Assembly: GCA_024639325.1 (NCBI GenBank) | Contig: JAHEIO010000004.1 | Location: 8,801-72,800, forward strand | Direction of reading: 5' to 3' | Origin: Gammaproteobacteria bacterium | GTDB taxonomy: Bacteria; Pseudomonadota; Gammaproteobacteria; Arenicellales; JAANXG01 | Length of the DNA: 64,000 nt | In this document: positions 1-64,000 of the stretch, piece after piece | How the letters are laid out: each line of letters begins with the position of its first letter | Position numbering within the stretch: the stretch's first letter is position 1 | Program-made: the position numbers and the translations under genes | Notes under the pieces: generated by a model | Databases searched by the model: none | Seen by the model: the letters and a program-made list of their open reading frames with translations, nothing else | Told to the model about the DNA's origin: nothing

Positions 1-933
1 ATGAATCGCCGAGGCTACGCCCCCGTACTCTATTGCGCAGCTTGCGGATGGCAGGCGCAGTGTCTGCACTGTGACACCCGGATGGTCTTCCACAAAAGGG
101 AAAACTCGCTGCGATGCCATCACTGCGGCTATATACAGATAGCCTCGATGTCCTGCCCCGCCTGCGCGGGCACTGAGATGCTCCCTCTGGGCGAAGGAAC
201 GCAGCGCCTGGAAACGCACCTGCGGGAACTGTTCCCAGACGCGAGAATAGTCAGAATCGACCGGGACAGCACTCGGCGAAAAGGGGAGCTCGCTCACAAG
301 CTTACCCAGGGAGCCACCGGGGCCGCCGATATCCTGATCGGAACACAGCTGCTGTCCAAGGGGCATCATTTCCCCAAGGTGACCCTGGTCGGCATCATCG
401 ATGCCGACCAGGGCCTTTACAGCGTGGACTTCCGTGCTACCGAATACCTATTCCAGCAGATTATTCAGGTCGCGGGCCGTGCGGGCCGCGCCGACAGTCC
501 TGGCCAGGTGCTGATTCAGACAGTACACCCGGAACATCCCCACTTCGAATTACTGCGTGAACATGATTACGAAGGATTTACGGCCCTGGCCATGAACGAG
601 AGGAGTCTCGCTCAGGCGCCCCCATTCTCGCATTTCATCCTGATCCGCGCGGAAGCGACAAAGCCGGGTATGGGATTGTGCTTCCTGGGACAGGCCAGAA
701 ACATAGCGGCGGCTGTGGAAAACGAACTTCGAACGGGAATCGAGATCATGGAGCCGGTGCCCTCTCCGATGGAAAAACGAGCGGGGCGCTATCGCGCCCA
801 GCTGCTCTTGAGCGGGCGGAACCGAACGGCCGTGCATCGCTTTCTGGATAGCCTAGTCGCCCAGCTGGACGCACATCGACTGGCCAGGAATGTGCGCTGG
901 TCCATTGATGTTGATCCCATGGAAATGTACTGA
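1..933 (+). CDS. priA: Primosomal replication-restart helicase PriA, C-terminal part (5' end lies outside the window)
   Basis: ORF is open from base 1. It has Cys-rich zinc motifs (CAACGWQAQCLHCDTRMVFH, CHHCGY, CPACAG) followed by helicase C-terminal motifs (ILIGTQLLSKGHHFP, VAGRAGR). Confidence 0.9.
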   Translation: MNRRGYAPVLYCAACGWQAQCLHCDTRMVFHKRENSLRCHHCGYIQIASMSCPACAGTEMLPLGEGTQRLETHLRELFPDARIVRIDRDSTRRKGELAHKLTQGATGAADILIGTQLLSKGHHFPKVTLVGIIDADQGLYSVDFRATEYLFQQIIQVAGRAGRADSPGQVLIQTVHPEHPHFELLREHDYEGFTALAMNERSLAQAPPFSHFILIRAEATKPGMGLCFLGQARNIAAAVENELRTGIEIMEPVPSPMEKRAGRYRAQLLLSGRNRTAVHRFLDSLVAQLDAHRLARNVRWSIDVDPMEMY

Positions 934-934
934 C

Positions 935-1408
935 GTGGATAACCACGCGCTTCGCGACAAGATCCTGATCAACCTGCTGCTGATACTGGCGGTCGCCGTG
1001 TTCGCAATCGGGATCTGGGCACCCATTCTGACGCTGAAAAAGCTCATTTTCATGAGCAACACCTTCTCCGTCATATCGGGTATTTCGCAGCTACTTGATG
1101 ACCGTCAGTACGGCCTGTTCGTTCTCATCGCCGGCTTTACATTGTTGCTGCCCGTGGTAAAGATGGTAGTACTATTCGCCGCATTGAACGGCAGGCATAA
1201 TCTGGAATCCCGGCGGCGCTATGTGGACTGGCTGTCGGTGCTGGGTAAATGGTCGATGCTCGACGTATTCGTCGTGGCGGTGCTGATCGCCAGCGTCAAG
1301 CTGGGATCCATCGCCAAAATTGAAGTGCATTACGGACTGTACGTGTTCGCCGCCGCGGTACTGATTATGATGGTGAGCACGCATCTAATACGCCTCCGAA
1401 TGAAATAA
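935..1408 (+). CDS. PqiA-like (paraquat-inducible protein A family) integral membrane protein, single-domain form
   Basis: An in-frame GTG at 935 lies 1 nt after the priA stop; the ORF-track start at 890 would overlap priA. The protein has several hydrophobic helices, and the LLLPVVKMVVLF...LGKWSMLDVFVVAVL pattern is typical of the PqiA domain. Confidence 0.55.
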   Translation: MDNHALRDKILINLLLILAVAVFAIGIWAPILTLKKLIFMSNTFSVISGISQLLDDRQYGLFVLIAGFTLLLPVVKMVVLFAALNGRHNLESRRRYVDWLSVLGKWSMLDVFVVAVLIASVKLGSIAKIEVHYGLYVFAAAVLIMMVSTHLIRLRMK

Positions 1409-1435
1409 CTCCCCTAGGAGCCTGTCCGAGCATTC

Positions 1436-1453
1436 ATGCGCCTAGCCCGCATA
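1436..1453. repeat. Degenerate copy of the short palindromic intergenic motif (ATGCGCCTAGCCCGCAT)
   Basis: Resembles the perfect palindrome at 4950-4965 and the copy at 15245-15258. It sits 28 nt after the stop of a plus-strand gene. Confidence 0.4.
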
Positions 1454-1522
1454 TCTGAAGATCATTGATTATTTTTGGCCGCAAACGGTTAGAATCACCA
1501 TCCTTTTGACCCGTATATCGCA

Positions 1523-3265
1523 GTGATTACGCACTTACAGGAAAACTTCTCCAGGGCAATACAGGAACTCAAGCAGGCCGGAGTGATTCCCAACGAACTG
1601 CCCACCGAGGTGAAATTCGATCGGCCCCGGCAGAAGTCCCACGGCGATATGGCGACAAACGTGGCGCTGGGTCTGGCCAAGGCGGCAAAGCGAAATCCAC
1701 GGGATCTGGCGCAACTCATCATCGCCGCGCTGCCACCGTCAGACCGGGTGGAGAAACTCGAAATCGCCGGTCCGGGCTTCATCAACGTTTTTCTGAAACC
1801 GGCATCGCAATTCGAGATCCTGAAGACCATCCGCGAGCAGGCGCAATACTACGGGAACTCCGACACCGGTCAGGGTGAGACCGTACTGATCGAGTTCGTA
1901 TCAGCCAATCCAACGGGTCCACTGCATGTCGGACACGGGCGGGGGGCCGCCTACGGGGACGCCCTGGCGCGGGTCATGCGCCGGGCCGGATATTCCGTGC
2001 AAACGGAATATTACGTCAACGACGCGGGCAGGCAGATGGATATCCTGGCCGTCAGCGTCTGGCTAAGGTATCTGGAACTTTGTGGCGAGAAGTTCGAGTT
2101 TCCCGACAACTGCTATAAGGGCGACTATATCTGGGATATTGCCGCCACGGTTCACCGCGAACAAGGCGACCGATACCGGCACCCCGCAAAGGACGTGCTT
2201 CAGGAAGCGTCTTCTCCAGATCCCGAACAGTCGCTCGACATGCTCACCGGGACTTTACGGTCCCGACTGGGCACCGATGGATTCGAGCGCTTCCTTCGAA
2301 CCGCCCTAAACACGCTGGTGGACGACATCAAAAGTGATCTTTCCGAATTCAGGGTCGAATTCGATCGCTGGTTTTCGGAGCAATCCCTCTACGACGGAAA
2401 AACCGTAGAGCAAACCATTGACAAGCTGCGTTCAGCAGACCACATCTATAAAAAAGACGGCGCGCTGTGGTTCCGTGCCAGCGCATTCGGAGACGAGAAA
2501 GACAGGGTGGTCGTTCGGGAGAACGGTGTCCCCACATACTTCGCCTCGGATATTGCCTATCATCACGACAAGTTTACACGGGGATTTCACAAACTTATTG
2601 ACGTATGGGGAGCCGACCACCACGGCTACATCGTACGGGTAAAGGGAACACTGGAAGCCCTGGATCACAGTCCCGAAAATTTCATCGTAGCGCTGGTGCA
2701 GTTTGCGACGCTGTATAGAGGTGGCGAGAAGGTATCCATGTCCACCCGGAGCGGCGAATTCGTCACATTGAGGGAATTGCGCCAGGAGGTCGGGACCGAT
2801 GCGGCCCGTTTTTTTTACGCGCAGCGCAAATCCGACCAGCATCTCGACTTCGACCTGGACCTGGCGAAATCCCGGTCGAATGATAACCCGGTTTACTATG
2901 TTCAGTATGCCCATGCCAGAGTGAGCAGCGTTTTCAGGCAAGCAAAAGAACGCAACATCGACACCAGCGGTCTGGACAGCGCCAATCTGGATCTGCTCGT
3001 CGAAGAAAGTGAAAAGGAACTTGCCCGCGTGCTTTCCGATTTCCCGGAAACCGTCGCCGCCGCAGCGCGCAAGCTGGAGCCGCATCACATCGTCTACTAC
3101 CTTCGCGAGGTGGCGAATCGGCTGCATACCTACTACAACGCCCACAACGTACTCGGTGCCGTGAAGGATCTTCGCAGCGCACGTTTGTGCCTGCTCGATG
3201 CGACCCGGCAGGTCGTAGCCAACGGCCTGGATGTCCTGGGCGTCAGCGCACCCGAAAAAATGTGA
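1523..3265 (+). CDS. argS: Arginyl-tRNA synthetase
   Basis: 580 aa with a class I HIGH-type motif (ANPTGPLHVGHGRG), a KMSKS-like MSTRSG motif and a C-terminal anticodon-binding region ending APEKM. Confidence 0.97.
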   Translation: MITHLQENFSRAIQELKQAGVIPNELPTEVKFDRPRQKSHGDMATNVALGLAKAAKRNPRDLAQLIIAALPPSDRVEKLEIAGPGFINVFLKPASQFEILKTIREQAQYYGNSDTGQGETVLIEFVSANPTGPLHVGHGRGAAYGDALARVMRRAGYSVQTEYYVNDAGRQMDILAVSVWLRYLELCGEKFEFPDNCYKGDYIWDIAATVHREQGDRYRHPAKDVLQEASSPDPEQSLDMLTGTLRSRLGTDGFERFLRTALNTLVDDIKSDLSEFRVEFDRWFSEQSLYDGKTVEQTIDKLRSADHIYKKDGALWFRASAFGDEKDRVVVRENGVPTYFASDIAYHHDKFTRGFHKLIDVWGADHHGYIVRVKGTLEALDHSPENFIVALVQFATLYRGGEKVSMSTRSGEFVTLRELRQEVGTDAARFFYAQRKSDQHLDFDLDLAKSRSNDNPVYYVQYAHARVSSVFRQAKERNIDTSGLDSANLDLLVEESEKELARVLSDFPETVAAAARKLEPHHIVYYLREVANRLHTYYNAHNVLGAVKDLRSARLCLLDATRQVVANGLDVLGVSAPEKM

Positions 3266-3277
3266 CTGCCCATCGAG

Positions 3278-3868
3278 ATGGCCCAGGCTGCTCGCAGAAA
3301 GAAGTCTCGCAAAAAGTCGACTCGCAACAGGGGCGGGAACTCCTGGGGGATGCTTATCATAGGACTGATTTCAGGATTGGTGCTGGCTGTCCTGATCCTG
3401 GGAACCCAGGATGGAAGCAAGTCGGAATTCGGCAGCGGCCTGAAGACCTTGTTCGAGCGGACGTCGGCAACGACTCAGAAAAAAGCGGAAGCAAGCAAGA
3501 CGGTTGGACAGCAGGCGCCCCGGCCCAAACTCGACTTTTACACCGTCCTGCCGAAGATCGAGCGAATAATCCCCGATGACCCGGCGCCGTCGCCGGTCGA
3601 CGAGGCTGTAAAGCAGAATAAAGACCGGAAGTCATGGTACGTACTGCAAGTAGCCTCCTATCAGAGCTTCAACGATGCCGATCGACTCAAGGCCCAGTTG
3701 ACAATCTCTGGCTTCGATGCCGTCATCCAGAAAGTCACGGTTGAAGACAAAGAGTACTTCAGGGTGCGGCTTGGCCCCTACGAGAGCCAGCGCAAACTCA
3801 AGAATGTAAAGCAGGATCTGGGGGAGCTCGGTTACGCGGGCATATCACTCAAGATTACGGAGCCGTAG
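3278..3868 (+). CDS. SPOR-domain cell-division/peptidoglycan-binding protein (FtsN/DedD-like)
   Basis: Basic N-terminus, one TM helix (MLIIGLISGLVLAVLILG) and a C-terminal SPOR-like repeat (WYVLQVASYQSFNDADRLKAQL...YFRVRLGPY). Confidence 0.8.
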   Translation: MAQAARRKKSRKKSTRNRGGNSWGMLIIGLISGLVLAVLILGTQDGSKSEFGSGLKTLFERTSATTQKKAEASKTVGQQAPRPKLDFYTVLPKIERIIPDDPAPSPVDEAVKQNKDRKSWYVLQVASYQSFNDADRLKAQLTISGFDAVIQKVTVEDKEYFRVRLGPYESQRKLKNVKQDLGELGYAGISLKITEP

Positions 3869-3933
3869 TAGTCAGTCCGCGTCACCATGCTTCTGCACGC
3901 TGTGCAACATCCACTATAACAGAAGGGTCGTTT

Positions 3934-4905
3934 ATGACTGACAAGAGAGTAATCTTCCTGTTCCCGGGACAGGGATCCCAGTACCAAGGTATCGGCAGCG
4001 ATATAGCCGCCAGGTTCGAGTCGGCGCGCAGGACCTATGAAGAAGCAAGCGACACCCTTGGATACGACATATCAAAGCTTTCCTTCGAGGATCCAGCCGG
4101 GCAAATCAATTTGACCCGCTTCACCCAGCCCGTACTCCTAACCCACCATATGGCTTGTCTGCGGGCGTATCAGGAACTCGCCGATGAACCCATAATTCCC
4201 CACGCTGCCGCAGGACACAGCCTCGGCGAGTACTCCGCCCTTGTCGTCGCTAACGCGCTGTCATTCCCAAGCGCGCTGAACCTGGTCAAACAACGCGGTG
4301 AACTGATGGGTGAATATGGGGAAGGGGAAATGTCGGCGATGCCGGTAGATCTGGAAACCGCGAAGAGCTGGGCTGACCGTTATTTTTGCGGCATCGGCGG
4401 CATCAACCTACCGGCGCAAACGGTTGTCGCCGGAGCGGCCCATGATCTGGATGCGCTGGAATCAGACTTCGTCGCGGAGAATCCGCGCAAACGTTCGGTT
4501 AGACTAAAAACGGAGGGTGCGTTCCACACTTACTACATGGTGGAAGCAGCCCGCCGTTTTCGCGGCGCACTGGAATCCGCGGACTTGACCGAACCCGGCA
4601 TCCGCGTCCTATCGAACTATGCCGGGCGGTATCACGAACAGGAGCCTCGACTCATCAAGGCGCACCTCTTTTTTCAGCTATTTCATCCCGTAAACTGGAT
4701 AGGGTGTATCCGTTCGGCGCTTGCCGACGGCATCAACACGTTTATGGAATTCGGCGGCGGGATCGGCAAAGGTGAGGTCCCGGCCGACAAGCGGCCCAAT
4801 CTGGAGGGCATGATTAAAAAAGCGACCCGGGGAGCGGAAATCGAAATCGAGTATTTTTCCGCAATAAACGTCGATAGCGTAGAGGCGGCGGCTCGCCTCG
4901 GCTGA
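3934..4905 (+). CDS. Acyl-carrier-protein S-malonyltransferase-like acyltransferase (FabD/AT-domain family), stand-alone
   Basis: Contains FPGQGSQ, the GHSLGEYSA active-site serine motif and a GAFH motif of PKS/FAS acyltransferase domains. It is not in a fabH-fabG-acpP context. Confidence 0.7.
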   Translation: MTDKRVIFLFPGQGSQYQGIGSDIAARFESARRTYEEASDTLGYDISKLSFEDPAGQINLTRFTQPVLLTHHMACLRAYQELADEPIIPHAAAGHSLGEYSALVVANALSFPSALNLVKQRGELMGEYGEGEMSAMPVDLETAKSWADRYFCGIGGINLPAQTVVAGAAHDLDALESDFVAENPRKRSVRLKTEGAFHTYYMVEAARRFRGALESADLTEPGIRVLSNYAGRYHEQEPRLIKAHLFFQLFHPVNWIGCIRSALADGINTFMEFGGGIGKGEVPADKRPNLEGMIKKATRGAEIEIEYFSAINVDSVEAAARLG

Positions 4906-4949
4906 TCCCGACCCTCGGGCCGGGTGGACAGCTTGCAGCCGTTACGCAA

Positions 4950-4965
4950 TGCGGGCTAGCCCGCA
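4950..4965. repeat. Perfect 16-bp palindrome TGCGGGCTAGCCCGCA between convergent genes
   Basis: Read directly from the sequence. It could form a GC stem of 5-6 bp with a CTAG loop. Related copies occur at 1436-1453 and 15245-15258. Confidence 0.6.
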
Positions 4966-4977
4966 CCCGGGTGCGCT

Positions 4978-5382
4978 TCACGCCTGCTCGATCTCGATCA
5001 GAGTGCCGAGAAAGTCCTTTGGATGCAGGAACAATACCGGTTTGCCGTGGGCGCCGATCTTCGGCTCGCCGTTACCCAGAACCCGTGCACCACGTTCCGT
5101 CAGGTGCTGTTTCGCGGCCGATATGTCCTCTACTTCATAGCACAGATGATGCACGCCGCCGTCGGGGTTGCGCTCGAGGTGCTTCCGGATCGGCGACGCG
5201 TCCCCCAGCGGGTATAACAGTTCGATTTTTGTGTTGGGCAGCTCCACGAAAACCGTAGTGACGCCGTGTTCAGGCATGTCTTTTGGCTCCGACACCCTGG
5301 CGCCCAGGGTTTCCGCATAAGTTGCAGCCGCCGCTGCCAGATCCGGCACTACTATTGCCACGTGATTCAGTTTGCCTATCAT
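4978..5382 (-). CDS. mce: Methylmalonyl-CoA epimerase (VOC/glyoxalase fold)
   Basis: 134 aa with MIGKLNHVAIVVPDL and HHLCYEVEDI. It has a 4-nt ATGA overlap with meaB upstream and is the last gene of the mutase/carboxylase operon. Confidence 0.85.
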   Translation of the reverse strand: MIGKLNHVAIVVPDLAAAAATYAETLGARVSEPKDMPEHGVTTVFVELPNTKIELLYPLGDASPIRKHLERNPDGGVHHLCYEVEDISAAKQHLTERGARVLGNGEPKIGAHGKPVLFLHPKDFLGTLIEIEQA

Positions 5383-6371
5383 GGGACCTCCGCATTCATG
5401 AACAAATCGATTAGTTTCTCTGCCGCTACCGTTGCTGGTATCTTCAGCCCGACCACATCATTCTCCAGTCTATCGACACATCGAGCCAGATCGGGGCTCT
5501 GCCGCATTCTGCCAAGGAGCAGATCGGACACTTCTTCCCACAGCCAGGCCCTGGCCTGTTGGCCGCGCCGCATCGACAAGATGTCGCTGTGACGAATGAT
5601 ATCGCGATAACGCTGCACTGTGGACCAGACTTCCTCGATTCCCAGACCTTCCACAGCCGAAACGGTATTGGCCACCACGGTCCAGTCGGCAGTGCGCGGT
5701 TTGAGAAGCTGCAGCGCGTGCCGGTAGTCGGCCGCGGTGTGCTCGGCCGCAAAGCGCAACTCTCCGTCAGCCTTGTTGATGATTATGATGTCCGCCAGTT
5801 CGGTCACTCCCCGCTTTATCCCCTGCAGATCGTCTCCGCTCCCTGGTAGCAGCAACAACATAAACATATCCGTCATCCTCGCGGCCGCCGTTTCAGATTG
5901 CCCGATACCCACGGTCTCCACCAGAATGAGATCGAAACCTGCCGCCTCACACAACAGCAGCGCGTCGCGGGTGCGCCGGTTGACCCCGCCCAGGACCCCA
6001 CCCGTGGCAGACGGCCGTATGAAGGCGTCCTCCCGGCGAGCCAGATCCTGCATCCTCGTCTTGTCACCAAGGATGGCGCCCCCGGTGACGGGTGATGACG
6101 GATCGATTGTGAGCACGGCTACACGTCGGCCCTGCTCCAGAACGTGGAGCCCGAATGCTTCGATGAAAGTAGATTTTCCAACGCCCGGTACGCCGGATAT
6201 GCCAATTCTGAATGAGGACCCGGTATAGGGCATGATCGAGGTCAAAAGGCTCAGCGCAGACTGTCGGTGGTCCGCCCGGGAGGATTCCACCAGCGTAATG
6301 GCTCGAGCCAGTGCACGGCGATCCCCCTCCCGCAGCTTACGCGCAAGCTGCTCCACATCCTGTGGATTCAC
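5379..6371 (-). CDS. meaB: Methylmalonyl-CoA mutase accessory GTPase MeaB/ArgK
   Basis: P-loop GVPGVGKST and an NKAD (NKxD) motif in 330 aa. It sits in the operon with the mutase. Confidence 0.9.
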   Translation of the reverse strand: MNPQDVEQLARKLREGDRRALARAITLVESSRADHRQSALSLLTSIMPYTGSSFRIGISGVPGVGKSTFIEAFGLHVLEQGRRVAVLTIDPSSPVTGGAILGDKTRMQDLARREDAFIRPSATGGVLGGVNRRTRDALLLCEAAGFDLILVETVGIGQSETAAARMTDMFMLLLLPGSGDDLQGIKRGVTELADIIIINKADGELRFAAEHTAADYRHALQLLKPRTADWTVVANTVSAVEGLGIEEVWSTVQRYRDIIRHSDILSMRRGQQARAWLWEEVSDLLLGRMRQSPDLARCVDRLENDVVGLKIPATVAAEKLIDLFMNAEVP

Positions 6372-6377
6372 CGGCCG

Positions 6378-8366
6378 CTACTCGAACCGGAGGATCGGTT
6401 GATCGACAACCAGGCTGTCCCCTTCCTGGCACAGGATTTTCTCTACCACGACATCTTGAGGAGCTCGCAGTACGTTTTCCATCTTCATGGCCTCCACCAC
6501 AGCCAGTTCTTCTCCGTCCTTTATCTGATCACCCTCGCGCGCCTTCAGTTGAACCAACAGGCCCGGCATGGGAGACAACAAGAATTTCGACAGGTCCGGA
6601 GGAGCCTTAACCAGCATGTGGTGGTTCAGCTCCGCCCCTTTGTTGGTCAGCACCATGACGCTGACCACCACGCCGTCATAGATCATTCTGTATTTTACGC
6701 CTTCCGGTTCGATCTGCATGCAGACCTCGTCCCCGTTGATCAACGCGCTAAACAATGGGCGGCCGATGCTCCAGTCGGTGGTGACCCTATAGGTCCGGCC
6801 CCTGTAGATCACATCGTAGCCGTGCGCCACCGGAATGATCTTAATCGGATGGTAATCGTTGCCCATTACGACGACCCGGTCCAGAGTTTGTTTCTCGGAC
6901 CCCGCCCGAGGTGTCCTCCCGCTGATCCTGTTCGCTCGAAGCCAGTGTACGTGGTGAATCGTGCCGGCCGAAACGACGAACATCGCGCTGTTGGAATCAT
7001 CGATCCCGGGGTCGCTGTAGCCCTCGGGGTACTCGTCACTGATGAAGTTAGTGCTCAGATCTCCTTCCATGAACCTGGGATGGGCCATCAAAGAATTGAG
7101 AAAGCCGATGTTGTGCGATATGCCCCTGATGTAATACTGGTTGAGCGCCTGCCTCATATACCCGATGGCTTCCTTTCGGGTACCGCCATGGGTAATCAGC
7201 TTGGCGACCATCGGATCGTAGTACATGGAGACCTCGCCGCCCTCGAAAACTCCGGTATCTACGCGAATCCTTGCGCTTTGCTGTGGAGGCTGGTACCGGA
7301 TCAGGCGTCCGGTTGACGGCAGGAAACCGCGTGCCGGATCTTCAGCGTAGACGCGTGTTTCGACCGCCCACCCGCTGAGGTGGACATCGCGTTGATCCAT
7401 CGTCAGCACCTCGCCCGCCGCGATACGAATCATGAGTTCGACTAGATCGAGGCCCGTGACCATTTCAGTCACCGGGTGCTCGACCTGCAGGCGCGTATTC
7501 ATTTCCAGAAAAAAGAAATTCTTGTCGGTGTCCACGATGAATTCGACGGTTCCCGCAGATTGATAGTCCACCGCTTTTGCCAGGCTGACCGCCTGCTCAC
7601 CCATGGCACGGCGCGTATCGGGGTCAATGAAAACCGAGGGCGCCTCCTCGATGACCTTCTGATGCCGTCTCTGAATCGAACACTCGCGTTCCCCGAGATA
7701 GAGCACTTTACCCTGACTGTCGGCAATGATCTGGATCTCGATATGCCGCGGCTGTTCGATAAACTTTTCCACGAAGACGCGGTCATCCCCGAAGCTGCTC
7801 CGCGCCTCGTTGCTCGCGCGTTCGAATCCATCCAGGCATTCCCGGTCGTCGTAGGCGACACGCATACCCTTGCCACCGCCACCGGCGCTCGCCTTCAGCA
7901 TGACGGGATAGCCGATGTCGTTGGCGATGCTGACAGCCTTTCCGGCGTCTTCGATCACACCGGTATAGCCGGGTATAGTATTCACCCCGGCCTTCTGGGC
8001 GATCTTCTTCGATTCGATTTTGTCACCCATTGCCTCTATGGCGCGGGTATTGGGTCCAATGAAAACGATGCCCTCGGCTGACAATGCCTCGGAAAACTCC
8101 TTGTTCTCGGACAGGAATCCGTATCCGGGATGGACGGCATCGGCGCCGGTTTGCTTACAGGCGGCGAGAATATTGTCGATTACCAGATAGCTCTCCGACG
8201 ATGGCGCGGGGCCGATGCCGACCGCCTCGTCTGCCTTTTCGGTATGCAGCGCGTTTTGATCGGCGTCCGAATAAACCGCAACGGTTGCTATGCCCATTTT
8301 TTGCGCAGTTCGGAATACCCGGCAGGCTATCTCGCCCCGGTTCGCAACCAGAATTTTGTTGAACAT
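6378..8366 (-). CDS. pccA: Propionyl-CoA (acyl-CoA) carboxylase alpha subunit: biotin carboxylase plus biotinyl carrier domain
   Basis: The N-terminus MFNKILVANRGEIACRV indicates a biotin carboxylase ATP-grasp domain. The C-terminal EAMKMEN motif is the biotinylation site. The gene is next to the carboxyltransferase subunit. Confidence 0.88.
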   Translation of the reverse strand: MFNKILVANRGEIACRVFRTAQKMGIATVAVYSDADQNALHTEKADEAVGIGPAPSSESYLVIDNILAACKQTGADAVHPGYGFLSENKEFSEALSAEGIVFIGPNTRAIEAMGDKIESKKIAQKAGVNTIPGYTGVIEDAGKAVSIANDIGYPVMLKASAGGGGKGMRVAYDDRECLDGFERASNEARSSFGDDRVFVEKFIEQPRHIEIQIIADSQGKVLYLGERECSIQRRHQKVIEEAPSVFIDPDTRRAMGEQAVSLAKAVDYQSAGTVEFIVDTDKNFFFLEMNTRLQVEHPVTEMVTGLDLVELMIRIAAGEVLTMDQRDVHLSGWAVETRVYAEDPARGFLPSTGRLIRYQPPQQSARIRVDTGVFEGGEVSMYYDPMVAKLITHGGTRKEAIGYMRQALNQYYIRGISHNIGFLNSLMAHPRFMEGDLSTNFISDEYPEGYSDPGIDDSNSAMFVVSAGTIHHVHWLRANRISGRTPRAGSEKQTLDRVVVMGNDYHPIKIIPVAHGYDVIYRGRTYRVTTDWSIGRPLFSALINGDEVCMQIEPEGVKYRMIYDGVVVSVMVLTNKGAELNHHMLVKAPPDLSKFLLSPMPGLLVQLKAREGDQIKDGEELAVVEAMKMENVLRAPQDVVVEKILCQEGDSLVVDQPILRFE

Positions 8367-8389
8367 GTTTTTTTATCCGGTTCCGAGGC

Positions 8390-9922
8390 TTACAGAGGGA
8401 TATTTCCGTGTTTGCGCCAGGGATTTTCCAGCTTCTTGTCTTTCAGCATAGACAGGGAGTGGCAAATACGAAGACGGGTGTCACGCGGCATAATCACGTC
8501 GTCAATGAATCCACGCCGTCCCACTATAAACGGGTTGGCGAACTTGCGCCGATACTCCTCGGTACGCGCGGTAATCTTCTCATCGTCGCCGATGTCTTTC
8601 CTGAAGATGATCTCTACCGCGCCTTTGGGGCCCATTACCGCGATCTCCGCAGAGGGCCATGCGAAATTCACGTCGCCCCGGAGATGCTTGGAGCTCATCA
8701 CATCGTAAGCACCACCGTAAGCCTTGCGCGTGATGACGGTAACCTTGGGAACGGTGGCCTCGGCGAAGGCATAAAGCAGTTTTGCGCCGTGCTTGATGAT
8801 GCCCCCATACTCCTGTGCCGTACCGGGCATAAAGCCGGGCACATCGACAAACGTCAGAACGGGAATATTGAACGCATCACAGAACCTGACAAATCGGCCC
8901 GCTTTGATCGAGGAATCGATATCCAAGCACCCTGCCAGCACCATCGGCTGATTCGCGACCACGCCGACCGTAGACCCTTCCATCCTGACGAAACCCACCA
9001 CGATGTTCTTTGCGTAATCCGGCTGCAGTTCGAAAAAGCTGTTCTCGTCAGCGACCTTGGTAATCAATTCTTTCATGTCATAAGGCATGTTGGGATCGGT
9101 CGGCACGAGGGAATCGAGCGAAGGCTCTACGCGATCCATTGGGTCGCTGGTGGGCCAGACCGGGGGGGGCTCATTGTTGTTTGCCGGCAGATAGTCGAAG
9201 AACTGGCGAAGTGACAGTAGCGCCTCAATGTCGTTGGCCAGCGCAAGGTCCGAAACGCCGGATTTGGTCGAATGCGTGATTCCGCCACCGAGTTCCTCGG
9301 CGGTGACCTCCTCATGGGTAACCGTCTTGACCACATCCGGGCCGGTTACGAACATGTAAGAACTGTCAAGAACCATGAAGATAAAATCCGTCATTGCCGG
9401 CGAATACACTGCGCCTCCGGCACACGGCCCCATGATCATGGAGATCTGGGGGATCACACCTGATGCGAGCACGTTCCTCTGGAATACGTCCGCATAGCCA
9501 CCAAGCGATGCGACGCCTTCCTGGATTCGCGCCCCGCCTGAATCGTTCAACCCGATAACCGGTGCGCCGACCTTGATGGCCTGGTCCATGATCTTGCAGA
9601 TTTTCTCCGCATGGGCCTCGGACAGGGAGCCGCCGAACACCGTGAAGTCCTGACTAAAAACGAAAACCACGCGGCCGTTGATAGTCCCGTATCCAGTAAC
9701 CACTCCATCCCCCGGAATGCGATGATCCGCCATCCCGAAATCGACGCATCGATGTTCGACGAACATGTCCCATTCCTCGAAACTTCCGTCATCGAGCAGC
9801 AGCTGGATACGTTCTCTAGCGGTTAGTTTACCCTTGCCATGCTGGCCATCGATGCGTTCCTGACCACCGCCCAGTCGGGCCGCGTTCCGCTTCTCTTCCA
9901 GTTCCCGAATGATTTCTTGCAT
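8390..9922 (-). CDS. pccB: Propionyl-CoA carboxylase beta subunit (carboxyltransferase)
   Basis: 510-aa carboxyltransferase-family sequence ([22 protein letters not shown]..., two crotonase-like halves). Context with pccA, the mutase and the epimerase supports the call. Confidence 0.88.
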
Positions 9923-9976
9923 ATCTACTCCCGACGGCCGTCGTTACAACGGTCCGAGATAAGGGCTTGCGTTGTG

Positions 9977-12142
9977 CTAGGCTGAATCCGCGCTCTTCCG
10001 ATGCTGCCTGGACTGCTCGATCAGGGAAAGAACTTCCGTGGCGGCCTCGGTGATGTTCGTCCCCGGTCCGTAGATGGCCGCAACGCCCTTCTCATAAAGT
10101 GCCTGATAGTCCTGCGGCGGGATGATGCCCCCGCATACCACGAGGATATCTCCGGCACCCTGTCGTTTCAGATCGCTCAGCAGCTGGGGCACCAGGGTTT
10201 TGTGCCCGGCGGCTTGCGAGGACACACCGATCAGATGCACATCGTTCTCTATTGCCTGGCGAACCGCCTCTTCGGGCAATTGAAACAACGGACCAATGTC
10301 GACGTCGAATCCGAGGTCGGCGAAGGCCGTTGCTATGACTTTTGCTCCCCGGTCGTGTCCATCCTGGCCCAGCTTCACCACCAGCATCCTGGGCCGACGC
10401 CCCTCTGTTTTCGAAAATGCCTCTACGGCCTCGATGATCTTCATGAATTCTTCGTCGTTCTTGTAGGCTGAGCTGTAAACCCCGCTTATCGAGCGTGACA
10501 CGGCCCGATGGCGGCCCCAGACCGCCTCCATAGCGTCCGAGATCTCACCGACACTGGCGCGCTGCCGCGCAGCGTCGACGGCGAGGGCAAGCAGATTGTC
10601 CTGGTTTTCCGTGCCCCGCTTTAGGGCATCCAGGGCGGCCTGGCATCGCTGCTCATCCCGCCCTTGGCGCACCGCGTGCAGTCTCCTGATCTGAGCCTCC
10701 CGAACCGCCGTATTGTCGATGTCACGAACCTCCACCTCGGGTTCGTCCTCCAGCTGATACCTGTTGACGCCGACCACGACTTCCTCGCCCCGGTCCACCC
10801 GCGCCTGGCGCAGCGCGGCGGACTGCTCGATACGAAGTTTGGGCATCCCGGATTCGACCGCACGCGTCATGCCGCCGATCTCCTCGACTTCGTCGATGAG
10901 CTTGCGCGCTGCCGACGCCAGCGATGCGGTCAGGTGCTCGATGTAGAAGGACCCCGCCAGGGGATCGACTACCCGGGTAACGCCTGTTTCCTCCTGCAGT
11001 ATCAGCTGGGTGTTTCTCGCAATGCGTGCCGAAAACTCGGAAGGTAGGGAAAGCGCTTCATCGAAGGAGTTTGTGTGCAGGGACTGCGTCCCTCCGAGGG
11101 CCGCCGCCAGTGCCTCTATGGTCGTCCTTACGATGTTGTTGTACGGATCCAGGCTTGTCAGGCTCACGCCCGACGTCTGGCAATGCGTCCTCAGCATCAG
11201 GGAGCGCTTGTCGGTCGGTTCGAACAGTTCCTGCATCAGCGTGGACCACAACATCCTTGCCGCACGCAATTTCGCGATTTCCATGAAAAAGTTCATGCCG
11301 ATGGCGAAGAAAAAACTCAGGCGAGGAGCAAACCGATCCACGTCCAGGCCGCCGGCAAGCGCCGCGCGCACATACTCGATCCCGTCGGCAATGGTAAAAG
11401 CGAGTTCCTGCACGCAGGTCGCACCGGCTTCCTGCATGTGGTAACCCGATATGGATATCGAATTGAACTTGGGCATGTGCTGCGAGGAATAGGCGATGAT
11501 ATCCGCCACGATGCGCATCGACGGCTCCGGTGGATAGATATACGTGTTGCGCACCATGAATTCCTTGAGGATATCGTTCTGTATGGTGCCCGCCAGCTTC
11601 TCCGGCGGCACACCCTGCTCTTCGGCTGCGACGATATACATAGCCATTATTGGAAGCGCCGCGCCGTTCATCGTCATCGATACGGACATACGATCGAGCG
11701 GAATTCCGTCGAACAGCATCTTCATGTCTTCGATGGTATCGATTGCGACCCCGGCCTTGCCTACGTCACCCACTACACGGGGGTGGTCCGAGTCGTATCC
11801 GCGGTGGGTGGCCAGATCGAACGCAACGGACAATCCCGACTGTCCCGCGGCAAGATTTCTGCGGTAGAAAGCGTTGGACTCCTCGGCGGTCGAGAAACCG
11901 GCATACTGGCGAACCGTCCAGGGGCGCCCCGCATACATGGTCGCGCGAGGGCCTCTGATATAAGGCGGGAATCCGGGCAAACTGTCGACGAATTCCAGTT
12001 CCGCAAGGTCATCGGCCGTATAAAGCGGTTTCACTGCGATGCCTTCCGGCGTCTCCCAGGTCAGTTCGTCGACGGATCTGCCCCTGAGTTCTTTGGCGGC
12101 GAGATCCCGCCAGTCGTTATTTACATTTTTTGCCGATGTCAC
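9977..12142 (-). CDS. scpA: Methylmalonyl-CoA mutase, single-chain form with C-terminal B12-binding domain
   Basis: 721 aa with GTG start and AAGGAGGA SD. Contains [25 protein letters not shown] and the DxHxxG cobalamin motif ([10 protein letters not shown]). Confidence 0.93.
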
Positions 12143-12217
12143 CGGGTCATCCTCCTTGCGATGCAGCGCCCGAATGCGCCGCTTTATGCGGTGCCGGAGC
12201 GCGGATTAGAGTTGCGC

Positions 12218-12255
12218 ATTATACGCGAGAGAGAGAAATGTTGCAGTGCCGCAAT
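12218..12255 (-). promoter_or_regulatory. Putative promoter of the mutase-pcc-meaB-mce operon with an overlapping PhaR-type operator-like box
   Basis: The minus strand reads ATTGCGGCACTGCAACA-15 nt-TATAAT. The -10 is at 12218-12223. The box at 12239-12255 covers the -35 position and matches the phaP tandem repeat at 14 of 17 positions. Confidence 0.5.
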
Positions 12256-12342
12256 ATCGCCGCGTGGTGGAGATGACGCGGTGTGTGTACAGACTCAGGC
12301 CGTTGAACTGGTCCGACTTCGACGAGGGGGTAGACAGATGGT

Positions 12343-13419
12343 TCAGTCTCTTTCTGCCAGCCACCCGCCGATGGCGGGGGGTATCGTCTTCTGTGATTTT
12401 CCACTGACGTAGATACCGATGTGACCGCCGTCGAAGGTAAGCTCCTGATAATCCGCCGATCCGACGAGGTCCTTAAGCGCCCGGGATGAGTCTGGCGGAA
12501 CTAGGTGATCCTGTGTGGCGTAGACATTCAACACGGGGATATCGATTTCCCCAAGTTCGATGGATCTGTCTCCGATCCTCAACCCGCCCGCTATCAGACC
12601 GTTCTTGTGGAAGAATTCCCTGACGAACTGGCGGAACGCCTCTCCGGCCTGGTCCGGGCTGTCGAAGATCCATTTCTCCATCTGCATGAAGTTCCTCGCG
12701 CTGTTTTCATCCTTGATTATGTCCACCATGTCGACATACTTCTGGCCCATGAGTTGAAACGGCTTCAGGTTCAGGAAGGTCCAGTTGAGCAATTCACCCG
12801 GTACGTTACCCAGAGTATCCACCAGGAGATCGATATCCACGTGTTCAACGCTTTTGGTCAAGATGTTGTCTGCTGTCCTGAAATCCACGGGGGTTACCAT
12901 CGTAACCAGGTTTTTTATCTTTTCCTGATGCGTCGCTGTGTAACAAAGGCTGAAGGTGCCCCCCTGACAAATACCCAGCAGATTGATTTTCTCTCTCCCG
13001 AGCGATTTTCGGATAGCGTCCACACAGCGGTCGATATAGCCGTTGATATAGTCGTCCAGGGTGAGGAACCTGTCCGCCCGGTCCGGGTAACCCCAATCGA
13101 TGAGATATACATCCATTCCGGCATCGAGCAGCCCCCGTATCATCGACCGATTCTCCTGAAGATCGGTCATGTAGGGCCTGTTGACCAGTGCGTATACGAT
13201 CAGCAACGGCACCCGTGGAAGCTTATCCAACTGATCCGCGGCTTTGTATCTGTAAAGAACGAGTTTGTCTTCGTCATATACGGCATCGCGTTCGGTCACA
13301 CCCGTTTCCAAATCCCCTAGCCCGCTGAGTCTGCTCAGGCCCGCACCAAGCTTCCGCGCAAAATCGGCCATCTCCCTGGAGACCTGTTCCGGATGCAGTT
13401 GAAACGGGATCCGGGTCAC
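12343..13419 (-). CDS. phaC: Class III poly(3-hydroxyalkanoate) synthase, catalytic subunit PhaC
   Basis: 358 aa, the class III size. It has a lipase-box-like GICQGGT motif with the catalytic Cys and lies immediately downstream of phaE. Confidence 0.88.
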   Translation of the reverse strand: MTRIPFQLHPEQVSREMADFARKLGAGLSRLSGLGDLETGVTERDAVYDEDKLVLYRYKAADQLDKLPRVPLLIVYALVNRPYMTDLQENRSMIRGLLDAGMDVYLIDWGYPDRADRFLTLDDYINGYIDRCVDAIRKSLGREKINLLGICQGGTFSLCYTATHQEKIKNLVTMVTPVDFRTADNILTKSVEHVDIDLLVDTLGNVPGELLNWTFLNLKPFQLMGQKYVDMVDIIKDENSARNFMQMEKWIFDSPDQAGEAFRQFVREFFHKNGLIAGGLRIGDRSIELGEIDIPVLNVYATQDHLVPPDSSRALKDLVGSADYQELTFDGGHIGIYVSGKSQKTIPPAIGGWLAERD

Positions 13420-13488
13420 CCTAAGCTGCCCATGGTCGATTGAGGTGTGTTGCGGTTCAACGTTTCTCTCCTCGCAGCTTTATTTTGT

Positions 13489-14541
13489 TCACCGGTTTTT
13501 TTTCGTTTCACCGGCGCCCTGCTTTCGTATTGCTTTCTTTGGCGAAGTTTTTTTGCGACCAGGCGCTTTCTTCACGGCGGTTTGCGATCTTCCCCTGGAC
13601 AATCTTTCGATCCTGCCGCAGAGTTCGGTTACCTGGCGTGTCAGGTCCGCTTCCCGGCGTTTCAGCATCTCAACCCGCTGTTCGAGATCTTTGGAGGTAC
13701 GCCTCGCGGCCTGGGATCGAAGATTTATGGTATCCATTTCCCGCCGCGTCGGCATGTTCATCATGTCGACCCAATCATCCATCATCATTGCAGCTTGCTG
13801 TTTCAACGCCATCAGCGCGTTGACCCTATCTCCATGCAGTCTGGCGTACTCATCGGTCATGGTGCGGGCCTGATACACCGCCTCGCTGCAGTCCACCCAC
13901 AGATCGTAGAATTCCCGGACCGTTTTGAGCGGCTCCGCTCCGTCTTCAACTCGCGCCGTCAAACGCTCGCGCATCGAATCGAGCGACTCCTTGCTCATTT
14001 CGACAAAAAAATTGTTATAGCTCTGCTGGGTCTTCAGGTAGTCGAGCGTCAGCCGGTTTAGCTTCTGCATACCCGCCTGGGATTCGCGCGTATAGCCCAG
14101 CCCGGGGATAGACAAGAGCTGTTCCCACTTGGCCCGTGGATCAAATGCCGGTTGTCCGCCAACCGCCGCAAGCTGGTCGCTGGAAAATCCGGGCATCGAG
14201 GAAACCATGCTTTGCCAATTGGCCAGAGGCATCTGCCAGAAAAGGTTCCGGGCCTGATTCGTGGACGGCGTGTCGAAAGCCTGATTCAATTCATTGAACA
14301 TACGGTCCAGACTGGCCTGCCAGTCCGTGCCGGTGCTGTTGCCCGGATCGAGTTTTGCCAGTTCCTCCCCCAACTGGAAAAAAGAATGACTCTGCGCGGC
14401 GATTTTCTCGAAAACCGGGAGCGACGACGAGTCACCCTGCCTGGAAAACTGCCGCCACCAATCCTCGAGGGTACTTTGCCAGGGCTGGTGTGACAGCAGG
14501 TCCCGCCAGGATTCAAACCACTGGTCGCTCCAATTACTCAT
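13489..14541 (-). CDS. phaE: Class III PHA synthase subunit PhaE
   Basis: 350 aa with a W-rich N-terminus (MSNWSDQWFESWRDLL...) and a lysine-rich tail. Its position upstream of a class III phaC matches Chromatiaceae-type phaEC operons. Confidence 0.75.
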   Translation of the reverse strand: MSNWSDQWFESWRDLLSHQPWQSTLEDWWRQFSRQGDSSSLPVFEKIAAQSHSFFQLGEELAKLDPGNSTGTDWQASLDRMFNELNQAFDTPSTNQARNLFWQMPLANWQSMVSSMPGFSSDQLAAVGGQPAFDPRAKWEQLLSIPGLGYTRESQAGMQKLNRLTLDYLKTQQSYNNFFVEMSKESLDSMRERLTARVEDGAEPLKTVREFYDLWVDCSEAVYQARTMTDEYARLHGDRVNALMALKQQAAMMMDDWVDMMNMPTRREMDTINLRSQAARRTSKDLEQRVEMLKRREADLTRQVTELCGRIERLSRGRSQTAVKKAPGRKKTSPKKAIRKQGAGETKKNR

Positions 14542-14594
14542 CGCGCGTAGTGACTAAAGGGGTCCGGGTGAGGCGCCGGACTGTAGCAAACATA

Positions 14595-14611
14595 ATTGTG
14601 CATCGCAACAA
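14595..14611. promoter_or_regulatory. TGC-rich box (ATTGTGCATCGCAACAA) in the phaE/phaR divergent region, a possible PhaR autoregulatory site
   Basis: Shares the ATTG..TGCA..GCA.CAA skeleton with the phaP operator repeats. It is followed by TATGAT/TAATAC -10-like hexamers. Confidence 0.3.
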
Positions 14612-14682
14612 AACACGTTATGATGATGTTAATACTACATTTTTTGGGGATGGTTCAGGATGACCACCTTGAGAACGGGCGT

Positions 14683-15159
14683 ATGAGAATCATCAAGAAA
14701 TACCCTAACCGGCGCTTGTACGATACGGAACAAAGCCGTTATATCACGCTGGTGGATCTGCAACAGCTGGTATTAGAGGAAGAGGATTTCCAGGTCATAG
14801 ACGCCAACTCCAGCGCTGATCTCACCCGGAATATCCTACTCCAGATCATCGCTGAACAGGAAAGCGGTGGAAAACCCATGTTCACCGCCGACATTCTGAT
14901 GCGGATCATCAGATTATACGGAGATTCCGTGCAGGATACGCTTACCCAGTATCTCGAAAAAAGCCTGAGTCTGTTCGATGAGCAGCAGCGAGCACTGCAG
15001 GATCAGATGCGGGGTGCTCTGCATGAGAATCCAATGACGTCGCTGATGACCGAGCTGACCAAGAAGAATCTCGAGATATGGCAGGATGTCCAGGACAGTT
15101 TTTTCAAGGCCTCGGCCATGCCCGGAAAATCCGAAAAAAAAGAAGACAAACCGGAATAA
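14683..15159 (+). CDS. phaR: PHA synthesis repressor PhaR
   Basis: MRIIKKYPNRRLYDTEQSRYITL...LTRNILLQIIAEQE is the conserved PhaR N-terminal DNA-binding region. I chose the ATG at 14683 rather than the ORF-track start at 14596. Confidence 0.88.
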   Translation: MRIIKKYPNRRLYDTEQSRYITLVDLQQLVLEEEDFQVIDANSSADLTRNILLQIIAEQESGGKPMFTADILMRIIRLYGDSVQDTLTQYLEKSLSLFDEQQRALQDQMRGALHENPMTSLMTELTKKNLEIWQDVQDSFFKASAMPGKSEKKEDKPE

Positions 15160-15244
15160 CCACGATCTACCGCGCCGTATAGCGGCCCAAAGCCGTGGAA
15201 ATCAGACTGACGGTTTTTTAGATTTCCTTGATGGAATCGCCTAA

Positions 15245-15258
15245 TGCGGGCTAGCCCG
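15245..15258. repeat. Third copy of the palindromic motif (TGCGGGCTAGCCCG)
   Basis: Read directly, in the phaR-phaP intergenic region 85 nt after the phaR stop. Confidence 0.5.
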
Positions 15259-15291
15259 TCAAAATCTTAACGGAATATTCGAAAACGAGGC

Positions 15292-15348
15292 TTGACAACG
15301 GAAAAGCAAGGAATTATGCTGCACTGCACAAATTGCTGCACTGCACAA
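15292..15348 (+). promoter_or_regulatory. phaP promoter (TTGACA-17 nt-TATGCT) overlapped by a tandem 17-bp operator-like repeat
   Basis: The -35 is at 15292-15297 and the -10 at 15315-15320. The tandem units TATGCTGCACTGCACAA (15315-15331) and ATTGCTGCACTGCACAA (15332-15348) are identical at 16 of 17 positions. Confidence 0.6.
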
Positions 15349-15391
15349 TAAACTACTTTGTCAACTTTGTTATCGAGAGGTATACCGGAAA

Positions 15392-15769
15392 ATGCAGAAC
15401 GACTACTTCAAATCGCTAAATGAATTCAGCGCCAATGCGATGGAAGCGGCTAAATCATTGGGCGAAATTAACAGCAAACTCATGGAAAAGACCATTGCAC
15501 TGCAGATGAAAGCCGCCGACCTGATGGTCGAAGGCAGCATGAAGCAGGGCCAGATGGTGCAGGAAACCAAGGAAGTAAAAGACTACCTCGCCAAACAGGC
15601 GAGCCTAGTCGAGGAGTATGCCGAGAAATTCGTTGAATTGGCGAAATCAAATGTCGAGCTGGCTCAGGAAGCCGGCGATGACTACAAGGCCTGGGTCGAG
15701 AAGAACATGAAAACCGCCGACAAGGTGGCCAAGACTGTCGCCAAGAAGGCACCAGTCAAAGCTGCGTAA
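15392..15769 (+). CDS. phaP: Phasin (PHA granule-associated protein)
   Basis: 125 aa, alanine/lysine/glutamate-rich and amphipathic-helical, with a phasin-like N-terminus (FKSLNEFSANAMEAAKSLGEINSKLMEK). It lies downstream of phaR and is followed by a strong terminator. Confidence 0.75.
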   Translation: MQNDYFKSLNEFSANAMEAAKSLGEINSKLMEKTIALQMKAADLMVEGSMKQGQMVQETKEVKDYLAKQASLVEEYAEKFVELAKSNVELAQEAGDDYKAWVEKNMKTADKVAKTVAKKAPVKAA

Positions 15770-15811
15770 AGCGGATTCTTAGTGCCCTCTGGTGCGCTTC
15801 GGCGCAGCAGA

Positions 15812-15848
15812 AAACCCGCACCTCGAGAGGGGTGCGGGTTTTTTTTGT
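15812..15848 (+). terminator. Rho-independent terminator after phaP
   Basis: AACCCGCACC-loop-GGTGCGGGTT followed by a run of 8 T. Confidence 0.85.
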
Positions 15849-15922
15849 TGGTCCGGTGATTTCAATCATCGCCCGGGTCATATAGACTGAATTGGGCAAA
15901 GGACAAAAAAATACAACAGGAC

Positions 15923-16942
15923 ATGGGCCAATCCTCATCGCGCAGCATTCTTCTGGTCGACGACGATCAAATCATTTTGGACACCCTGGGCTACGGCCTG
16001 CAGAAGTCGTCCTACATCGTCACGCAATGCGGCTCTGCGCGAGACGCGCTTGAACAGTACACCAGCTCACCACCGGATCTCGCCATTATCGACATTGGCC
16101 TGCCCGATATGAGAGGCACCGAATTGGCAGAGCAGTTGCTTCTGTATCGGTATCGCCCGATCTTGATCCTGTCCAGCCACAGTGAACCGGAGTGGATCGA
16201 CCGGGCAATCGGGTCCGGCGCCATCGGTTATCTGGTAAAACCCCTGACCCCGTCGCAGCTCATCCCAAGCATCGAGACGGCGTTGGCAAGATTCGGTGAC
16301 ATCAATCAAAGCATCGCCGGCAATTTCGCCAAAGGGGATATATCGGAGTCTCAGCTACGAGCGGCGATGGACCAGTTTTCTTTCGGTATCGTGATCATCG
16401 ACCAGGATCGTCGGATCATCCTATGCAACAGCGTTGGGCAAAGGTTCCTGGGCGACGCCAGACTCCTCAGGAACGCCAGTGGTAAATTGAAAACCACCGT
16501 GAGGAACGATCAGCTGACGGCCCTGCTTGATCAAAGCCTAGGCGAAATCAACGGCCATTCCGCACCCGCCGCGTTCTGCATGCACGACGACATAAATGAA
16601 AAGACAACCCAAATATGGGCGACACCGCTGCATGTCCCGGGGCACGGCACGGAACAGACCGCGATCGTGATCATCAACGACTCATCTCACAACACCGCTG
16701 TTCCATCATTTCTGTTCAAGAGCATGTATGGATTTACTGAAAAGGAATGCAAGCTGGCACACGCTCTGACAAATGGCGTGTCGATTAACCAATACTGCGA
16801 AAAAGTGTACGTCACGCCCAATACCGCGCGTACGCACCTGAAATCCATCTATCGCAAAACTTCGACTAATCGACAGGCGGAACTGATCTGTCTCCTGTCC
16901 CGTTTATATATCAACCTGACCGATGGGAACGGCGAAGACTAG
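15923..16942 (+). CDS. Response regulator with receiver, PAS-like middle and LuxR-type HTH domains (orphan)
   Basis: REC motifs (ILLVDDD, DLAIIDIGLPDMRG, GYLVKP). The middle region resembles a PAS fold (FGIVIIDQDRRIILCN). The C-terminal LuxR HTH reads FTEKECKLAHALTNGVSINQYCEKVYVTPNTARTHLKSIYRK. Confidence 0.8.
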   Translation: MGQSSSRSILLVDDDQIILDTLGYGLQKSSYIVTQCGSARDALEQYTSSPPDLAIIDIGLPDMRGTELAEQLLLYRYRPILILSSHSEPEWIDRAIGSGAIGYLVKPLTPSQLIPSIETALARFGDINQSIAGNFAKGDISESQLRAAMDQFSFGIVIIDQDRRIILCNSVGQRFLGDARLLRNASGKLKTTVRNDQLTALLDQSLGEINGHSAPAAFCMHDDINEKTTQIWATPLHVPGHGTEQTAIVIINDSSHNTAVPSFLFKSMYGFTEKECKLAHALTNGVSINQYCEKVYVTPNTARTHLKSIYRKTSTNRQAELICLLSRLYINLTDGNGED

Positions 16943-19900
16943 CCTGTATATCCTGTTTGACGCCAACGATTTGGCGTGATCCCGCGAAGACCTCACCGGT
17001 CCGGCCATGAATCGAGAGCACGTCGCCGGCGTGTACGGTGTGGGCGGGGTCGCCGTTGGCGTCCACCAGGATAGCCTCTGCCGGAGCCACCCGCAGTTCC
17101 GCCACGCCCAGGACCGCGCTGTAGGGTCTGTCTTCGATGCCATGCACGGCGACCGCGGCGTGCGACGTCGAGCCGCCTCGAGCCGCCAGCAGCCCGCCCA
17201 CTGAAAGGATCAACGGAATTTCGTCGGGAACCGGATTTTCCAGAACCAGCAGCACCCCATCCACTTCCTGACCGGGGTCGTGCATCGTCTCTGTGAGACG
17301 CTTGACATCCGCCTCGTCGAAGGCGACCAGCCCGCGGTAAGCACCGCCGCTGATGCCAATGCCGCGCCCCCCTGGCGCGCCCGGGTCGTCGAACGTACGG
17401 GGACTGTACTGCATTTCCACCTGTGCGCTACGTGCCTGCAGCACGCTCAGCACGCCGCGGTCAACGGTGAATTCGATCTCCGCATCGGAGCCGAGGTAGC
17501 GGCGCAGGCGAGCGCTGATGTGGTTCAGTTTGCGTTCGAGCATCGGCGCCAGGGAATGCAGACGCTGCACCGGCTCAAAGGATTTCGCCGCCGTCAGCCC
17601 CCCCACCAGGTCATCGCCACAGGCACTAAATTTCACATCTCCGGTGAACGCGCGAAATCCGCAGACCTGCATGCGCGTCTTGGGAATCACACCGGTGAGT
17701 GACATGCGCATCTCGTCCATTCCCGGCTGTAATTCCTCTGTATTAGACCGGTTGCCCGATGCCATCTGCTGCACGATCGCCGCCGTATGCCATCCCTCGC
17801 TCAGATGCTTGATGGCCCGGTAGCGGCGCGCCCGTTCCCGGTTCCAGGAGGTGTGCACCGCCCCCAGGGCGGTGTGCAACTGATGTTCAACGCTGCCAAG
17901 AATCGCCTCCAGCTGATCCGCGTAGCCCGCATCCCGAATCGCGTCCTTCGAAGATTCGACCACCTCGCGCATGGCCACTCCCGAAAGCTGGGTCTTGAGC
18001 GCCGCATTGTTGCGACGCTTGGCTTGTTCGACCAGACCCAGTGGCTCGAGGTCCAGTTGCCACACGGCCGAGGCATAAGACACCAGGAAGCGCCGGTAGG
18101 CATCCCATGCATACCACTCGTCATCGCGTGCCAAGGCCTCCGCCACCGCGTCGGTCATGCCGACGAAAACCACCGTCGCCAGCATGCCCGGCATCGAGAA
18201 CACGGAGCCGCCGCGCACGGCGAGCAGCAGCGGCGCATCGGCATCACCGAGATGCAAGGGTGTCCCCTCATTGCGAGCGATGTCATCCTCGAGTAGCTGT
18301 AAGTGCCGCAATACTTCGCGCTCGAAGCGCCTCCGGTCGCTGTTGTGCAGGCCCAGACGCGGCAGCACCGTCGGGATAATGAAGCCGTCTCGCGTTGGGA
18401 TGCCGAGATAGGCAATGTAGATCAGCCCGCTGCCTTTGCCCCCGTAGCGCGCCTGCAGGCTGACGGATTCCCGGTTCTCGACCCGGTCCACGATATCTTG
18501 CGTGTGCGACAGGTGAACGAAGTCCCACGGTCCCTCACCGGCACTCCCTTGACCCGCCCAGGACAGATCACTGCCGCATTCAGAGATATATTCCCGCGCC
18601 AAGTCCGAAAAGTGCACAAGGCTGTTCAGGTCATGCATCGTGCGCTGGAAGTTGGCCAGCACCCCACGCATTTCGTCGTCTGCATAGCCCAGCTGCCCGG
18701 CCATGACTTCGTAAGCTTCGCTGACACGTTTCACCAATCGGTGGTAGTTGCGTTGAATCTGGGCAAGCACGTCGAGCAGTTCGGACGGCGCCCGCTCCGC
18801 ATTGACCAGCATCACCGACAGGTCCCACAGTTCGCGCGAGAACAGACCATCCTGCTCCAGGCTGCCGGCACACAGGTGCACGATGCGCAAACACTCTTCC
18901 AGTGCCACACCCCGCTCCATGTAGCCCGAAGCGACGTGTCTCAAGGCGAGAAACCCCAACTCCTCCAAAAGACAATCGAGCTGATATAAAAGATAGCGCT
19001 GGCTGGTGAAGACGCCGCTGCCGACCAAGGACTCGAGTTCGCGTCGCAGCGCACAGCTGCGTTCGAACGCATCAAACGGTGCGCCACCTCGATAACGTTC
19101 GAGCAGCTCGTCTAGCGAGGCAAATAGGGCGTCCTGGTGGTGATGACGCATCCCCCGGCAGAACGCATTCACCGCCGTGCGCGCGTCGCGTTCGACCTCG
19201 TCGGCAGGAAATCCGGCTTCGTCTGGCATGACCTCCTGCAAATGCTTCAGGCTCTTTTCAAACGGCTCGCGGACATCGTCCGGCCAGGCGCCGTCCCTCA
19301 GCTTGCTCGCAAAGCTGCCTAGACGATGCTGATAGACCCACCGGTTACCTGCCCGAATGCCATTGGCAACCAGGGATTCGAGCTCCTCGTCCAGGATTTT
19401 TGTCGATTCGCAGCGCACCAGTTCGTCCGCGTAAGTATTGCGCCACTCGACAAGGCGCTGCGCAATTTGCGAACTGTCCAGGAGCTGCTCGAGATTGACG
19501 ATGACACGCTTCACCAGTTCCAACGCCCCGCTGCACGATCGGGCAGCTTCATCGGCCGGGCCGGGAACCTCCCTGGCCGCGTCCGGAAAATCCGCTTCGC
19601 CGGTCTGCAGCCATTGCCGGTATGCGCGCGCCAGGTCGAGTGTGTGTTTGCCCATCGCATGGTGCGTGCTTCTTCGGATTTCGTTGGTTATCGCACTGCC
19701 GCGCACGTGCACCTCGGCAAGATCGATCGTATCCTGCCAGACTTCGTCGATCAGCTTGGGCCGCGACACCAAACCCGAGATACTGCGGACAAGTATGCGT
19801 GTCGGCAATCGCAGACGGGATGCAAATGGGCCGTTCATGAATTCTGCCAGCTGGTCGCGGACAAGCCTGATTTCGGGCCGGAGATTCTTGGCGCCCGGCA

Positions 19901-20513
19901 TTCCGCGGTACGACGCGCCGCAAAGCCGCGCCACCATGAAACGCAATAGATACACTGCCTCGTGGCGGCTGCCGCAGGTATTCAGGCGCCTGAGTACGCC
20001 GGCCAGATCGCGCAGGCGGGCAACCTGAATGGCGGGCATATCGTCGATCTCCAGGTGATAGATATCACGCTCGAGGTCAATGGCGTCTCCCTGCAGTCCA
20101 GCGAGTGCGGCAACCAGGGCATCCGTGATCAAGGTTCCGTGAGGCAGCTGCAGCTGCGCGATGAGATACTCCGAATTTCCTTGCAGCGCGTATATCGACA
20201 ACCTGCCGTGCGCATCGTAAGGTACTATCAGCGTATCTCCAGCTCTGAAGACTCGATGATTGGCGACTTCGAACAGCCTGTAGCGTTGGCCAAGGAAGGT
20301 CATCGTTTGCAGGTAGCGGCGCAACGCGCAGTTGTGCTCGTCCTCATTGCCCCGTGGGCCATAAGCGGCGAACAGCGCGCTATTCAATGCGCTGATATGC
20401 TCACGCTCTTGCACACTGAAAGGTTCCTCTTTGCCGGGAACCGAATTCACCATCGGGATGCGGGGCGCGCAGATACCGAAGCCATCTGGTCGGCCTTTAC
20501 CAGTGATGTTCAT
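16911..20513 (-). CDS. PPDK/PEP-synthase-family dikinase-like protein with ~670-aa unassigned N-terminal region and no PEP/pyruvate TIM-barrel domain
   Basis: ATP-grasp nucleotide-binding region (RYGGKGSGLIYI...GFIIPT, LLLAVRGGSVFSMPGMLATV, YRRFL, AIVQQM) from about aa 689. The C-terminal swivel phosphohistidine domain reads GGLLAARGGSTSHAAVAVHG, with the His codon at 17160-17162. The ORF ends about 80 aa after it. Confidence 0.75.
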   Translation of the reverse strand: MNITGKGRPDGFGICAPRIPMVNSVPGKEEPFSVQEREHISALNSALFAAYGPRGNEDEHNCALRRYLQTMTFLGQRYRLFEVANHRVFRAGDTLIVPYDAHGRLSIYALQGNSEYLIAQLQLPHGTLITDALVAALAGLQGDAIDLERDIYHLEIDDMPAIQVARLRDLAGVLRRLNTCGSRHEAVYLLRFMVARLCGASYRGMPGAKNLRPEIRLVRDQLAEFMNGPFASRLRLPTRILVRSISGLVSRPKLIDEVWQDTIDLAEVHVRGSAITNEIRRSTHHAMGKHTLDLARAYRQWLQTGEADFPDAAREVPGPADEAARSCSGALELVKRVIVNLEQLLDSSQIAQRLVEWRNTYADELVRCESTKILDEELESLVANGIRAGNRWVYQHRLGSFASKLRDGAWPDDVREPFEKSLKHLQEVMPDEAGFPADEVERDARTAVNAFCRGMRHHHQDALFASLDELLERYRGGAPFDAFERSCALRRELESLVGSGVFTSQRYLLYQLDCLLEELGFLALRHVASGYMERGVALEECLRIVHLCAGSLEQDGLFSRELWDLSVMLVNAERAPSELLDVLAQIQRNYHRLVKRVSEAYEVMAGQLGYADDEMRGVLANFQRTMHDLNSLVHFSDLAREYISECGSDLSWAGQGSAGEGPWDFVHLSHTQDIVDRVENRESVSLQARYGGKGSGLIYIAYLGIPTRDGFIIPTVLPRLGLHNSDRRRFEREVLRHLQLLEDDIARNEGTPLHLGDADAPLLLAVRGGSVFSMPGMLATVVFVGMTDAVAEALARDDEWYAWDAYRRFLVSYASAVWQLDLEPLGLVEQAKRRNNAALKTQLSGVAMREVVESSKDAIRDAGYADQLEAILGSVEHQLHTALGAVHTSWNRERARRYRAIKHLSEGWHTAAIVQQMASGNRSNTEELQPGMDEMRMSLTGVIPKTRMQVCGFRAFTGDVKFSACGDDLVGGLTAAKSFEPVQRLHSLAPMLERKLNHISARLRRYLGSDAEIEFTVDRGVLSVLQARSAQVEMQYSPRTFDDPGAPGGRGIGISGGAYRGLVAFDEADVKRLTETMHDPGQEVDGVLLVLENPVPDEIPLILSVGGLLAARGGSTSHAAVAVHGIEDRPYSAVLGVAELRVAPAEAILVDANGDPAHTVHAGDVLSIHGRTGEVFAGSRQIVGVKQDIQASLRRSHRSG

Positions 20514-20797
20514 GGCATCGATCCCCCGTACCTTTTGTCACCCATATACAGTATAACGTATAGGGGAATATCGATCGGAGTTTTGAGATCCCAGGCCGGA
20601 TCGACGAAATCTGCCGTTCACCCCGCGATTAGCATGAACCGATTAACGAGATTTCGTCAAAAGCACTGTTCGCAGCGGACGCCGGCATGTCCCTTCGCAA
20701 TGTGCGTGCCAGGCGGGCCAGCTGCCGGTACAAATAGGCCCGAAAAGATGGTCAAATAGATCACGAAAATTTCTTCAAACGAGCTAGAGAGGCGCGC

Positions 20798-21037
20798 ATG
20801 TCGGAAGCGGAAGTAGCACAAAAGTCACCGTATGTTCTCGAACTGGATGCCGGCACTTACTGGTGGTGCCGCTGTGGCCGATCCGCGAACCAGCCGTTTT
20901 GCGACGGTTCGCACAGGGAAACCGGTTTCACGCCGGTTCGCCTGGATCTGGAGGGACGTAAAAAATTAGCGCTTTGCGGATGCAAGCGAACGAACAACTC
21001 ACCGTTCTGTGACGGCAGCCACAACAAGATCGATTAG
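20798..21037 (+). CDS. CDGSH-type iron-sulfur domain protein (two CDGSH motifs)
   Basis: Contains CRCGRSANQPFCDGSH and CGCKRTNNSPFCDGSH in 79 aa. Confidence 0.85.
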   Translation: MSEAEVAQKSPYVLELDAGTYWWCRCGRSANQPFCDGSHRETGFTPVRLDLEGRKKLALCGCKRTNNSPFCDGSHNKID

Positions 21038-21052
21038 TCCGATAGCCCATAT

Positions 21053-22387
21053 ATGAAAAAGCTGTTGCTGTCCGTATTGTTGCTGGGACTGACTGCCGTC
21101 GTGGCCGTGGTGCCCTACTGGTTTGGGGTGGAGGCGGAACGAATTTTTGAACGGCAGATGACGCTGCTGGATTCCAGCAACAAGATCAGCGTGGTGGAAA
21201 GCCGATTTCGCCGTGGCTGGATGCGCTCCGTGGCCGAGACCACGTTTGCCATCCGCGATTACCAATTAACCGTGCTTGCGGTGCACACCGTGGACCACGG
21301 CCCGTTGCCGATCAGCAATCCCGTCAGGTATCTCCTGGCGCTACAGCCACTTCTGGCTTTGATACATTCGGAACTCAGCATCCCGGGCGCGCGTGCTCCG
21401 GAAGCGGAACAGCCTTTCGGCACCTTGTCTACCACCGTGAATTTAGACAGCACGACCAAAACCCGGATCGAGATTCCAGCCGCGGATGCCCAGTTGGAAG
21501 ACGCCGCAACAATGGCCTGGAAGCGAATCCAGGGTAGCGTTGATTTCGAACCTTCCAACGCGTCTTGGCAAGGGAGTATGGACCTAGGTGGAATCGACTG
21601 GTCGCAGCACGATTACAGTTTCAGCCTCGGCAAGTCCACCCTCACGTTCCTGACCTATCCGGGCAGAACCGGGCTGGCTATGGGAAACTCGACTCTGGTC
21701 ACCGAATCACTGCGGGCGCGTATCCCGGATTCGGAACACCTGTTCGAGTCCAAAGATCTGGTTGTCACCTCGACGGCGACGGAACAGGGCCAGAATGTCG
21801 AATACAAGATGTCCGGCGAGTTCGCTTCCGCCCTGTTGCCGACCCTCGAGCTTACCGGTGCAACCTGGCACCTTTCGGCGCACGATCTGGATCTGGATAC
21901 GCTGACCGATCTGAACGACCTGAGTGTCGATTCAGCCATACCGCTCAACAAAGTACTTGCGCTGGTATCGAAGCGCAACGCAAGACTGGATTCCGGGCTG
22001 ACACTGCGGACGGATTCCGGACCATTGGCCGCTACGGCCAGGGTAAAATTGTCGGGTGACGGTAATTCTTCTAACCCGCTCGCGCTGATTGGCGCACTCG
22101 ACGGCGACATACAGCTCGAAGTACCCGCTGCGGTGGCGGAACTCGCGGCACTGGCGGCGGTCAAGAAAGAACTGTCGGATCTGGACCCTGGCGGCCAGCA
22201 GCAACCGATGTCCGCGCAAGACGAAGAGTCGTTGATGAATCAAGCGGTACCGGCAAGGCTTCAGTCGTGGTTGGATGGGAATTTGTTGACGCAGGAAGGC
22301 GACCGCTATCGGTTCCAGGCCTCCATCAGAGAGGGTTCCGTAAGCCTCAACGGCAAACCGTTTAACCTGCTGTCGCTACTGCGTTGA
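21053..22387 (+). CDS. Secreted/anchored protein, YdgA-like (DUF945-type) hypothetical
   Basis: N-terminal signal/anchor MKKLLLSVLLLGLTAVVAVVPYWFG. Its size and N-terminal pattern resemble the YdgA family. Low certainty. Confidence 0.5.
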   Translation: MKKLLLSVLLLGLTAVVAVVPYWFGVEAERIFERQMTLLDSSNKISVVESRFRRGWMRSVAETTFAIRDYQLTVLAVHTVDHGPLPISNPVRYLLALQPLLALIHSELSIPGARAPEAEQPFGTLSTTVNLDSTTKTRIEIPAADAQLEDAATMAWKRIQGSVDFEPSNASWQGSMDLGGIDWSQHDYSFSLGKSTLTFLTYPGRTGLAMGNSTLVTESLRARIPDSEHLFESKDLVVTSTATEQGQNVEYKMSGEFASALLPTLELTGATWHLSAHDLDLDTLTDLNDLSVDSAIPLNKVLALVSKRNARLDSGLTLRTDSGPLAATARVKLSGDGNSSNPLALIGALDGDIQLEVPAAVAELAALAAVKKELSDLDPGGQQQPMSAQDEESLMNQAVPARLQSWLDGNLLTQEGDRYRFQASIREGSVSLNGKPFNLLSLLR

Positions 22388-23400
22388 AACACCAGTTTCC
22401 GAGGATCGTCTTGACTCTGGGTGAACCCGCGGGGATTGGTCCGGACATCGCAATCAGGCTGGCGCAATCATCGATTCACTGCAGGCTCGCCGTCATTGGC
22501 GACCCGGAGCTGCTGGAGACCCGGGCCGCGCAGCTCGGACTGCCCATTACCCTCGACGAATGGCGGCAGCAGATCGCGGAAACTCAAAGGCTGGCGGTGG
22601 TTGCGGAGCCTCTTCGACGTCCGGCAAATCCCGGAAGACCCGACACTCAAAACGCTGCCCACGTGCTGCGCTGTCTCGACCGGGCGATAGACGGCTGCAT
22701 GGCGGGGGAGTTCGATGCCATGGTCACGGGCCCCGTGCACAAAGGGATCATCAACGAGGCAGGAACGGGATTCACCGGCCATACGGAGTACATAAGTGAG
22801 CGCACCTGCGGTGATTTACCGGTCATGCTGCTGGCGAGCGGCACTCTCCGGGTGGCCCTGGTAACGACGCACGTGGCGCTGAGCGAGGTCAGCGTGTTGA
22901 TAACCCGGGAGAGAGTCGAGAGGGTGATCCGGGTGCTCATCGATGACCTGCGTGACAAATTTGGTATCACCCGACCGCGTATTGCCGTATGCGGCCTCAA
23001 TCCTCACGCCGGCGAGCAGGGACACCTGGGCAGGGAGGAAATCGAAGAAATCACCCCTGCAATCGAGGTGTTCAGAAAATCGGGAATCCAGGTATCGGGA
23101 CCACACCCGGCAGATACGGTATTTCTACCCGGGGACACGGATCGGTATGATGTGATTCTTGCCATGTATCACGACCAGGGCCTGCCTGTACTCAAATATC
23201 GGGGATTCAGTGACGCCGTGAACGTGACGCTGGGTGTCCCCTTGATTCGCACATCCGTGGATCACGGCACGGCGCTGGAGCTGGCCGGACGAGCCGATAT
23301 TGATTTGGGAAGCGCGCGGGCGGCGTTGGACCTGGCAATTTCCCTGGCGCAAAACCGTATGGATAAGCAAGCACGTTTGGGCCGGGATAAGAAGCCGTGA
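22384..23400 (+). CDS. pdxA: 4-hydroxythreonine-4-phosphate dehydrogenase
   Basis: Contains GEPAGIGPDI, GHTEY and NPHAGE..GHLG motifs. It overlaps rsmA by 4 nt. Confidence 0.92.
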   Translation: MKHQFPRIVLTLGEPAGIGPDIAIRLAQSSIHCRLAVIGDPELLETRAAQLGLPITLDEWRQQIAETQRLAVVAEPLRRPANPGRPDTQNAAHVLRCLDRAIDGCMAGEFDAMVTGPVHKGIINEAGTGFTGHTEYISERTCGDLPVMLLASGTLRVALVTTHVALSEVSVLITRERVERVIRVLIDDLRDKFGITRPRIAVCGLNPHAGEQGHLGREEIEEITPAIEVFRKSGIQVSGPHPADTVFLPGDTDRYDVILAMYHDQGLPVLKYRGFSDAVNVTLGVPLIRTSVDHGTALELAGRADIDLGSARAALDLAISLAQNRMDKQARLGRDKKP

Positions 23401-24170
23401 GCTTCCCGGTCGCGCGCAAGTCACTCGGTCAACATTTCCTGCATGAAAAAAATGTGGTCGAGAACATCATCCGGGAGTTCGATCCCCGCTCGAGCGATAT
23501 CGTGGTCGAGATCGGGCCGGGTCTTGGGGCCCTGACCTTCGACCTAATCCCAAAGGTAGGACAGTTGCACGCGGTTGAACTGGATCGAGGACTGGCACAA
23601 AGGCTGGAGATCGAAACCACCGCTCATGAGCATGTCCACGTGCACCATTCGGATGCGTTGAAAGTGGATTTTTGCGCCTTGTGCCCCGGTGAGGCCATTC
23701 GACTGATCGGTAATTTGCCTTACAACATTTCCACACCACTGCTGTTTCACCTGCTGCAATACCGGCATTGCATTCGGGACATGTGGTTCATGCTGCAAAA
23801 AGAGGTGGGCGAGAGGATCGTCGCCGTACCCGGGACAAAGCGTTACGGCCGCCTATCGGTCATGATCCAGCAGTGCTGCCGGGTGGAACTCATCCAGCGC
23901 ATCGGAAGCGGTGCGTTTTCACCGCCGCCGAAGGTAGAGTCCGCGGTCGTTCGCCTGACACCTTACGAAACCTCACCCTATCCCGTTGACGATTACGGCG
24001 CATTCGAACGCGTCGTTCGTGCCGCCTTTTCACAGCGGCGCAAGACCTTACGTAACGCATTGATGACCTTGATCAGCGAGCAACGGATTGCCGAAACGGG
24101 CATCGACTCAACCCTGCGCGCGGAGCAGCTGTCCGTCCATGACTACGTCGAACTCAGCGGGCTATTGTAA
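23397..24170 (+). CDS. rsmA: 16S rRNA (adenine1518/1519-N6)-dimethyltransferase
   Basis: Contains KSLGQHFL, EIGPGLGALT and GNLPYNISTP motifs, in pdxA-ksgA synteny. Confidence 0.93.
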   Translation: MSFPVARKSLGQHFLHEKNVVENIIREFDPRSSDIVVEIGPGLGALTFDLIPKVGQLHAVELDRGLAQRLEIETTAHEHVHVHHSDALKVDFCALCPGEAIRLIGNLPYNISTPLLFHLLQYRHCIRDMWFMLQKEVGERIVAVPGTKRYGRLSVMIQQCCRVELIQRIGSGAFSPPPKVESAVVRLTPYETSPYPVDDYGAFERVVRAAFSQRRKTLRNALMTLISEQRIAETGIDSTLRAEQLSVHDYVELSGLL

Positions 24171-24176
24171 CCGTCG

Positions 24177-24845
24177 GTGCCGGTGGCGGATAATGCGCGG
24201 CTTAATGCACATAAGCACATGGACTGGCTGAACCCCGTTTCGAGGAGCGTTTTGCTGCGCGGACTGCTTACTCTTGTCATTAGCTTGATACCTGTCCCTG
24301 CATTACCCGGATACTTCAACTGCTCGGTGATCTATGACGAGTTCGAGCATCTGATGAACAAGCAATTTTTGATGGAACCGGATCGCTTCGTTTCCACGAT
24401 GAACCAGCGGCTTTCCAAATCGGAGTATGAATCCCTGCAAAAAGGACGATTCCTGCTGTACGAGGAATCGGCGGACATGGGCATCGCGGTTTTCCGAACC
24501 GATGAAAATCTCAGCGGTAAATTGTTGTTCAGATGGAGCGATCCGCTCGCCGATGGCGAGTCGCATCTGGTGATCGAGCTGGCGGTCATTCTGAGCCGGG
24601 TGGAGGATGGTTATGGCCCGAGGCGGATCGGCCCATTTAGAATCAAGCCGGGTTACGGACTCGATCTGGATACGGGCAAGTACGACAGCCGGCTCGGCCA
24701 GTCCCCGGAGGCCGAATCAGAACGAATTTCGGTTGATGTGCGCCATGGTATCGACCCAGGAACGGGGGAAGGCACCTTCGAAGCGGCAAACGGCGCCCTG
24801 CTGTACTTCCCCGTCGAATCCATGTGCAGCGAAATCAGCCAGTAG
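24177..24845 (+). CDS. Hypothetical protein, probably membrane-anchored or secreted
   Basis: 222-aa ORF with a hydrophobic segment (LLRGLLTLVISLIPVPALPG). I recognise no motif. The start is uncertain (GTG 24177 or ATG 24219). Confidence 0.45.
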   Translation: MPVADNARLNAHKHMDWLNPVSRSVLLRGLLTLVISLIPVPALPGYFNCSVIYDEFEHLMNKQFLMEPDRFVSTMNQRLSKSEYESLQKGRFLLYEESADMGIAVFRTDENLSGKLLFRWSDPLADGESHLVIELAVILSRVEDGYGPRRIGPFRIKPGYGLDLDTGKYDSRLGQSPEAESERISVDVRHGIDPGTGEGTFEAANGALLYFPVESMCSEISQ

Positions 24846-25557
24846 GAACCTGGCCGGCAATGTCATCCATTGCGGCCTCGATCCATTGCTCCGCCTCCCG
24901 GCTGACCTGTTTTGCGCGCTTGCCTTCGATGCGGATCATCGGGCCAACAACGACCCGGATAACTCCGGGCTGTTTCAGGAACCCGTGGCGCGGCCAGAAC
25001 TCGCCGGAATTGTGGGCCACCGGCAGCACTCCCACCTTCGCCTTCACCGCCAGCATGGCGCCTCCCGGGTTGTAGCGGCCCCTCTGTCCGGGTGCTACGC
25101 GCGTTCCCTCGGGAAACACCACCACGAACCTCCCGTTTTCGAGACGGTCGATTCCCTGATCTGCAATACCTTGCAGAGCGTGCCGTCCGTCGCGGCGATT
25201 GATGGCGATGGGTTGGGTCATCGCCAGTCCCCAGCCGAAAACGGGGATCCACAGCAGTTCCCGTTTCAGCACCCACGCCTGGGGGGGGAAAATAGTCTGG
25301 AATGCAATGGTCTCCCATGCCGATTGGTGTTTGGACAGGATGACGCAGGGGGATTTGGGGATGTTTTCCGATCCCTCGACCTCGTGGCTCAACCCGCAGG
25401 TTACCTTCAGCCACCACATGATGAAGAATGCCCAGTAACCAATGATCCTGGACCGTGTCATCGGCTTCAGAGGGTAAACCGCAATAGCGACCGGAGCGAA
25501 CAGAATAATTGTGGTGATCTGCCCGATCAGGAACAACAATGATCTGAGATGAATCAT
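24835..25557 (-). CDS. plsC: 1-acyl-sn-glycerol-3-phosphate acyltransferase
   Basis: Acyltransferase motifs KHQSAWE and FPEGTR. I chose the ATG at 25557, 13 nt after the gmhB stop. Confidence 0.85.
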   Translation of the reverse strand: MIHLRSLLFLIGQITTIILFAPVAIAVYPLKPMTRSRIIGYWAFFIMWWLKVTCGLSHEVEGSENIPKSPCVILSKHQSAWETIAFQTIFPPQAWVLKRELLWIPVFGWGLAMTQPIAINRRDGRHALQGIADQGIDRLENGRFVVVFPEGTRVAPGQRGRYNPGGAMLAVKAKVGVLPVAHNSGEFWPRHGFLKQPGVIRVVVGPMIRIEGKRAKQVSREAEQWIEAAMDDIAGQVPTG

Positions 25558-25570
25558 CGGCGGGGCTTGG

Positions 25571-26131
25571 TCAGGCCTGAGTTTGGTCGTTGCGAAGGAA
25601 CTCGTTGGTGAACGTGGCCAGATCATCGTATACCGGGGTGTCCCTGAGCAGATCAGAGTGCGGCAACTTCAGGACGCTGCTTTGACCCTTGCCGGTTCTC
25701 ACCAGCACCGGGGACGCCTTCGCCGCGCAGGCGGCTTCCAGGTCACGTATCGAATCACCGATCATAGGAACTTTATGCAGATTGATATTCAGCCGCTGTG
25801 CGACGTCCAGCAGCATGCCGGGTTTCGGTTTGCGACAGTCGCACTCGTCATCCGGGACGTGCGGACAGACCATCACGGCGTCAATAGCACCTCCCTTGCG
25901 CTGGATGTGCTCCAGCATACGGGTATGAATCCTGTTCAAGGTGTCCAGCGTCAACAGCCCCCGCCCAATCGCGGACTGGTTGGTGACGATGACAACGCGG
26001 TATTCCGCACGGCACAGCCTCGCAATCGCCTCCAGGCTGCCGGGTATCGGGAACCATTCCTCGGGTGACTTGATGTACTGGTCCGAGTCCTCGTTGATTA
26101 CACCATCACGATCCAGGATCACGAGGCGCAC
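25571..26131 (-). CDS. gmhB: D-glycero-beta-D-manno-heptose-1,7-bisphosphate 7-phosphatase (HAD family)
   Basis: Contains the LVILDRDGVIN HAD motif I, VTNQSAI and a CxC zinc-loop-like CDCRKPKPGM, with a GTG start. Confidence 0.88.
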   Translation of the reverse strand: MRLVILDRDGVINEDSDQYIKSPEEWFPIPGSLEAIARLCRAEYRVVIVTNQSAIGRGLLTLDTLNRIHTRMLEHIQRKGGAIDAVMVCPHVPDDECDCRKPKPGMLLDVAQRLNINLHKVPMIGDSIRDLEAACAAKASPVLVRTGKGQSSVLKLPHSDLLRDTPVYDDLATFTNEFLRNDQTQA

Positions 26132-26487
26132 TAGCGCACCTCATCATCGAATTGTGATACCCGTACTCGCCCGTCGACGACCCGGCTTTCCCGGTTTTCC
26201 AGCACTCCGATTTTTTGCCAGAAAGCCGTGCACAGGTCGAGGTCTGCCGAGATCGCGGTGCCGATCAGCAAAATCAGCAAATCCGCGCATTCCTCCGACA
26301 GGCTTTCCCTACCGCGACCTTTGGTGATGCACGCCGAAATTTCTCCAAGCTCCTCGGCCATCAGTGCCACCCGGTATGCCAGATCCTCGCCCCCTTCCTC
26401 GCTGAAACGGTGCTTGTCATGGAACGCCTGCACCGCGTTGAGCATGGACTCGAACGAATCCGCAGCCATGGCGTCTGCCGCACTCAT
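26131..26487 (-). CDS. MazG-like nucleotide pyrophosphohydrolase domain protein
   Basis: Contains FHDKHRF...RVALMAEELGEI...EECADLLILLIG, the EExxE/D all-alpha NTP-PPase pattern. I chose the start at 26487 so it does not overlap glyS. Confidence 0.6.
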   Translation of the reverse strand: MSAADAMAADSFESMLNAVQAFHDKHRFSEEGGEDLAYRVALMAEELGEISACITKGRGRESLSEECADLLILLIGTAISADLDLCTAFWQKIGVLENRESRVVDGRVRVSQFDDEVR

Positions 26488-26503
26488 GTTTCGATGCTCA
26501 TTG

Positions 26504-28615
26504 TCACCTTCCCGGGGATTCCTGCAAGAGGGATATATCTGCAACCTTCAAGAACATCTGGTGCAATCGTCGCAGCAGCGCCAGCCGATTTTTACGCAGG
26601 GCTTCTTCGTCCACCATCACCATGACCTCGTCGAAGAATCGATCCACGGGTTCACGCAATGACGCCAATTGTTCCAGTCCGGCTTCATAGCGAAATGCCT
26701 CGAAATCGGCATGGATATCCTTGTCGAGCTCCAACAAACGGTTCGCGAGGTTTTTTTCCGCGTCGTCCACGACCAGCCGCAGGTCAAAATCATCGGGCAC
26801 CTTATCTTCCGCCTTACGCAGGATATTACAGATCCTTTTGTTGGCGGCCGCGAGGTTTGAGGCGCTGTCCAGCATGCGGAACTTGGCCACGGCCCTTAGC
26901 CGTAGGTCGAAATCGAGCGGCTTAGGCGGATTGCCGGCAGCCACGGACGCAATTTCATCGGCGCCAAAGCCCTGATCCAAATAGTAAGACCGCAGCCTAT
27001 CGTTAATGAATTCCAGAACCCTGTCGACGGTTGGTGAATCGTAATCCTCGATTGCTCCACTCGTTCGATAAGCAGCGGCGGCTTCGTCGAGCAGCGCCCG
27101 CAACCCAATGTCCAATTTTCTCTCGATCAACAACCGCAGCACGCCAAGCGCCGCCCTGCGCAGAGCGAAGGGGTCCTTGTCGCCGGTTGGTTCCTCGCCC
27201 GCTCCGAATATTCCGATCAGCGAGTCGATTCTATCGACAAGAGCCAGCACCGTCGCAACCGGCGTACGGGGCAGGTTGTCTCCGGAAACCCTGGGCAGAT
27301 AGTGATCAGAACAAGCCCTGGCGACCTCCTCCGGTTCTCCGTCGTTGCGTGCGTAGTAACTGCCCATGACACCTTGCAAATCGGGAAATTCGCCGACCAT
27401 GTCGGTAACGAGATCAGCCTTGATGAGCTGGGCCGCGCGCACGCACCGGGCGGTGTCTGCGCCGGCGCCCGATGCGAACGCTCGTGCGAGATGCTTCAGC
27501 CGTTCGACCTTGTCCGCCATGGTGCCCAGCTTGCGGTGGAACAGAACCTGACCGAGCCGCGTACCGTGTGCCTCCAGCGTAGTGCTTCGATCGGAATCCC
27601 AAAAAAAACGGGCATCGTCCAGCCGGGCCCGGAGCACCCTTTCGTTGCCCTGTCGGATGCGGTCCGGAGGGCTGGCTTCGATATTGCTGACGGTAATGAA
27701 ACAGGGCAACAAGTTGCCTTCCTCGCCGTAAACACTGAAGTACTTCTGGTGGTCGCGCATGGAAGACACCAGAACCTCGGGCGGCATTTCCAGAAATTCG
27801 CTATCGAATCTTCCGATCAGTGCCGTGGGCCATTCCACCAGTCCGGTGACCTGCTCCATCAGGCCGTCATCCGGATGAATGTTGCCATTGTTTTCCCGTG
27901 CCAGCTCATATACCTGCTGTTCGATGCGCAGCTTCCGCACTTCGAAATCCGGCACAACCGCTCCCTGCTCGAGCAGCACGCGCTCATAGTCATCCGCGTG
28001 GGACAAATGCAGCGGTTCCCGGCAGAGGAATCGGTGCCCCCTGGTAGCGGCACCCGAACGAACGGATAGGATTTCCGTCTCGATCGCGCCGTCTCCGTGG
28101 AGAACGACCAGCCAGTGCACCGGCCGCACGAATTCGGACTCGAGATTCCCCCATCGCATGCGCTTGGGGATTGGCAGCTGTTTTAGGGCACGCTCTATGC
28201 ACGAAGGAATCAATGTGTGGGCAGATTCGCCTTTGGTGAGCCGCCGGTGGATCAGCCATTCCCCCTTTTCCGTCTGAACGCGTTCCAGCGCATCGACATC
28301 CGTGCCACAGGACGTGGCGAAGCCTAGCGCGGCGTTGGTAGGATTGCCCTCGCCATCGAACGCGGCGGCCAGAGACGGTCCACGGCGCTCGACGGTCTGG
28401 TCGGGCTGCCGGGTCTCGACATCGGATACCCATACGGCCAGACGTCGGGGGGTGGCAAACCATCTGAATGAGCTCTGCGCCGTAACGAGCTGAACTTTCT
28501 TGAGCGCGCCATGGCAACCGGCTGCAAACTCCTCTCCCAGCCTACGCAGCGCCTTGGGCGGAAGCTCCTCGGTACCGATCTCGACGAGCAGACTGGCGCC
28601 GGTCGACTCAGACAT
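26504..28615 (-). CDS. glyS: Glycyl-tRNA synthetase beta subunit
   Basis: 703 aa starting [15 protein letters not shown]. It overlaps glyQ by 8 nt. Confidence 0.95.
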
Positions 28616-29495
28616 CTGCGTCGCTCTCGAGCTTTCCCCTTGGGAAACCGAGTTGTTCCCGATTGGTGTAGTAGCCTTCTGCTACCGCTTTAGCCATTGC
28701 CCTTACCCGCGCTATGTAACGTGCCCTTTCGGTCACGCCGACAGCATGGCGTGCGTCCAGCAGATTGAACGTGTGTGATGCCTTGAGCACTTTTTCGTAA
28801 GCCGGCAAAGGCAGCCCCGCTTCCGTCAATTGCCGGCAGTCCCGTTCGAATGAATCGAAACTGTGAAACAGTTCATCCACGGCTGCGTATTCGAAATTGA
28901 ACTTCGACTGCTCTACCTCGTTCTGGTGATAGATATCCCCGTAGCTGAAACCCGTGGTCCATAACAGGTCGAACACGCTATCGACCCCCTGCAGATACAA
29001 TGCGATGCGTTCCAGACCATAGGTTATCTCACCCGTGACCGGACGGCAGTCCAGGCCACCCACCTGCTGGAAGTAGGTGAATTGACTCACTTCCATTCCG
29101 TTCAGCCAGACTTCCCAGCCCAGACCCCACGCTCCCAGGGTCGGAGACTCCCAGTCGTCCTCGACAAACCGCACATCGTCTTTGAGAAAATCAATGCCCA
29201 GCTGCGCCAGCGAGCCAAGATAAAGGTCCTGGAAATCGAGCGGGGACGGCTTGATCACCACCTGAAATTGAAAGTAGTGTTGCAGGCGGTTCGGATTCTC
29301 GCCGTAACGCCCGTCGGTAGGGCGCCGTGAAGGCTGCACATAGGCCGCTTTCGTGGGTTCAGGTCCCACCGCACCGAGAAAGGTTGCGGGGTGGAACGTG
29401 CCTGCGCCGACTTCCATATCGTATGGCTGCATGAGCATGCAGCCCCGATCGGCCCAGTAATGTTGCAGCGAGAGTATAAGGTCTTGAAACGTCAT
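28608..29495 (-). CDS. glyQ: Glycyl-tRNA synthetase alpha subunit
   Basis: 295 aa with highly conserved [19 protein letters not shown]...[19 protein letters not shown]. Confidence 0.97.
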
Positions 29496-29836
29496 CGATT
29501 ACGCTTGCTTGGGGGGCGGGAGACAATCCCGCCAGGGTGGGGAATTATACCCTGAGTGTTGATTTAAAAGAGATTTTTCAGATAAATCCGTTCGATGAAT
29601 TCAGACGTTTCGAAAGTGTTAGACAGAAATCCGGTTTTGTTATATGGTTTCTTCCGATGGCTGGGCACATGCCCGAGTCACCGAGGAGGAGTAGGCCTAA
29701 GCGCCTGAGGCGTAATATCAGAGGAGCTCGCAAGGGCTCTTTTGATTTTCTCGACTTGTCCAAGAAATTACATTTCAAGCTGCCTGGACCAGCGGGTTCG
29801 ACACGTCTTCTCTTGTTACCCTTTCCTAATGTCCTG

Positions 29837-29853
29837 TCGCACTGAAAACGTGC
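29837..29853. promoter_or_regulatory. NtrC binding site (distal) upstream of glnA
   Basis: CGCACTGAAAACGTGCA compared with the consensus TGCACC-N5-GGTGCA. Confidence 0.6.
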
Positions 29854-29869
29854 ACGGTTTCAGGCTCTT

Positions 29870-29886
29870 TGCATTACAATAGTGCA
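29870..29886. promoter_or_regulatory. NtrC binding site (proximal) upstream of glnA
   Basis: TGCATTACAATAGTGCA. Its centre is 33 bp from the distal site, about 3 helical turns. Confidence 0.6.
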
Positions 29887-29947
29887 ATCGCGGCCCGCTC
29901 GATCCTTCACAACGCCCGTATCCCGCTATTCCCGCGGTCAACATGTC

Positions 29948-29963
29948 TGGCATGAAAACTGCT
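29948..29963 (+). promoter_or_regulatory. Sigma-54 (-24/-12) promoter of glnA
   Basis: TGGCATGAAAACTGCT compared with the consensus TGGCAC-N5-TTGCW. The GG and GC are 12 nt apart, about 64 nt upstream of the glnA ATG. Confidence 0.7.
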
Positions 29964-30026
29964 AGTTAGCGCATTGCACCAATTCACGTATTGCTCAAAC
30001 ACTTTAGATTCAACGAGGAAAATCAA

Positions 30027-31436
30027 ATGTCAGCTTCTGACGTACTCAAGATGATTAAGGACGAAAAGATTCAATTCGTCGACTATCGCTTCACCGACAC
30101 GAAAGGAAAAGAACAGCATGTCTCCGTGCCGGCCGGTGTGGTTGACGAATCAACGTTCGATGACGGCAAGATGTTCGACGGTTCGTCCATTGCTGGCTGG
30201 AAAGGCATCAACGAATCGGACATGATCCTGATGCCGGACAGCAAATCCGCCGTGATCGACCCGTTCATGCAGGACCGTACCCTGATCTTGCGCTGCGACG
30301 TTATCGAACCCGCCACCATGCAGGGCTATGAAAGGGACCCGAGATCCATCGCAAAGCGGGCTGAAGCGTACCTGAAATCAACCGGGATTGCCGATACCGC
30401 GTATTTCGGCCCCGAGGCCGAGTTCTTCGTATTCGACGACGTGCGCTGGAACGTTGATATGAGCGGCGCTTTCTACGAAATCGATTCCAGTGAATCATCC
30501 TGGAATACCGGGAAATTCTATGAGGAAGGCAACCTGGGACACCGGCCCGGCGTCAAGGGTGGTTATTTTCCGGTCCCGCCGGTGGATTCACTGCAGGATA
30601 TCCGCTCGGCGATGTGTCTGGCGATGGCTGAAATGGGTCTCGACATCGAAGTCCACCACCATGAGGTGGGTACCGCCGGGCAGTGTGAAATCGGCATGGT
30701 GTTCAATGACCTGGTCCGCAAAGCGGATGAACTGCAGATCTATAAGTACTGCGTGCACAACGTTGCTCATCAGCACGGCAAGTCGGGCACCTTCATGCCC
30801 AAGCCGCTGGTTGGAGATAATGGCAGTGGCATGCACGTTCATCAGTCTCTTTTCAAGGACGGAGACAACATATTCTCCGGTGACGAGTACGGCGGCCTGA
30901 GTGAAACCGCCTTGTACTACATTGGCGGGATCTTCAAGCATGCCCGCGCGATCAATGCGTTCACGAACTCCACGACGAACAGCTACAAACGACTCGTGCC
31001 CGGCTTCGAAGCGCCCGTTCTGCTTGCCTATTCGGCACGCAACCGATCTGCTTCCTGCCGTATACCCCATGTCGCCAACCCCAAGGCAAGGCGGGTGGAG
31101 ATTCGATTCCCCGATTCGGCGGGTAATCCTTATTTCACGTTCGTAGTGATGCTGATGGCGGGGCTTGACGGCATCCTGAACAAGACTCATCCAGGAGAAT
31201 CCTACGACAAGGACCTTTATGATCTGCCACCGGAAGAAGAAGCCAGGGTCCCGACCGTCGCCCACTCGCTGGATGTCGCGCTGGAGGCTCTGGATAAGGA
31301 CCGGGAATTCCTCAAAGCCGGTGGTGTGTTCGTTGACGATACCCTCGATGCCTATATCGAGCTCAAGATGGCAGAGGTGACAAATCTGAGAATGTCGTCC
31401 CACCCGATCGAGTTCGATATGTACTACAGCAGCTGA
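30027..31436 (+). CDS. glnA: Glutamine synthetase type I
   Basis: The protein starts [24 protein letters not shown]. It carries the adenylylation-region NLYDLPPEE-like [10 protein letters not shown]. The ATG at 30027 has an upstream GAGGAAAA. Confidence 0.97.
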
Positions 31437-31453
31437 CAGGCGCAACCGCTCTC

Positions 31454-31472
31454 GCCCCCTCGTTGAGGGGGC
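31454..31472 (+). terminator. GC hairpin after glnA (partial terminator/attenuator before ntrBC)
   Basis: GCCCCCTC-GTT-GAGGGGGC with no clear T tract after it. Confidence 0.45.
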
Positions 31473-31486
31473 GCTGTAACCGTATT

Positions 31487-31503
31487 TGCACTAAAATGGT
31501 GCG
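31487..31503. promoter_or_regulatory. NtrC binding site in the glnA-ntrB intergenic region
   Basis: TGCACTAAAATGGTGCG is a near-consensus TGCACC-N5-GGTGCA, 30 nt upstream of the ntrB ATG. Confidence 0.65.
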
Positions 31504-31532
31504 CTGATAGTGTCGACCGTAACTGTGCAGTA

Positions 31533-32609
31533 ATGGAGTCCGAACAAGAGGCGCGAACGATCCTGGATCGTCTCAACACCGCGGTATTGACCTGCGATGA
31601 TCAGATCAGGGTACTGACCATGAACCCGGCCGGTGAGTCGATGTTCGGCATCAGCGCCAAACAAGCGTATCACCGGCCCTTGTCGGCGCTAGTACTCGTT
31701 GAATCCGGTGCACTACTCCGGCCGGTGGACAAAGCGCGTTCCATGCAGCAGCCAGTGACGGCGCATGATGTCTCCCTGACCCTGTCTTCCGACCGCAGCA
31801 TCACGGTCGACTGCACCGCAACGCCGCTGGCGACAACGCAGGGGGAGCATGTACTAATCGAACTGTTTCAAGTCGACGGTTTTCTGGATATCGCGAAGAA
31901 CCGCTACCGCGAAGATCAGTACGACGCCAGCCGCGATGTCCTTCGCGGCCTCGCGCACGAGATCAAAAATCCTCTGGGCGGCCTGCGCGGCGCGGCACAA
32001 CTGCTGGAACGCGAACTCTCGGACCGGGGAAACAAGGAATACACCCGCATCATCATCCACGAGGCGGATCGGCTGCGAAACCTGGTGGACCGGATGATGA
32101 GTTCTTTCAATCCAGTTAGCCACAAATCGGTCAACGTCCACGAAGTGCTGGCCCATATTCGCAAACTGATCCTGGCCGAGATCCAGGAGGGCCTGACGAT
32201 TATCCAAGACTACGACCCCAGTCTGCCGGAGCTGCGGGGGGACCGGGATCAGCTGGTTCAGGCCTTGCTCAATATTACCCGCAACTCGGTTGAAGCGATG
32301 GGAGACCGTGGCGAGATTACTTTCCGCACGCGGATCGAGCGATCGGTATATTCCGGAAATCGATGGCATCGATGCGTCCTCAAAGTGGAAATCGAAGATC
32401 GTGGGCCCGGCATTCCGGCGCACATGCAGGAGCGCGTTTTCTACCCAATGGTGAGCGGCCGTGCGGACGGTTCGGGGCTGGGTTTGACCATTGCACAGGA
32501 TATCATCAGCAAGCACGGCGGAACCATCCAGCTCCACAGCGAACCCGGCCACACTCGATTCGTGCTGCTGCTTCCATTCCAATCAAAGGACCCACAGTAT
32601 GCCGGCTAA
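31533..32609 (+). CDS. glnL: Nitrogen regulation sensor histidine kinase NtrB
   Basis: Has an N-terminal PAS domain, an H-box LAHEIKNPLGG, and N/G boxes (ITRNSVEAM, DRGPGIP, GSGLGL). Confidence 0.9.
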   Translation: MESEQEARTILDRLNTAVLTCDDQIRVLTMNPAGESMFGISAKQAYHRPLSALVLVESGALLRPVDKARSMQQPVTAHDVSLTLSSDRSITVDCTATPLATTQGEHVLIELFQVDGFLDIAKNRYREDQYDASRDVLRGLAHEIKNPLGGLRGAAQLLERELSDRGNKEYTRIIIHEADRLRNLVDRMMSSFNPVSHKSVNVHEVLAHIRKLILAEIQEGLTIIQDYDPSLPELRGDRDQLVQALLNITRNSVEAMGDRGEITFRTRIERSVYSGNRWHRCVLKVEIEDRGPGIPAHMQERVFYPMVSGRADGSGLGLTIAQDIISKHGGTIQLHSEPGHTRFVLLLPFQSKDPQYAG

Positions 32610-33984
32610 AGTCTGGATCGTGGACGATGACGCGTCGATTCGCTGGGTGCTGAAAAAGGCATGCGAACAGTCCGAAATCAAGGCCGAGGTATTCCAAGAT
32701 GGCAACCAGATAGAAGACCGTCTGTTGGACACGCAGCCGGATGCGATCATCACCGACATCCGCATGCCGGGTATCGATGGCCTGGAGCTTCTAAATAGAA
32801 TCCGGGACCGAGTGCCGGACCTGCCCGTCATCGTGATGACCGCTCATACGGACCTTGACAGCGCACTCGCTTCCTACCAGGGCGGGGCATTCGAGTATCT
32901 GCCCAAGCCATTTGACGTCGACGATGCCATCACCACGATTAGAAGGGCGATGGCATTCAGGGAACAGCAAGTCCACGACGACGACGATTCGCCTCCTCCC
33001 GCGGAAATCGTCGGCGAGGCGCCCGCGATGCAGGAAGTATTCCGTGCTGTAGGCAGACTGGCCAATTCGCACATCAATGTGCTTATCTGGGGAGAATCCG
33101 GGACTGGTAAGGAACTGGTCGCCCAAGCACTTCATCGCCACAGCCCCCGCTCGAACAAACCCTTTATTGCCATCAATACGGCGGCCATCCCAGCACAATT
33201 GCTAGAATCAGAGTTGTTCGGGCACGAAAAAGGGGCATTTACCGGCGCGATCAAACAGCACAGCGGGCGCTTCGAACAGGCCCATGAAGGCACCTTGTTT
33301 TTGGACGAGATCGGTGACATGCCATCCGAACTCCAAACACGCCTGCTCCGGGTACTTTCGGACAAACAGTTCTATCGTGTCGGCGGCCGTGAGCAGATCC
33401 AGGTTGACGTACGCATCATCGCGGCTACCAACCAGGATCTGGTAAAGCGCGTTGCCGAAGGGCGTTTCAGGGAGGATCTTTTTCACCGGCTGAATGTCAT
33501 TCACATTGCATTGCCGCCGCTGCGTGACCGTGTCCGGGACATTCCCCTGCTGGCCGAACACTTTCTGGAAAAAACGGCCGGGGAACTCGACGCGGAACGG
33601 AAACGCCTGACTCCGGACGCGATAAACGCACTATGTCATTTTCAATGGCCCGGCAACGTGCGCCAGCTCGAGAACGTGTGCCGGTGGATCACCGTCATGG
33701 CATCCGGGCAGATCGTGAATTATGATCAGTTGCCGGCTGAGATCAGAGCGGTAACGTTTGACGACGAAGAAGACTCCTGGCAGCGTCAACTGCGTAAATT
33801 GGCCGATCAGAAACTGCGTCGCAACGAAACCAATCTGGTCACCGATCTCGGACGTAGTTTCGAGCGGACATTGCTGGCCGCCGCCATCGAACACACCGGC
33901 GGGCACAAGCAGGAAGCCGCGAAGCGTCTTGGTTGGGGCCGGAACACGCTGGCGCGAAAGCTCAAGGAACTGGGGCTGGACTAA
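32599..33984 (+). CDS. glnG: Nitrogen regulation response regulator NtrC (sigma-54 activator)
   Basis: Starts MPAKVWIVDDDASIRWVL (REC). Has AAA+ GESGTGKE and the GAFTGA motif, plus a C-terminal Fis-type HTH. The ATG at 32599 overlaps the ntrB stop by 11 nt. Confidence 0.93.
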   Translation: MPAKVWIVDDDASIRWVLKKACEQSEIKAEVFQDGNQIEDRLLDTQPDAIITDIRMPGIDGLELLNRIRDRVPDLPVIVMTAHTDLDSALASYQGGAFEYLPKPFDVDDAITTIRRAMAFREQQVHDDDDSPPPAEIVGEAPAMQEVFRAVGRLANSHINVLIWGESGTGKELVAQALHRHSPRSNKPFIAINTAAIPAQLLESELFGHEKGAFTGAIKQHSGRFEQAHEGTLFLDEIGDMPSELQTRLLRVLSDKQFYRVGGREQIQVDVRIIAATNQDLVKRVAEGRFREDLFHRLNVIHIALPPLRDRVRDIPLLAEHFLEKTAGELDAERKRLTPDAINALCHFQWPGNVRQLENVCRWITVMASGQIVNYDQLPAEIRAVTFDDEEDSWQRQLRKLADQKLRRNETNLVTDLGRSFERTLLAAAIEHTGGHKQEAAKRLGWGRNTLARKLKELGLD

Positions 33985-34154
33985 CCCGCATATTGCACCA
34001 GTACGGTCGCTATTGTTTTAGATCTTATTGATCTAGCTATTGAATATGCCAAATTCAAAACGCTCGTCAGGCACACAGTTCGCAAAGGACGCCGACCTCT
34101 CCCGGCGCTGACTTGTCCATCTGTGCCTGAGCTTGGTCTTCACTCGGACCGTAG

Positions 34155-35354
34155 CTATGGCTTGGCGCAGATTTCCTTCAACTGCCTCAGTACACCGGGT
34201 TTGTCTAGGGCCACCAAGACCTCCCAGGCCCTTGAATTGCAGTGCAGCTCGAAAGGCATTTCGAGCGGGGCCCAGTGATAATCGACTTTGTTAGCGTCGG
34301 GCGTCACGTCGGCCAGGAGTATTTCCGCGATTGGCCGGTCGACGATCAGGTCGGCGTGCGCCAGCCCCTGGCCCGAGATCAGAGTTCGGATCCCGTCGTC
34401 TTCAAAGTCTTCCTTGATGTGGATGTGCCCCGCAACGACCGTGTCTGCTCCCAAGCGTTTCAGCTCCCCGCGTAGGAAACCGTACTCCAGGCCCGGAATA
34501 CTGTGGCTCTCCTCCTGTCTCGGGTCTTTCAACGGTTTGTGTGTAAACACCACCACGTCTTTTATATGCTCCCCGCGTTCCAGAGCGCCAAGAAACTCAC
34601 CTCTTGCGCCACCGCCCGGAGGAATGAACCCGGCGGCCGTGTCGATATTGACGAACATCACGCCGCCCAACTCGAACGACGCATTCCTCGGTCCGACATG
34701 CTGTCTGAACAGCTTGTGGATGGAGTTGAAGCCCTCGTAGAAATCGTGGTTGCCGATGGCGACGTAGGTTGGGATCCCGGCTGCGTCGAGCGCGGCCACC
34801 GTTCCCAGGTAGTCACCCTTGCCGTAGTTGAAATCTCCCAGGTGCAGGACAAAGTCGGCGCCAAGTGCATCGGCTCGCGCGAGAACCCAGCGCAGCTCAC
34901 TGCCACCGCCGGTATCGCCGATAGCGGCGAAGCGATAACGTTCCCTTTTGGGGAAGTGAAAGCGGAAACTCGATTCGGCGGCCGTACCGCTTACCGTCCT
35001 CGCCAGATTGCTTTTAGTCTCAACCAGATCCGAAGTACCGCTCGAGAGTATCGCTTCCGGATGTAAGTTGCGTACCTCGACCTGCCATTCACCCTCTGCG
35101 GAGCCCTGCACGGTGATGTCCGGCTCGGGTGCGAATGCGCGAAAAACGAAACGATCGCCGTCACGGCCCTGGAATACCGCTCCTCTGGCGCTCGCCCGGA
35201 ACATACTCCCCGCCGCATCCCCGCTGTCGACAGGCGCCTCTTCGGGTGTGAACTGAGGGGGCGGATAGCGTAAAACCGCCTGGCCGGCCGGGGTTAAAAC
35301 CCCGATGATCGCGCCGCCCACCAGAACCAGGATGCTTCTGCGTGACAGCTTCAT
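34155..35354 (-). CDS. Secreted calcineurin-like metallophosphoesterase
   Basis: Signal peptide [26 protein letters not shown] (possibly Tat-like). Phosphoesterase motifs [19 protein letters not shown] and GHIH. Confidence 0.75.
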
Positions 35355-36190
35355 CGCGTCGAAATTTGCCTAGTCGCATCAGCCACAACCGCAGCCGCTT
35401 GCGTAATGGACGTGGCGGCAAGTGACCTGAAGTCGAACAGTCCGGGATCCATGAGGTGACTGGGGGTGACCCTGGCCAGTGCCTGAAAAATTATTTCCTT
35501 TCTCCCCGGTGTGTTTTTTTCCCACTCGTTCAACATCGCCTTGATCGCCTGGCGCTGCAGTTTGTCCTGGGAACCGCAGAGGTTGCAGGGGATAACCGGG
35601 AATTGCCTGGCTCGGGCGTATCGCTCAATGTCGTTTTCTGCGCAGTATGACAGTGGGCGGATCACCACATGCCGTCCGTCATCCGAGCGCAGCTTGGCCG
35701 GCATGGCTTTTAATCTACCTCCGAACATCAGATTCAGAAAAAACGTCTCCAGAATATCCTCGCGGTGATGACCCAGTGCAATTTTGGTTGCCCCGATCTC
35801 CATCGCGACCCGATACAGTATACCCCGGCGCAGCCGCGAACAAAGAGAACACATCGTTTTGCCCGTTGGGATCTTGTCTTTGACGATGCTATAGGTGTCT
35901 TCCTCGACTATCTTGAAATCCACGCCGATCGACTTTAGGTACTCAGGCAACGTGCGAGCCGGGAATCCCGGCTGTTTCTGATCGAGATTGACGGCAATGA
36001 GTTCAAACGATACGGGCGCGCGGGCTTGCAATGCGCGCAGGAGCTCCAGCAGGGTGTAGGAATCCTTGCCGCCGCTCAAACATACCATGACCACATCCGA
36101 TTCCTCTATCATGCGGAAAGTTTCGATCGCCTTACCGGTCATTCTCTGCAACCGGCGCTCTAACCTTTTGAAATTTGTGGAATTTTTCAT
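35351..36190 (-). CDS. ttcA: tRNA 2-thiocytidine(32) synthetase
   Basis: PP-loop CLSGGKDS and Cys motifs [10 protein letters not shown] and CNLCGSQ. I chose the ATG at 36190 ([11 protein letters not shown]). Confidence 0.88.
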
Positions 36191-36348
36191 ACCGTCGAAA
36201 TTTCGTCGTAGGGTCTGGGCGTTCACATCCGGGGATGGAACACGCCCCCGGCGGGAATCCGCAGTCGTTACCAATACAATGATAAATCCTATTCCTGCTA
36301 GAATGACTCGATTTGAATTAATAACATTTTAAACGGGAGCCAACACTC

Positions 36349-37524
36349 ATGTCGCGCAGCCATTTATTCACCTCGGAATCCGTGTCCGAGGGGCATCCGG
36401 ACAAGGTCGCAGACCAGATATCAGATGCTATCCTAGACGCTCTGCTGGATGGAGACCCGTTATCACGGGTCGCGTGCGAGACCTTGATCAACACCGGAAT
36501 GGTTGTCCTCTGCGGAGAAATCACATCTAAAACGAACGCGGACTATACCGAAGTTGTGCGGAAAACTGTAAATGAAATCGGCTACAACTCTTCCAATATG
36601 GGATTCGATGCAAACTCCTGCGCGGTCATCGTCTCCCTCGACAAGCAGTCCGCTGATATTGCCCAGGGCGTGAACGAGGGCGAGGGGCTGGACCTGGATC
36701 AGGGCGCGGGAGACCAGGGCCTCATGTTTGGCTACGCCTGCAATGAAACCGACAGCCTGATGCCGTTCCCCATCGACTATGCACACCGGCTGGTAAAACA
36801 ACAATCCGTCGTCAGAAAATCGGGCAAGCTGTGGTGGCTGCGCCCCGACGCAAAGTCTCAGCTCACCGTTCGCTACGAGGACGGCAAACCGGTCGCGGTG
36901 GATACCGTTGTGCTGTCCACTCAGCACACGCCTGATATTGAGCACAAGGACCTGGCCGAGGCCGTGATCGAGGAGATCATCAAGCCGGTGCTTCCATCAG
37001 GCATGGTCGGCAGCGAGACGAAATACCTGGTAAATCCCACCGGCCGATTCGTGGTTGGCGGACCGGTGGGCGATTGCGGTTTAACCGGGCGGAAGATCAT
37101 CGTCGATACCTACGGCGGCGCCGCGCATCACGGCGGCGGTGCGTTCTCCGGCAAAGATCCTTCAAAAGTCGATCGTTCCGCCGCATACGCCCTCAGGCAC
37201 GTTGCAAAGAATGTGGTTGCCGCCGGACTGGCCGATCGATGCGAGGTGCAGGTGGCTTACGCGATCGGGGTAGCACAACCGGTATCCCTGACGGTGAATA
37301 CATTCGGAACCGCCGCGTTGCCGGAGGAACAAATCGAAATCCTGATTCGCGAGCACTTCGACCTTCGCCCCAAGGCGATCATTCAGGAGCTCGATCTTCT
37401 GCGCCCGATTTACAGAAGCACCGCGGCCTATGGTCATTTTGGACGATCTGATCCTGAATTTACCTGGGAATATACCGACAAGGCCCAGGCATTGAGCGAC
37501 GCGGCGGGCATAAAAGTGGCCTGA
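36349..37524 (+). CDS. metK: S-adenosylmethionine synthetase
   Basis: Contains [36 protein letters not shown] and [16 protein letters not shown]. Confidence 0.97.
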
Positions 37525-38035
37525 TCCTGCCGCGGCGGCGAGTCAAATCACACGTAACCATGGGGCCGCCGCCTGAACAGCGGAACGAACCTTGCTCTGG
37601 ACCGCAAGAACTCCTTGCTTGCATTGAAATGGTTGAGATTTCCGACCCGTGCGGGGCGCCGAAATTTCGCAACGTGATCCATCGGCCTGACACACAAAGC
37701 AGACCGTAAACTGTAATATGTGCTTCGACAGTATCCGGTGTTCGCATCCCCCGTCGCTACCTGTGCCAGTGCGTCTTGTTTCCACAGTTCTCTCCTGGGA
37801 GTCTTCCATCTCTCCCTGAAGCTCTCATTTGCACCTTGTGTCAACCAGTACCGTCTTGGTTCAGCTCGACTTCTATCCGCTACGGCCGCTCCCTGACAGC
37901 AATCGCTGGTACTACAGTTCATATATACAAACAGGGGGCGGGCCGGTAACGGTTTGTTACAATTACCATTCGAATTTTCGCGAATTTTTCGTAAGCAGGG
38001 GCCGGATGCCCTTCATTGAATCGCGCACCAAAACC

Positions 38036-39415
38036 ATGCGTATCAGCGTACTGATCATCACACTGTCACTATGCCTCGTCGCCTGCAAAGCGACGGTGCC
38101 CACGGAGCCGGAGGTCGACAGCCCCGTGGCCGTCCCGGATTCCTGGAACTCCGGCAACGACGGCGCGGTCATGCCCTGGTCAACCGACGTGGAGGACCCT
38201 CGACTTCGCAGCCTTATTACCCAGGCCCTGCAGCAAAACTTCGATCTGCAGGCCGTCGTTTCACGAGTCGACGCTGCGCGTGCACGGTCCCGCATCGTCG
38301 GCGCCGACTTGGTCCCCCAGCTCGACATCGAATACCGAGGTTCCCGCACCAAGCGCGAAGAAACCAATGGCGCCGGTGCGCTCGAGAATCCGCTGACCAG
38401 ACAGAGTCTCGGCGTGGAGCTGGCCTGGGAGTTGGATGTCTGGAGCCGACTCCGCGCCTCGTCCCGCGCCGCCGTTGCAGACTACCAGGCGGCGGAAAAA
38501 GACCTGGCCGCGGCCAGGCTGCTGCTGGCTGCGAACATCGCAAGGGCGTGGTTCGATGCCGTGGAATCGGATCAGCAGGTGATGCTGGCCGAGAACACGC
38601 TGAAAAGCTTTCGCAGCAGCCTGAATATCATCGAACAGCGGTTTCAGCGCGGCATCGGTTCCGCACTCGATGTCCGGCTGGCGCGCGGCAATGTCGCGAC
38701 CGCGGAGGCGAATCTTTATCTGACTCAAGGCGGCAGGGACGCGGCGATTCGAAACCTCAAGGTGCTGGCCGGCACTTATCCCGATACGGCCATCGCGCTG
38801 GCGGAGCGCCTGCCTCAGTTCACCAGCCGCGTACCCGCCGGACTGCCTTCCGAACTTTTGCTGCGCCGCCCGGACCTGAGTGCGGACCGCTGGAGGGTTC
38901 TGGCCAACAGCGAGCTGGTCAAATCCTCGAAGAAGCAGCTTTTTCCCCGGTTCGTGCTGACCGGCAGCGCCGGTACCGCCAGCGGCACCCTGGTCGATCT
39001 GCTGGAATGGGACCGGCTGATATGGAACCTGGCGGGTAGTATCATACAGCCCATCTTTCAGGGCGGACGGATCCGGGCAAACATCGACCTGGCGACAGCA
39101 AATGAAAACGAGGCACTGGCACTTTATGCGCAGACGGTACTGGACGCATTCAAGGAGGTTGAAAGCGCTCTCGCGTCGGAGCACTTCTTGACTTTGCAGG
39201 AACGCGCGCTGCTGTCATCTGTCAAAGAACAGAAGGCGGCGCTGCAGTTGGCTCAGCAGCAGTACGAGGGTGGGCTTGTCGGCATTATTACGCTGCTCGA
39301 AACGCAGCGTCGTGCGTTCAATGCAGAAAGCGCCTGGTTGAACACCCTCAACCGGAAGCTGCAGAACCGCATCAACCTCCATTTGGCGCTTGGCGGCGAC
39401 TTCTACAGTCTCTGA
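38036..39415 (+). CDS. RND efflux outer-membrane lipoprotein (NodT/OprM family)
   Basis: Starts MRISVLIITLSLCLVAC (lipobox L-V-A-C) and has two OEP repeats. The alternative start at 38006 is also possible; the ORF-track start at 37829 is unlikely. Confidence 0.85.
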   Translation: MRISVLIITLSLCLVACKATVPTEPEVDSPVAVPDSWNSGNDGAVMPWSTDVEDPRLRSLITQALQQNFDLQAVVSRVDAARARSRIVGADLVPQLDIEYRGSRTKREETNGAGALENPLTRQSLGVELAWELDVWSRLRASSRAAVADYQAAEKDLAAARLLLAANIARAWFDAVESDQQVMLAENTLKSFRSSLNIIEQRFQRGIGSALDVRLARGNVATAEANLYLTQGGRDAAIRNLKVLAGTYPDTAIALAERLPQFTSRVPAGLPSELLLRRPDLSADRWRVLANSELVKSSKKQLFPRFVLTGSAGTASGTLVDLLEWDRLIWNLAGSIIQPIFQGGRIRANIDLATANENEALALYAQTVLDAFKEVESALASEHFLTLQERALLSSVKEQKAALQLAQQQYEGGLVGIITLLETQRRAFNAESAWLNTLNRKLQNRINLHLALGGDFYSL

Positions 39416-39457
39416 ACCGGAAAACTGACGGCCGACCACGGAAGCGGACCTCATACA

Positions 39458-40651
39458 ATGCGAAAGATTTTCAGATTGATTATTCCCGTTACGGTGCTGG
39501 CCGTATGCCTGGCGGTAGGCATCACCCTGATACGCACCGCCCCCAAGGCGGAGCGCCGCCAGCCCCCGCGATCGTTGCCTGCCGTGGAAGTCATGACGGT
39601 ATACCCGACAAACTTCCCGGTAATTGTCAAAAGCCAGGGAACCGTTACGCCACGTACCGAGAGCACGCTGATTCCTGAAATCAGCGGGCAGATCGTAAGG
39701 ATATCGGAGAATTTTCAAACCGGCGGCTTTTTCGAAGCGGGGGAAATTCTGCTGGAGATCGATCCCCGTGACTACGAGAACAACGTGGTGGTAGCACGGG
39801 CTGACCTCGCGCAGGCAAAGGCCGCGCTCGATGAGGAGAAGGCGCGCGCCGCCCAGGCTTCCAGGGACTGGAAAATACTCAACCTGTCCGAAGAGCCCAA
39901 TGATCTGGCGCTGCGAAAACCGCAGCTCAACAGTGCCCAGGCCGCCGTAGCGGCGGCAAGCGCCCGCCTGGAGCAGGCCAATATCAATCTTGAGCGGGCG
40001 AAAATACGCGCGCCTTATGCGGGGCTGGTTCTGGAGAAACGGGTCGACATCGGCCAGTTCGTGTCACCGAGCAATGTCCTGGCCAGGATCTATGCAGTCG
40101 ATCTGGCGGAGATCCAGCTGCCGCTCACCAACGATCAGCTGGCATTCGTCAACATGCCCGAAGTCTACCGCGAAGATTCCGGATCCGCCGTGAAAGAGCA
40201 ATTCCCCGCGGTTTATCTAACTGCAACAGTTGGCAGCCATACCCATCAATGGCAAGGCCGGATCGTGCGCACGGTAGGGGCCATCGACACTCAAAGTCAG
40301 CAGATTTTTATCATCGCGCAGGTCGACGATCCTTATGGCCGGCACCACGGTCTGCCGCTTAAGGTCGGTCAGTTCGTAGAGGCCAGGATCACCGGTCGCG
40401 TATTGACCGATATATTCAATCTGCCGCGTGTCGCGGTCAGGAGAAACAACGAGGTGCTGGTCGTGGGTCAGGACAACATCGTCGAGCGTAGACAGGTCGG
40501 GGTGGCTTGGACTGAAGACGATCGAGTGATCGTCAATTCCGGCCTGAGCCAAGGAGAAAGGATCTCGCTGACGCCGCTACCCTATGCCGTATCGGGAACC
40601 CAAGTCCAGGTCTCCGAATCCGCCGGACAGGCGCCGGCCGGCCGATCGTGA
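39458..40651 (+). CDS. RND efflux periplasmic adaptor (membrane fusion protein, HlyD family)
   Basis: N-terminal anchor, a coiled-coil hairpin (ADLAQAKAALDEEKARAAQ...AAVAAASARLEQANINLERAKIRAPYAG) and 4-nt coupling to the pump gene. Confidence 0.85.
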   Translation: MRKIFRLIIPVTVLAVCLAVGITLIRTAPKAERRQPPRSLPAVEVMTVYPTNFPVIVKSQGTVTPRTESTLIPEISGQIVRISENFQTGGFFEAGEILLEIDPRDYENNVVVARADLAQAKAALDEEKARAAQASRDWKILNLSEEPNDLALRKPQLNSAQAAVAAASARLEQANINLERAKIRAPYAGLVLEKRVDIGQFVSPSNVLARIYAVDLAEIQLPLTNDQLAFVNMPEVYREDSGSAVKEQFPAVYLTATVGSHTHQWQGRIVRTVGAIDTQSQQIFIIAQVDDPYGRHHGLPLKVGQFVEARITGRVLTDIFNLPRVAVRRNNEVLVVGQDNIVERRQVGVAWTEDDRVIVNSGLSQGERISLTPLPYAVSGTQVQVSESAGQAPAGRS

Positions 40652-43600
40652 AAGGGATGATCGAATGGTTCGCCCGCAACGGAGTTGCCGCCAATCTGCT
40701 CATGGTCCTGATCTTCTTCATGGGATTCTGGTCGCTGACATTGCGCACCCCACTCGAGGTGTTTCCGGAATTCGAGCGGGATGTGGTCAACATCGCCATG
40801 TCGTACCGGGGAGCGACACCTATTGAGGTCGAGGAGAGCCTGGTAATCCGGATAGAAGAGGCCATAGAAGACCTGCAGGACATCAAGAAGATAGTATCCA
40901 ACGCCGACGAAGGCGTGGCCAGGGTCAGGGTCGAACTCGAATCCGCATCGGATCCCCGCGCCGTACTAGACGATATCAAGAACCGGGTGGATGCGATAAA
41001 TACCTTCCCGGACGACGCGGAGCGCCCCATCTTCAGTATTCAGGAATTCAGCAGAGAGGTGATCAGCGTCGTGGTATCCGGCGACCTACCGGAGCGGGAG
41101 CTGAGGTCACTCGGCGAAAGAGTCAGAGAAGAACTGATCTCTCTGCCGCAGATCACACAGGTCGAACTGACTGCCGTACGGCCCTACGAGATTTCGATAG
41201 AAGTATCCGAACAGTCCCTGGACCGTTATCGGCTCACCTTCGACGCATTGGTCAACGCCATCAAGCGCTCTTCGGTAGATCTGCCCGCCGGATCGATAAA
41301 AACCGCCGGCGGCGAAATTTTGCTGCGCACCAAGGGCCAGGCTTACATCCAGCCCGAGTTCGAAGATATCGTCGTGGTGAGGCGACCTGACGGCACCCGC
41401 GTAACGGTCGGGGACATCGCCACCGTTCATGACGCCTTCGAGGAGAATCCCCTTTACTCGCTGCTCGACGGCAGGCCCGCGGTCCTGCTGGAGGTTTACA
41501 GGGTGGGAGAGCAGAGCGCGATCGGCGTGGGTAATGCGGTAAAGCACTATGTCGAAACCAATCAGGCTGCCATGCCTGCCGGAGTAACGCTGGACTTTTG
41601 GCGCGACCGTTCGCGCATCGTCAAGCTGCGCCTCAATACGCTTCTGAAAAGTGCTCTGCAGGGCGGCCTGCTGATATTCATATTGTTGGCCCTGTTTCTC
41701 CGCTTCTCGGTGGCGGTATGGGTATGCGTCGGAATTCCGATCAGCTTCATGGGCGCAATTGCGCTGCTGCCGGAACTTGGCGTAACGATCAATCTGATCA
41801 GCCTGTTCGCATTCATTCTCGTCCTTGGCATCGTCGTGGACGACGCCATTGTGACCGGAGAAAACATCTACACGCACTTAAAACACGGACAAGAGCCTAC
41901 CGAGGCCGCGATCCAGGGCACCCAGGAAATCGCCATTCCGGTTACCTTCGGAGTGCTGACGACCGTTGTAGCCTTCATACCGCTGCTCATGATCGAGGGC
42001 CATCGGGGCCCTATCTTTGCCCAGATACCCATGATCGTCATTCCGGTGCTCCTGTTCTCCCTGGTAGAGTCCAAGCTCATCCTGCCTGCCCACATGAAGC
42101 ACATAAAAATCAGAACCGATGAGCAGATCGGATGGCTCCAGCGCATTCAGCGAAAGATCGCCGATGGCCTGGAACGGTTCATTCGCTCCGTTTACCAGCC
42201 GATGCTGGCGCGCGCATTGAAGTGGCGTTTCCTGACCCTGGTTTTATTCGTTGGAGGCGCTTTTATCATTGTCAGTGTGGTCGTCAGCGGCCGGTACGGC
42301 TATACCTTTTTTCCGCGCATCGAGAGTGAAACCGCCCGTGTAACGCTGGTCATGCCGGAAGGAACTCCGGTCACCGAAACCACGAAATATATCCGACGGA
42401 TCGGTGCCTCGGCCGGTGAACTGCAAAAAAAGTACATCGATGCCGACAGCGGCCAATCGGTCATTCGCCAGATTCTGCTGAGTATCGGATGGACCTTCAC
42501 CAGCGGGCGCGCGGGCGGCACCAGCGGACAGCCCAACCTGGGCCAGATCAGCATGGAGCTGGTACCCCCGGAAGACAGAACTCTCAGCATCGGCTCTTCG
42601 GATCTGCTCCGGGAACTCCGGCAGATGGTAGGCTCCGTACCGGGCGCGAAGGAACTGAGCTTCCGCGCGGAGATCGGCAGGGGGGGGGATCCCATAGACG
42701 TTCAACTCGCGGGGCAGGATTTCGAACAGCTTTCGGAAATGTCTCAGTTGGTCAAGGCAAGGCTGGCGGAGTATCCGGGAGTATTCGACGTCCAGGACTC
42801 GTTCGAAGGCGGCAAGGACGAAATCAAACTGACAATAAAGCCCGAAGCGGAGCTGCTCGGTCTGAATGTGGAGGATCTGGGCCGCCAGGTGAGACAGGCC
42901 TTTTTCGGTGCCGAAGTACAACGGATTCAGCGCGGCCGTGACGATGTCCGTGTCATGGTGCGCTACCCCGAACACCAACGCCGGTCGATGGACAGTTTGT
43001 ACCAGATGCGCATTCGTGCGACGGGTGGCGCCCGGGTCCCCTTCACAAACGTAGCGGACGCGGAAATCGGCCAGGGCTATTCGACCATAAGGCGCGTCGA
43101 CCGCAACCGCGTGGTCAACGTCAGGGCGGATATCAACAAAAAACTCGGCAATCTGAATCAGATCGTTTCCGATCTGAAGGTCTATCTCGACGAGCTGCGG
43201 GTAAGTTATCCCGCGGTGCGCTATTCTTTCGAGGGCGAACAACGTGAACAAAGCGAATCCTACGGGAGTCTTTATGTGGGCGCCCTGTTCGTACTGTTCG
43301 CGATCTATTCCCTGCTGGCAATTCCGTTCAGGTCCTATCTTCAGCCTATCATCGTAATGCTGATCATTCCGTTCAGCGTGGTCGGCGCGATACTTGGCCA
43401 TATGATTATGGGCATGAACCTGAGCATCATGAGCATCATGGGACTGCTCGCGCTGGCCGGAGTCGTGGTCAACGACAGTCTTGTGCTGGTCGACTGGATC
43501 AATCGAAGACGCCGAGAGGGTATGGATCTGGTCGAGTCGGTGCGCAAAGCGGGCGTTGCGAGGTTCAGGGCAATCCTGTTGACATCGCTAACCACGTTTG

Positions 43601-43788
43601 CCGGCCTGATGCCGCTGATTTTCGAGAAAAGCACCCAGGCGCAGTTCTTGATCCCGATGGCGGTGTCGCTGGGATTCGGCATCCTGTTTGCCACTTTTAT
43701 CACGCTGATCCTGGTTCCGGTTTGCTATCTGTTGCTGGAAGACTTCCTCAGCCTTTTTGGGTCGCGATCTGTAAAAGCCGCCGCGTAA
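40648..43788 (+). CDS. RND inner-membrane efflux transporter (AcrB/AcrD/AcrF superfamily)
   Basis: 1046 aa with 12-TM topology and two large periplasmic loops. Contains the typical FIPLLMIEG, GIVVDDAIV and VVNDSLVLVD segments. Confidence 0.92.
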   Translation: MKGMIEWFARNGVAANLLMVLIFFMGFWSLTLRTPLEVFPEFERDVVNIAMSYRGATPIEVEESLVIRIEEAIEDLQDIKKIVSNADEGVARVRVELESASDPRAVLDDIKNRVDAINTFPDDAERPIFSIQEFSREVISVVVSGDLPERELRSLGERVREELISLPQITQVELTAVRPYEISIEVSEQSLDRYRLTFDALVNAIKRSSVDLPAGSIKTAGGEILLRTKGQAYIQPEFEDIVVVRRPDGTRVTVGDIATVHDAFEENPLYSLLDGRPAVLLEVYRVGEQSAIGVGNAVKHYVETNQAAMPAGVTLDFWRDRSRIVKLRLNTLLKSALQGGLLIFILLALFLRFSVAVWVCVGIPISFMGAIALLPELGVTINLISLFAFILVLGIVVDDAIVTGENIYTHLKHGQEPTEAAIQGTQEIAIPVTFGVLTTVVAFIPLLMIEGHRGPIFAQIPMIVIPVLLFSLVESKLILPAHMKHIKIRTDEQIGWLQRIQRKIADGLERFIRSVYQPMLARALKWRFLTLVLFVGGAFIIVSVVVSGRYGYTFFPRIESETARVTLVMPEGTPVTETTKYIRRIGASAGELQKKYIDADSGQSVIRQILLSIGWTFTSGRAGGTSGQPNLGQISMELVPPEDRTLSIGSSDLLRELRQMVGSVPGAKELSFRAEIGRGGDPIDVQLAGQDFEQLSEMSQLVKARLAEYPGVFDVQDSFEGGKDEIKLTIKPEAELLGLNVEDLGRQVRQAFFGAEVQRIQRGRDDVRVMVRYPEHQRRSMDSLYQMRIRATGGARVPFTNVADAEIGQGYSTIRRVDRNRVVNVRADINKKLGNLNQIVSDLKVYLDELRVSYPAVRYSFEGEQREQSESYGSLYVGALFVLFAIYSLLAIPFRSYLQPIIVMLIIPFSVVGAILGHMIMGMNLSIMSIMGLLALAGVVVNDSLVLVDWINRRRREGMDLVESVRKAGVARFRAILLTSLTTFAGLMPLIFEKSTQAQFLIPMAVSLGFGILFATFITLILVPVCYLLLEDFLSLFGSRSVKAAA

Positions 43789-43828
43789 CATTCCGGGCGA
43801 CCGGAGAACGGCGACACGGCCGAGATTG

Positions 43829-44617
43829 CTAAGCCGGCTTGCAAGCAATGAAGTGCGTCGGCCGGAGCTCCCCCCGATCGATGACCTTTCGCTTCGCTGA
43901 ACTGCTCTTCAACCGGTGATCCGCTTTATCCGAACCAATTCGCCTGGTCAACTCATCGAATTGAGCACCGGACAGCGTTGCCAGTTCATTCCTGACCTCG
44001 TTCCGGTACCAGTCGTTTCGATCCCTCAGCCGAACCCGAACGAAACCTGCCTGCTCCAGTGCGATACGGGTCTGCTCAAGATTCTTCATTTCGAATGTTA
44101 GCTGCACCAGCTCCAGCCACTCCCGCATCTGCCCGGAATACTCGCCTGATCCACCGCGCAGCCAGTCGCTGCCAACGAATACTCCATCCGGTCTGAGTAT
44201 ACGCAGCACCTCTTGGTAGAAAGAGGCCTTGTCCGGGATGTGGATAATCGAGTCCTTGCTGAATACCATATCGAACGACGCGTCGCCGAAGACGAGCGGT
44301 CCTGGTTCGACACACTGAATGCCGATTCGATTAACCAGATTAGCTGCCGCTACACGGCGTCGGGCGTGATCGACAAGGGGCTGCTCAATATCGATGCCCA
44401 CCACTTTCCTTGCCCCATAGGTCTGGGCCAGCAGTACATCGATCGCACCCAGTCCGCAGCCTACATCCAGGACGTTTTTGCCGTTTACCCTGACCCCCCG
44501 CAACATTTCGGCGACTTCCTGTGGTCCACCCGGCGACAGGTATCCGTCACCCCACATCCACTGCAGCGCAGTAATAAAATCCTCGTTGTAATCGTTGTGC
44601 TGGGCCGGCCCGGACAT
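43829..44617 (-). CDS. Class I SAM-dependent methyltransferase, phosphoethanolamine N-methyltransferase-like
   Basis: SAM motif I VLDVGCGLGAI. The N-terminal YLSPGG and the overall 262-aa layout resemble single-domain PMT enzymes. Confidence 0.7.
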   Translation of the reverse strand: MSGPAQHNDYNEDFITALQWMWGDGYLSPGGPQEVAEMLRGVRVNGKNVLDVGCGLGAIDVLLAQTYGARKVVGIDIEQPLVDHARRRVAAANLVNRIGIQCVEPGPLVFGDASFDMVFSKDSIIHIPDKASFYQEVLRILRPDGVFVGSDWLRGGSGEYSGQMREWLELVQLTFEMKNLEQTRIALEQAGFVRVRLRDRNDWYRNEVRNELATLSGAQFDELTRRIGSDKADHRLKSSSAKRKVIDRGELRPTHFIACKPA

Positions 44618-44772
44618 ATGAAATTTTTTCGCGATCGCTTAGTATACCTCGGTGTCGCTTGCTGTATTCGGCCAACATAGATCCACCCCAGCTAAATTCC
44701 ATGCCCCGGATGAACGAATCTGAATTCGAGGTATCCAATGCAGTTGGTGCAAAGTGATATCAGAGAAAACTT

Positions 44773-45231
44773 ATGATCAATAAAGCAGCTAAGATCCTGG
44801 GCATTGTTTGCATTTGCGCGGCCCTGCCCGCGCATTCCGACGGCGGTGGCGGCAGCAATACCGCGCCGAAATCTAGCGATTACAAGCAGGCCGTCAAGGC
44901 GATCAAGAATGAAGACTATTCCAGCGCCGTCGAACTCCTGGAAAAGGTAATCGACAAGGAACCGGATAACGCCAATGCCTGGAACTACATGGGATTCAGC
45001 TTACGCAACCTGCAGCAGTTCGACGACGCCCTGGCAGCCTATGAAAAAGCGCTGCAGATCGACCCGAAGCACAAAGGCGCCCTCGAGTACCTTGGCGAAT
45101 TGTTCCTCATGACCGATCGGCCGGATCTGGCGAGGGCGCAGCTGGAAAAACTCGATGACGCGTGCTTTTTCTCCTGCAAGGAATTACGCCTTCTGAAGAA
45201 GCGTATTGCGGCATACGAAGGCGGTCCCTGA
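44773..45231 (+). CDS. Secreted TPR-repeat protein
   Basis: Signal peptide (ILGIVCICAALPAHS) and TPR-like repeats (ANAWNYMGFSLRNLQQFDDALAAYEKALQIDPKH). Confidence 0.7.
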   Translation: MINKAAKILGIVCICAALPAHSDGGGGSNTAPKSSDYKQAVKAIKNEDYSSAVELLEKVIDKEPDNANAWNYMGFSLRNLQQFDDALAAYEKALQIDPKHKGALEYLGELFLMTDRPDLARAQLEKLDDACFFSCKELRLLKKRIAAYEGGP

Positions 45232-45330
45232 TCCTCCCATTGGTTCGATTTCCGGGCGGGAGTGCAGTGCACCAGTAAGGCCTCTGGAAAATCCGACTGA
45301 TTTCCTTATAATCCTCGTCCCCTGATTTCC

Positions 45331-45450
45331 GCCGCTTGAGGAGCGCTGCAACCCGCCATCCGGCTGTTTCCGGCTGGCCGGCCAGGCTCAAGCGGATTCG
45401 GGAAAAACCCGAATAACGGCGCTCACTCGTGCTCTGAAAAGAGTGAGGAG
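45331..45450 (+). promoter_or_regulatory. SAH (S-adenosylhomocysteine) riboswitch with SD-sequestering expression platform, controlling ahcY
   Basis: Conserved core CTTGAGGAGCGCTGCAACC...GGCCAGGCTCAAG...AACGGCGCTCAC. P1 is CTTGAG (45335-45340) paired with CTCAAG (45387-45392). GAGCGC/GCGCTC forms the pseudoknot pairing. Downstream, CTCACTC (45422-45428) can pair with GAGTGAG (45441-45447), which overlaps the GAGGAG SD. Confidence 0.8.
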
Positions 45451-45456
45451 TGACAA

Positions 45457-46872
45457 ATGAGCGTAGTTGCGCAAGACATGGTTTCCGATTACTTCGTGGC
45501 CGACCTTTCCCAGGCCGATTTTGGCAGAAAGGAAATAGCCATCGCCGAGACGGAGATGCCCGGACTGATGGCAACCCGGGAGGCATACACCGCGGACAAG
45601 CCCCTGCAGGGTGCGCGCATAGCCGGTTCCCTGCACATGACCATCCAGACGGCGGTACTGATCGAGACGCTGGTATCGCTCGGGGCGGAAGTCCGCTGGG
45701 CGTCCTGCAATATTTTTTCCACCCAGGATCACGCCGCAGCTGCAATCGCTGCGCAAGACATTCCGGTGTTCGCCTACAAGGGCGAATCCCTGGAGGAGTA
45801 CTGGGAATTCACTCATCGCATAATGCAATGGCCGGACGGCGAAACGCCGAACATGATCCTCGACGACGGTGGGGACGCAACCCTGCTGGTGATCCTCGGT
45901 GCCCGGGCGGAGTCCGACCCCTCCGTGCTGGACAATCCGACAAGTGAAGAGGAACGTTTGCTTTACGCGGCCATCAAGAAGAGGCTTAACGCCAAACCGG
46001 GCTTCTACTCCAACATCCTCAATAACATCAAGGGTGTTACGGAGGAAACTACGACCGGAGTCAAGCGCCTCTATCAGATGCAGGCACAGGGAGAGCTTCC
46101 CTTCCCCGCGATAAACGTCAACGATTCGGTGACCAAGTCGAAGTTCGACAATCTCTATGGTTGCCGCGAATCACTGGTGGACGGCATCAAGCGGGCTACG
46201 GACGTGATGATCGCGGGCAAGATCGCCGTGGTCGCCGGTTACGGTGACGTCGGCAAGGGTTGTGCACAATCACTGCGCGGCCTGGGGGCAACTGTCTGGG
46301 TTACGGAAATCGATCCGATATGCGCCCTGCAGGCCGCAATGGAAGGCTATCGCGTGGTCACCATGGACGACGCCGCAGACAAGGCAGACATTTTCGTGAC
46401 GGCTACCGGCAACTACCACGTGATCTCTCACGATCACATGCTGGCCATGAAGGACCAGGCTATCGTCTGCAATATTGGCCACTTCGACAACGAGATCGAT
46501 GTCGCTTCGGTAGAGGGTTACGGATGGGACAACATCAAGCCCCAGGTTGACCATGTCATTTTCCCCAACGGCAGGCGGATCATCCTGCTGGCGCAGGGAC
46601 GGCTGGTAAATCTCGGCTGCGCAACCGGTCACCCGAGTTTTGTGATGTCGAATTCGTTTACCAATCAGGTGCTGGCGCAAATCGAGCTGTGGTCCCGTGG
46701 GGATCAGTACGGAAACGAGGTCCACACTCTGCCGAAGAAACTGGATGAGCAGGTGGCCCGCCTGCACCTCAAGAAAATCGGTGCGGCGCTAACTGAAATG
46801 ACACCGCAACAATCCGACTATATCGGCGTGGCACCGGATGGGCCATACAAACCAGAGCATTACCGGTATTAG
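45457..46872 (+). CDS. ahcY: Adenosylhomocysteinase
   Basis: 471 aa with [23 protein letters not shown] and the NAD-binding [12 protein letters not shown] motif. It ends PEHYRY. Confidence 0.96.
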
Positions 46873-47073
46873 TTTGCTTGTTGCACCGTCACTTATTGCA
46901 TTACTCGATAGCATCAGGGCCCCGGTCCATCCCGGCGCCCACCCCGCGGGGTCGCCAAAGCCCGGCGATCCTTCGGGGTCATGGTGCGTTAGGGGTCGGG
47001 CTCGATTTCAGCATGACGGGGTCCGCTGCCCTCTCCCGCTGGGAGGGGGCCGGAGCCCTGCAGCATTTGCGGA

Positions 47074-47274
47074 TCAAGCGGAGACGTCGGGTATCAGCGA
47101 ACTGCGCAGCCTGGAGATGGTGTCTTTCAGCCGTAACTTCTTCTTTTTCAAACGCTTTAGCTGAATTTGGTCGACATAGACCCCAGCTTCCATACTCCTG
47201 ATAGCGTCATCCAAATCTCGGTGTTCTGTCTCTAGCTCTATTAGCTTTATGCCAATTTTCTGATGTTCAATCAT
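47074..47274 (-). CDS. YdcH-like DUF465 small protein
   Basis: 66 aa with a coiled-coil and LKRLKKKKLRLKDTI, the signature of the DUF465 family. Confidence 0.7.
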   Translation of the reverse strand: MIEHQKIGIKLIELETEHRDLDDAIRSMEAGVYVDQIQLKRLKKKKLRLKDTISRLRSSLIPDVSA

Positions 47275-47329
47275 AGTGCATAATTAAATCAAACTGCGGG
47301 CCTCCTTCAAAGGGATATAGAAAAAACTA

Positions 47330-47521
47330 ATGACCCAACCCGAAACTTGGGAACTCATCGCAATCGGCGCGGTGGTTCTGCTTGTCCTGTTCTGGTTCCG
47401 GCCCGGTTTGAAACAGGTCTTCAAGCAAAGCGCCGAAGCAACCAACAAGGACTGGGGCAGCCTGCTGTTGCCGTTGGGACTGGTAATACTTTTCGTGATC
47501 GTTCTGATTGCCTTCGCCTGA
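47330..47521 (+). CDS. Small two-TM membrane protein (hypothetical)
   Basis: 63 aa with two clear hydrophobic helices. I recognise no homology. Confidence 0.35.
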   Translation: MTQPETWELIAIGAVVLLVLFWFRPGLKQVFKQSAEATNKDWGSLLLPLGLVILFVIVLIAFA

Positions 47522-47595
47522 TCACCAGCATTGATGAACTTTCCCGTCCGCATTGATTGGCATGGACGAATACGCCGGGTTATCCCGCAGCAAAG

Positions 47596-50208
47596 ATGAC
47601 AAAAAAGCCCAAGATCAATCTTGAGGACTACCAGCCCCCGCCCTTTCTGATTGACCGCGTTGACCTGGATTTCAATCTGGGCGAGGAGGAAACGCGGGTC
47701 CGCAGCACTTTGTCGATCAGACGAAACGGTGCGCACGCACTGCCCTTGGTGCTCGATGGCGAGGCGCTGACGCTGATCGCAATCGAACTCGACGGGGCTG
47801 CGGTTGATTCCGCTGCTTACCGGATTACGGACGACCACCTGCTGCTGGAAACGGACCTGGAGAGCTTCGTTCTGGTCACCGAGGTAAAAATCAAACCGCA
47901 GGACAACACCACGCTGTCCGGCCTGTATCGTTCCAGCGGAAACTTCTGCACGCAGTGCGAAGCGGAGGGGTTTCGCCGGATCACCTTTTTTCCGGACCGC
48001 CCCGACGTACTGGCCCGGTACCGGACGACAATAACGGCGAACAAGGACCACTATCCGGTGCTGCTGTCGAACGGCAACCTGCACGACCACCGTGATTTAG
48101 GCGATGGAACCCACCGTGCCGTATGGCAGGATCCGTTCCCCAAGCCCTCATACCTGTTTGCCCTCGTTGCAGGAGACCTGGCCTGTATCAACGATGAGTT
48201 TACTACGTGCTCCGGAGGCGTGGTCGAACTGCGCATCTACACCCAACATCACAACGCAGACAAGTGCGGCCACGCCATGGCTTCCCTGAAAAAGGCGATG
48301 AAATGGGATGAAGAAGTCTACGGTAGGGAATACGATCTCGACCTTTACATGATCGTGGCGGTGGACGACTTCAACATGGGCGCCATGGAAAACAAGGGCC
48401 TGAACATATTCAACTCCAGGTATGTACTGGCTAAACCCGACACCGCCACGGACGCGGACTACGAAGCCATAGAGGGGGTTATAGCCCACGAATACTTCCA
48501 CAACTGGTCCGGGAACCGCGTGACCTGCCGTGACTGGTTCCAGTTGAGCCTCAAGGAAGGTTTCACCGTGTTTCGTGATCAGGAATTCAGCGCTGATATG
48601 GGATCGCGTGGAGTACAGCGTATCAAGGACGTAAACGTAATTCGGGTGCAGCAATTCATCGAAGACTCCGGGCCGATGGCTCATCCAGTACGCCCGCAGT
48701 CTTATCAGGAAATCAATAACTTCTACACGGTGACGGTCTACAACAAGGGTGCCGAGGTGGTCCGTATGCTGCGCACCCTGGTGGGGCCTGAGGGTTTTCG
48801 CCGGGGTGCCGACTACTATTTCAAAACCTACGATGGACAGGCCGTCACCACGGACGATTTCGTGTCGGCTTTCGAGAAGCAAAACGATGTCGATCTGACG
48901 CAATTCAAAAGATGGTATGACCAAGCCGGAACGCCCGTGCTCAGGCTGACGCCTTCCTACGACTCGGGCAGCGAAACGTACGAACTGCATGTGGAACAGT
49001 CGTGTCCCCCAACACCGGGGCAGGACGGCAAGCAGCCTTTCCACGTACCGCTGAGTATGGCGCTTCTCGCCGATAACGGCGACTACTTCAACCTCGGGCC
49101 CGAACACTCGAAGGAAACCATGCTTGCAGTAACCCGGCAAAGCGAATCGTTCACGTTCGAGGGGATAACGTCCCGCCCGGTATTGTCGGTGCTGCGGGGA
49201 TTCTCCGCGCCGGTAAAGATCGATTACGAGTACACCGAGGAGGAACTTTACTTTCTTACGGTAAAGGACACCGACCCGTTTGCCCGCTGGGAGGCCGCGC
49301 AGCGGCTGGCAATGAACATCATGCTCGACCTGGTGCAAGCCGAGCAGCAGGACCAACAGCCAAGCATCGACGACCGGTATTTCAGCGCCGTACGTTCCCT
49401 GCTCCAGTCGGACGAAGGCGACCGTGCAATGCTGTCGCAATTGCTCATGCTGCCGTCCGAGGCCTACGTCAGCGAGTTTCTCGAGGTCATCGATCCGGAT
49501 GCCGTCTACAAGGCGCGTACCCACCTAAAGGCCGAACTTGGCCGGACATTGTGGAGCACTCTTTTCGAGGTATACGACAGATTCGGCGGCGATCGCTACG
49601 ACATCACCCAGGATTCCATCGGTCGCCGCAGCCTCAAGAACACCTGCCTGGACTATCTTTGCAGCGCCGGTAGCGACGAGGCGGTAAAACTGGCCACGAG
49701 ACAGTTCAGATCCGCCGGCAACATGACGGATACGACGGCCGCGCTGCTGGCGCTCAACGACATCTCCGGAAACGATCGCAATCAGGCGCTGCAATCATTC
49801 TACAACCGGTGGAAGGATGAAAATCTAGTCGTCGACAAATGGCTGGCGCTGCACGCCATCTCCCGACTCCCGGACACGCTCGAACGCGTCGTCGATTTAA
49901 CGGGCCACGAATCTTTCAATCTGCGGAATCCCAACCGCGTGCGCGCCCTGATCGGCTCGTTTGCGCATGGCAATCCCGTGCGGTTCCATGAAGCAAGCGG
50001 ACGCGGATACGAGTTCGTCGCGGGATTTGTCACCAGACTGGATGAACTGAATCCGCAGGTGGCCGCGCGCCTCGCCACGGCTTTCAACTCGTGGCGTCGC
50101 TACGATCCGGCGCGGCAGGAGAAGATCAGGAAGGTACTGGAAGGCATCCTCGATCACCACGGGATTTCAAGTGATGTCGAAGAGATCGTGAGCAAGGCAA
50201 TAGCCTGA
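47596..50208 (+). CDS. pepN: Aminopeptidase N (M1 family)
   Basis: Contains GAMENKGLN and HEYFHNWSGNRVTCRDWFQLSLKEG (HExxH-18-E). I chose the ATG at 47596 (MTKKPKINLEDY). Confidence 0.93.
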   Translation: MTKKPKINLEDYQPPPFLIDRVDLDFNLGEEETRVRSTLSIRRNGAHALPLVLDGEALTLIAIELDGAAVDSAAYRITDDHLLLETDLESFVLVTEVKIKPQDNTTLSGLYRSSGNFCTQCEAEGFRRITFFPDRPDVLARYRTTITANKDHYPVLLSNGNLHDHRDLGDGTHRAVWQDPFPKPSYLFALVAGDLACINDEFTTCSGGVVELRIYTQHHNADKCGHAMASLKKAMKWDEEVYGREYDLDLYMIVAVDDFNMGAMENKGLNIFNSRYVLAKPDTATDADYEAIEGVIAHEYFHNWSGNRVTCRDWFQLSLKEGFTVFRDQEFSADMGSRGVQRIKDVNVIRVQQFIEDSGPMAHPVRPQSYQEINNFYTVTVYNKGAEVVRMLRTLVGPEGFRRGADYYFKTYDGQAVTTDDFVSAFEKQNDVDLTQFKRWYDQAGTPVLRLTPSYDSGSETYELHVEQSCPPTPGQDGKQPFHVPLSMALLADNGDYFNLGPEHSKETMLAVTRQSESFTFEGITSRPVLSVLRGFSAPVKIDYEYTEEELYFLTVKDTDPFARWEAAQRLAMNIMLDLVQAEQQDQQPSIDDRYFSAVRSLLQSDEGDRAMLSQLLMLPSEAYVSEFLEVIDPDAVYKARTHLKAELGRTLWSTLFEVYDRFGGDRYDITQDSIGRRSLKNTCLDYLCSAGSDEAVKLATRQFRSAGNMTDTTAALLALNDISGNDRNQALQSFYNRWKDENLVVDKWLALHAISRLPDTLERVVDLTGHESFNLRNPNRVRALIGSFAHGNPVRFHEASGRGYEFVAGFVTRLDELNPQVAARLATAFNSWRRYDPARQEKIRKVLEGILDHHGISSDVEEIVSKAIA

Positions 50209-52343
50209 TGAAGAAATCTAAATTCATACTGGTGATGGTCATCGTCTTGTTCGTGGTGGCGTTCTTTGCGTTCGACCTCGGCAGGTACCTGAGTCCAGAT
50301 TTTCTGAAGCAGCAGCAGGAACGCATCAGGGATTTCTATGTGGAAAATCCGTGGCAGTCCATCTCCATATATTTTATCGGCTATGTGCTTATGGCGGCAT
50401 TGTCCCTGCCTGGCGCCGTCTGGGTCACGTTGATCGGCGGGGCCATCTTCGGTGTTGCCGCAGGCTCGGTCATCGTATCCTTTGCATCGAGCATCGGCGC
50501 CACTCTGGCATTTCTAGTGGCCCGGTTTCTGCTGCGCGACTGGGTGCAAGACCGCTTCGGACACCGGCTCGCCGCGATCAACGAGGGCATGGAAAAGGAC
50601 GGCGCTTTCTACCTGTTCACAGTTCGAATGGTGCCGATCTTTCCGTTCTGGCTGATCAACCTTCTCATGGGCTTGACCCGAATACCCGCATGGTTGTTCT
50701 ATATCGTCAGTCAAATCGGCATGCTCCCTGCAACCGTTATCTACGTCAATGCCGGCAGCCAACTGGCCCGGATCGACTCGTTGCGAGGGATCTTGTCGCC
50801 CGCACTCCTGATCTCGCTGTCTTTGCTGGGGATTTTCCCGCTGCTCGCAAAAAAACTGATCGGGTATGCGAAAACCAGAAAAGTCTATCGCGGGCACCCC
50901 AAACCGGATTCATTCGATCGCAATGTCGTTGTCATCGGTGCTGGGTCCGCCGGCCTGGTTGCGTCCTATATCGCCGCCGCGGTCAAGGCCAAGGTAACCC
51001 TGATCGAGAAAGGCAGGATGGGCGGGGATTGTCTGAACACGGGCTGCGTCCCTTCCAAGGCCCTGATACGCTCCGCCAAGTATCTCAGCCACATCAGGCG
51101 CGCGCGGGAATTCGGTATGAAGTCCGCCGAAGTCGACTTCGATTTCGCCGATATCATGGAGCGCGTACACGGAGTGATCAAACACATCGAACCTCACGAC
51201 TCCGTCGAGCGCTACGGCGCTCTGGGTGTGGAGGTCATCCAGGGTGAAGGCAGGATCGTTTCACCCTATCACGTCGAGGTGAACGGCAGGGCACTCAGCA
51301 CCCGAAACATAGTCATCGCTGCGGGGGCCACGCCCCTGGTGCCGCCAATTCCCGGGATCGATGAAACAGACTACTGGACGTCGGACAACCTTTGGTCGGT
51401 GCGTGAACTGCCACGAAGGCTCCTGGTCCTCGGCGGTGGGCCTATCGGCTGCGAGCTCTCACAATGCTTCGCGAGACTGGGCAGCAGCGTTACCCAAGTC
51501 GAAATGCTGCCAAGGCTGTTGAGCCGGGAAGACGTCGAAATATCTAAACTCGTCCAGGATCGTTTCGCCGAGGAGGGAGTAAACGTGCGCGTCGGTCACC
51601 GGGCTACCGCCTTTAAACGAACACAGAAAGGACATGTCCTGGTTTGCGAACACGACGGCAAGGAGGTCGAGATCGAGTTTGACAACCTTCTCGTGGCGCT
51701 GGGCAGAAAACCCAACACGGCAGGCTATGGCCTCGAGGAAATGGGCATCGGTCTGTCCCGCACGGGAACGGTCGAAGTCGATGAGTACCTGCGTACGCGG
51801 TTTCCCAATATCTACGTTTGCGGCGACGCCGCCGGACCCTACCAGTTTACCCACGTCGCCGCTCACCAGGCATGGTTTGCCAGTGTCAATGCGTTGTTCG
51901 GCGCCATCAGACTATTCAAGGCGGACTACTCGGTTATCCCCTGGGCGACGTTCACCGAGCCTGAAATCGCCCGCGTCGGGCTGAATGAACTCGAGGCGAC
52001 GGAAAAGAACTTGCCCCACGAAGTCACTGTCTACGACCTCGGCAATCTGGACCGCGCCGTTGCCGATCAGTCTGCGGAGGGAATGGTAAAGGTGCTCACC
52101 GCACCGGGCAAGGACAAGATCCTCGGCGCGACCATTGTCGGCGAGCATGCAGGCGACATGATCACCGAGTTCGTAACCGCCATGAAACACGATCTGGGAC
52201 TGAACAAAATACTTGGCACCATCCACACCTATCCCACACTGTCAGAAGCTAACAAGCTTGCTGCAGGGGAGTGGAAACGGAATCACGCACCGCGGACGAT
52301 ATTGCGGTGGCTGGAAAAATATCACCGCTGGATGCGGGGCTAG
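50208..52343 (+). CDS. Fusion protein: DedA/TVP38-type membrane domain plus FAD-dependent pyridine nucleotide-disulfide oxidoreductase
   Basis: The N-terminal ~230 aa are polytopic membrane, with the DedA-like FLVARFLLRDW...MVPIFPFWLINL. Then follow GAGSAGL (FAD), the redox-active CLNTGCVPSK, a second GGGPIGCE (NAD(P)H) motif and the C-terminal dimerisation HTYPTLSEA. The ATG overlaps the pepN TGA by 1 nt. Confidence 0.85.
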   Translation: MKKSKFILVMVIVLFVVAFFAFDLGRYLSPDFLKQQQERIRDFYVENPWQSISIYFIGYVLMAALSLPGAVWVTLIGGAIFGVAAGSVIVSFASSIGATLAFLVARFLLRDWVQDRFGHRLAAINEGMEKDGAFYLFTVRMVPIFPFWLINLLMGLTRIPAWLFYIVSQIGMLPATVIYVNAGSQLARIDSLRGILSPALLISLSLLGIFPLLAKKLIGYAKTRKVYRGHPKPDSFDRNVVVIGAGSAGLVASYIAAAVKAKVTLIEKGRMGGDCLNTGCVPSKALIRSAKYLSHIRRAREFGMKSAEVDFDFADIMERVHGVIKHIEPHDSVERYGALGVEVIQGEGRIVSPYHVEVNGRALSTRNIVIAAGATPLVPPIPGIDETDYWTSDNLWSVRELPRRLLVLGGGPIGCELSQCFARLGSSVTQVEMLPRLLSREDVEISKLVQDRFAEEGVNVRVGHRATAFKRTQKGHVLVCEHDGKEVEIEFDNLLVALGRKPNTAGYGLEEMGIGLSRTGTVEVDEYLRTRFPNIYVCGDAAGPYQFTHVAAHQAWFASVNALFGAIRLFKADYSVIPWATFTEPEIARVGLNELEATEKNLPHEVTVYDLGNLDRAVADQSAEGMVKVLTAPGKDKILGATIVGEHAGDMITEFVTAMKHDLGLNKILGTIHTYPTLSEANKLAAGEWKRNHAPRTILRWLEKYHRWMRG

Positions 52344-52762
52344 AATTCGAACTGCATTTTCAGCCGGCGCCCCGTGAATCGCAGGGATACCGGTCCGCTC
52401 TGCCCAAGATTCAGACTCAGTTCCCGGCCGTCGTAGGCGGCTTGCAGGTGATCATAATCGACCGTCCTGACAGAGGACAGTGAAAAGCATCCATCGCCAC
52501 AGGCTGCCGCTTCATCAGAGAACGATCGCAACGATTCACGGAAGCCTATCTGCAGAGGTTTCGAGCCATTCGTTTTCGGGATGCCATCAGGTAAATGCGT
52601 GTCGAACACGCCCTCGATTTCCTCTGCAAACGATGAAATTGGAATCAGCGTCAGCACCCCGAAAATTGTTCCTGCCAGCGCACCGATCAAACGACGGACT
52701 ATCTCAGATCTATCGTGTGCCTGGACAAATTGCAGCCGCTCGTTCAATTCTATCCCCGTCAT
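52340..52762 (-). CDS. Small signal-anchored/secreted hypothetical protein
   Basis: The internal ATG at 52762 gives 141 aa with the hydrophobic RRLIGALAGTIFGVLTLIPISSFA and a C-terminal ...KMQFEF. The upstream part of the ORF-track frame is a shadow of the protease gene. It overlaps the protease 3' end by about 50 nt. Confidence 0.35.
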   Translation of the reverse strand: MTGIELNERLQFVQAHDRSEIVRRLIGALAGTIFGVLTLIPISSFAEEIEGVFDTHLPDGIPKTNGSKPLQIGFRESLRSFSDEAAACGDGCFSLSSVRTVDYDHLQAAYDGRELSLNLGQSGPVSLRFTGRRLKMQFEF

Positions 52763-53819
52763 TCCCCATAACGAGATTACGCCGACGTTGTGAAATCGAG
52801 ATGGCGTTTTTGATGAATTTCGCCATGTTTTTTGCATTTTTCCCGGCGGATATTTTTGTTCTGACGCCCGCCCATTCGGCGTTTTCATGGAAAACCACAC
52901 CGCTGACTGTGCGCTCCACCCCCAGCCGCCGCCACAATAGAACAAGATCCACGGATGCCGGACGATCCGCCATGGATTCGTATGTTTCCAAAAGCACAGG
53001 TACGCCCGTTGCCCGGTCCGCGATCCGGTAGATGTGCCGTATTTCCAAACTGTCAAGGATACTGTACCCCTCTCCCACGATTGCGCGCAGTCCGTTTTTG
53101 AGCGTCTTGTCACCACCGGTTCGCCTGATGATCTCTATGTCCGCAAGCAGATAAAACAATGCGCCACCCCAGTAAGTCCTTCCCCAGGTCGGCGTGTTGT
53201 CCAACCCGCGGTCCCCTTCCTGCGGCAAACCCTTCGGCATACCATCGACGAAATGCATCCACAACGTCTCGGCGTCGATCATGCCGGCCTGCACCCGTGC
53301 GACCGATTCCACGTAAACAGCCAGGCCCTCTTCAGCCCAGTGGTGCCTGGTATGCACTTTTGGAAATGCAAGGTGTATCAGTTCGTGCACCAATACCCAA
53401 TCATTGCTTAGATCGCGTTCGTCGGTGTCCAGACCCAGCTTGACATTGACCACGGCTTCGCCGCTGCCTAGCGCGATTCCGTTCATTACCCCCTTACCGG
53501 GCCGTCCCGTTACGGCCACATAGGCTTCCTCAACCGGAAAGCCGCCGAAGTATTCCGAAACGACATCGCTGGAACGCTGAACCCACGCCACGATCCGGCC
53601 ATACGGGAGTTCAAAGCGAGCGTCTTCCACATAGACATGGAGTTTGGCATCTCCGCTGTCCAAGGTCGCATCGAATGCCCCTGCAGCGGAAACCCACGCC
53701 AGTAGCACCGCACCGACCAGCAGACCGGCCTGCATATTGTGCAAGATTGCCCCGCGATGGCGCCTGACAGGCGGGGCTGCGCGCCGGTTTGGCGCAGCAT
53801 GCGAGCCGGGTTGATACAT
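52710..53819 (-). CDS. Secreted zinc metalloprotease, gluzincin-like (HExxH...WxEEG)
   Basis: Contains VHELIHLAF followed by HHWAEEGLAVY, comparable with the pepN pattern HExxH...W..KEG. The hydrophobic signal region is MQAGLLVGAVLLAWVSAAGA. The ATG at 53819 has a GGAGAAAGG SD; the alternative start is 53735. Confidence 0.65.
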   Translation of the reverse strand: MYQPGSHAAPNRRAAPPVRRHRGAILHNMQAGLLVGAVLLAWVSAAGAFDATLDSGDAKLHVYVEDARFELPYGRIVAWVQRSSDVVSEYFGGFPVEEAYVAVTGRPGKGVMNGIALGSGEAVVNVKLGLDTDERDLSNDWVLVHELIHLAFPKVHTRHHWAEEGLAVYVESVARVQAGMIDAETLWMHFVDGMPKGLPQEGDRGLDNTPTWGRTYWGGALFYLLADIEIIRRTGGDKTLKNGLRAIVGEGYSILDSLEIRHIYRIADRATGVPVLLETYESMADRPASVDLVLLWRRLGVERTVSGVVFHENAEWAGVRTKISAGKNAKNMAKFIKNAISISQRRRNLVMGNDGDRIERAAAICPGTR

Positions 53820-53940
53820 GATCTGGCCTTTCTCCAACCAAAATACATACGGCCACGGAATCGGCATGAAGTTCATATACGACATCGGAGCGGCGCCCCG
53901 CCGCCAGAACGGAAAAATAAGGTGTGATGCGCGGCCGGGA

Positions 53941-54417
53941 CTACTTCAGGAAAAGCCGCTTGTTGATAGCCAATGACTCCCTGTCAACCCTGTACTTCAT
54001 GGAACGGCCGAATGTCGACCGGATAGTACCCTGCGGTTTGCCATCGACGATCTCGGGCAAAAGCAGCGCCTGGAATAGGACGATGTATTCGTCCTCGTTG
54101 TGAGTGAAGCCAATGCGGTAGTGCTTCAGCTCCTTCTGTTCATCGGTCAGATCGGAGAGCGCTTTGAAATCTTCGTAGCATACCTGCCACGCTGCCAGAT
54201 ACGAAGCAGGAATCATTCGCTGGTGCGCCTCGGCACTCAGGAAATCGTCTTCCACTGCCTCGACACAACGATAACCGTGTTCCAGTATGCAGTCCTCGTT
54301 CAGTCCGGCTACGTAATCAATGCTTTGTTTTACCGACTCCTGCATCTGCGCCCCGCAAGCACCGCAAAAAAATGTCAAAACTACAACGCCCCTGGCCAAT
54401 CGGCGGCAATTCTTCAA
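53941..54417 (-). CDS. Small secreted (possibly lipo-)protein translationally coupled to the upstream JAMM-like gene
   Basis: The TTG start overlaps the upstream TGA (AATTGAAG). Signal sequence MKNCRRLARGVVVLTFFCGACGAQ. I recognise no motif. Confidence 0.5.
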   Translation of the reverse strand: MKNCRRLARGVVVLTFFCGACGAQMQESVKQSIDYVAGLNEDCILEHGYRCVEAVEDDFLSAEAHQRMIPASYLAAWQVCYEDFKALSDLTDEQKELKHYRIGFTHNEDEYIVLFQALLLPEIVDGKPQGTIRSTFGRSMKYRVDRESLAINKRLFLK

Positions 54418-55751
54418 TTCGCGATCCTGCCAAGCACCGTGATCTGGTTGGTGGCCACGATGTGCTTTTTCAGAAATCCGGCCGGCGTTCCGAGATAGCC
54501 GTTCAGGCCTATCAGGATGTCGGATAGTACATCCTGTGGTGAGAAATTTTCGTTGTCATAACGCGGATCCGGCCCGGCGTGAGTATGGTAGCTGGCGGAA
54601 GCCGCAGTCCCGGCAGGGACGGAGGTTGCGGGGTTGCCGATATTGACGCTGGCCTCCCCTCCGGCAACCGGGTTCGTGCTGTCGTAACTGCCATCCGGTT
54701 TTTTGTAGATCCAGCCTCCGTGTTCGCGGTTTTGCCGCACAGATACCGGATTGATCTTGTTCATCACGTCGAAGGCCGCCTCGTCTGGAGTGGCGAATCG
54801 TGCCGCACCGTCGTCGCCGCTGTCACCCGAGCTGACGGCGGCCGCCAGCACACCCACGCCCAGGCCAATCGCGACGACCGTTCCGTATTTGGTCTGCTTG
54901 CCGGTTCCTTCGCCGTCCTCTCCGTCTTGCTCCACCGCGCCGAATGACCTGCTGCGCCCGAATGTACGCTGAATGCGGAACATGACCCTGCGCTCGTCAG
55001 CGTCCGCATACAGAGGATTTCGCGCGTCCTCCAGCTCCACCGAAAAGCGCGAACTGGGGTGCGTGCGCCAGCTGAACCCGAGCCGTCTCAGATGGGCGCC
55101 GGTATTGCTCAGGACTTCCTGGTACTCGATGCCGGTTGCGACGCCGCGGAAGGTAAAATTGAAGCCGCGCCCGACTCCTTCACCGCCGCGCTCCAGACCG
55201 AAAAATCCCCCGCTCCATTTGCCGACAGAGACCCCCGCGTAGCGGCCGTCGCGGTCTTCGAGACCCGGAGATTTGACCTTTGTTGCGGCCATCTGGACGG
55301 ATACGCCGCTGCCTACATCCAGGTTCAGGCCGCCACCCTTGAACTGGAAAGGCGCGCGATTGCCGCCGTGAAAAAAGTAATGGTTGAGATCCGTATAGAG
55401 TCCGCTACCGGTTTTGGAAAATGACACTCCACTGCCCTGGAAATACGCACCCGTAAAGCGGTCCGTGGAGAAACCGAAATGCTGATGACTTTCGGATTGG
55501 GCAAAGGTGTTGCCATAGTGGAAAGTACCGGGCCTAAGCTCGCGGTGCATTGAGAAAGTGGTTACCTCCGAGCCGTTGAATTGACTGAAAGCACCGTGCC
55601 GGCTGTTATGATATTCGTGCTCTACCGTGGCGGAAAACCCGCGGCCCAAATCAAATGTCGAGGCCACCTCGGGATATTCAATCTGTGCCCAGCCGACATT
55701 CGCGGCGGCCAGAAAAGTCAGCAGGGTTAGTTTTAAACTTCGAATACGCAA
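54414..55751 (-). CDS. Signal-peptide protein with beta-barrel-like N-terminal half and C-terminal JAMM-like/DUF4329-like domain
   Basis: The likely TTG start at 55751 is 6 nt after AGGAGA and gives MRIRSLKLTLLTFLAAANVGWA-Q; the ORF-track ATG is at 55847. The Gly/aromatic-rich region alternates like beta strands and ends ...RVMFRIQRTF. A hydrophobic linker VVAIGLGVGVLAAAV follows. The C-terminal motif is E..GGWIY...HTH-x12-SPQD (54531-54587). Confidence 0.6.
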   Translation of the reverse strand: MRIRSLKLTLLTFLAAANVGWAQIEYPEVASTFDLGRGFSATVEHEYHNSRHGAFSQFNGSEVTTFSMHRELRPGTFHYGNTFAQSESHQHFGFSTDRFTGAYFQGSGVSFSKTGSGLYTDLNHYFFHGGNRAPFQFKGGGLNLDVGSGVSVQMAATKVKSPGLEDRDGRYAGVSVGKWSGGFFGLERGGEGVGRGFNFTFRGVATGIEYQEVLSNTGAHLRRLGFSWRTHPSSRFSVELEDARNPLYADADERRVMFRIQRTFGRSRSFGAVEQDGEDGEGTGKQTKYGTVVAIGLGVGVLAAAVSSGDSGDDGAARFATPDEAAFDVMNKINPVSVRQNREHGGWIYKKPDGSYDSTNPVAGGEASVNIGNPATSVPAGTAASASYHTHAGPDPRYDNENFSPQDVLSDILIGLNGYLGTPAGFLKKHIVATNQITVLGRIAN

Positions 55752-55857
55752 CAAGCGTCTCCTGAAACCAACAGCTTGATCCGTTTTCGACCGCGTGTCC
55801 GAGAACCGTTTCCGTGCGGTCAAATTTGCGTCGCCGTTAGTCGCCATTATATGTCAT

Positions 55858-56397
55858 TCAACCGCTGACTTCCGGGATCAGCTCCAGCAGATCGGTTACA
55901 CCCACATCGACGGAATATTGCGAGAAAAGAGTGGAAACCTGACCACGATGGTGGGTTTGGTGATTGAAGAAATGGCTTAGCAGTAATCCCGTTTCTCTTG
56001 AACACTGCTCTCCCCGCATGTTGGTGTAAGTCAACGGGTGTTCGAGATCCGCTTCCTTCAGCTGGGCGCACCAGGCAACGATGTGACCATCGACGAGTTT
56101 TCTGTGCTCCCGCAGATCAGCAAAATCCTTGTAAATGATCTGATCAAGACGATACGGCGGTTCCGTATCGCGGGCGAAGTTGAGCGCATAGTGTCTGCCC
56201 GGATGCTGGGCGAAGCGATGCAGCCAGATTAGATCCCCTACCAGTATGTGGTTGAGCGTGCCCAGTATTGAACCGAAGAAAGCCCCCCGATCGGCTTCGA
56301 TTTCGGCCCGTGTCAGCCGTTCCGCCGCCCCATAGGTCTTCTGGTTCATCGCCTGATTATAATGGGCAAACAGCTTGCACTGGGTGAGCGGAGTCAT
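55858..56397 (-). CDS. DinB-family (four-helix bundle, metal-binding) protein
   Basis: Has the MTPLTQCKLFAHYNQAMNQK...LNHILVGDLIWLHRF...HFFNHQTHHRGQV pattern of the DinB/YfiT family. The ATG at 56397 overlaps the upstream gene (ATGA). Confidence 0.75.
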   Translation of the reverse strand: MTPLTQCKLFAHYNQAMNQKTYGAAERLTRAEIEADRGAFFGSILGTLNHILVGDLIWLHRFAQHPGRHYALNFARDTEPPYRLDQIIYKDFADLREHRKLVDGHIVAWCAQLKEADLEHPLTYTNMRGEQCSRETGLLLSHFFNHQTHHRGQVSTLFSQYSVDVGVTDLLELIPEVSG

Positions 56398-56828
56398 TGT
56401 CGTGCTCTCTCCAGGGCCACGATGCCGGCACGGGCACATTCTTCGTCCTGTTCAGGCAGGGCCCCTGAAACACCAACCGCGCCGATCAGGGTCTGGTCCG
56501 GGCCATGTATCAGCAGGCCGCCGCGCAGCGGTATGACATTGCCTCCGCTCAGCGCATTCAATGCGCCGATGAATCCTGGATTTGGCCCTCCCGATTCATA
56601 CCGTTCGGCAATCTTGTCACTGTCGACACCCAGGCCCAGCGCCCCCCATGCCTTGGCCGAACAGATGCGTACACGCAGGAAGTTCAATCCATCTTCCGCC
56701 TGGAAAGCCTTAAGGTGACCGCCGGAATCAAGCACGGCGGCTCCGACGGGAGGCAGCCCAAGTTCCCGGGCTCTTGCCAGTGCGGCCTCGATAACGGTGT
56801 TTGACTGAATGAGAGTGATCATGGCCAC
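56394..56828 (-). CDS. GlcG/HbpS-like (DUF336) heme-binding-family protein
   Basis: 144 aa with AAVLDSGGHLKAF...AKAWGALGLG...GGLLI..., typical of the GlcG family. Confidence 0.75.
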   Translation of the reverse strand: MAMITLIQSNTVIEAALARARELGLPPVGAAVLDSGGHLKAFQAEDGLNFLRVRICSAKAWGALGLGVDSDKIAERYESGGPNPGFIGALNALSGGNVIPLRGGLLIHGPDQTLIGAVGVSGALPEQDEECARAGIVALERARQ

Positions 56829-56834
56829 GCACTC

Positions 56835-57464
56835 CTATCGCCGGGCACAGGCCGTGATGACCCCGAGCCCTGTGAACACGGTCCCGGCTACGTACTTGCC
56901 GTAACGGTTGCCCGTTCGTTTCAACCTGTCGCCCAACGCGCCCGCGAAGACGGCGTACAGGCCATCGCTCAGGATTCCGACCGTGACGAAAATCAGCCCC
57001 AGAACGATGATTTGCGCTGCGGCGGATGCATTTCCGCCGGGATTGACGAACTGGGGAAGGAAGGCGAAGAAAAATAATGCGGTTTTTGGATTGAGGACAT
57101 TCACCACGATGCTCTCCCGAAAAATGGTCGATAGGTGCTTGTGTTCCGGTTTGGCTTTGGCCCGGTCCGTCACATCTACCTTGCCGAGGAAGCTCTTGAT
57201 ACCAAGATATATGAGGTATGCGGCTCCCAAATACTTGATAATATTGAATGCCGTCGTCGATGTCATCAGCAGGCGAGACACGCCATAAGCCGCAGCCGTG
57301 ATGTGTACCACCGTTCCCACGTGCATCCCCACGGCCGCAACCATCCCCGCCAGCGTGCCCTGACTCACGCTTCGCGCCACGATGTAGACGACGGCCGGAC
57401 CCGGCGTTATCAAAAGCAACACCGCCGCAACTATGAACAGCAGGACAGTTTCTTGCTCAAACAT
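56835..57464 (-). CDS. LysE/RhtB-family amino-acid (small metabolite) exporter
   Basis: 209 aa with six hydrophobic helices. The N-terminal LLLITPGPAVVYIVARS is the family signature. Confidence 0.85.
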   Translation of the reverse strand: MFEQETVLLFIVAAVLLLITPGPAVVYIVARSVSQGTLAGMVAAVGMHVGTVVHITAAAYGVSRLLMTSTTAFNIIKYLGAAYLIYLGIKSFLGKVDVTDRAKAKPEHKHLSTIFRESIVVNVLNPKTALFFFAFLPQFVNPGGNASAAAQIIVLGLIFVTVGILSDGLYAVFAGALGDRLKRTGNRYGKYVAGTVFTGLGVITACARR

Positions 57465-57494
57465 ATCGCTTTCCCACTGACAGAAAAAAAATGG

Positions 57495-58088
57495 TTACAC
57501 CCGTTCCCTGCGCCAGACCAGGGTCTGGTTGTTGGCCGGCATCGGAATGTCTTCGAGGAGCGAAAGCCCTTGTGCCGCTGCCAGGGCATCGACGGCTTCG
57601 AAGTCCCGGACGCCCATTTTCGAATCCTGCGCCCGCAACGACTGATCGAAGCGGGAATTGCTAGTGCTGGTAAAAGCTCCATCATAGCGGAACGGGCCAT
57701 AAACACATAGGGTCCCTGGGCGGCGCAGCGTACTGCCCACACCGCGGAAAAACTCCTCCACTTCCGGCCACGACATGATATGCAGGGTGTTGGCGCTGAA
57801 TATTCCGTCCACGTCAATCCCCCAGGGCTGGTTGCGGACATCGAGTTCGACAGGCGCATCGATATTGTCTGGCCCCTCCTGTTTCAGCCTTTGTTCGATC
57901 CATTGGATGGCGCCCGGTTTGTCGCTTGGCAGCCAGGTCAGGTGGGGCAGGTTTCGAGCGAAATACACCGCGTGCTGCCCGGTGCCACAGCCGATTTCGA
58001 GAACGATTCGGGTATCGGCGAATACCTCCTTCAGGACCCCGAGTATCGGCGCTTTGTTACGATCGCAGGCCTCGGAATTGGGCAGCAA
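57495..58088 (-). CDS. DUF938-family class I methyltransferase-like protein
   Basis: Contains CDRNKAPILGVLKEVF...VLEIGCGTGQHAVYFA...WLPSD...ANTLHIMSW, the characteristic DUF938 layout. Confidence 0.7.
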   Translation of the reverse strand: MLPNSEACDRNKAPILGVLKEVFADTRIVLEIGCGTGQHAVYFARNLPHLTWLPSDKPGAIQWIEQRLKQEGPDNIDAPVELDVRNQPWGIDVDGIFSANTLHIMSWPEVEEFFRGVGSTLRRPGTLCVYGPFRYDGAFTSTSNSRFDQSLRAQDSKMGVRDFEAVDALAAAQGLSLLEDIPMPANNQTLVWRRERV

Positions 58089-58100
58089 GTCCGCTTGCCC

Positions 58101-58979
58101 TCAGCGCCCGGACAGGCCGAGCAGCTCGGCCGCACGGGAAGGTTCGACGATATCGGCGCCGACTTCGCGCACGAGCCGAACGGCGCGCTCCACCAGTTGT
58201 GAATTCGACGCAAATTCGCCCTTGGCAAGATACAGATTGTCTTCGAGGCCCACCCTCACGTTGCCGCCTCGACTCACACACTGGGCCACTATCTGAAACT
58301 CCCAGCGCGAAATACCGAACGCTCCCCAGCAGGCGCCGTCCGGCAAGAGACCCTGCATCACGGAGAGCACTTCGGGCGTCGCCGGGGAAGCGTGGGGAAT
58401 GCCAAGGCACAACTGAAACATGGGCGGCTCAGCGATCAAGCCTTCTTCGATCATGCGCTTTGCAAAAACAATATGCCCCGGTTCGAACACCTCGAGCTCA
58501 GGTTTGACTCCCAACTCCCGAATGCGCGCAGCCATCGTCCGCAGGTGAGCGGGGGTGTTGACGAAGATCTGCTCGCCGAAATTGAACGTGCCGACATCGA
58601 GCGTACAGATATCCGGCAGAAGTTCCTCGACGTGCGCCAGCCTTTGCAGAGGATGAATCAGGGTGGTGCCCGGACCACCGGTCTTCGGATCGATATCGCC
58701 CGGCACGAATCGTGCACCTTCGCTCGTGGTGAGATTGACGAGCACGTCGCTGCCGGCGTCCCGTATTCGGGCAACGACCTCACGATACAAAGCCGGATCA
58801 CCGGACCGCATGCCGGTTTCGGGATCGCGCACGTGAATATGGGCGATGGCGGCACCCGCTCGCCGCGCCGCCAGACAGGACTCCGCGATCTGCTGCGGAG
58901 TAATGGGATAGTCAGGATGCTTATGAAAATTCGCGTGCCCGCCGGTTACGGCACATGTGACAATGACTTCCTGGGGCAT
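58101..58979 (-). CDS. Beta-keto acid cleavage enzyme (BKACE, DUF849; 3-keto-5-aminohexanoate cleavage enzyme family)
   Basis: Contains VIVTCAVTGG...PITPQQIAESCLAARRAGAAIAHIHVRDPETG, TIM-barrel BKACE signature residues. Confidence 0.8.
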   Translation of the reverse strand: MPQEVIVTCAVTGGHANFHKHPDYPITPQQIAESCLAARRAGAAIAHIHVRDPETGMRSGDPALYREVVARIRDAGSDVLVNLTTSEGARFVPGDIDPKTGGPGTTLIHPLQRLAHVEELLPDICTLDVGTFNFGEQIFVNTPAHLRTMAARIRELGVKPELEVFEPGHIVFAKRMIEEGLIAEPPMFQLCLGIPHASPATPEVLSVMQGLLPDGACWGAFGISRWEFQIVAQCVSRGGNVRVGLEDNLYLAKGEFASNSQLVERAVRLVREVGADIVEPSRAAELLGLSGR

Positions 58980-59068
58980 GGTCTCTCCTTCAATTATTTA
59001 CGATCAAAACCAGCGCATCAATGATCAGAATCCGGCTCGATCAAGTTTGCCCGCCTGCAATAGGCCGG

Positions 59069-60292
59069 CTAGATGATGCGTTCCGAGCGAAGCGCACCTA
59101 TCGCATCCTGGTCCAGTCCCAGCACGTCCTGCAACACCTCATCGGTGTGCTCGCCGAGAAGCGGCGGAGGCATCCTGTATTCTACCGGCGTCTCCGACAA
59201 TTTGAACGGGCTGCCTACCAGCGGCACCCTGCCGGCAAGGGCGTGATCCATTTCTACCCGCATCTGGCGAGACACGGTCTGAGGATCGGAGAATGTCTGG
59301 TCCAGAGTGTAAATGGGACCACAGGGGATGTTTTGTTCTTCGAGCAGTTGCATCCACTCGCGCGATGCCCTGACCCTCACCAGCGGCTCCAGGATTGCGA
59401 CCAGTCTTTCGCGGTTGCGGACGCGCTCCCGATTGGTTTGAAAATCCGGTTCGTCCGCGAGATCTTCTCTGTCCAGCAGCCTGCAGAACCTCCTGTACTG
59501 GTCATCGTTACCCACCGCAATGATTAAAAAGCCGTCTCTGCTGGCAAAAACCTGGTACGGCACGATGTTCGGGTGTGCGTTTCCAAGCCGGCCGGGGGGC
59601 TTACCAGAAACCAGATAGTTCATCGCCTGGTTGGCCATGGCTGCGAGCTGACAGTCCAGCAAAGCCAAGTCGATGTACTGCCCCCGACCGGTGAGTTCGC
59701 GGTGCAGCAGCGCGGCCTGGATTGCATTCCCAGCGTACAATCCCGTAAGGATATCCGCAACCGCAACGCCTACTTTCTGGGGCCCACCGCCTGGCAGCGT
59801 GTCCTTTTCGCCCGTGATGCTCATAAGGCCCGACATCGCCTGAATCATGAAATCGTATCCAGGCCGCTGGGCGCTCGGACCGGATTGCCCGAATCCCGTA
59901 ATGGAGCAGTACACCAGGCCGGGGTTTATCTGTCGCAGGGCCTCATAGTCGAGATCGTACCTGATCAGCCCGCCGACCTTGTAATTCTCAATGAGAACAT
60001 CGCTCAACGCGGCAAGGCCGCGTATCAGTTCCTGTCCCTCGGGCCGAGTGATATCTATGGTGACCGACCGCTTGTTCCGGTTGGCGGACAGGAAGTACCC
60101 CGGTTCACTGGTGTCCCTCCCATCCGCATCCTTGAGGTAGGGCGGGCCCCAGCTCCGAGTGTCATCGCCGCGGCCGGGGCGTTCGATCTTGATTACATCG
60201 GCGCCCAGATCCGCGAACATCTGTCCTACCCAGGGTCCGGCCAGCACCCGGCTCATATCGAGCACCCTGAGGTGGGATAAGGCGCCGGTCAT
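59069..60292 (-). CDS. Family III CoA-transferase (CaiB/BaiF/Frc family)
   Basis: Contains LRVLDMSRVLAGPWVGQMFADLGADVIKIERPGRGDDTRSWGPP in 407 aa. Confidence 0.88.
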   Translation of the reverse strand: MTGALSHLRVLDMSRVLAGPWVGQMFADLGADVIKIERPGRGDDTRSWGPPYLKDADGRDTSEPGYFLSANRNKRSVTIDITRPEGQELIRGLAALSDVLIENYKVGGLIRYDLDYEALRQINPGLVYCSITGFGQSGPSAQRPGYDFMIQAMSGLMSITGEKDTLPGGGPQKVGVAVADILTGLYAGNAIQAALLHRELTGRGQYIDLALLDCQLAAMANQAMNYLVSGKPPGRLGNAHPNIVPYQVFASRDGFLIIAVGNDDQYRRFCRLLDREDLADEPDFQTNRERVRNRERLVAILEPLVRVRASREWMQLLEEQNIPCGPIYTLDQTFSDPQTVSRQMRVEMDHALAGRVPLVGSPFKLSETPVEYRMPPPLLGEHTDEVLQDVLGLDQDAIGALRSERII

Positions 60293-60334
60293 CGGTTAAA
60301 ATTGGAGAATCTTCTTTTACGGCAGCCGCAGGAT

Positions 60335-60961
60335 TCAGGGCCGGCCTGCCAGCGCGGTGCCAATCATGCTGTCACGCGATACCAGTGAGGCGAGCTCCGA
60401 TTCGCTCATGCCCTCGGTTTCCGCGGGACGCATGGGAATCACGATATACCTGAGTTCCGCCGTCGAGTCGTGCACCCGGACTTCCACACCTGTTGGAATC
60501 TCGGTACCGAATTCCCGCAGCACCGCACGCGGTTCCCTGACCACTCGCGAGCGGTAGGCCTTGCTCTTGTACCAGACCGGGGGGCGCCCGAGCAGAAAGC
60601 GTGGGTAGCACGAACAGAGGGTACACACCACCAGGTTGTGCACCTCGGGCGTATTTTCGACTGCCGTCAATACGGCGTAACCCGGATCCAGACCCAGACT
60701 CTCCACGGCCGACATGCCGTCTTTCAACAGAAAAGCCTTGTATTCGGGATCCACCCAGGCCCGGGCGACGACCCGGGCGCCGTGAGTGTTCGGTTCGATG
60801 TTTTCGATGGACTCGATCATCGCGTTCATTTCAGCGTTGTCGTAAATCCCTTTACTGACCAGCAGGTCATTGAGCGCAATACCCATCAATTCATGATGGG
60901 AGCTGGGCTCGGGGTGGTCCGTTTGCAAGGGGTGCTTATGGGAATGATGTTCGTCGGTCAT
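60335..60961 (-). CDS. Nitrile hydratase family alpha subunit, cobalt type (SCNase gamma / ToyJ equivalent)
   Basis: The metal-binding claw VVCTLCSCYP is followed by PPVWYKSKAYRSRVVREPRAVLREFG. The ATG at 60961 follows the upstream TGA by 1 nt. The N-terminus is His-rich (MTDEHHSHKHPLQTDHPEPSSHHE). Confidence 0.85.
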   Translation of the reverse strand: MTDEHHSHKHPLQTDHPEPSSHHELMGIALNDLLVSKGIYDNAEMNAMIESIENIEPNTHGARVVARAWVDPEYKAFLLKDGMSAVESLGLDPGYAVLTAVENTPEVHNLVVCTLCSCYPRFLLGRPPVWYKSKAYRSRVVREPRAVLREFGTEIPTGVEVRVHDSTAELRYIVIPMRPAETEGMSESELASLVSRDSMIGTALAGRP

Positions 60962-60962
60962 G

Positions 60963-61250
60963 TCAGCATCTCGCGGATTCCAGCCAGTGTTCGAATATTT
61001 CGATCTCCAGCGAATCGCCATTCGGCCCTTCATATCCGGGCCAGAGTCGAGTCTGGGGAATATGAATTCGATAAACCGTCTGTATCGGTTCCCCATCCTC
61101 ACCGAGGGCCAGCGTTTCCGGCTGACCCTGTGCGGCACAGATGCGCTCCACCACGCCCTCGTGGCCCTTGACGTAGGCAGGGACGCGGTGGTGTCTGGCT
61201 TCTTCACGGTCGGATATCCGCACCCGGTCACCGATTGCGAACCTGGCCAT
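60963..61250 (-). CDS. Nitrile hydratase family beta subunit, C-terminal-half polypeptide
   Basis: 95 aa from the ATG at 61250. MARFAIGDRVRI...HHRVPAYVKGHEGVVE...VYRIHIPQTRLWPG...LEIEIFEHWLE matches the SH3-like C-terminal half of NHase beta. Confidence 0.75.
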   Translation of the reverse strand: MARFAIGDRVRISDREEARHHRVPAYVKGHEGVVERICAAQGQPETLALGEDGEPIQTVYRIHIPQTRLWPGYEGPNGDSLEIEIFEHWLESARC

Positions 61251-61570
61251 CAGCCGGCTGATTCCTTGAGCTCCGCCACGCGCCGGTCGAGTTCTTCCCT
61301 CGACACCACGCCCCGCCGGATCATGAGCGCCGCGGTTGCCGCGGCCCATCTCTCGTAGTAGCTCAGGCGCTCGTAGGCATCCGGCCCCAGCGACTCGATT
61401 TGGTGCCGCATCTCGGCCCAGTCCCTGACCATGCCTTTCTTGAACAGCAGGTACACCATGGCGTCCATACGCCGCTCCCAGAAGGTGTAGTCGTGGCTGG
61501 CACGATCGATGTCACCACCTGGCATGCCACCGACGTCGTGCGGACCGATGGGCTGCGGTTTGTCGGACAC
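61250..61570 (-). CDS. Nitrile hydratase family beta subunit, N-terminal-half polypeptide
   Basis: 106 aa with GPHDVGGMPG, FWERRMDAMVYLL and LSYYERWAAATAALMIRRGVVSREEL, the N-terminal helical half of NHase beta. The stop overlaps the next start (TGATG). Confidence 0.75.
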   Translation of the reverse strand: MSDKPQPIGPHDVGGMPGGDIDRASHDYTFWERRMDAMVYLLFKKGMVRDWAEMRHQIESLGPDAYERLSYYERWAAATAALMIRRGVVSREELDRRVAELKESAG

Positions 61571-61697
61571 TTGATTTCCCGGAAGATATGGTCAGACCGA
61601 ACAGTGTCCTAGAAACAAAAGAGAATCACAAGTGGCAGCTTCGCGCCCTGACGGCACGACGGATTCAACTGCGAGCCGTATCAGAAATACGAAGCAG

Positions 61698-61715
61698 CCG
61701 GGATTAAAAGCCCGG
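61698..61715 (-). terminator. Short hairpin immediately after the SulP gene stop
   Basis: The minus strand reads CCGGGCTTTTAATCCCGG followed by a T-containing stretch. Weak. Confidence 0.3.
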
Positions 61716-63986
61716 TCAACCATGCAGTGCATTCACCAGCTTGTTTGTCGCGGCAAGGCGGCTGGCCACGAGACGCACCACAAAAGCGTGAAATTCAGCC
61801 TCCAACGCCGGGTCTTCTTTCATCTTCTCCATTGCTTTCTTAGTCAGACAGTAGACCACCGAAGGAACTTCGGCTACGACCGATGCTGAACGGGGAATGC
61901 CAAGATACAGCGCTACCTCACCCACCACCGTGCCGGCCCCCATAGTGTGCACCCTGACGGGCTCCTGGCTTCTCATTTCGAACTGGACGGTGACGCGGCC
62001 GGACTCGATGAAATACAGGTCAGACGAATCATCCCCCTGACGGATCAGATATTCCCCTTCCTCGACATACTGCAGGTCGAGATAAGTCATAAGAAGCGCG
62101 GCCTTGTCGCGGTTCGAGAGCTGCCTGGACAACCTGTCGAATAATCGCATCTCCACCACCCCGGCATTGCGCGGGACGGCGTCGAGCAGTTGCTGTTCGC
62201 ACCACTCCAGACCCCGGTCGGTGTTCGAAAAAACCTGAATCACAGGATCATCCTGCTCGATCACCTCGCCCCTCGACAGGCTCGAAAGGATTTCCCCGGA
62301 CAGGCTCGTCATCAGGATTCTGAATCCGGCCTGTTCAGCCAGATGCTTCATCCTGATGAAGCTGCTCACGGTTGACGTATCGACATCGCTGACATTGCGA
62401 AAATCCAGGATGAGATATCCAAGCGCGGGCCGCGATCGATCAGCCAGCCGCTCCTTGACCCAGGTCAGGACCTTATGTGATGTGCCGAAGAATATGAAGC
62501 CTTCGAGAACCAGCAGGCAGATCCGGTCGCCCTGATCGATCAGAATCCTCTGCGATTCACCGTCGCGCTCTACATTGCTGTGATAGTCGACCCCGGAAAG
62601 AGCGTGCTTGATGACGTCGACCCGGCTGTAGTTGAAGACGAATATGATTGCGCCCGCGAAAATGCCGACCGTGATCCCCTGCAGATAGCCCACCGATGCC
62701 GACACCAGGAGACACAGTATGACCACGGTGTAATCGGCCCGGGGCAGTTTGAACCAGCCCTCGTACACCCACTCGATCATCAGGATCAATCCGAAGAACA
62801 GGATGAAGCCACCAAGCAGAGTCTTGGGCAGGTAGGACAGAAACGATATGCCGAACACCAGCGCCAGCAGGCACACGAGCGCCGTTATGATCCCGGTGAT
62901 ACGATAAGATGCGTTGATCTCCCGTGCCAGAAGGGAATCCTCCACCGAGTGCGAGCCGGTCACCCCACCACCCAGCGCGGCCACCACATTCGCAATTCCC
63001 GCGGAAACAAGTTCGCGGTTCAGATCCATGTCCCGCTTCATCACGACTTCTATGCCGGTCGCGCTCAGCAGCAGCCCGAGCAGGCATAGCAGTATTAAGC
63101 TGCCCACGCTATCCGCCTGGGCGGCGACCAGGCCCCAGTCGACGCGATGGAGCATCGAGGTATCCATCGTGACCCATAGAGATTGGTCGGGAAAAGGACC
63201 CACCAGCCATCCGCCGGCCTCCAGTTCCTCCACCGACAAACCGAATACTCCGGTCAACAGATAAAACAGCCCAATCGCAATCGCGAACATGGCCGGCAGG
63301 ACGAGGTAATGACTGGACGTACGCGTAGCAATGACCAGCGCCACGCCAAACACCGCGCCTGGCAGCCACCGGACGACGTTACCCGGCTGCATCAGGGATG
63401 GCAGGGTGTTCATATCGATGTCCTGGTCGATCATGACGCCAAAGGCACCGACCACGATCAACCAGCCCATAGTCACGACCACGCCCCCAACGACCGGGAG
63501 GGGAATGAATCGCACCAGGTTTCCCAGCTTGAATTGTCCCAGTACAAGAAAGACCAGGCCGGACAGTAGCGTCGAAACCACGACCACGACCATGACCGTA
63601 GTGAAAACAAGCTCGGCATCCGTCGACGGCGGCATACTGGCGGCAAGCGCGGAGGCTGCCAGGCTGAGTATGATCGCGGCGGCTTCGTCGGAACCGGCAA
63701 TCATGCCCGGATAGGAACTCATCAACGCCAAGACAAGTGCCAAAACCGTCGAACCGAACAGGAAATAGCCGGTACCCCGCACCAGGAAAGGTTCGAGTAC
63801 GCCGTTGAAAACCAGGGCGGCAATGGTTACGGACCACAGCACCATCGTGGCCCCGATGATCAGCCCTGCAAACAGGGCCGGCAGCAGCCGCGATGGCCGG
63901 ATCTCCTGTCTCAACTCCGACAGCACGCGCGACACCGGGGAAGAGTACGTCATGGTCCGGGAATTCGAGACACGATTACTGTTCAA
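61716..63986 (-). CDS. SulP-family anion transporter fused to STAS and a C-terminal cyclic-nucleotide-binding domain
   Basis: The polytopic SulP core covers about 450 aa. The STAS region reads YLILDFRNVSDVDTSTVSSF. The cNMP-binding beta-roll reads YLIRQGDDSSDLYFIESGRVTV...GAGTVVGEVALY...RSASVVA. Confidence 0.88.
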   Translation of the reverse strand: MNSNRVSNSRTMTYSSPVSRVLSELRQEIRPSRLLPALFAGLIIGATMVLWSVTIAALVFNGVLEPFLVRGTGYFLFGSTVLALVLALMSSYPGMIAGSDEAAAIILSLAASALAASMPPSTDAELVFTTVMVVVVVSTLLSGLVFLVLGQFKLGNLVRFIPLPVVGGVVVTMGWLIVVGAFGVMIDQDIDMNTLPSLMQPGNVVRWLPGAVFGVALVIATRTSSHYLVLPAMFAIAIGLFYLLTGVFGLSVEELEAGGWLVGPFPDQSLWVTMDTSMLHRVDWGLVAAQADSVGSLILLCLLGLLLSATGIEVVMKRDMDLNRELVSAGIANVVAALGGGVTGSHSVEDSLLAREINASYRITGIITALVCLLALVFGISFLSYLPKTLLGGFILFFGLILMIEWVYEGWFKLPRADYTVVILCLLVSASVGYLQGITVGIFAGAIIFVFNYSRVDVIKHALSGVDYHSNVERDGESQRILIDQGDRICLLVLEGFIFFGTSHKVLTWVKERLADRSRPALGYLILDFRNVSDVDTSTVSSFIRMKHLAEQAGFRILMTSLSGEILSSLSRGEVIEQDDPVIQVFSNTDRGLEWCEQQLLDAVPRNAGVVEMRLFDRLSRQLSNRDKAALLMTYLDLQYVEEGEYLIRQGDDSSDLYFIESGRVTVQFEMRSQEPVRVHTMGAGTVVGEVALYLGIPRSASVVAEVPSVVYCLTKKAMEKMKEDPALEAEFHAFVVRLVASRLAATNKLVNALHG

Positions 63987-64000
63987 ATTGCGGTTCTGAT

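Follow-up and report, generated by a model that had tools for sequence, protein, structure and literature searches.

A predicted PhaR operator at the promoter of a methylmalonyl-CoA operon adjoining class III PHA synthase genes in an uncultured gammaproteobacterium

Known PhaR operators and regulons

PhaR is, to our knowledge, the sole regulator known to sense the physical presence of polyester granules. Its sites are quasi-palindromes around TGC-N3-GCA and have been described in several forms: the B. diazoefficiens motif TGCRNYGCASMA, obtained from footprints (PMC6201568), the H. seropedicae motif TG[N]TGC[N]3GCAA, from MEME plus a footprint (PMC3206438), the R. sphaeroides motif CTGC[N]3GCAG, quoted in the latter paper, the S. 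meliloti motif YGCRNYGCR with A/T arms (PMC12542648), and the R. eutropha motif YTKNTGCRNYGCANMAR (PMC12849132). The footprinted oligo of R. eutropha phaP1 includes TTTGGTGCGCCGCAACAA. Repression by granule titration is the established model for phaP and phaR (PMC3570403, PMC12849132, PMC12542648), and PhaR is able to activate too (PMC12849132, PMC6201568).

The site described here, upstream of a methylmalonyl-CoA mutase gene, resembles the PhaR/PhbF/AniA operators of R. eutropha, P. denitrificans, H. seropedicae, B. diazoefficiens and S. meliloti in the regulator family concerned and in the TGC-N3-GCA core with T/A-rich arms. The arrangement is also alike, with boxes that overlap the -35, the -10 or the start, in tandem on phaP and as a single weaker site on phaR (PMC3570403, PMC3206438, PMC6201568, PMC12849132, PMC12542648). 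Unlike those systems, however, the predicted target is a methylmalonyl-CoA operon, which is listed in none of those studies, the organism is a gammaproteobacterium whose synthase is of class III (PhaEC), and the core begins with G or C, not T, in most orthologues.

Recent work has shown that the PhaR regulon reaches into central metabolism (PMC6201568, PMC10888616, PMC12542648). In these pleiotropic regulons boxes are found at central-carbon genes outside the pha cluster (pdhA, pckA, ppc and cyoA in B. diazoefficiens; ppdK, gltA, zwf, sdhC and panC in S. meliloti), often as single sites of lower affinity, much as predicted for the mutase site (PMC6201568, PMC10888616, PMC12542648). The main texts of the B. 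diazoefficiens and S. meliloti regulon studies name no propionyl-CoA carboxylase, methylmalonyl-CoA mutase, MeaB or epimerase, and, unlike the targets in those regulons, the one proposed here directly adjoins the synthase genes, with which it forms a fused operon in some relatives. The palindrome of the Candidatus Accumulibacter ‘PHA modulon’ is a further parallel, being likewise a predicted PhaR site in an uncultured organism, located upstream of phaC, phaP, phaR and further metabolic genes; the targets differ, however, and comprise acetate activation, a hydrogenase and a K+ transporter, whilst the Accumulibacter mutase falls in another expression cluster, unconnected to the motif (PMC4796919). 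Transcriptional control of pccB, pccA and mcm is itself known from Rhodobacter/Cereibacter, where it is exerted by PccR of the ScfR family, but this is an acyl-CoA-sensing activator of XRE type that uses paired boxes and is unrelated to PHA granules (PMC10370305, PMC12632250). The preliminary description of this locus had presented a place for propionyl/methylmalonyl-CoA metabolism in the PhaR regulon as not seen described before, and in our full-text searches, too, no report connected PhaR with the mutase, with propionyl-CoA carboxylase or with the ethylmalonyl-CoA pathway. Elements of this kind are well known and PhaR has already been seen as pleiotropic, whereas the predicted target, the mcm operon, appears to be new.

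The pha-mcm cluster and its boxes

The window, that is, the whole stretch of 64,000 nucleotides (64 kb) analysed here, carries on its minus strand the putative target operon mcm-pccB-pccA-meaB-mce (4978-12142), as judged from gene calls and from relatives with the same order. It encodes a methylmalonyl-CoA mutase (mcm, 9977-12142), a PccB-like carboxyltransferase (pccB, 8390-9922), a biotin carboxylase (pccA, 6378-8366), MeaB (meaB, 5379-6371) and an epimerase (mce, 4978-5382). Directly upstream of mcm, on the same strand (12343-14541), are the class III PHA synthase genes phaE (13489-14541) and phaC (12343-13419). The predicted regulator gene phaR lies on the plus strand at 14683-15159 (start ATG at 14683), 2.4 kb from the mutase box; its product matches the TIGR01848 equivalog with 146 bits against a cut-off of 109.45, and the PhaR proteins of relatives have PHB_acc_N and PHB_acc domains. 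It is followed by the phasin gene phaP (15392-15769, plus strand), which scores 26.1 bits with TIGR01841, below the 30.2-bit cut-off, and whose orthologues carry Pfam Phasin_2. The neighbours of the mcm operon are phaC and a gene with an acyltransferase domain, and no regulator gene adjoins the operon in the 64-kb window. All of the gene identities first proposed (mutase, pccB, pccA, meaB, mce, phaC, phaE, PhaR and phasin) proved right, with profile matches. A separate feature of the neighbourhood is an ORF of 1200 aa on the minus strand (16911-20513), with weak PPDK_N and PEP-utilizers domains, which lies between a response-regulator gene (15923-16942) and a DUF945 gene (21053-22387). Since the latter two genes are adjacent in L161-L164, the ORF looks like an insertion specific to the lineage of the window.

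Canonical boxes are present at the phaP promoter and at the divergent phaR/phaE promoters. The phaP promoter, TTGACA-17-TATGCT, is near-consensus and is the sole promoter-like match in the scanned region (12050-15450); together with its two tandem PhaR boxes it occupies 15292-15349 of the plus strand, the boxes (15316-15332 and 15333-15349) being located over the -10 and the start. Read as repeats, the tandem units are TATGCTGCACTGCACAA (15315-15331) and ATTGCTGCACTGCACAA (15332-15348), with a period of 17. A further box, ATTGTGCATCGCAACAA (14595-14611, plus strand), an exact match to TGCRNYGCASMA, is located on the -35 of the divergent phaR and phaE promoters. Its left half provides the -35 of phaR (TTGTGC, 14596-14601, then 17 nt and TATGAT, 14619-14624), and its right half, as reverse complement, that of phaE on the minus strand (TTGCGA, 14608-14603, then 17 nt and TACAGT, 14585-14580), so that a single PhaR box seems to be shared by the two divergent promoters. 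This box is near-identical in L081, L082, L162-L165 and L168, whereas L166 and L167, which are more distant, have variant cores. In most relatives with the near-identical box its flank consists of the block CTCTAGCAAA (the window and L081 have CTGTAGCAAA), the reverse complement of the phaE -10 region as proposed (TAGAGT/TACAGT); L167 lacks this block. A related box stands at the phaA promoter of L079.

The phaC stop (12343) and the GTG start of mcm (12142) enclose, on the minus strand, a gap of exactly 200 bp, whose sequence includes GATATTGCGGCACTGCAACAtttctctctctcgcgTATAAT and GCGATATTGCGGCACTGCAACATTTCTCTCTCTCGCGTATAATGCGC. The preliminary description had placed here a 17-mer, ATTGCGGCACTGCAACA (12255-12239), upstream of a TATAAT, and had matched it to the phasin tandem unit at 14 of 17 positions; both sequences and their coordinates hold, and the count is correct, for phaP box 2. 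We moved the register by one base, to that of the published 17-bp palindrome, which gives the predicted PhaR operator TTGCGGCACTGCAACAT with core GGCACTGCA (12238-12254, minus strand). The hexamer TATAAT (12218-12223, minus strand) would be the -10 of the mcm-operon promoter, and GTATAAT is the sole block without change in all eight aligned phaC-mcm gaps. Seventeen nucleotides 5′ of it is a weak -35-like hexamer, CTGCAA (12241-12246, minus strand), which matches TTGACA at three of six positions and is wholly within the box, and the mcm promoter remained below the threshold of the promoter scan. With TATAAT as -10, the box spans about -44 to -28 of this predicted promoter and so covers its -35, as had been claimed, a layout that is common to the mcm, phaR and phaE promoters.

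No Rfam family matched the gap, its RNA fold is not unusually stable (z-score -0.35), and its repeats amount to one weak 10-nt pair, TGCGGTGCCG and TGCAGTGCCG, 55 bp apart. There is no terminator-like site between phaC and mcm, so transcripts that start at the phaE promoter may continue into the mcm operon by read-through and add to its expression, a point that the preliminary description had overlooked. The leader of mcm contains CTCCGGCACCGCATAAA (12183-12199, minus strand), which has the core GGCACYGCA of the main box 55 bp downstream of it; L081, which is near-identical, retains it but L082 and L084 do not, and there is a weak possibility that it acts as a second, auxiliary site. Three other candidates were rejected: a site at the ribosome-binding site, TGCATCGCAAGG (12157-12168, minus strand), which has a 10-mer in common with the phaR box but scores 3.1 bits and is not found in L082 or L084; a sigma-54 promoter (GGCAC...TGCA), whose elements on inspection abut without the required spacer; and a ScfR/PccR operator, as the 200-bp gap has no paired boxes. 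For the design of a box mutant, the altered form of the core GGCACTGCA is GGTACTTTA.

Against YTKNTGCRNYGCANMAR the mutase box agrees at 15 of 17 positions, the two mismatches being within the limit of three used as acceptance rule in PMC12849132; against TGCRNYGCASMA it agrees at 10 of 12 positions (8 of the 10 specified ones), and from TG[N]TGC[N]3GCAA (PMC3206438) it differs by one base. Whilst the phaP boxes of the window (TGCACTGCACAA) fit the published motif perfectly and the phaR box (TGCATCGCAACA) does so at all positions but one, that of the mutase promoter (GGCACTGCAACA) departs at the first T and at the S position, its first core base being a G where published motifs have their most conserved T/Y. 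Likeness to a consensus alone is weak evidence, since 15 sites in the window match YTKNTGCRNYGCANMAR with at most two mismatches vs 8.5 expected. For TGCRNYGCASMA there are six exact matches vs 0.9 expected, namely the phaP boxes, the phaR promoter and TGCAGTGCACCA (45263-45274), and 23 matches at up to one mismatch. TGCAGTGCACCA is an exact 12-mer about 32 nt upstream of a TATAAT (45307-45312) and was set aside for its poorly scoring flanks; the region also has a SAH riboswitch (RF01057, 57 bits, 45332-45431, plus strand) before the S-adenosylhomocysteine hydrolase gene (45457-46872).

Because scans with the published consensuses are too permissive, we used a clade-specific matrix, made from the phaP and phaA/phaR promoter boxes of L082, L162, L163, L164, L079, L165, L166, L167 and L168 in the register of the 17-bp R. 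eutropha palindrome (PMC12849132), with the window and all mutase-promoter sequences left out. Over the approximately 128,000 positions of the 64-kb window, the mutase box ranked fourth (18.1 bits), behind the boxes of the phaR promoter (23.6 bits) and phaP (box 1, 23.2 bits; box 2, 23.0 bits), so the four top-scoring sites are all in the pha/mcm cluster. The next, at 41317 (17.1 bits), is inside an AcrB-type gene and was set aside. At 29966-29982, just upstream of glnA (29991-31436), TTAGCGCATTGCACCAA reached 14.6 bits; it contains the NtrC-type half-site TGCACCA, and glnA is followed at 31533-33984 by genes for a sensor histidine kinase and a sigma-54-dependent response regulator, consistent with ntrBC. 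It is likely a cross-hit of the matrix, which is thus not fully specific. By chance, 0.15 sites of at least 18.1 bits would be expected in 64 kb with this independent matrix, and the same figure, 0.15, applies to matches of at least 14/17 to one given 17-mer on both strands. A single match is by itself only moderately unlikely by chance. The exact core TGCNGCACTGCA, however, occurs three times in the window, only in the mutase and phasin promoters, and this restriction, together with the retention of the box in diverged relatives, indicates more than chance. In the same scan the motif was not at random frequency in the window, coding regions included, and the mutase box matches the phaP/phaR boxes better than does any other site of the window.

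Conservation in relatives and beyond the clade

In the genome collection the closest mutases (77% identity at best) were those of two Arenicellales-like metagenome-assembled genomes, L079 and L006, with phaE-phaC-mcm synteny; further relatives came from metagenome and protein look-ups. The closest of these, L081 (PhaC 97% identical), has a box identical to TTGCGGCACTGCAACAT. Orthologous boxes follow in L082 (PhaC 81%; TTGCCGCACTGCAACAT, 18.1 bits), L084 (78%; TTGCGGCACTGCAACAC, 13.7 bits), L171 (78%; TTGTCGCACCGCAACAT, 16.0 bits) and L165 (76%; ACGCTGCGCTGCAACAT, 16.1 bits), in each of the four 14-15 nt before GTATAAT, and in L085 (73%) the box is degraded (10.0 bits). In the eight-way alignment of the gap, outside the near-identical pair, only the box, the spacer and GTATAAT are conserved, the rest having diverged beyond alignment among the five boxed lineages (window/L081, L082, L084, L165 and L171).

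Substitutions within the box fall mostly on degenerate positions of the consensus. Across the five boxed lineages there is no change in G at position 3 or at positions 6, 7, 9 and 11-16 (GC, C, GCAACA); L165 alone departs from TT at positions 1 and 2, and columns 4, 8 and 10 vary within the N, R (A/G) and Y (T/C) of the consensus. The exception is column 5, which has G (window and L084), C or T against the T/Y of the motifs. In L165 the sequence is a perfect TGCGCTGCAACA, which is also listed among the B. diazoefficiens PhaR sites. Such a pattern resembles that of a constrained protein-binding site, and the stretch that seems to be constrained is much longer than a -35 hexamer.

Other relatives lack the box. 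Four of them (L163, L164, L079 and L006) have an mcm promoter of their own and no box, which makes the link between PhaR and mcm lineage-specific. L164 keeps the GTATAAT promoter and, of the box, only GCAACAT. L163, also with GTATAAT, has at the place of the box (9085-9160) a perfect 15-bp inverted repeat, CAGTATACTTTTTAA ... TTAAAAAGTATACTG, its arms about 40 nt apart, which might be a small insertion that displaced the operator. L079 (9760-9810) and L006 (1676-1725), a branch further removed, carry at the place of the PhaR box upstream of mcm another perfect palindrome, TTGACGCTGCGTCAA (TTGACGC-T-GCGTCAA), which extends over the phaC stop codon, has a conserved ATATATAATG after it and may be the operator of a different regulator.

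In three more relatives there is no gap at all: mcm starts 17-35 nt after the phaC stop in L162 (9077-9120), L168 (4440-4460) and L172 (1201-1229), so that phaE-phaC-mcm looks like a single operon, presumably with the pcc genes that follow. Here mcm lies downstream of a phaE promoter that has a PhaR box on its -35. If the phaR/phaE box is a PhaR operator, phaEC would be PhaR-controlled and the mcm operon of these fused relatives would inherit the control, the coupling being kept by two different architectures; this fusion was the other point missed by the preliminary description. In L166, L167, L169 and L170 mcm is not the next gene after phaC.

Beyond the clade, the 250-300 bp that precede mcm were scored in a set of 79 unrelated loci, mostly of Alphaproteobacteria. 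Eight of the 79 reached a shuffle p of 0.02 or less vs 1.6 expected (binomial p about 2e-4), although one of the eight, L032, has its site inside pccA and should be dropped. Scores of at least 11.4 were found in 9/79 regions upstream of mcm vs 7/260 upstream of other genes in these loci (Fisher p = 0.004), and two of those seven control regions are true pha promoters. PhaR-like boxes are thus modestly enriched upstream of mcm in unrelated proteobacteria. A perfect TGC-N3-GCA palindrome lies on or beside a TATA-like -10 in L020 (TTGCTGCGGTGCAAAAT, ~9940-9956), L043, L003, L005, L009 and L012; PhaR-type palindromes are also present within 130 bp upstream of mcm in L030 and L019. These data are suggestive, without being conclusive, of more than one recruitment of mcm to PhaR-like control. 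The link is not universal, since no box precedes mcm in the model alphaproteobacteria P. denitrificans, R. johnstonii 3841 and A. lipoferum 4B.

A proposed role and its alternatives

We favour, with moderate confidence, the interpretation that the 17-bp element is an operator of the nearby PhaR, which would repress the mcm operon until granules form. The PhaR-type operator proposed in the preliminary description is supported at the sequence level by the proximity of phaR, the canonical boxes, the fit to the consensus, the matrix rank and, as the principal argument, the conservation in five diverged lineages. The box would lie over the -35 region of a sigma-70-type promoter driving mcm-pccB-pccA-meaB-mce. 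As long as there are no polyester granules, free PhaR would sit on the mutase box, on the tandem phaP sites and on the single phaR/phaE site and keep RNA polymerase off these promoters by occlusion. Once PHA synthesis begins, PhaR would be titrated onto the granule surface and all these promoters derepressed, and the enzymes interconverting propionyl-CoA, methylmalonyl-CoA and succinyl-CoA would rise together with phasin and PHA synthase. Being single and having G for T at its first core base, the mutase operator is probably of lower affinity than that of the phasin gene, and may give a repression that is weaker or relieved earlier. Such a difference would parallel that measured between phaP and phaR in R. 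eutropha (PMC3570403). PhaR binding, the sign of the regulation, the transcription start and the physiological role are all inferred.

The same box could in principle serve the opposite purpose, a PhaR dimer centred near -35/-36 recruiting RNA polymerase to the poor -35 (CTGCAA), in which case the operon would be on without granules and fall as PHA accumulates. A hexamer with only three matches of six and a promoter that fails the consensus scan would suit an activator, and PhaR does activate phaP3 in R. eutropha (PMC12849132) and has boxes at the genes it activates in B. diazoefficiens and S. meliloti (PMC6201568, PMC12542648). We nevertheless consider activation unlikely, as the activating sites of R. 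eutropha precede the start by ~70 and 200 bp and do not lie on the -35, and as the box here covers the hexamer itself, like the one at the autoregulated phaR promoter. The box-less L163 and L164, moreover, keep the weak -35 and GTATAAT, so this promoter probably works without a bound protein. That persistence, with GCAACAT left in L164 after loss of the left half and able to serve as -35, could also mean that the block is just the -35 and upstream part of a housekeeping promoter, conserved with it, and that its likeness to a PhaR box is coincidental; the missing key T of the core and the chance expectation of 0.15 in 64 kb would agree with this. But the conserved stretch measures 17 bp, to about -44, far more than a hexamer needs; five lineages retain a left half (C/G/T)GC at the proper distance of 3 nt from GCA, and the changes in columns 4, 8 and 10 do not go beyond N, R and Y. 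With the perfect TGCGCTGCAACA of L165 and the clustering of the four best sites of the window in the pha/mcm region, this makes a plain promoter rather improbable.

We give little credence to an operator of another regulator, such as a ScfR-type PccR or a factor recognising TGC/GCA palindromes. In R. sphaeroides and R. capsulatus PccR does control pccB and genes downstream of it (PMC12632250, PMC10370305), NtrC-type TGCACCA sites score weakly with our matrix (29966, glnA), and L079 and L006 have their different palindrome, TTGACGCTGCGTCAA, at the same place. ScfR sites, however, consist of two near-identical boxes and a spacer (PMC10370305), a pair not seen in the gap; no regulator gene adjoins the operon within the 64-kb window, with a distant gene possible, and the box is closest to the phaP/phaR boxes of its own genome. 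We give hardly any credence to a functionless chance match with the operon transcribed only by read-through from phaE. The lack of a terminator-like site between phaC and mcm and the three relatives without a gap would fit, yet an invariant GTATAAT with a box at fixed spacing, amid flanks diverged beyond alignment, is unexpected for non-functional DNA.

Repression by PhaR, the interpretation we prefer, can be carried further, if tentatively and with more reservation than conviction: granule-titrated PhaR might directly gate the B12-dependent methylmalonyl-CoA pathway, and the link might have been recruited repeatedly, in the Arenicellales-like clade by a box at an internal promoter or by fusion of mcm-pcc to phaEC, and maybe independently in several alphaproteobacterial lineages. 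To the single site this adds the conserved synteny, the operon fusion with the class III synthase and a possible wider distribution.

A direct PhaR site on the mcm operon would tie polymer storage to the route by which propionyl-CoA is made or consumed. This compound is the precursor of 3-hydroxyvalerate units, on which the material properties of PHBV depend. The tie would account for the location of the operon beside, or fused with, class III synthase genes in a clade of uncultured marine gammaproteobacteria. If the link was indeed recruited repeatedly, the status of the storage polymer would be a general input to the flux between propionyl-CoA and succinyl-CoA, for instance towards 3-hydroxyvalerate units or in the last steps of assimilation of acetyl-CoA from mobilised polymer.

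Follow-up and report, generated by a model that had tools for sequence, protein, structure and literature searches.

Organization of the Three-Gene Locus

The stretch of DNA analyzed here (64 kb; hereafter the window) carries on its minus strand three genes of the nitrile hydratase (NHase) family, which, according to the ORF list and Pfam searches, are arranged in the order beta-N, beta-C, alpha. The beta-N gene (positions 61,250-61,570, minus strand) starts with GTG and encodes a protein of 106 aa (12.2 kDa) that corresponds to the N-terminal half of an NHase beta subunit. It is followed by the gene for the C-terminal, SH3-like half (beta-C; 60,963-61,250, minus strand; 95 aa, 10.8 kDa) and by the gene for the catalytic, metal-binding alpha subunit (60,335-60,961, minus strand; 208 aa, 23.1 kDa). 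The beta-N/beta-C junction reads TGATG (61,248-61,252, minus strand), with one base (A) common to the stop and the start codon, while the beta-C/alpha junction reads TGAcATG (60,959-60,965, minus strand) and contains a 1-nt spacer. The first-pass annotation of this DNA had described three ORFs with a split beta subunit together with these two junctions. All three ORFs are present as described, the peptide strings quoted for them as well as VCTLCSCY were found, and both junctions can be read at these positions. Chance is ruled out as an explanation by the Pfam E-values and by the finding of identical three-gene calls in independent assemblies. The fold of the 145-nt leader located 5' of beta-N is not significant (z = -1.05), an Rfam search with E-values of up to 1 returned nothing for it, and the counts from a scan for promoters and terminators between 56.5 and 64 kb did not differ from those of shuffled sequence. 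The GC content of the window is flat and therefore gives no hint of an island.

The alpha subunit matches PF02979 with an E-value of 3.4e-78, narrowly passes the TIGR01323 equivalog (254.1 bits versus a cut-off of 249.85) and aligns to the best solved Co-type NHase alpha with an E-value of 3e-61. In NHases, the claw residues Thr and Tyr mark cobalt, and Ser and Thr mark iron. The metal claw of the window alpha, including the clade marker described below, was read from the sequence as V112-C113-T114-L115-C116-S117-C118-Y119-P120-R121 (60,599-60,628, minus strand), with VCTLCSCY comprising residues 112-119 (nt 60,628-60,605), and Thr114 and Tyr119 are the cobalt-type residues. The cobalt-type claw that had been assigned to the 208-aa alpha is present, in a protein that matches PF02979 and passes TIGR01323. 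Conservation of the claw and of R121 is 95% or higher among 121 alphas, and Arg121 occupies the position held by Trp in classical Co-NHases. The N-terminal tail of alpha, MTDEHHSHKHPLQTDHPEPSSHHE (60,890-60,961, minus strand), is rich in histidine, with 7 His within the first 30 residues; among the 120 alpha homologs closest to the window protein, 114 have at least four His in this stretch. By analogy, this tail may capture cobalt. An NHLP-type RiPP precursor, a candidate brought up by a weak TIGR03793 match, was rejected because the alpha is of full length and its claw is intact.

Beta-N matches PF21006 (E = 5.9e-21), covers positions 3-99 of the 226 positions of the TIGR03888 model and aligns to NHase beta chains in the PDB with E-values of about 1e-7. 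It contains Arg55 and the motif Y71-Y72-E73-R74-W75, and across 121 stand-alone beta-N proteins the residues W31, E32, R55, E59, Y66 and Y71-W75 are 100% invariant. The pocket residues Tyr40, Trp51 and Met54 of beta-N are variable. Beta-C matches PF02211 (E = 1.4e-17), covers TIGR03888 positions 137-226 and aligns both to residues 129-219 of PDB 3qxe_B and to residues 35-126 of the alpha chain of thiocyanate hydrolase (SCNase, 2dd4_A), in each case with an E-value of 1.3e-9. Arg22 of beta-C sits in HHRVPAYVKG and is aligned with the HTR arginine of fused beta subunits; Arg55 and Tyr71 of beta-N likewise align with conserved residues of fused subunits. Each beta half alone misses the TIGR03888 cut-off of 152.2 bits (65.3 and 66.5 bits).

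The Split Beta Subunit Is a Natural Gene Layout

The beta-N/beta-C/alpha layout was found in 21 of 21 related loci examined, which belong to Gamma-, Beta- and Alphaproteobacteria, Dehalococcoidia, Actinomycetota and cyanobacteria (at least six phyla or classes). Two beta ORFs are present in every orthologous locus compared, whether its alpha identity is 96, 75, 74, 73, or 68% or lower. Their junctions are always overlapping or close, yet the kind of junction and the frame relation vary by lineage: TGATG recurs between beta-N and beta-C in loci L002, L050, and L004, the two genes overlap by 4 nt in L003 and by 14 nt in L052 and L053, and the alpha start of relatives lies anywhere between an overlap of 4 nt and a spacer of 12 nt. 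A comparison with the relative that possesses a 96% identical alpha yielded dN/dS values of 0.31 for beta-N, 0.06 for beta-C, and 0.15 for alpha. All of the 120 beta-N matches listed are 91-163 aa long, 126 of the best 150 beta-N cluster representatives at 50% identity do not exceed 160 aa, and stand-alone beta-N proteins form hundreds of clusters.

The split is a natural gene layout and no frameshift artefact. That the two beta ORFs represent a decayed or mis-sequenced single gene (owing to a pseudogenizing frameshift or to faulty assembly) could be argued from the different frames and exact abutment of the halves and from the single chain of canonical beta subunits, but the probability of this explanation is negligible, as the split recurs in independent assemblies and in the 21 loci named above, both halves are under purifying selection and TIGR03888 model positions 100-136, which form the linker in fused beta subunits, are missing altogether rather than frame-shifted. 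In addition, the kinds of junction differ between lineages and a single indel is therefore no explanation. A search of the orthologs for an indel near positions 61,248-61,252, suggested as a check by the first-pass annotation, returned two beta ORFs everywhere, so that the indel reading fails. The earlier view of translational coupling instead of decay holds. Programmed frameshifting that would yield a fused beta subunit was rejected because overlap lengths and frame relations vary by lineage and the linker is absent.

A Clade Marked by CSCYPR

In a neighbor-joining (NJ) tree, the beta-N/beta-C/alpha loci form a single alpha clade (191 of 200 bootstraps); all alpha trees were NJ trees of 182 columns, in which the scnC branch is long. 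The window alpha is located outside the two-subunit NHases, which answers the question of its placement raised earlier. For the hexapeptide CSCYPR, the count is 19 of 19 among beta-N/beta-C/alpha loci and 118 of 120 among the closest alpha homologs, whereas all 33 other loci, which comprise fused-beta and alpha-first enzymes, have CSCYPW. Both the CSCYPR clade and its marker were defined in the present analysis and have no literature source. The split layout can be recognized from the alpha subunit alone, by CSCYP-R versus CSCYP-W. Genes annotated as scnC by PGAP carry CSCYPR and nest within the split-beta alpha clade, with the window subclade being separate from them (195 of 200 bootstraps). 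Thiocyanate hydrolase arose within the clade of the split-beta layout, and the layout is ancient and widespread. The clade of the window enzyme itself is large, already sampled, old and widespread.

Comparison With Characterized Enzymes

To our knowledge, ToyJKL and ScNHase are the only nitrile hydratases of the activator-independent three-subunit type that have been studied, and SCNase is the sole other characterized split-beta enzyme. Among characterized enzymes, the closest analog of the window enzyme is ScNHase (AnhD-AnhE-AnhA), a three-subunit cobalt NHase of Streptomyces canus that has no activator. [quoted passage not shown] The earlier statement that split beta chains are known only from SCNase and ToyJKL has to be amended, as AnhD-AnhE-AnhA is a third characterized case (PMC7329996). 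ScNHase and the window locus have the gene order beta-N, beta-C, alpha in common, and their subunits are 10.4, 11.35, and 21.3 kDa versus 12.2, 10.8, and 23.1 kDa, respectively. ScNHase was compared by its published description, with a plasmid locus of Streptomyces sp. NBC_01176 as sequence proxy. This homolog exhibits the same layout and the CSCYPR motif, and its alpha, beta-N and beta-C are 50, 35, and 48% identical to the window proteins. A HoxN/NixA Ni/Co transporter adjoins the split NHase on the Streptomyces plasmid. The two enzymes differ in their hosts, Streptomyces canus and an uncultured gammaproteobacterium. Searching the literature with the sample and assembly accessions of the latter yielded no relevant paper on its habitat. 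Known ScNHase substrates are acetamiprid, thiacloprid and benzonitrile, which are xenobiotics and therefore offer little guide to the substrate of the window enzyme. That this substrate cannot be read from the sequence, as stated before, holds.

Toyocamycin NHase (TNHase; ToyJKL) has subunits of 21.2, 10, and 11.4 kDa (PMC8574189). The Streptomyces rimosus enzyme forms an (alpha-beta-gamma)2 complex with the domains PF02979, PF21006, and PF02211 (PMC8574189; bioRxiv 10.64898/2026.04.15.718813) and is encoded inside the toyA-M 7-deazapurine cluster (PMC12648386). By its published description, it resembles the window enzyme in having three subunits of similar size, and the previous remark that the window subunits are nearer in size to ToyJKL than to SCNase proved correct (12.2/10.8/23.1 kDa versus 10/11.4/21.2 kDa). 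This similarity could be taken to indicate a ToyJKL-type tailoring enzyme that hydrates the nitrile of a nucleoside or other natural product, and a homolog on a Planktothrix plasmid is indeed located amid biosynthetic-looking TauD, methyltransferase, GST, and AsnB genes. Such a role is, however, extremely improbable for the window locus: no 7-deazapurine genes (QueC/D/E-like, GTP cyclohydrolase) are present among the annotated window ORFs, nor does the window contain another biosynthetic cluster, the neighbors are housekeeping or small-molecule catabolic genes, and the flat GC content without an island speaks against it as well.

The classical two-subunit Co-NHases of Pseudonocardia thermophila, Pseudomonas putida NRRL-18668, and Bacillus possess an identical claw and match the window alpha with E-values of 3e-61 to 3e-52; in two alignments, the window alpha is approximately 50% identical to classical Co-NHase alphas. 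The beta arginine pair and the tyrosine are the same in both, and the P. putida NHase alpha likewise has a His-rich N-terminus. In contrast to the window enzyme, classical Co-NHases have a single beta subunit (~220 aa), whose linker comprises roughly 25-40 residues, and a Trp follows CSCYP. Many of the sampled beta-alpha loci contain a third, beta-N-like accessory gene directly 3' of alpha.

SCNase (ScnB/ScnA/ScnC; PDB 2DD4) shares with the window enzyme the place at which beta is split, the cobalt-type claw, the Arg after CSCYP and the gene order, scnB-scnA-scnC being the same arrangement of beta-N-like, beta-C-like and alpha-like genes, as had been pointed out. Arg121 of the window alpha maps without gaps onto residue 136 of SCNase gamma. 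PDB 3VYG is taken to be the SCNase R136W mutant, an identity supported by a score drop of 3.6 bits. A literature search for SCNase Arg136 or R136W returned no open paper. Taken with the annotated, CSCYPR-containing scnC genes inside the same clade and with a SulP-family anion transporter gene upstream of the locus, these likenesses would fit a thiocyanate hydrolase that converts SCN- to COS and NH3 and whose pocket arginine attracts the anion. We nevertheless consider this activity very unlikely. The window alpha fails the scnC equivalog TIGR03887 (198.1 bits versus a cut-off of 291.45) yet passes TIGR01323, and its subclade is separate from scnC. Beta-N keeps the NHase-type invariants I-E-S and S-Y-Y-E-R-W, whereas the SCNase-type residues, taken from beta-like proteins adjoining annotated scnC genes, are A-N-D and P-Y-N-A-R-W. 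SCNase chains of 157, 126, and 243 aa carry long extensions that are missing from the window chains of 106, 95, and 208 aa. The SulP gene is missing in close relatives. The arginine is common to the whole clade including the Streptomyces enzymes and is therefore not diagnostic of SCNase.

The genomic surroundings differ as well. Cobalt uptake and sulfur/COS metabolism genes constitute the context of scnC loci (PMC5328954), and SCNase has an activator (reviewed in PMC7193024). At scnC loci, CbtAB or HupE cobalt transporters are found together with TauE, whereas a cobalt transporter, TauE or sulfur-oxidation genes were not found in the window and do not accompany its NHase. The probable sulfur-oxidizer background that had been assumed for this DNA has no support among the window genes.

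Gene Neighborhood

A family III CoA-transferase gene (59,069-60,292, minus strand; PF02515, E = 2.6e-131) is located 42 nt downstream of alpha and has a putative link to the NHase. The protein is near SUGCT-type and CaiB/BaiF structures, and the gene retains its place in relatives with 73-96% alpha identity but is missing from more distant split loci. Further downstream are genes coding for a beta-keto acid cleavage enzyme (BKACE; 58,101-58,979, minus strand; PF05853, E = 1.4e-91; PDB 3c6c, E = 4e-87), whose link is equally putative and which passed no NCBIfam equivalog cut-off, and for a DUF938 class I methyltransferase (57,495-58,088, minus strand; PF06080, E = 6.2e-69), a weak lead. Upstream, separated from beta-N by a 145-nt gap, lies the gene of a SulP-STAS-cNMP anion transporter (61,716-63,986, minus strand; PF00916, PF01740, PF00027), which is limited to the window lineage (L001, L002). 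A GGT gene is located directly 5' of beta-N in L003 and L050, and de novo clustering of neighbors across the split loci revealed that only GGT is shared beyond the window's own lineage.

From this arrangement, the NHase might be viewed as one step of a catabolic operon with its neighbors (GGT and an M20 peptidase upstream; CoA-transferase, BKACE, DUF938, and LysE downstream). In this case, its substrate would be a nitrile bearing a gamma-glutamyl or carboxylate group, and GGT or M20 would cleave the resulting amide. All of these genes point in one direction, with 12-89 nt between them, the set GGT, NHase, CoA-transferase, BKACE, DUF938, and LysE is kept at 73-96% alpha identity, GGT immediately follows alpha in L041, a distant Rhodospirillales MAG (51% alpha identity), in Albimonas (L011) the split NHase is immediately preceded by a DUF938 gene, and the conserved pocket residue Arg121 would fit an anionic substrate. 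However, only one lineage exhibits the synteny, which may reflect inherited gene order, twelve of the other split loci covered by the neighbor comparison or gene tables have unrelated neighbors, and the relative at 68% alpha identity is surrounded by transposases. Within the window, the SulP gene lies between GGT and the NHase, and CoA-transferase and BKACE constitute a self-sufficient beta-keto-acid module for which a nitrile step is not evidently needed. We therefore regard the operon as a rather unlikely explanation.

A broader proposal concerns the CSCYPR clade as a whole, which might be a functionally distinct and largely unstudied NHase branch with SCNase as one specialized offshoot. The invariant pocket Arg would suit enzymes of the clade to C-N triple bonds that are anionic or heteroatom-bound (e.g., cyano-amino acids, gamma-glutamyl nitriles, cyanamide- or thiocyanate-like compounds), beta-N would replace the accessory protein clade-wide, and in the window lineage GGT and M20 would give a nitrile-to-acid route without a signature amidase. 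This combined proposal is speculative and, in our estimate, unlikely.

Proposed Function, Assembly, and Maturation

The product of the locus is very probably a functional, cobalt-dependent nitrile hydratase in which two separate polypeptides take the place of a single beta chain. Based on knowledge of the family, a non-corrin Co(III) would be bound by Cys113, Cys116, Ser117, and Cys118 of alpha, with Cys116 being oxidized to a sulfinate and Cys118 to a sulfenate. Beta-N would contribute Arg55 and the Tyr71/Tyr72/Trp75 cluster and beta-C would contribute Arg22, and the two arginines would form hydrogen bonds with the oxidized cysteines. A metal-bound nitrile would then be hydrated to the amide. 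Neither an amidase nor an aldoxime dehydratase was found in the window; consequently, there is no evident pathway of classical nitrile assimilation. An amidase in the operon had been named as a sign of an ordinary two-subunit NHase, and the window scan returned none.

The overlapping stop and start codons are predicted to couple translation of the three chains, which would consequently be produced in about equal amounts. Assembly is most likely to proceed to an (alpha, beta-N, beta-C)2 complex, by analogy to toyocamycin NHase and ScNHase, and such a hexamer would have a mass of about 92 kDa. The alpha subunit of toyocamycin NHase reportedly matures by itself, a finding ascribed to Nelp et al. 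in 2014, whose work PMC7329996 also cites. When accessory-like queries were compared with the ORFs of the 64-kb window, only beta-N was matched. Conversely, accessory-like ORFs of other loci match beta-N with E-values of 3e-8 to 4e-4, and TIGR03889 matches it with an E-value of 4e-4. This distant relationship of beta-N to Co-type accessory proteins suggests that it probably doubles as a self-subunit-swapping cobalt chaperone, as is the case for AnhD, and the His-rich alpha tail may assist cobalt delivery by beta-N. Both proposals, beta-N as a chaperone and the tail as a participant in cobalt handling, extrapolate from a single study on a single enzyme.

As biocatalysts, activator-independent three-subunit cobalt NHases are attractive, since no hard-to-express accessory protein has to be supplied for their maturation. 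The locus adds a split-beta member from an uncultured gammaproteobacterium to this group and does not overturn current understanding. Several beta halves are named merely "SH3-like domain-containing protein" in RefSeq and, therefore, genome surveys based on product names can miss them.

Organization of the Gene Cassette

Three tightly packed minus-strand ORFs occupy positions 60335-61570, exactly as described in the first-pass annotation. The beta-N gene (61570..61250, minus strand) starts with GTG and encodes 106 aa, which match the Pfam model NHase_beta_N (E 5.9e-21) and positions 3-99 of the 226 positions of the NCBIfam beta model. The beta-C gene (61250..60963, minus strand; 95 aa) matches NHase_beta_C (E 1.4e-17) and positions 137-226, and the linker of fused beta chains (model positions 100-136) is wholly missing from the two halves. 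The alpha gene (60961..60335, minus strand; 208 aa) matches NHase_alpha (E 3.4e-78) as well as solved cobalt-type alpha chains (best E 3e-61) and scores narrowly above the NCBIfam alpha equivalog cut-off (254.1 vs. 249.85 bits). Beta-N and beta-C share one base in the junction TGATG and beta-C meets alpha in the junction TGAcATG; this stop/start layout, together with purine-rich stretches upstream, is typical of translational coupling. The alpha frame remains open further upstream across beta-C (longer in-frame ORF 60335-61231, minus strand), and the 96%-identical alpha subunit of a relative (P0001, 228 aa) is annotated with a 20-residue upstream extension overlapping beta-C. As homologs start at MTD(E/H)H, this extension is almost certainly a start-codon miscall.

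Conservation of the Split Beta Subunit

The two-gene beta subunit is a genuine split. An independent Logan assembly gives the identical three-gene cassette, and two beta genes are present in every relative with readable context. These relatives comprise the MAG “uncultured Gammaproteobacteria FCS_Gamma_070” (96% alpha identity), an Arenicellales MAG (75%) and further genomes at 74, 74, and 73%, at 68%, and at 68 and 65%; the split set also includes more remote loci identified by scanning genomes, as well as plasmids of two isolates, Streptomyces sp. NBC_01176 and Planktothrix agardhii PCC7805. In total, the split is kept in 21 distinct loci. The beta junctions are invariably overlapping or abutting, yet of differing kinds, as four lineages have TGATG, one has ATGA, and two show an overlap of 14 nt. 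Because junction types and frame relations differ between lineages, both a single indel as the origin of the split and a conserved programmed frameshift are excluded. The possibility that one beta gene had been broken by a single-base indel, raised by the first-pass annotation, is thereby contradicted, as the relatives are also split. Comparison with the relative carrying the 96%-identical alpha subunit yielded dN/dS values of 0.31 (beta-N), 0.06 (beta-C), and 0.15 (alpha).

A word-indexed search with beta-N gave 140 matches, and the 120 listed all measure 91-163 aa with PF21006 as their sole domain. When 1.84 billion cluster representatives were searched exhaustively with phmmer, 220 matched at E <= 1e-10; among the best 150 of these, 126 are no longer than 160 aa. 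A tandem pair of beta-N matches is present in some database proteins about 200 aa long, and in others of 300-500 aa beta-N is fused to a different sequence (P0257 and P0260 are among the representatives of such proteins).

Position Within the Nitrile Hydratase Family

A total of 47 loci were classed by gene order and by whether beta-N and beta-C matches fell in one ORF or two. In a neighbor-joining (NJ) tree of alpha subunits, all loci ordered beta-N, beta-C, alpha form one clade, which the midpoint root divides from fused-beta and alpha-first loci. The set was then extended by five further split loci and by two thiocyanate hydrolase (SCNase) gamma genes annotated by PGAP (scnC; Roseomonas marmotae p1318-8 and an Azospirillum ramasamyi plasmid). 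In this enlarged tree, the split clade was recovered in 191/200 bootstraps and the subclade of the window alpha in 195/200, while scnC was never placed outside the split clade (0/200).

A single residue, Arg or Trp after CSCYP, marks the split clade perfectly in the loci sampled. Both scnC genes and 19/19 split loci have Arg, as do 118 of the 120 nearest alpha homologs, whereas all 33 fused-beta or alpha-first loci carry Trp. By ungapped mapping, Arg121 of the window corresponds to residue 136 of SCNase gamma (PDB 2DD4, chain C). Over this stretch, a further SCNase gamma entry (3VYG), which we take to be the R136W mutant, falls 3.6 bits below 2DD4, a drop of the size expected of an R to W exchange at an aligned Arg. 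The marker and the nesting of scnC within the split clade, based on NJ trees of about 54 sampled loci, were not found stated in the searchable open literature and represent modest refinements emerging from the present comparison.

A second, independent kind of split with the order alpha, beta-N, beta-C was observed in six loci (L010, L014, L016, L017, L018, and L020) from Hydrogenophaga, Kiloniellaceae, Casimicrobiaceae, Rhodopila globiformis DSM 161 and others. These loci have beta-N and beta-C in separate ORFs, carry CSCYPW and often an extra beta-N-like accessory gene, and group with alpha-first fused-beta NHases, apart from the clade of the window. A second beta-N-like ORF also occurs in some split loci (L007 4976-5272, L009 2721-2978, and L014).

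Relation to Characterized Three-Subunit Enzymes

The first-pass annotation knew split beta chains from SCNase and ToyJKL alone. However, a third case has been characterized, ScNHase of Streptomyces canus, whose genes AnhD-AnhE-AnhA show the same order as the window cassette and function without an activator (PMC7329996). The observation of a three-gene, split-beta cobalt-type enzyme is confirmed and its interpretation supported, but its rarity was overstated. Pfam already provides separate models for both beta halves. The layout is missing from the six NHase gene organizations listed in a 2020 review (PMC7193024), and a review from 2025 continues to regard the three-subunit composition as peculiar to TNHase (PMC12648386). 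Several beta halves are named just “SH3-like domain-containing protein” in RefSeq. The split-beta layout is therefore under-described rather than new.

Sequence comparison argues that the window enzyme is not a thiocyanate hydrolase: its alpha subunit reaches 198 bits on the scnC equivalog model, against a cut-off of 291. Beta-N retains E59 and S-Y-Y-E-R-W, invariant in 121 stand-alone beta-N proteins, whereas the beta-like proteins beside scnC have A-N-D and P-Y-N-A-R-W instead. Moreover, the window subunits lack the SCNase subunit extensions, and nothing in the window is comparable to the CbtA/CbtB or HupE cobalt transporters and TauE borne by scnC loci. An ortholog of ToyJKL in the functional sense was likewise rejected, as no 7-deazapurine genes are found in the 64-kb window.

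On the R. marmotae and A. ramasamyi plasmids (L059 4428-6077 and L060 4428-6070), scnC is preceded by one 283-aa ORF, in which SCNase beta-like and alpha-like halves are joined via a low-complexity Gly/Thr/Asn linker. This arrangement looks like a secondary re-fusion. The neighboring genes encode CbtA/CbtB or HupE/UreJ cobalt transporters and TauE, with flanking IS elements.

Predicted Mechanism and Cobalt Supply

The cassette very likely encodes a functional three-subunit cobalt hydratase of the NHase family. The cobalt-type claw of alpha is intact and both beta arginines (beta-N Arg55 and beta-C Arg22) are present together with a Tyr71/Tyr72/Trp75 cluster, all of them invariant family-wide. 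Following established NHase chemistry and the two characterized three-subunit NHases, alpha would bind Co(III), with Cys116 oxidized to the sulfinate and Cys118 to the sulfenate, the two beta fragments would clamp the metal site, one from each side, and an (alpha, beta-N, beta-C)2 complex would hydrate nitriles to amides.

With accessory-like ORFs of fused-beta loci as queries, no accessory-protein gene was detected in the 64 kb; these ORFs match beta-N alone (E 3e-8 to 4e-4). In S. canus, whose genome lacks an activator, the beta-N equivalent AnhD acts as a cobalt and self-subunit-swapping chaperone (PMC7329996), and by analogy the window beta-N is likely to serve the same role. The alpha N-terminus (60890-60961, minus strand) is His-rich, with seven His in 30 residues and a loose motif HxHPHK/RHPxQxDHPEP, and at least four His are present there in 114 of the 120 closest homologs. 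It is plausibly a putative cobalt-capture tail in enzymes without an accessory protein. Downstream of the split NHase on the NBC_01176 plasmid (L057 5642-8092) lie genes for an aquaporin-family channel, a hypothetical protein, and a HoxN/HupN/NixA nickel/cobalt transporter. This neighborhood would fit a cobalt-dependent enzyme with a small, neutral substrate in that Streptomyces.

Substrate Pocket and Genomic Context

The pocket-lining residues Tyr40, Trp51, and Met54 of beta-N align with beta-Phe37, Leu48, and Phe51 of PtNHase. These positions are highly variable across the family, as expected for diverse substrates. A block of GGT (PF01019), NHase, family III CoA-transferase, BKACE, DUF938, and LysE genes, in that order, is kept in relatives at 73-96% alpha identity and is missing in the more distant split loci compared. 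In two lineages unrelated to each other, a GGT gene borders the split NHase; in one of them, represented by a Rhodospirillales MAG, it comes directly after alpha. The DUF938 methyltransferase gene, which also adjoins NHase in the window lineage, directly precedes the split cassette in the unrelated Albimonas (GGT or DUF938 adjacencies: L003 5683-7263, L050 1219-2808, L041 5108-5946, and L011 8263-8979). These adjacencies may reflect a functional link or coincidence and are leads rather than pathway evidence. The CoA-transferase downstream of alpha resembles SUGCT-type enzymes and the BKACE gene scores above no equivalog cut-off; together, the two resemble a beta-keto-acid module complete in itself.

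Outside this region, the window is an unremarkable stretch of gammaproteobacterial chromosome with flat GC content (0.52-0.61), carrying genes for PriA, ArgRS, propionyl-CoA carboxylase, methylmalonyl-CoA mutase, class III PHA synthase, GlyRS, GlnA-NtrBC, MetK (36349-37524), AhcY, PepN, and an RND efflux system. No sulfur-oxidation, amidase, or aldoxime dehydratase genes were seen in the 64 kb. The sulfur-oxidizer background considered probable earlier finds no counterpart among these genes, and an alpha subunit belonging to two-subunit NHases with an amidase in the operon is contradicted by its position in the split clade and by the lack of an amidase. A 1200-aa ORF (16911-20513, minus strand), which has no exact counterpart in a large protein collection, shows weak PEP-utilizing and PPDK_N matches near its C-terminus and no others. 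The S-adenosylhomocysteine hydrolase gene (45457-46872) is immediately preceded by an SAH riboswitch (45332-45431, plus strand; Rfam RF01057, 57.4 bits vs. a gathering score of 37).
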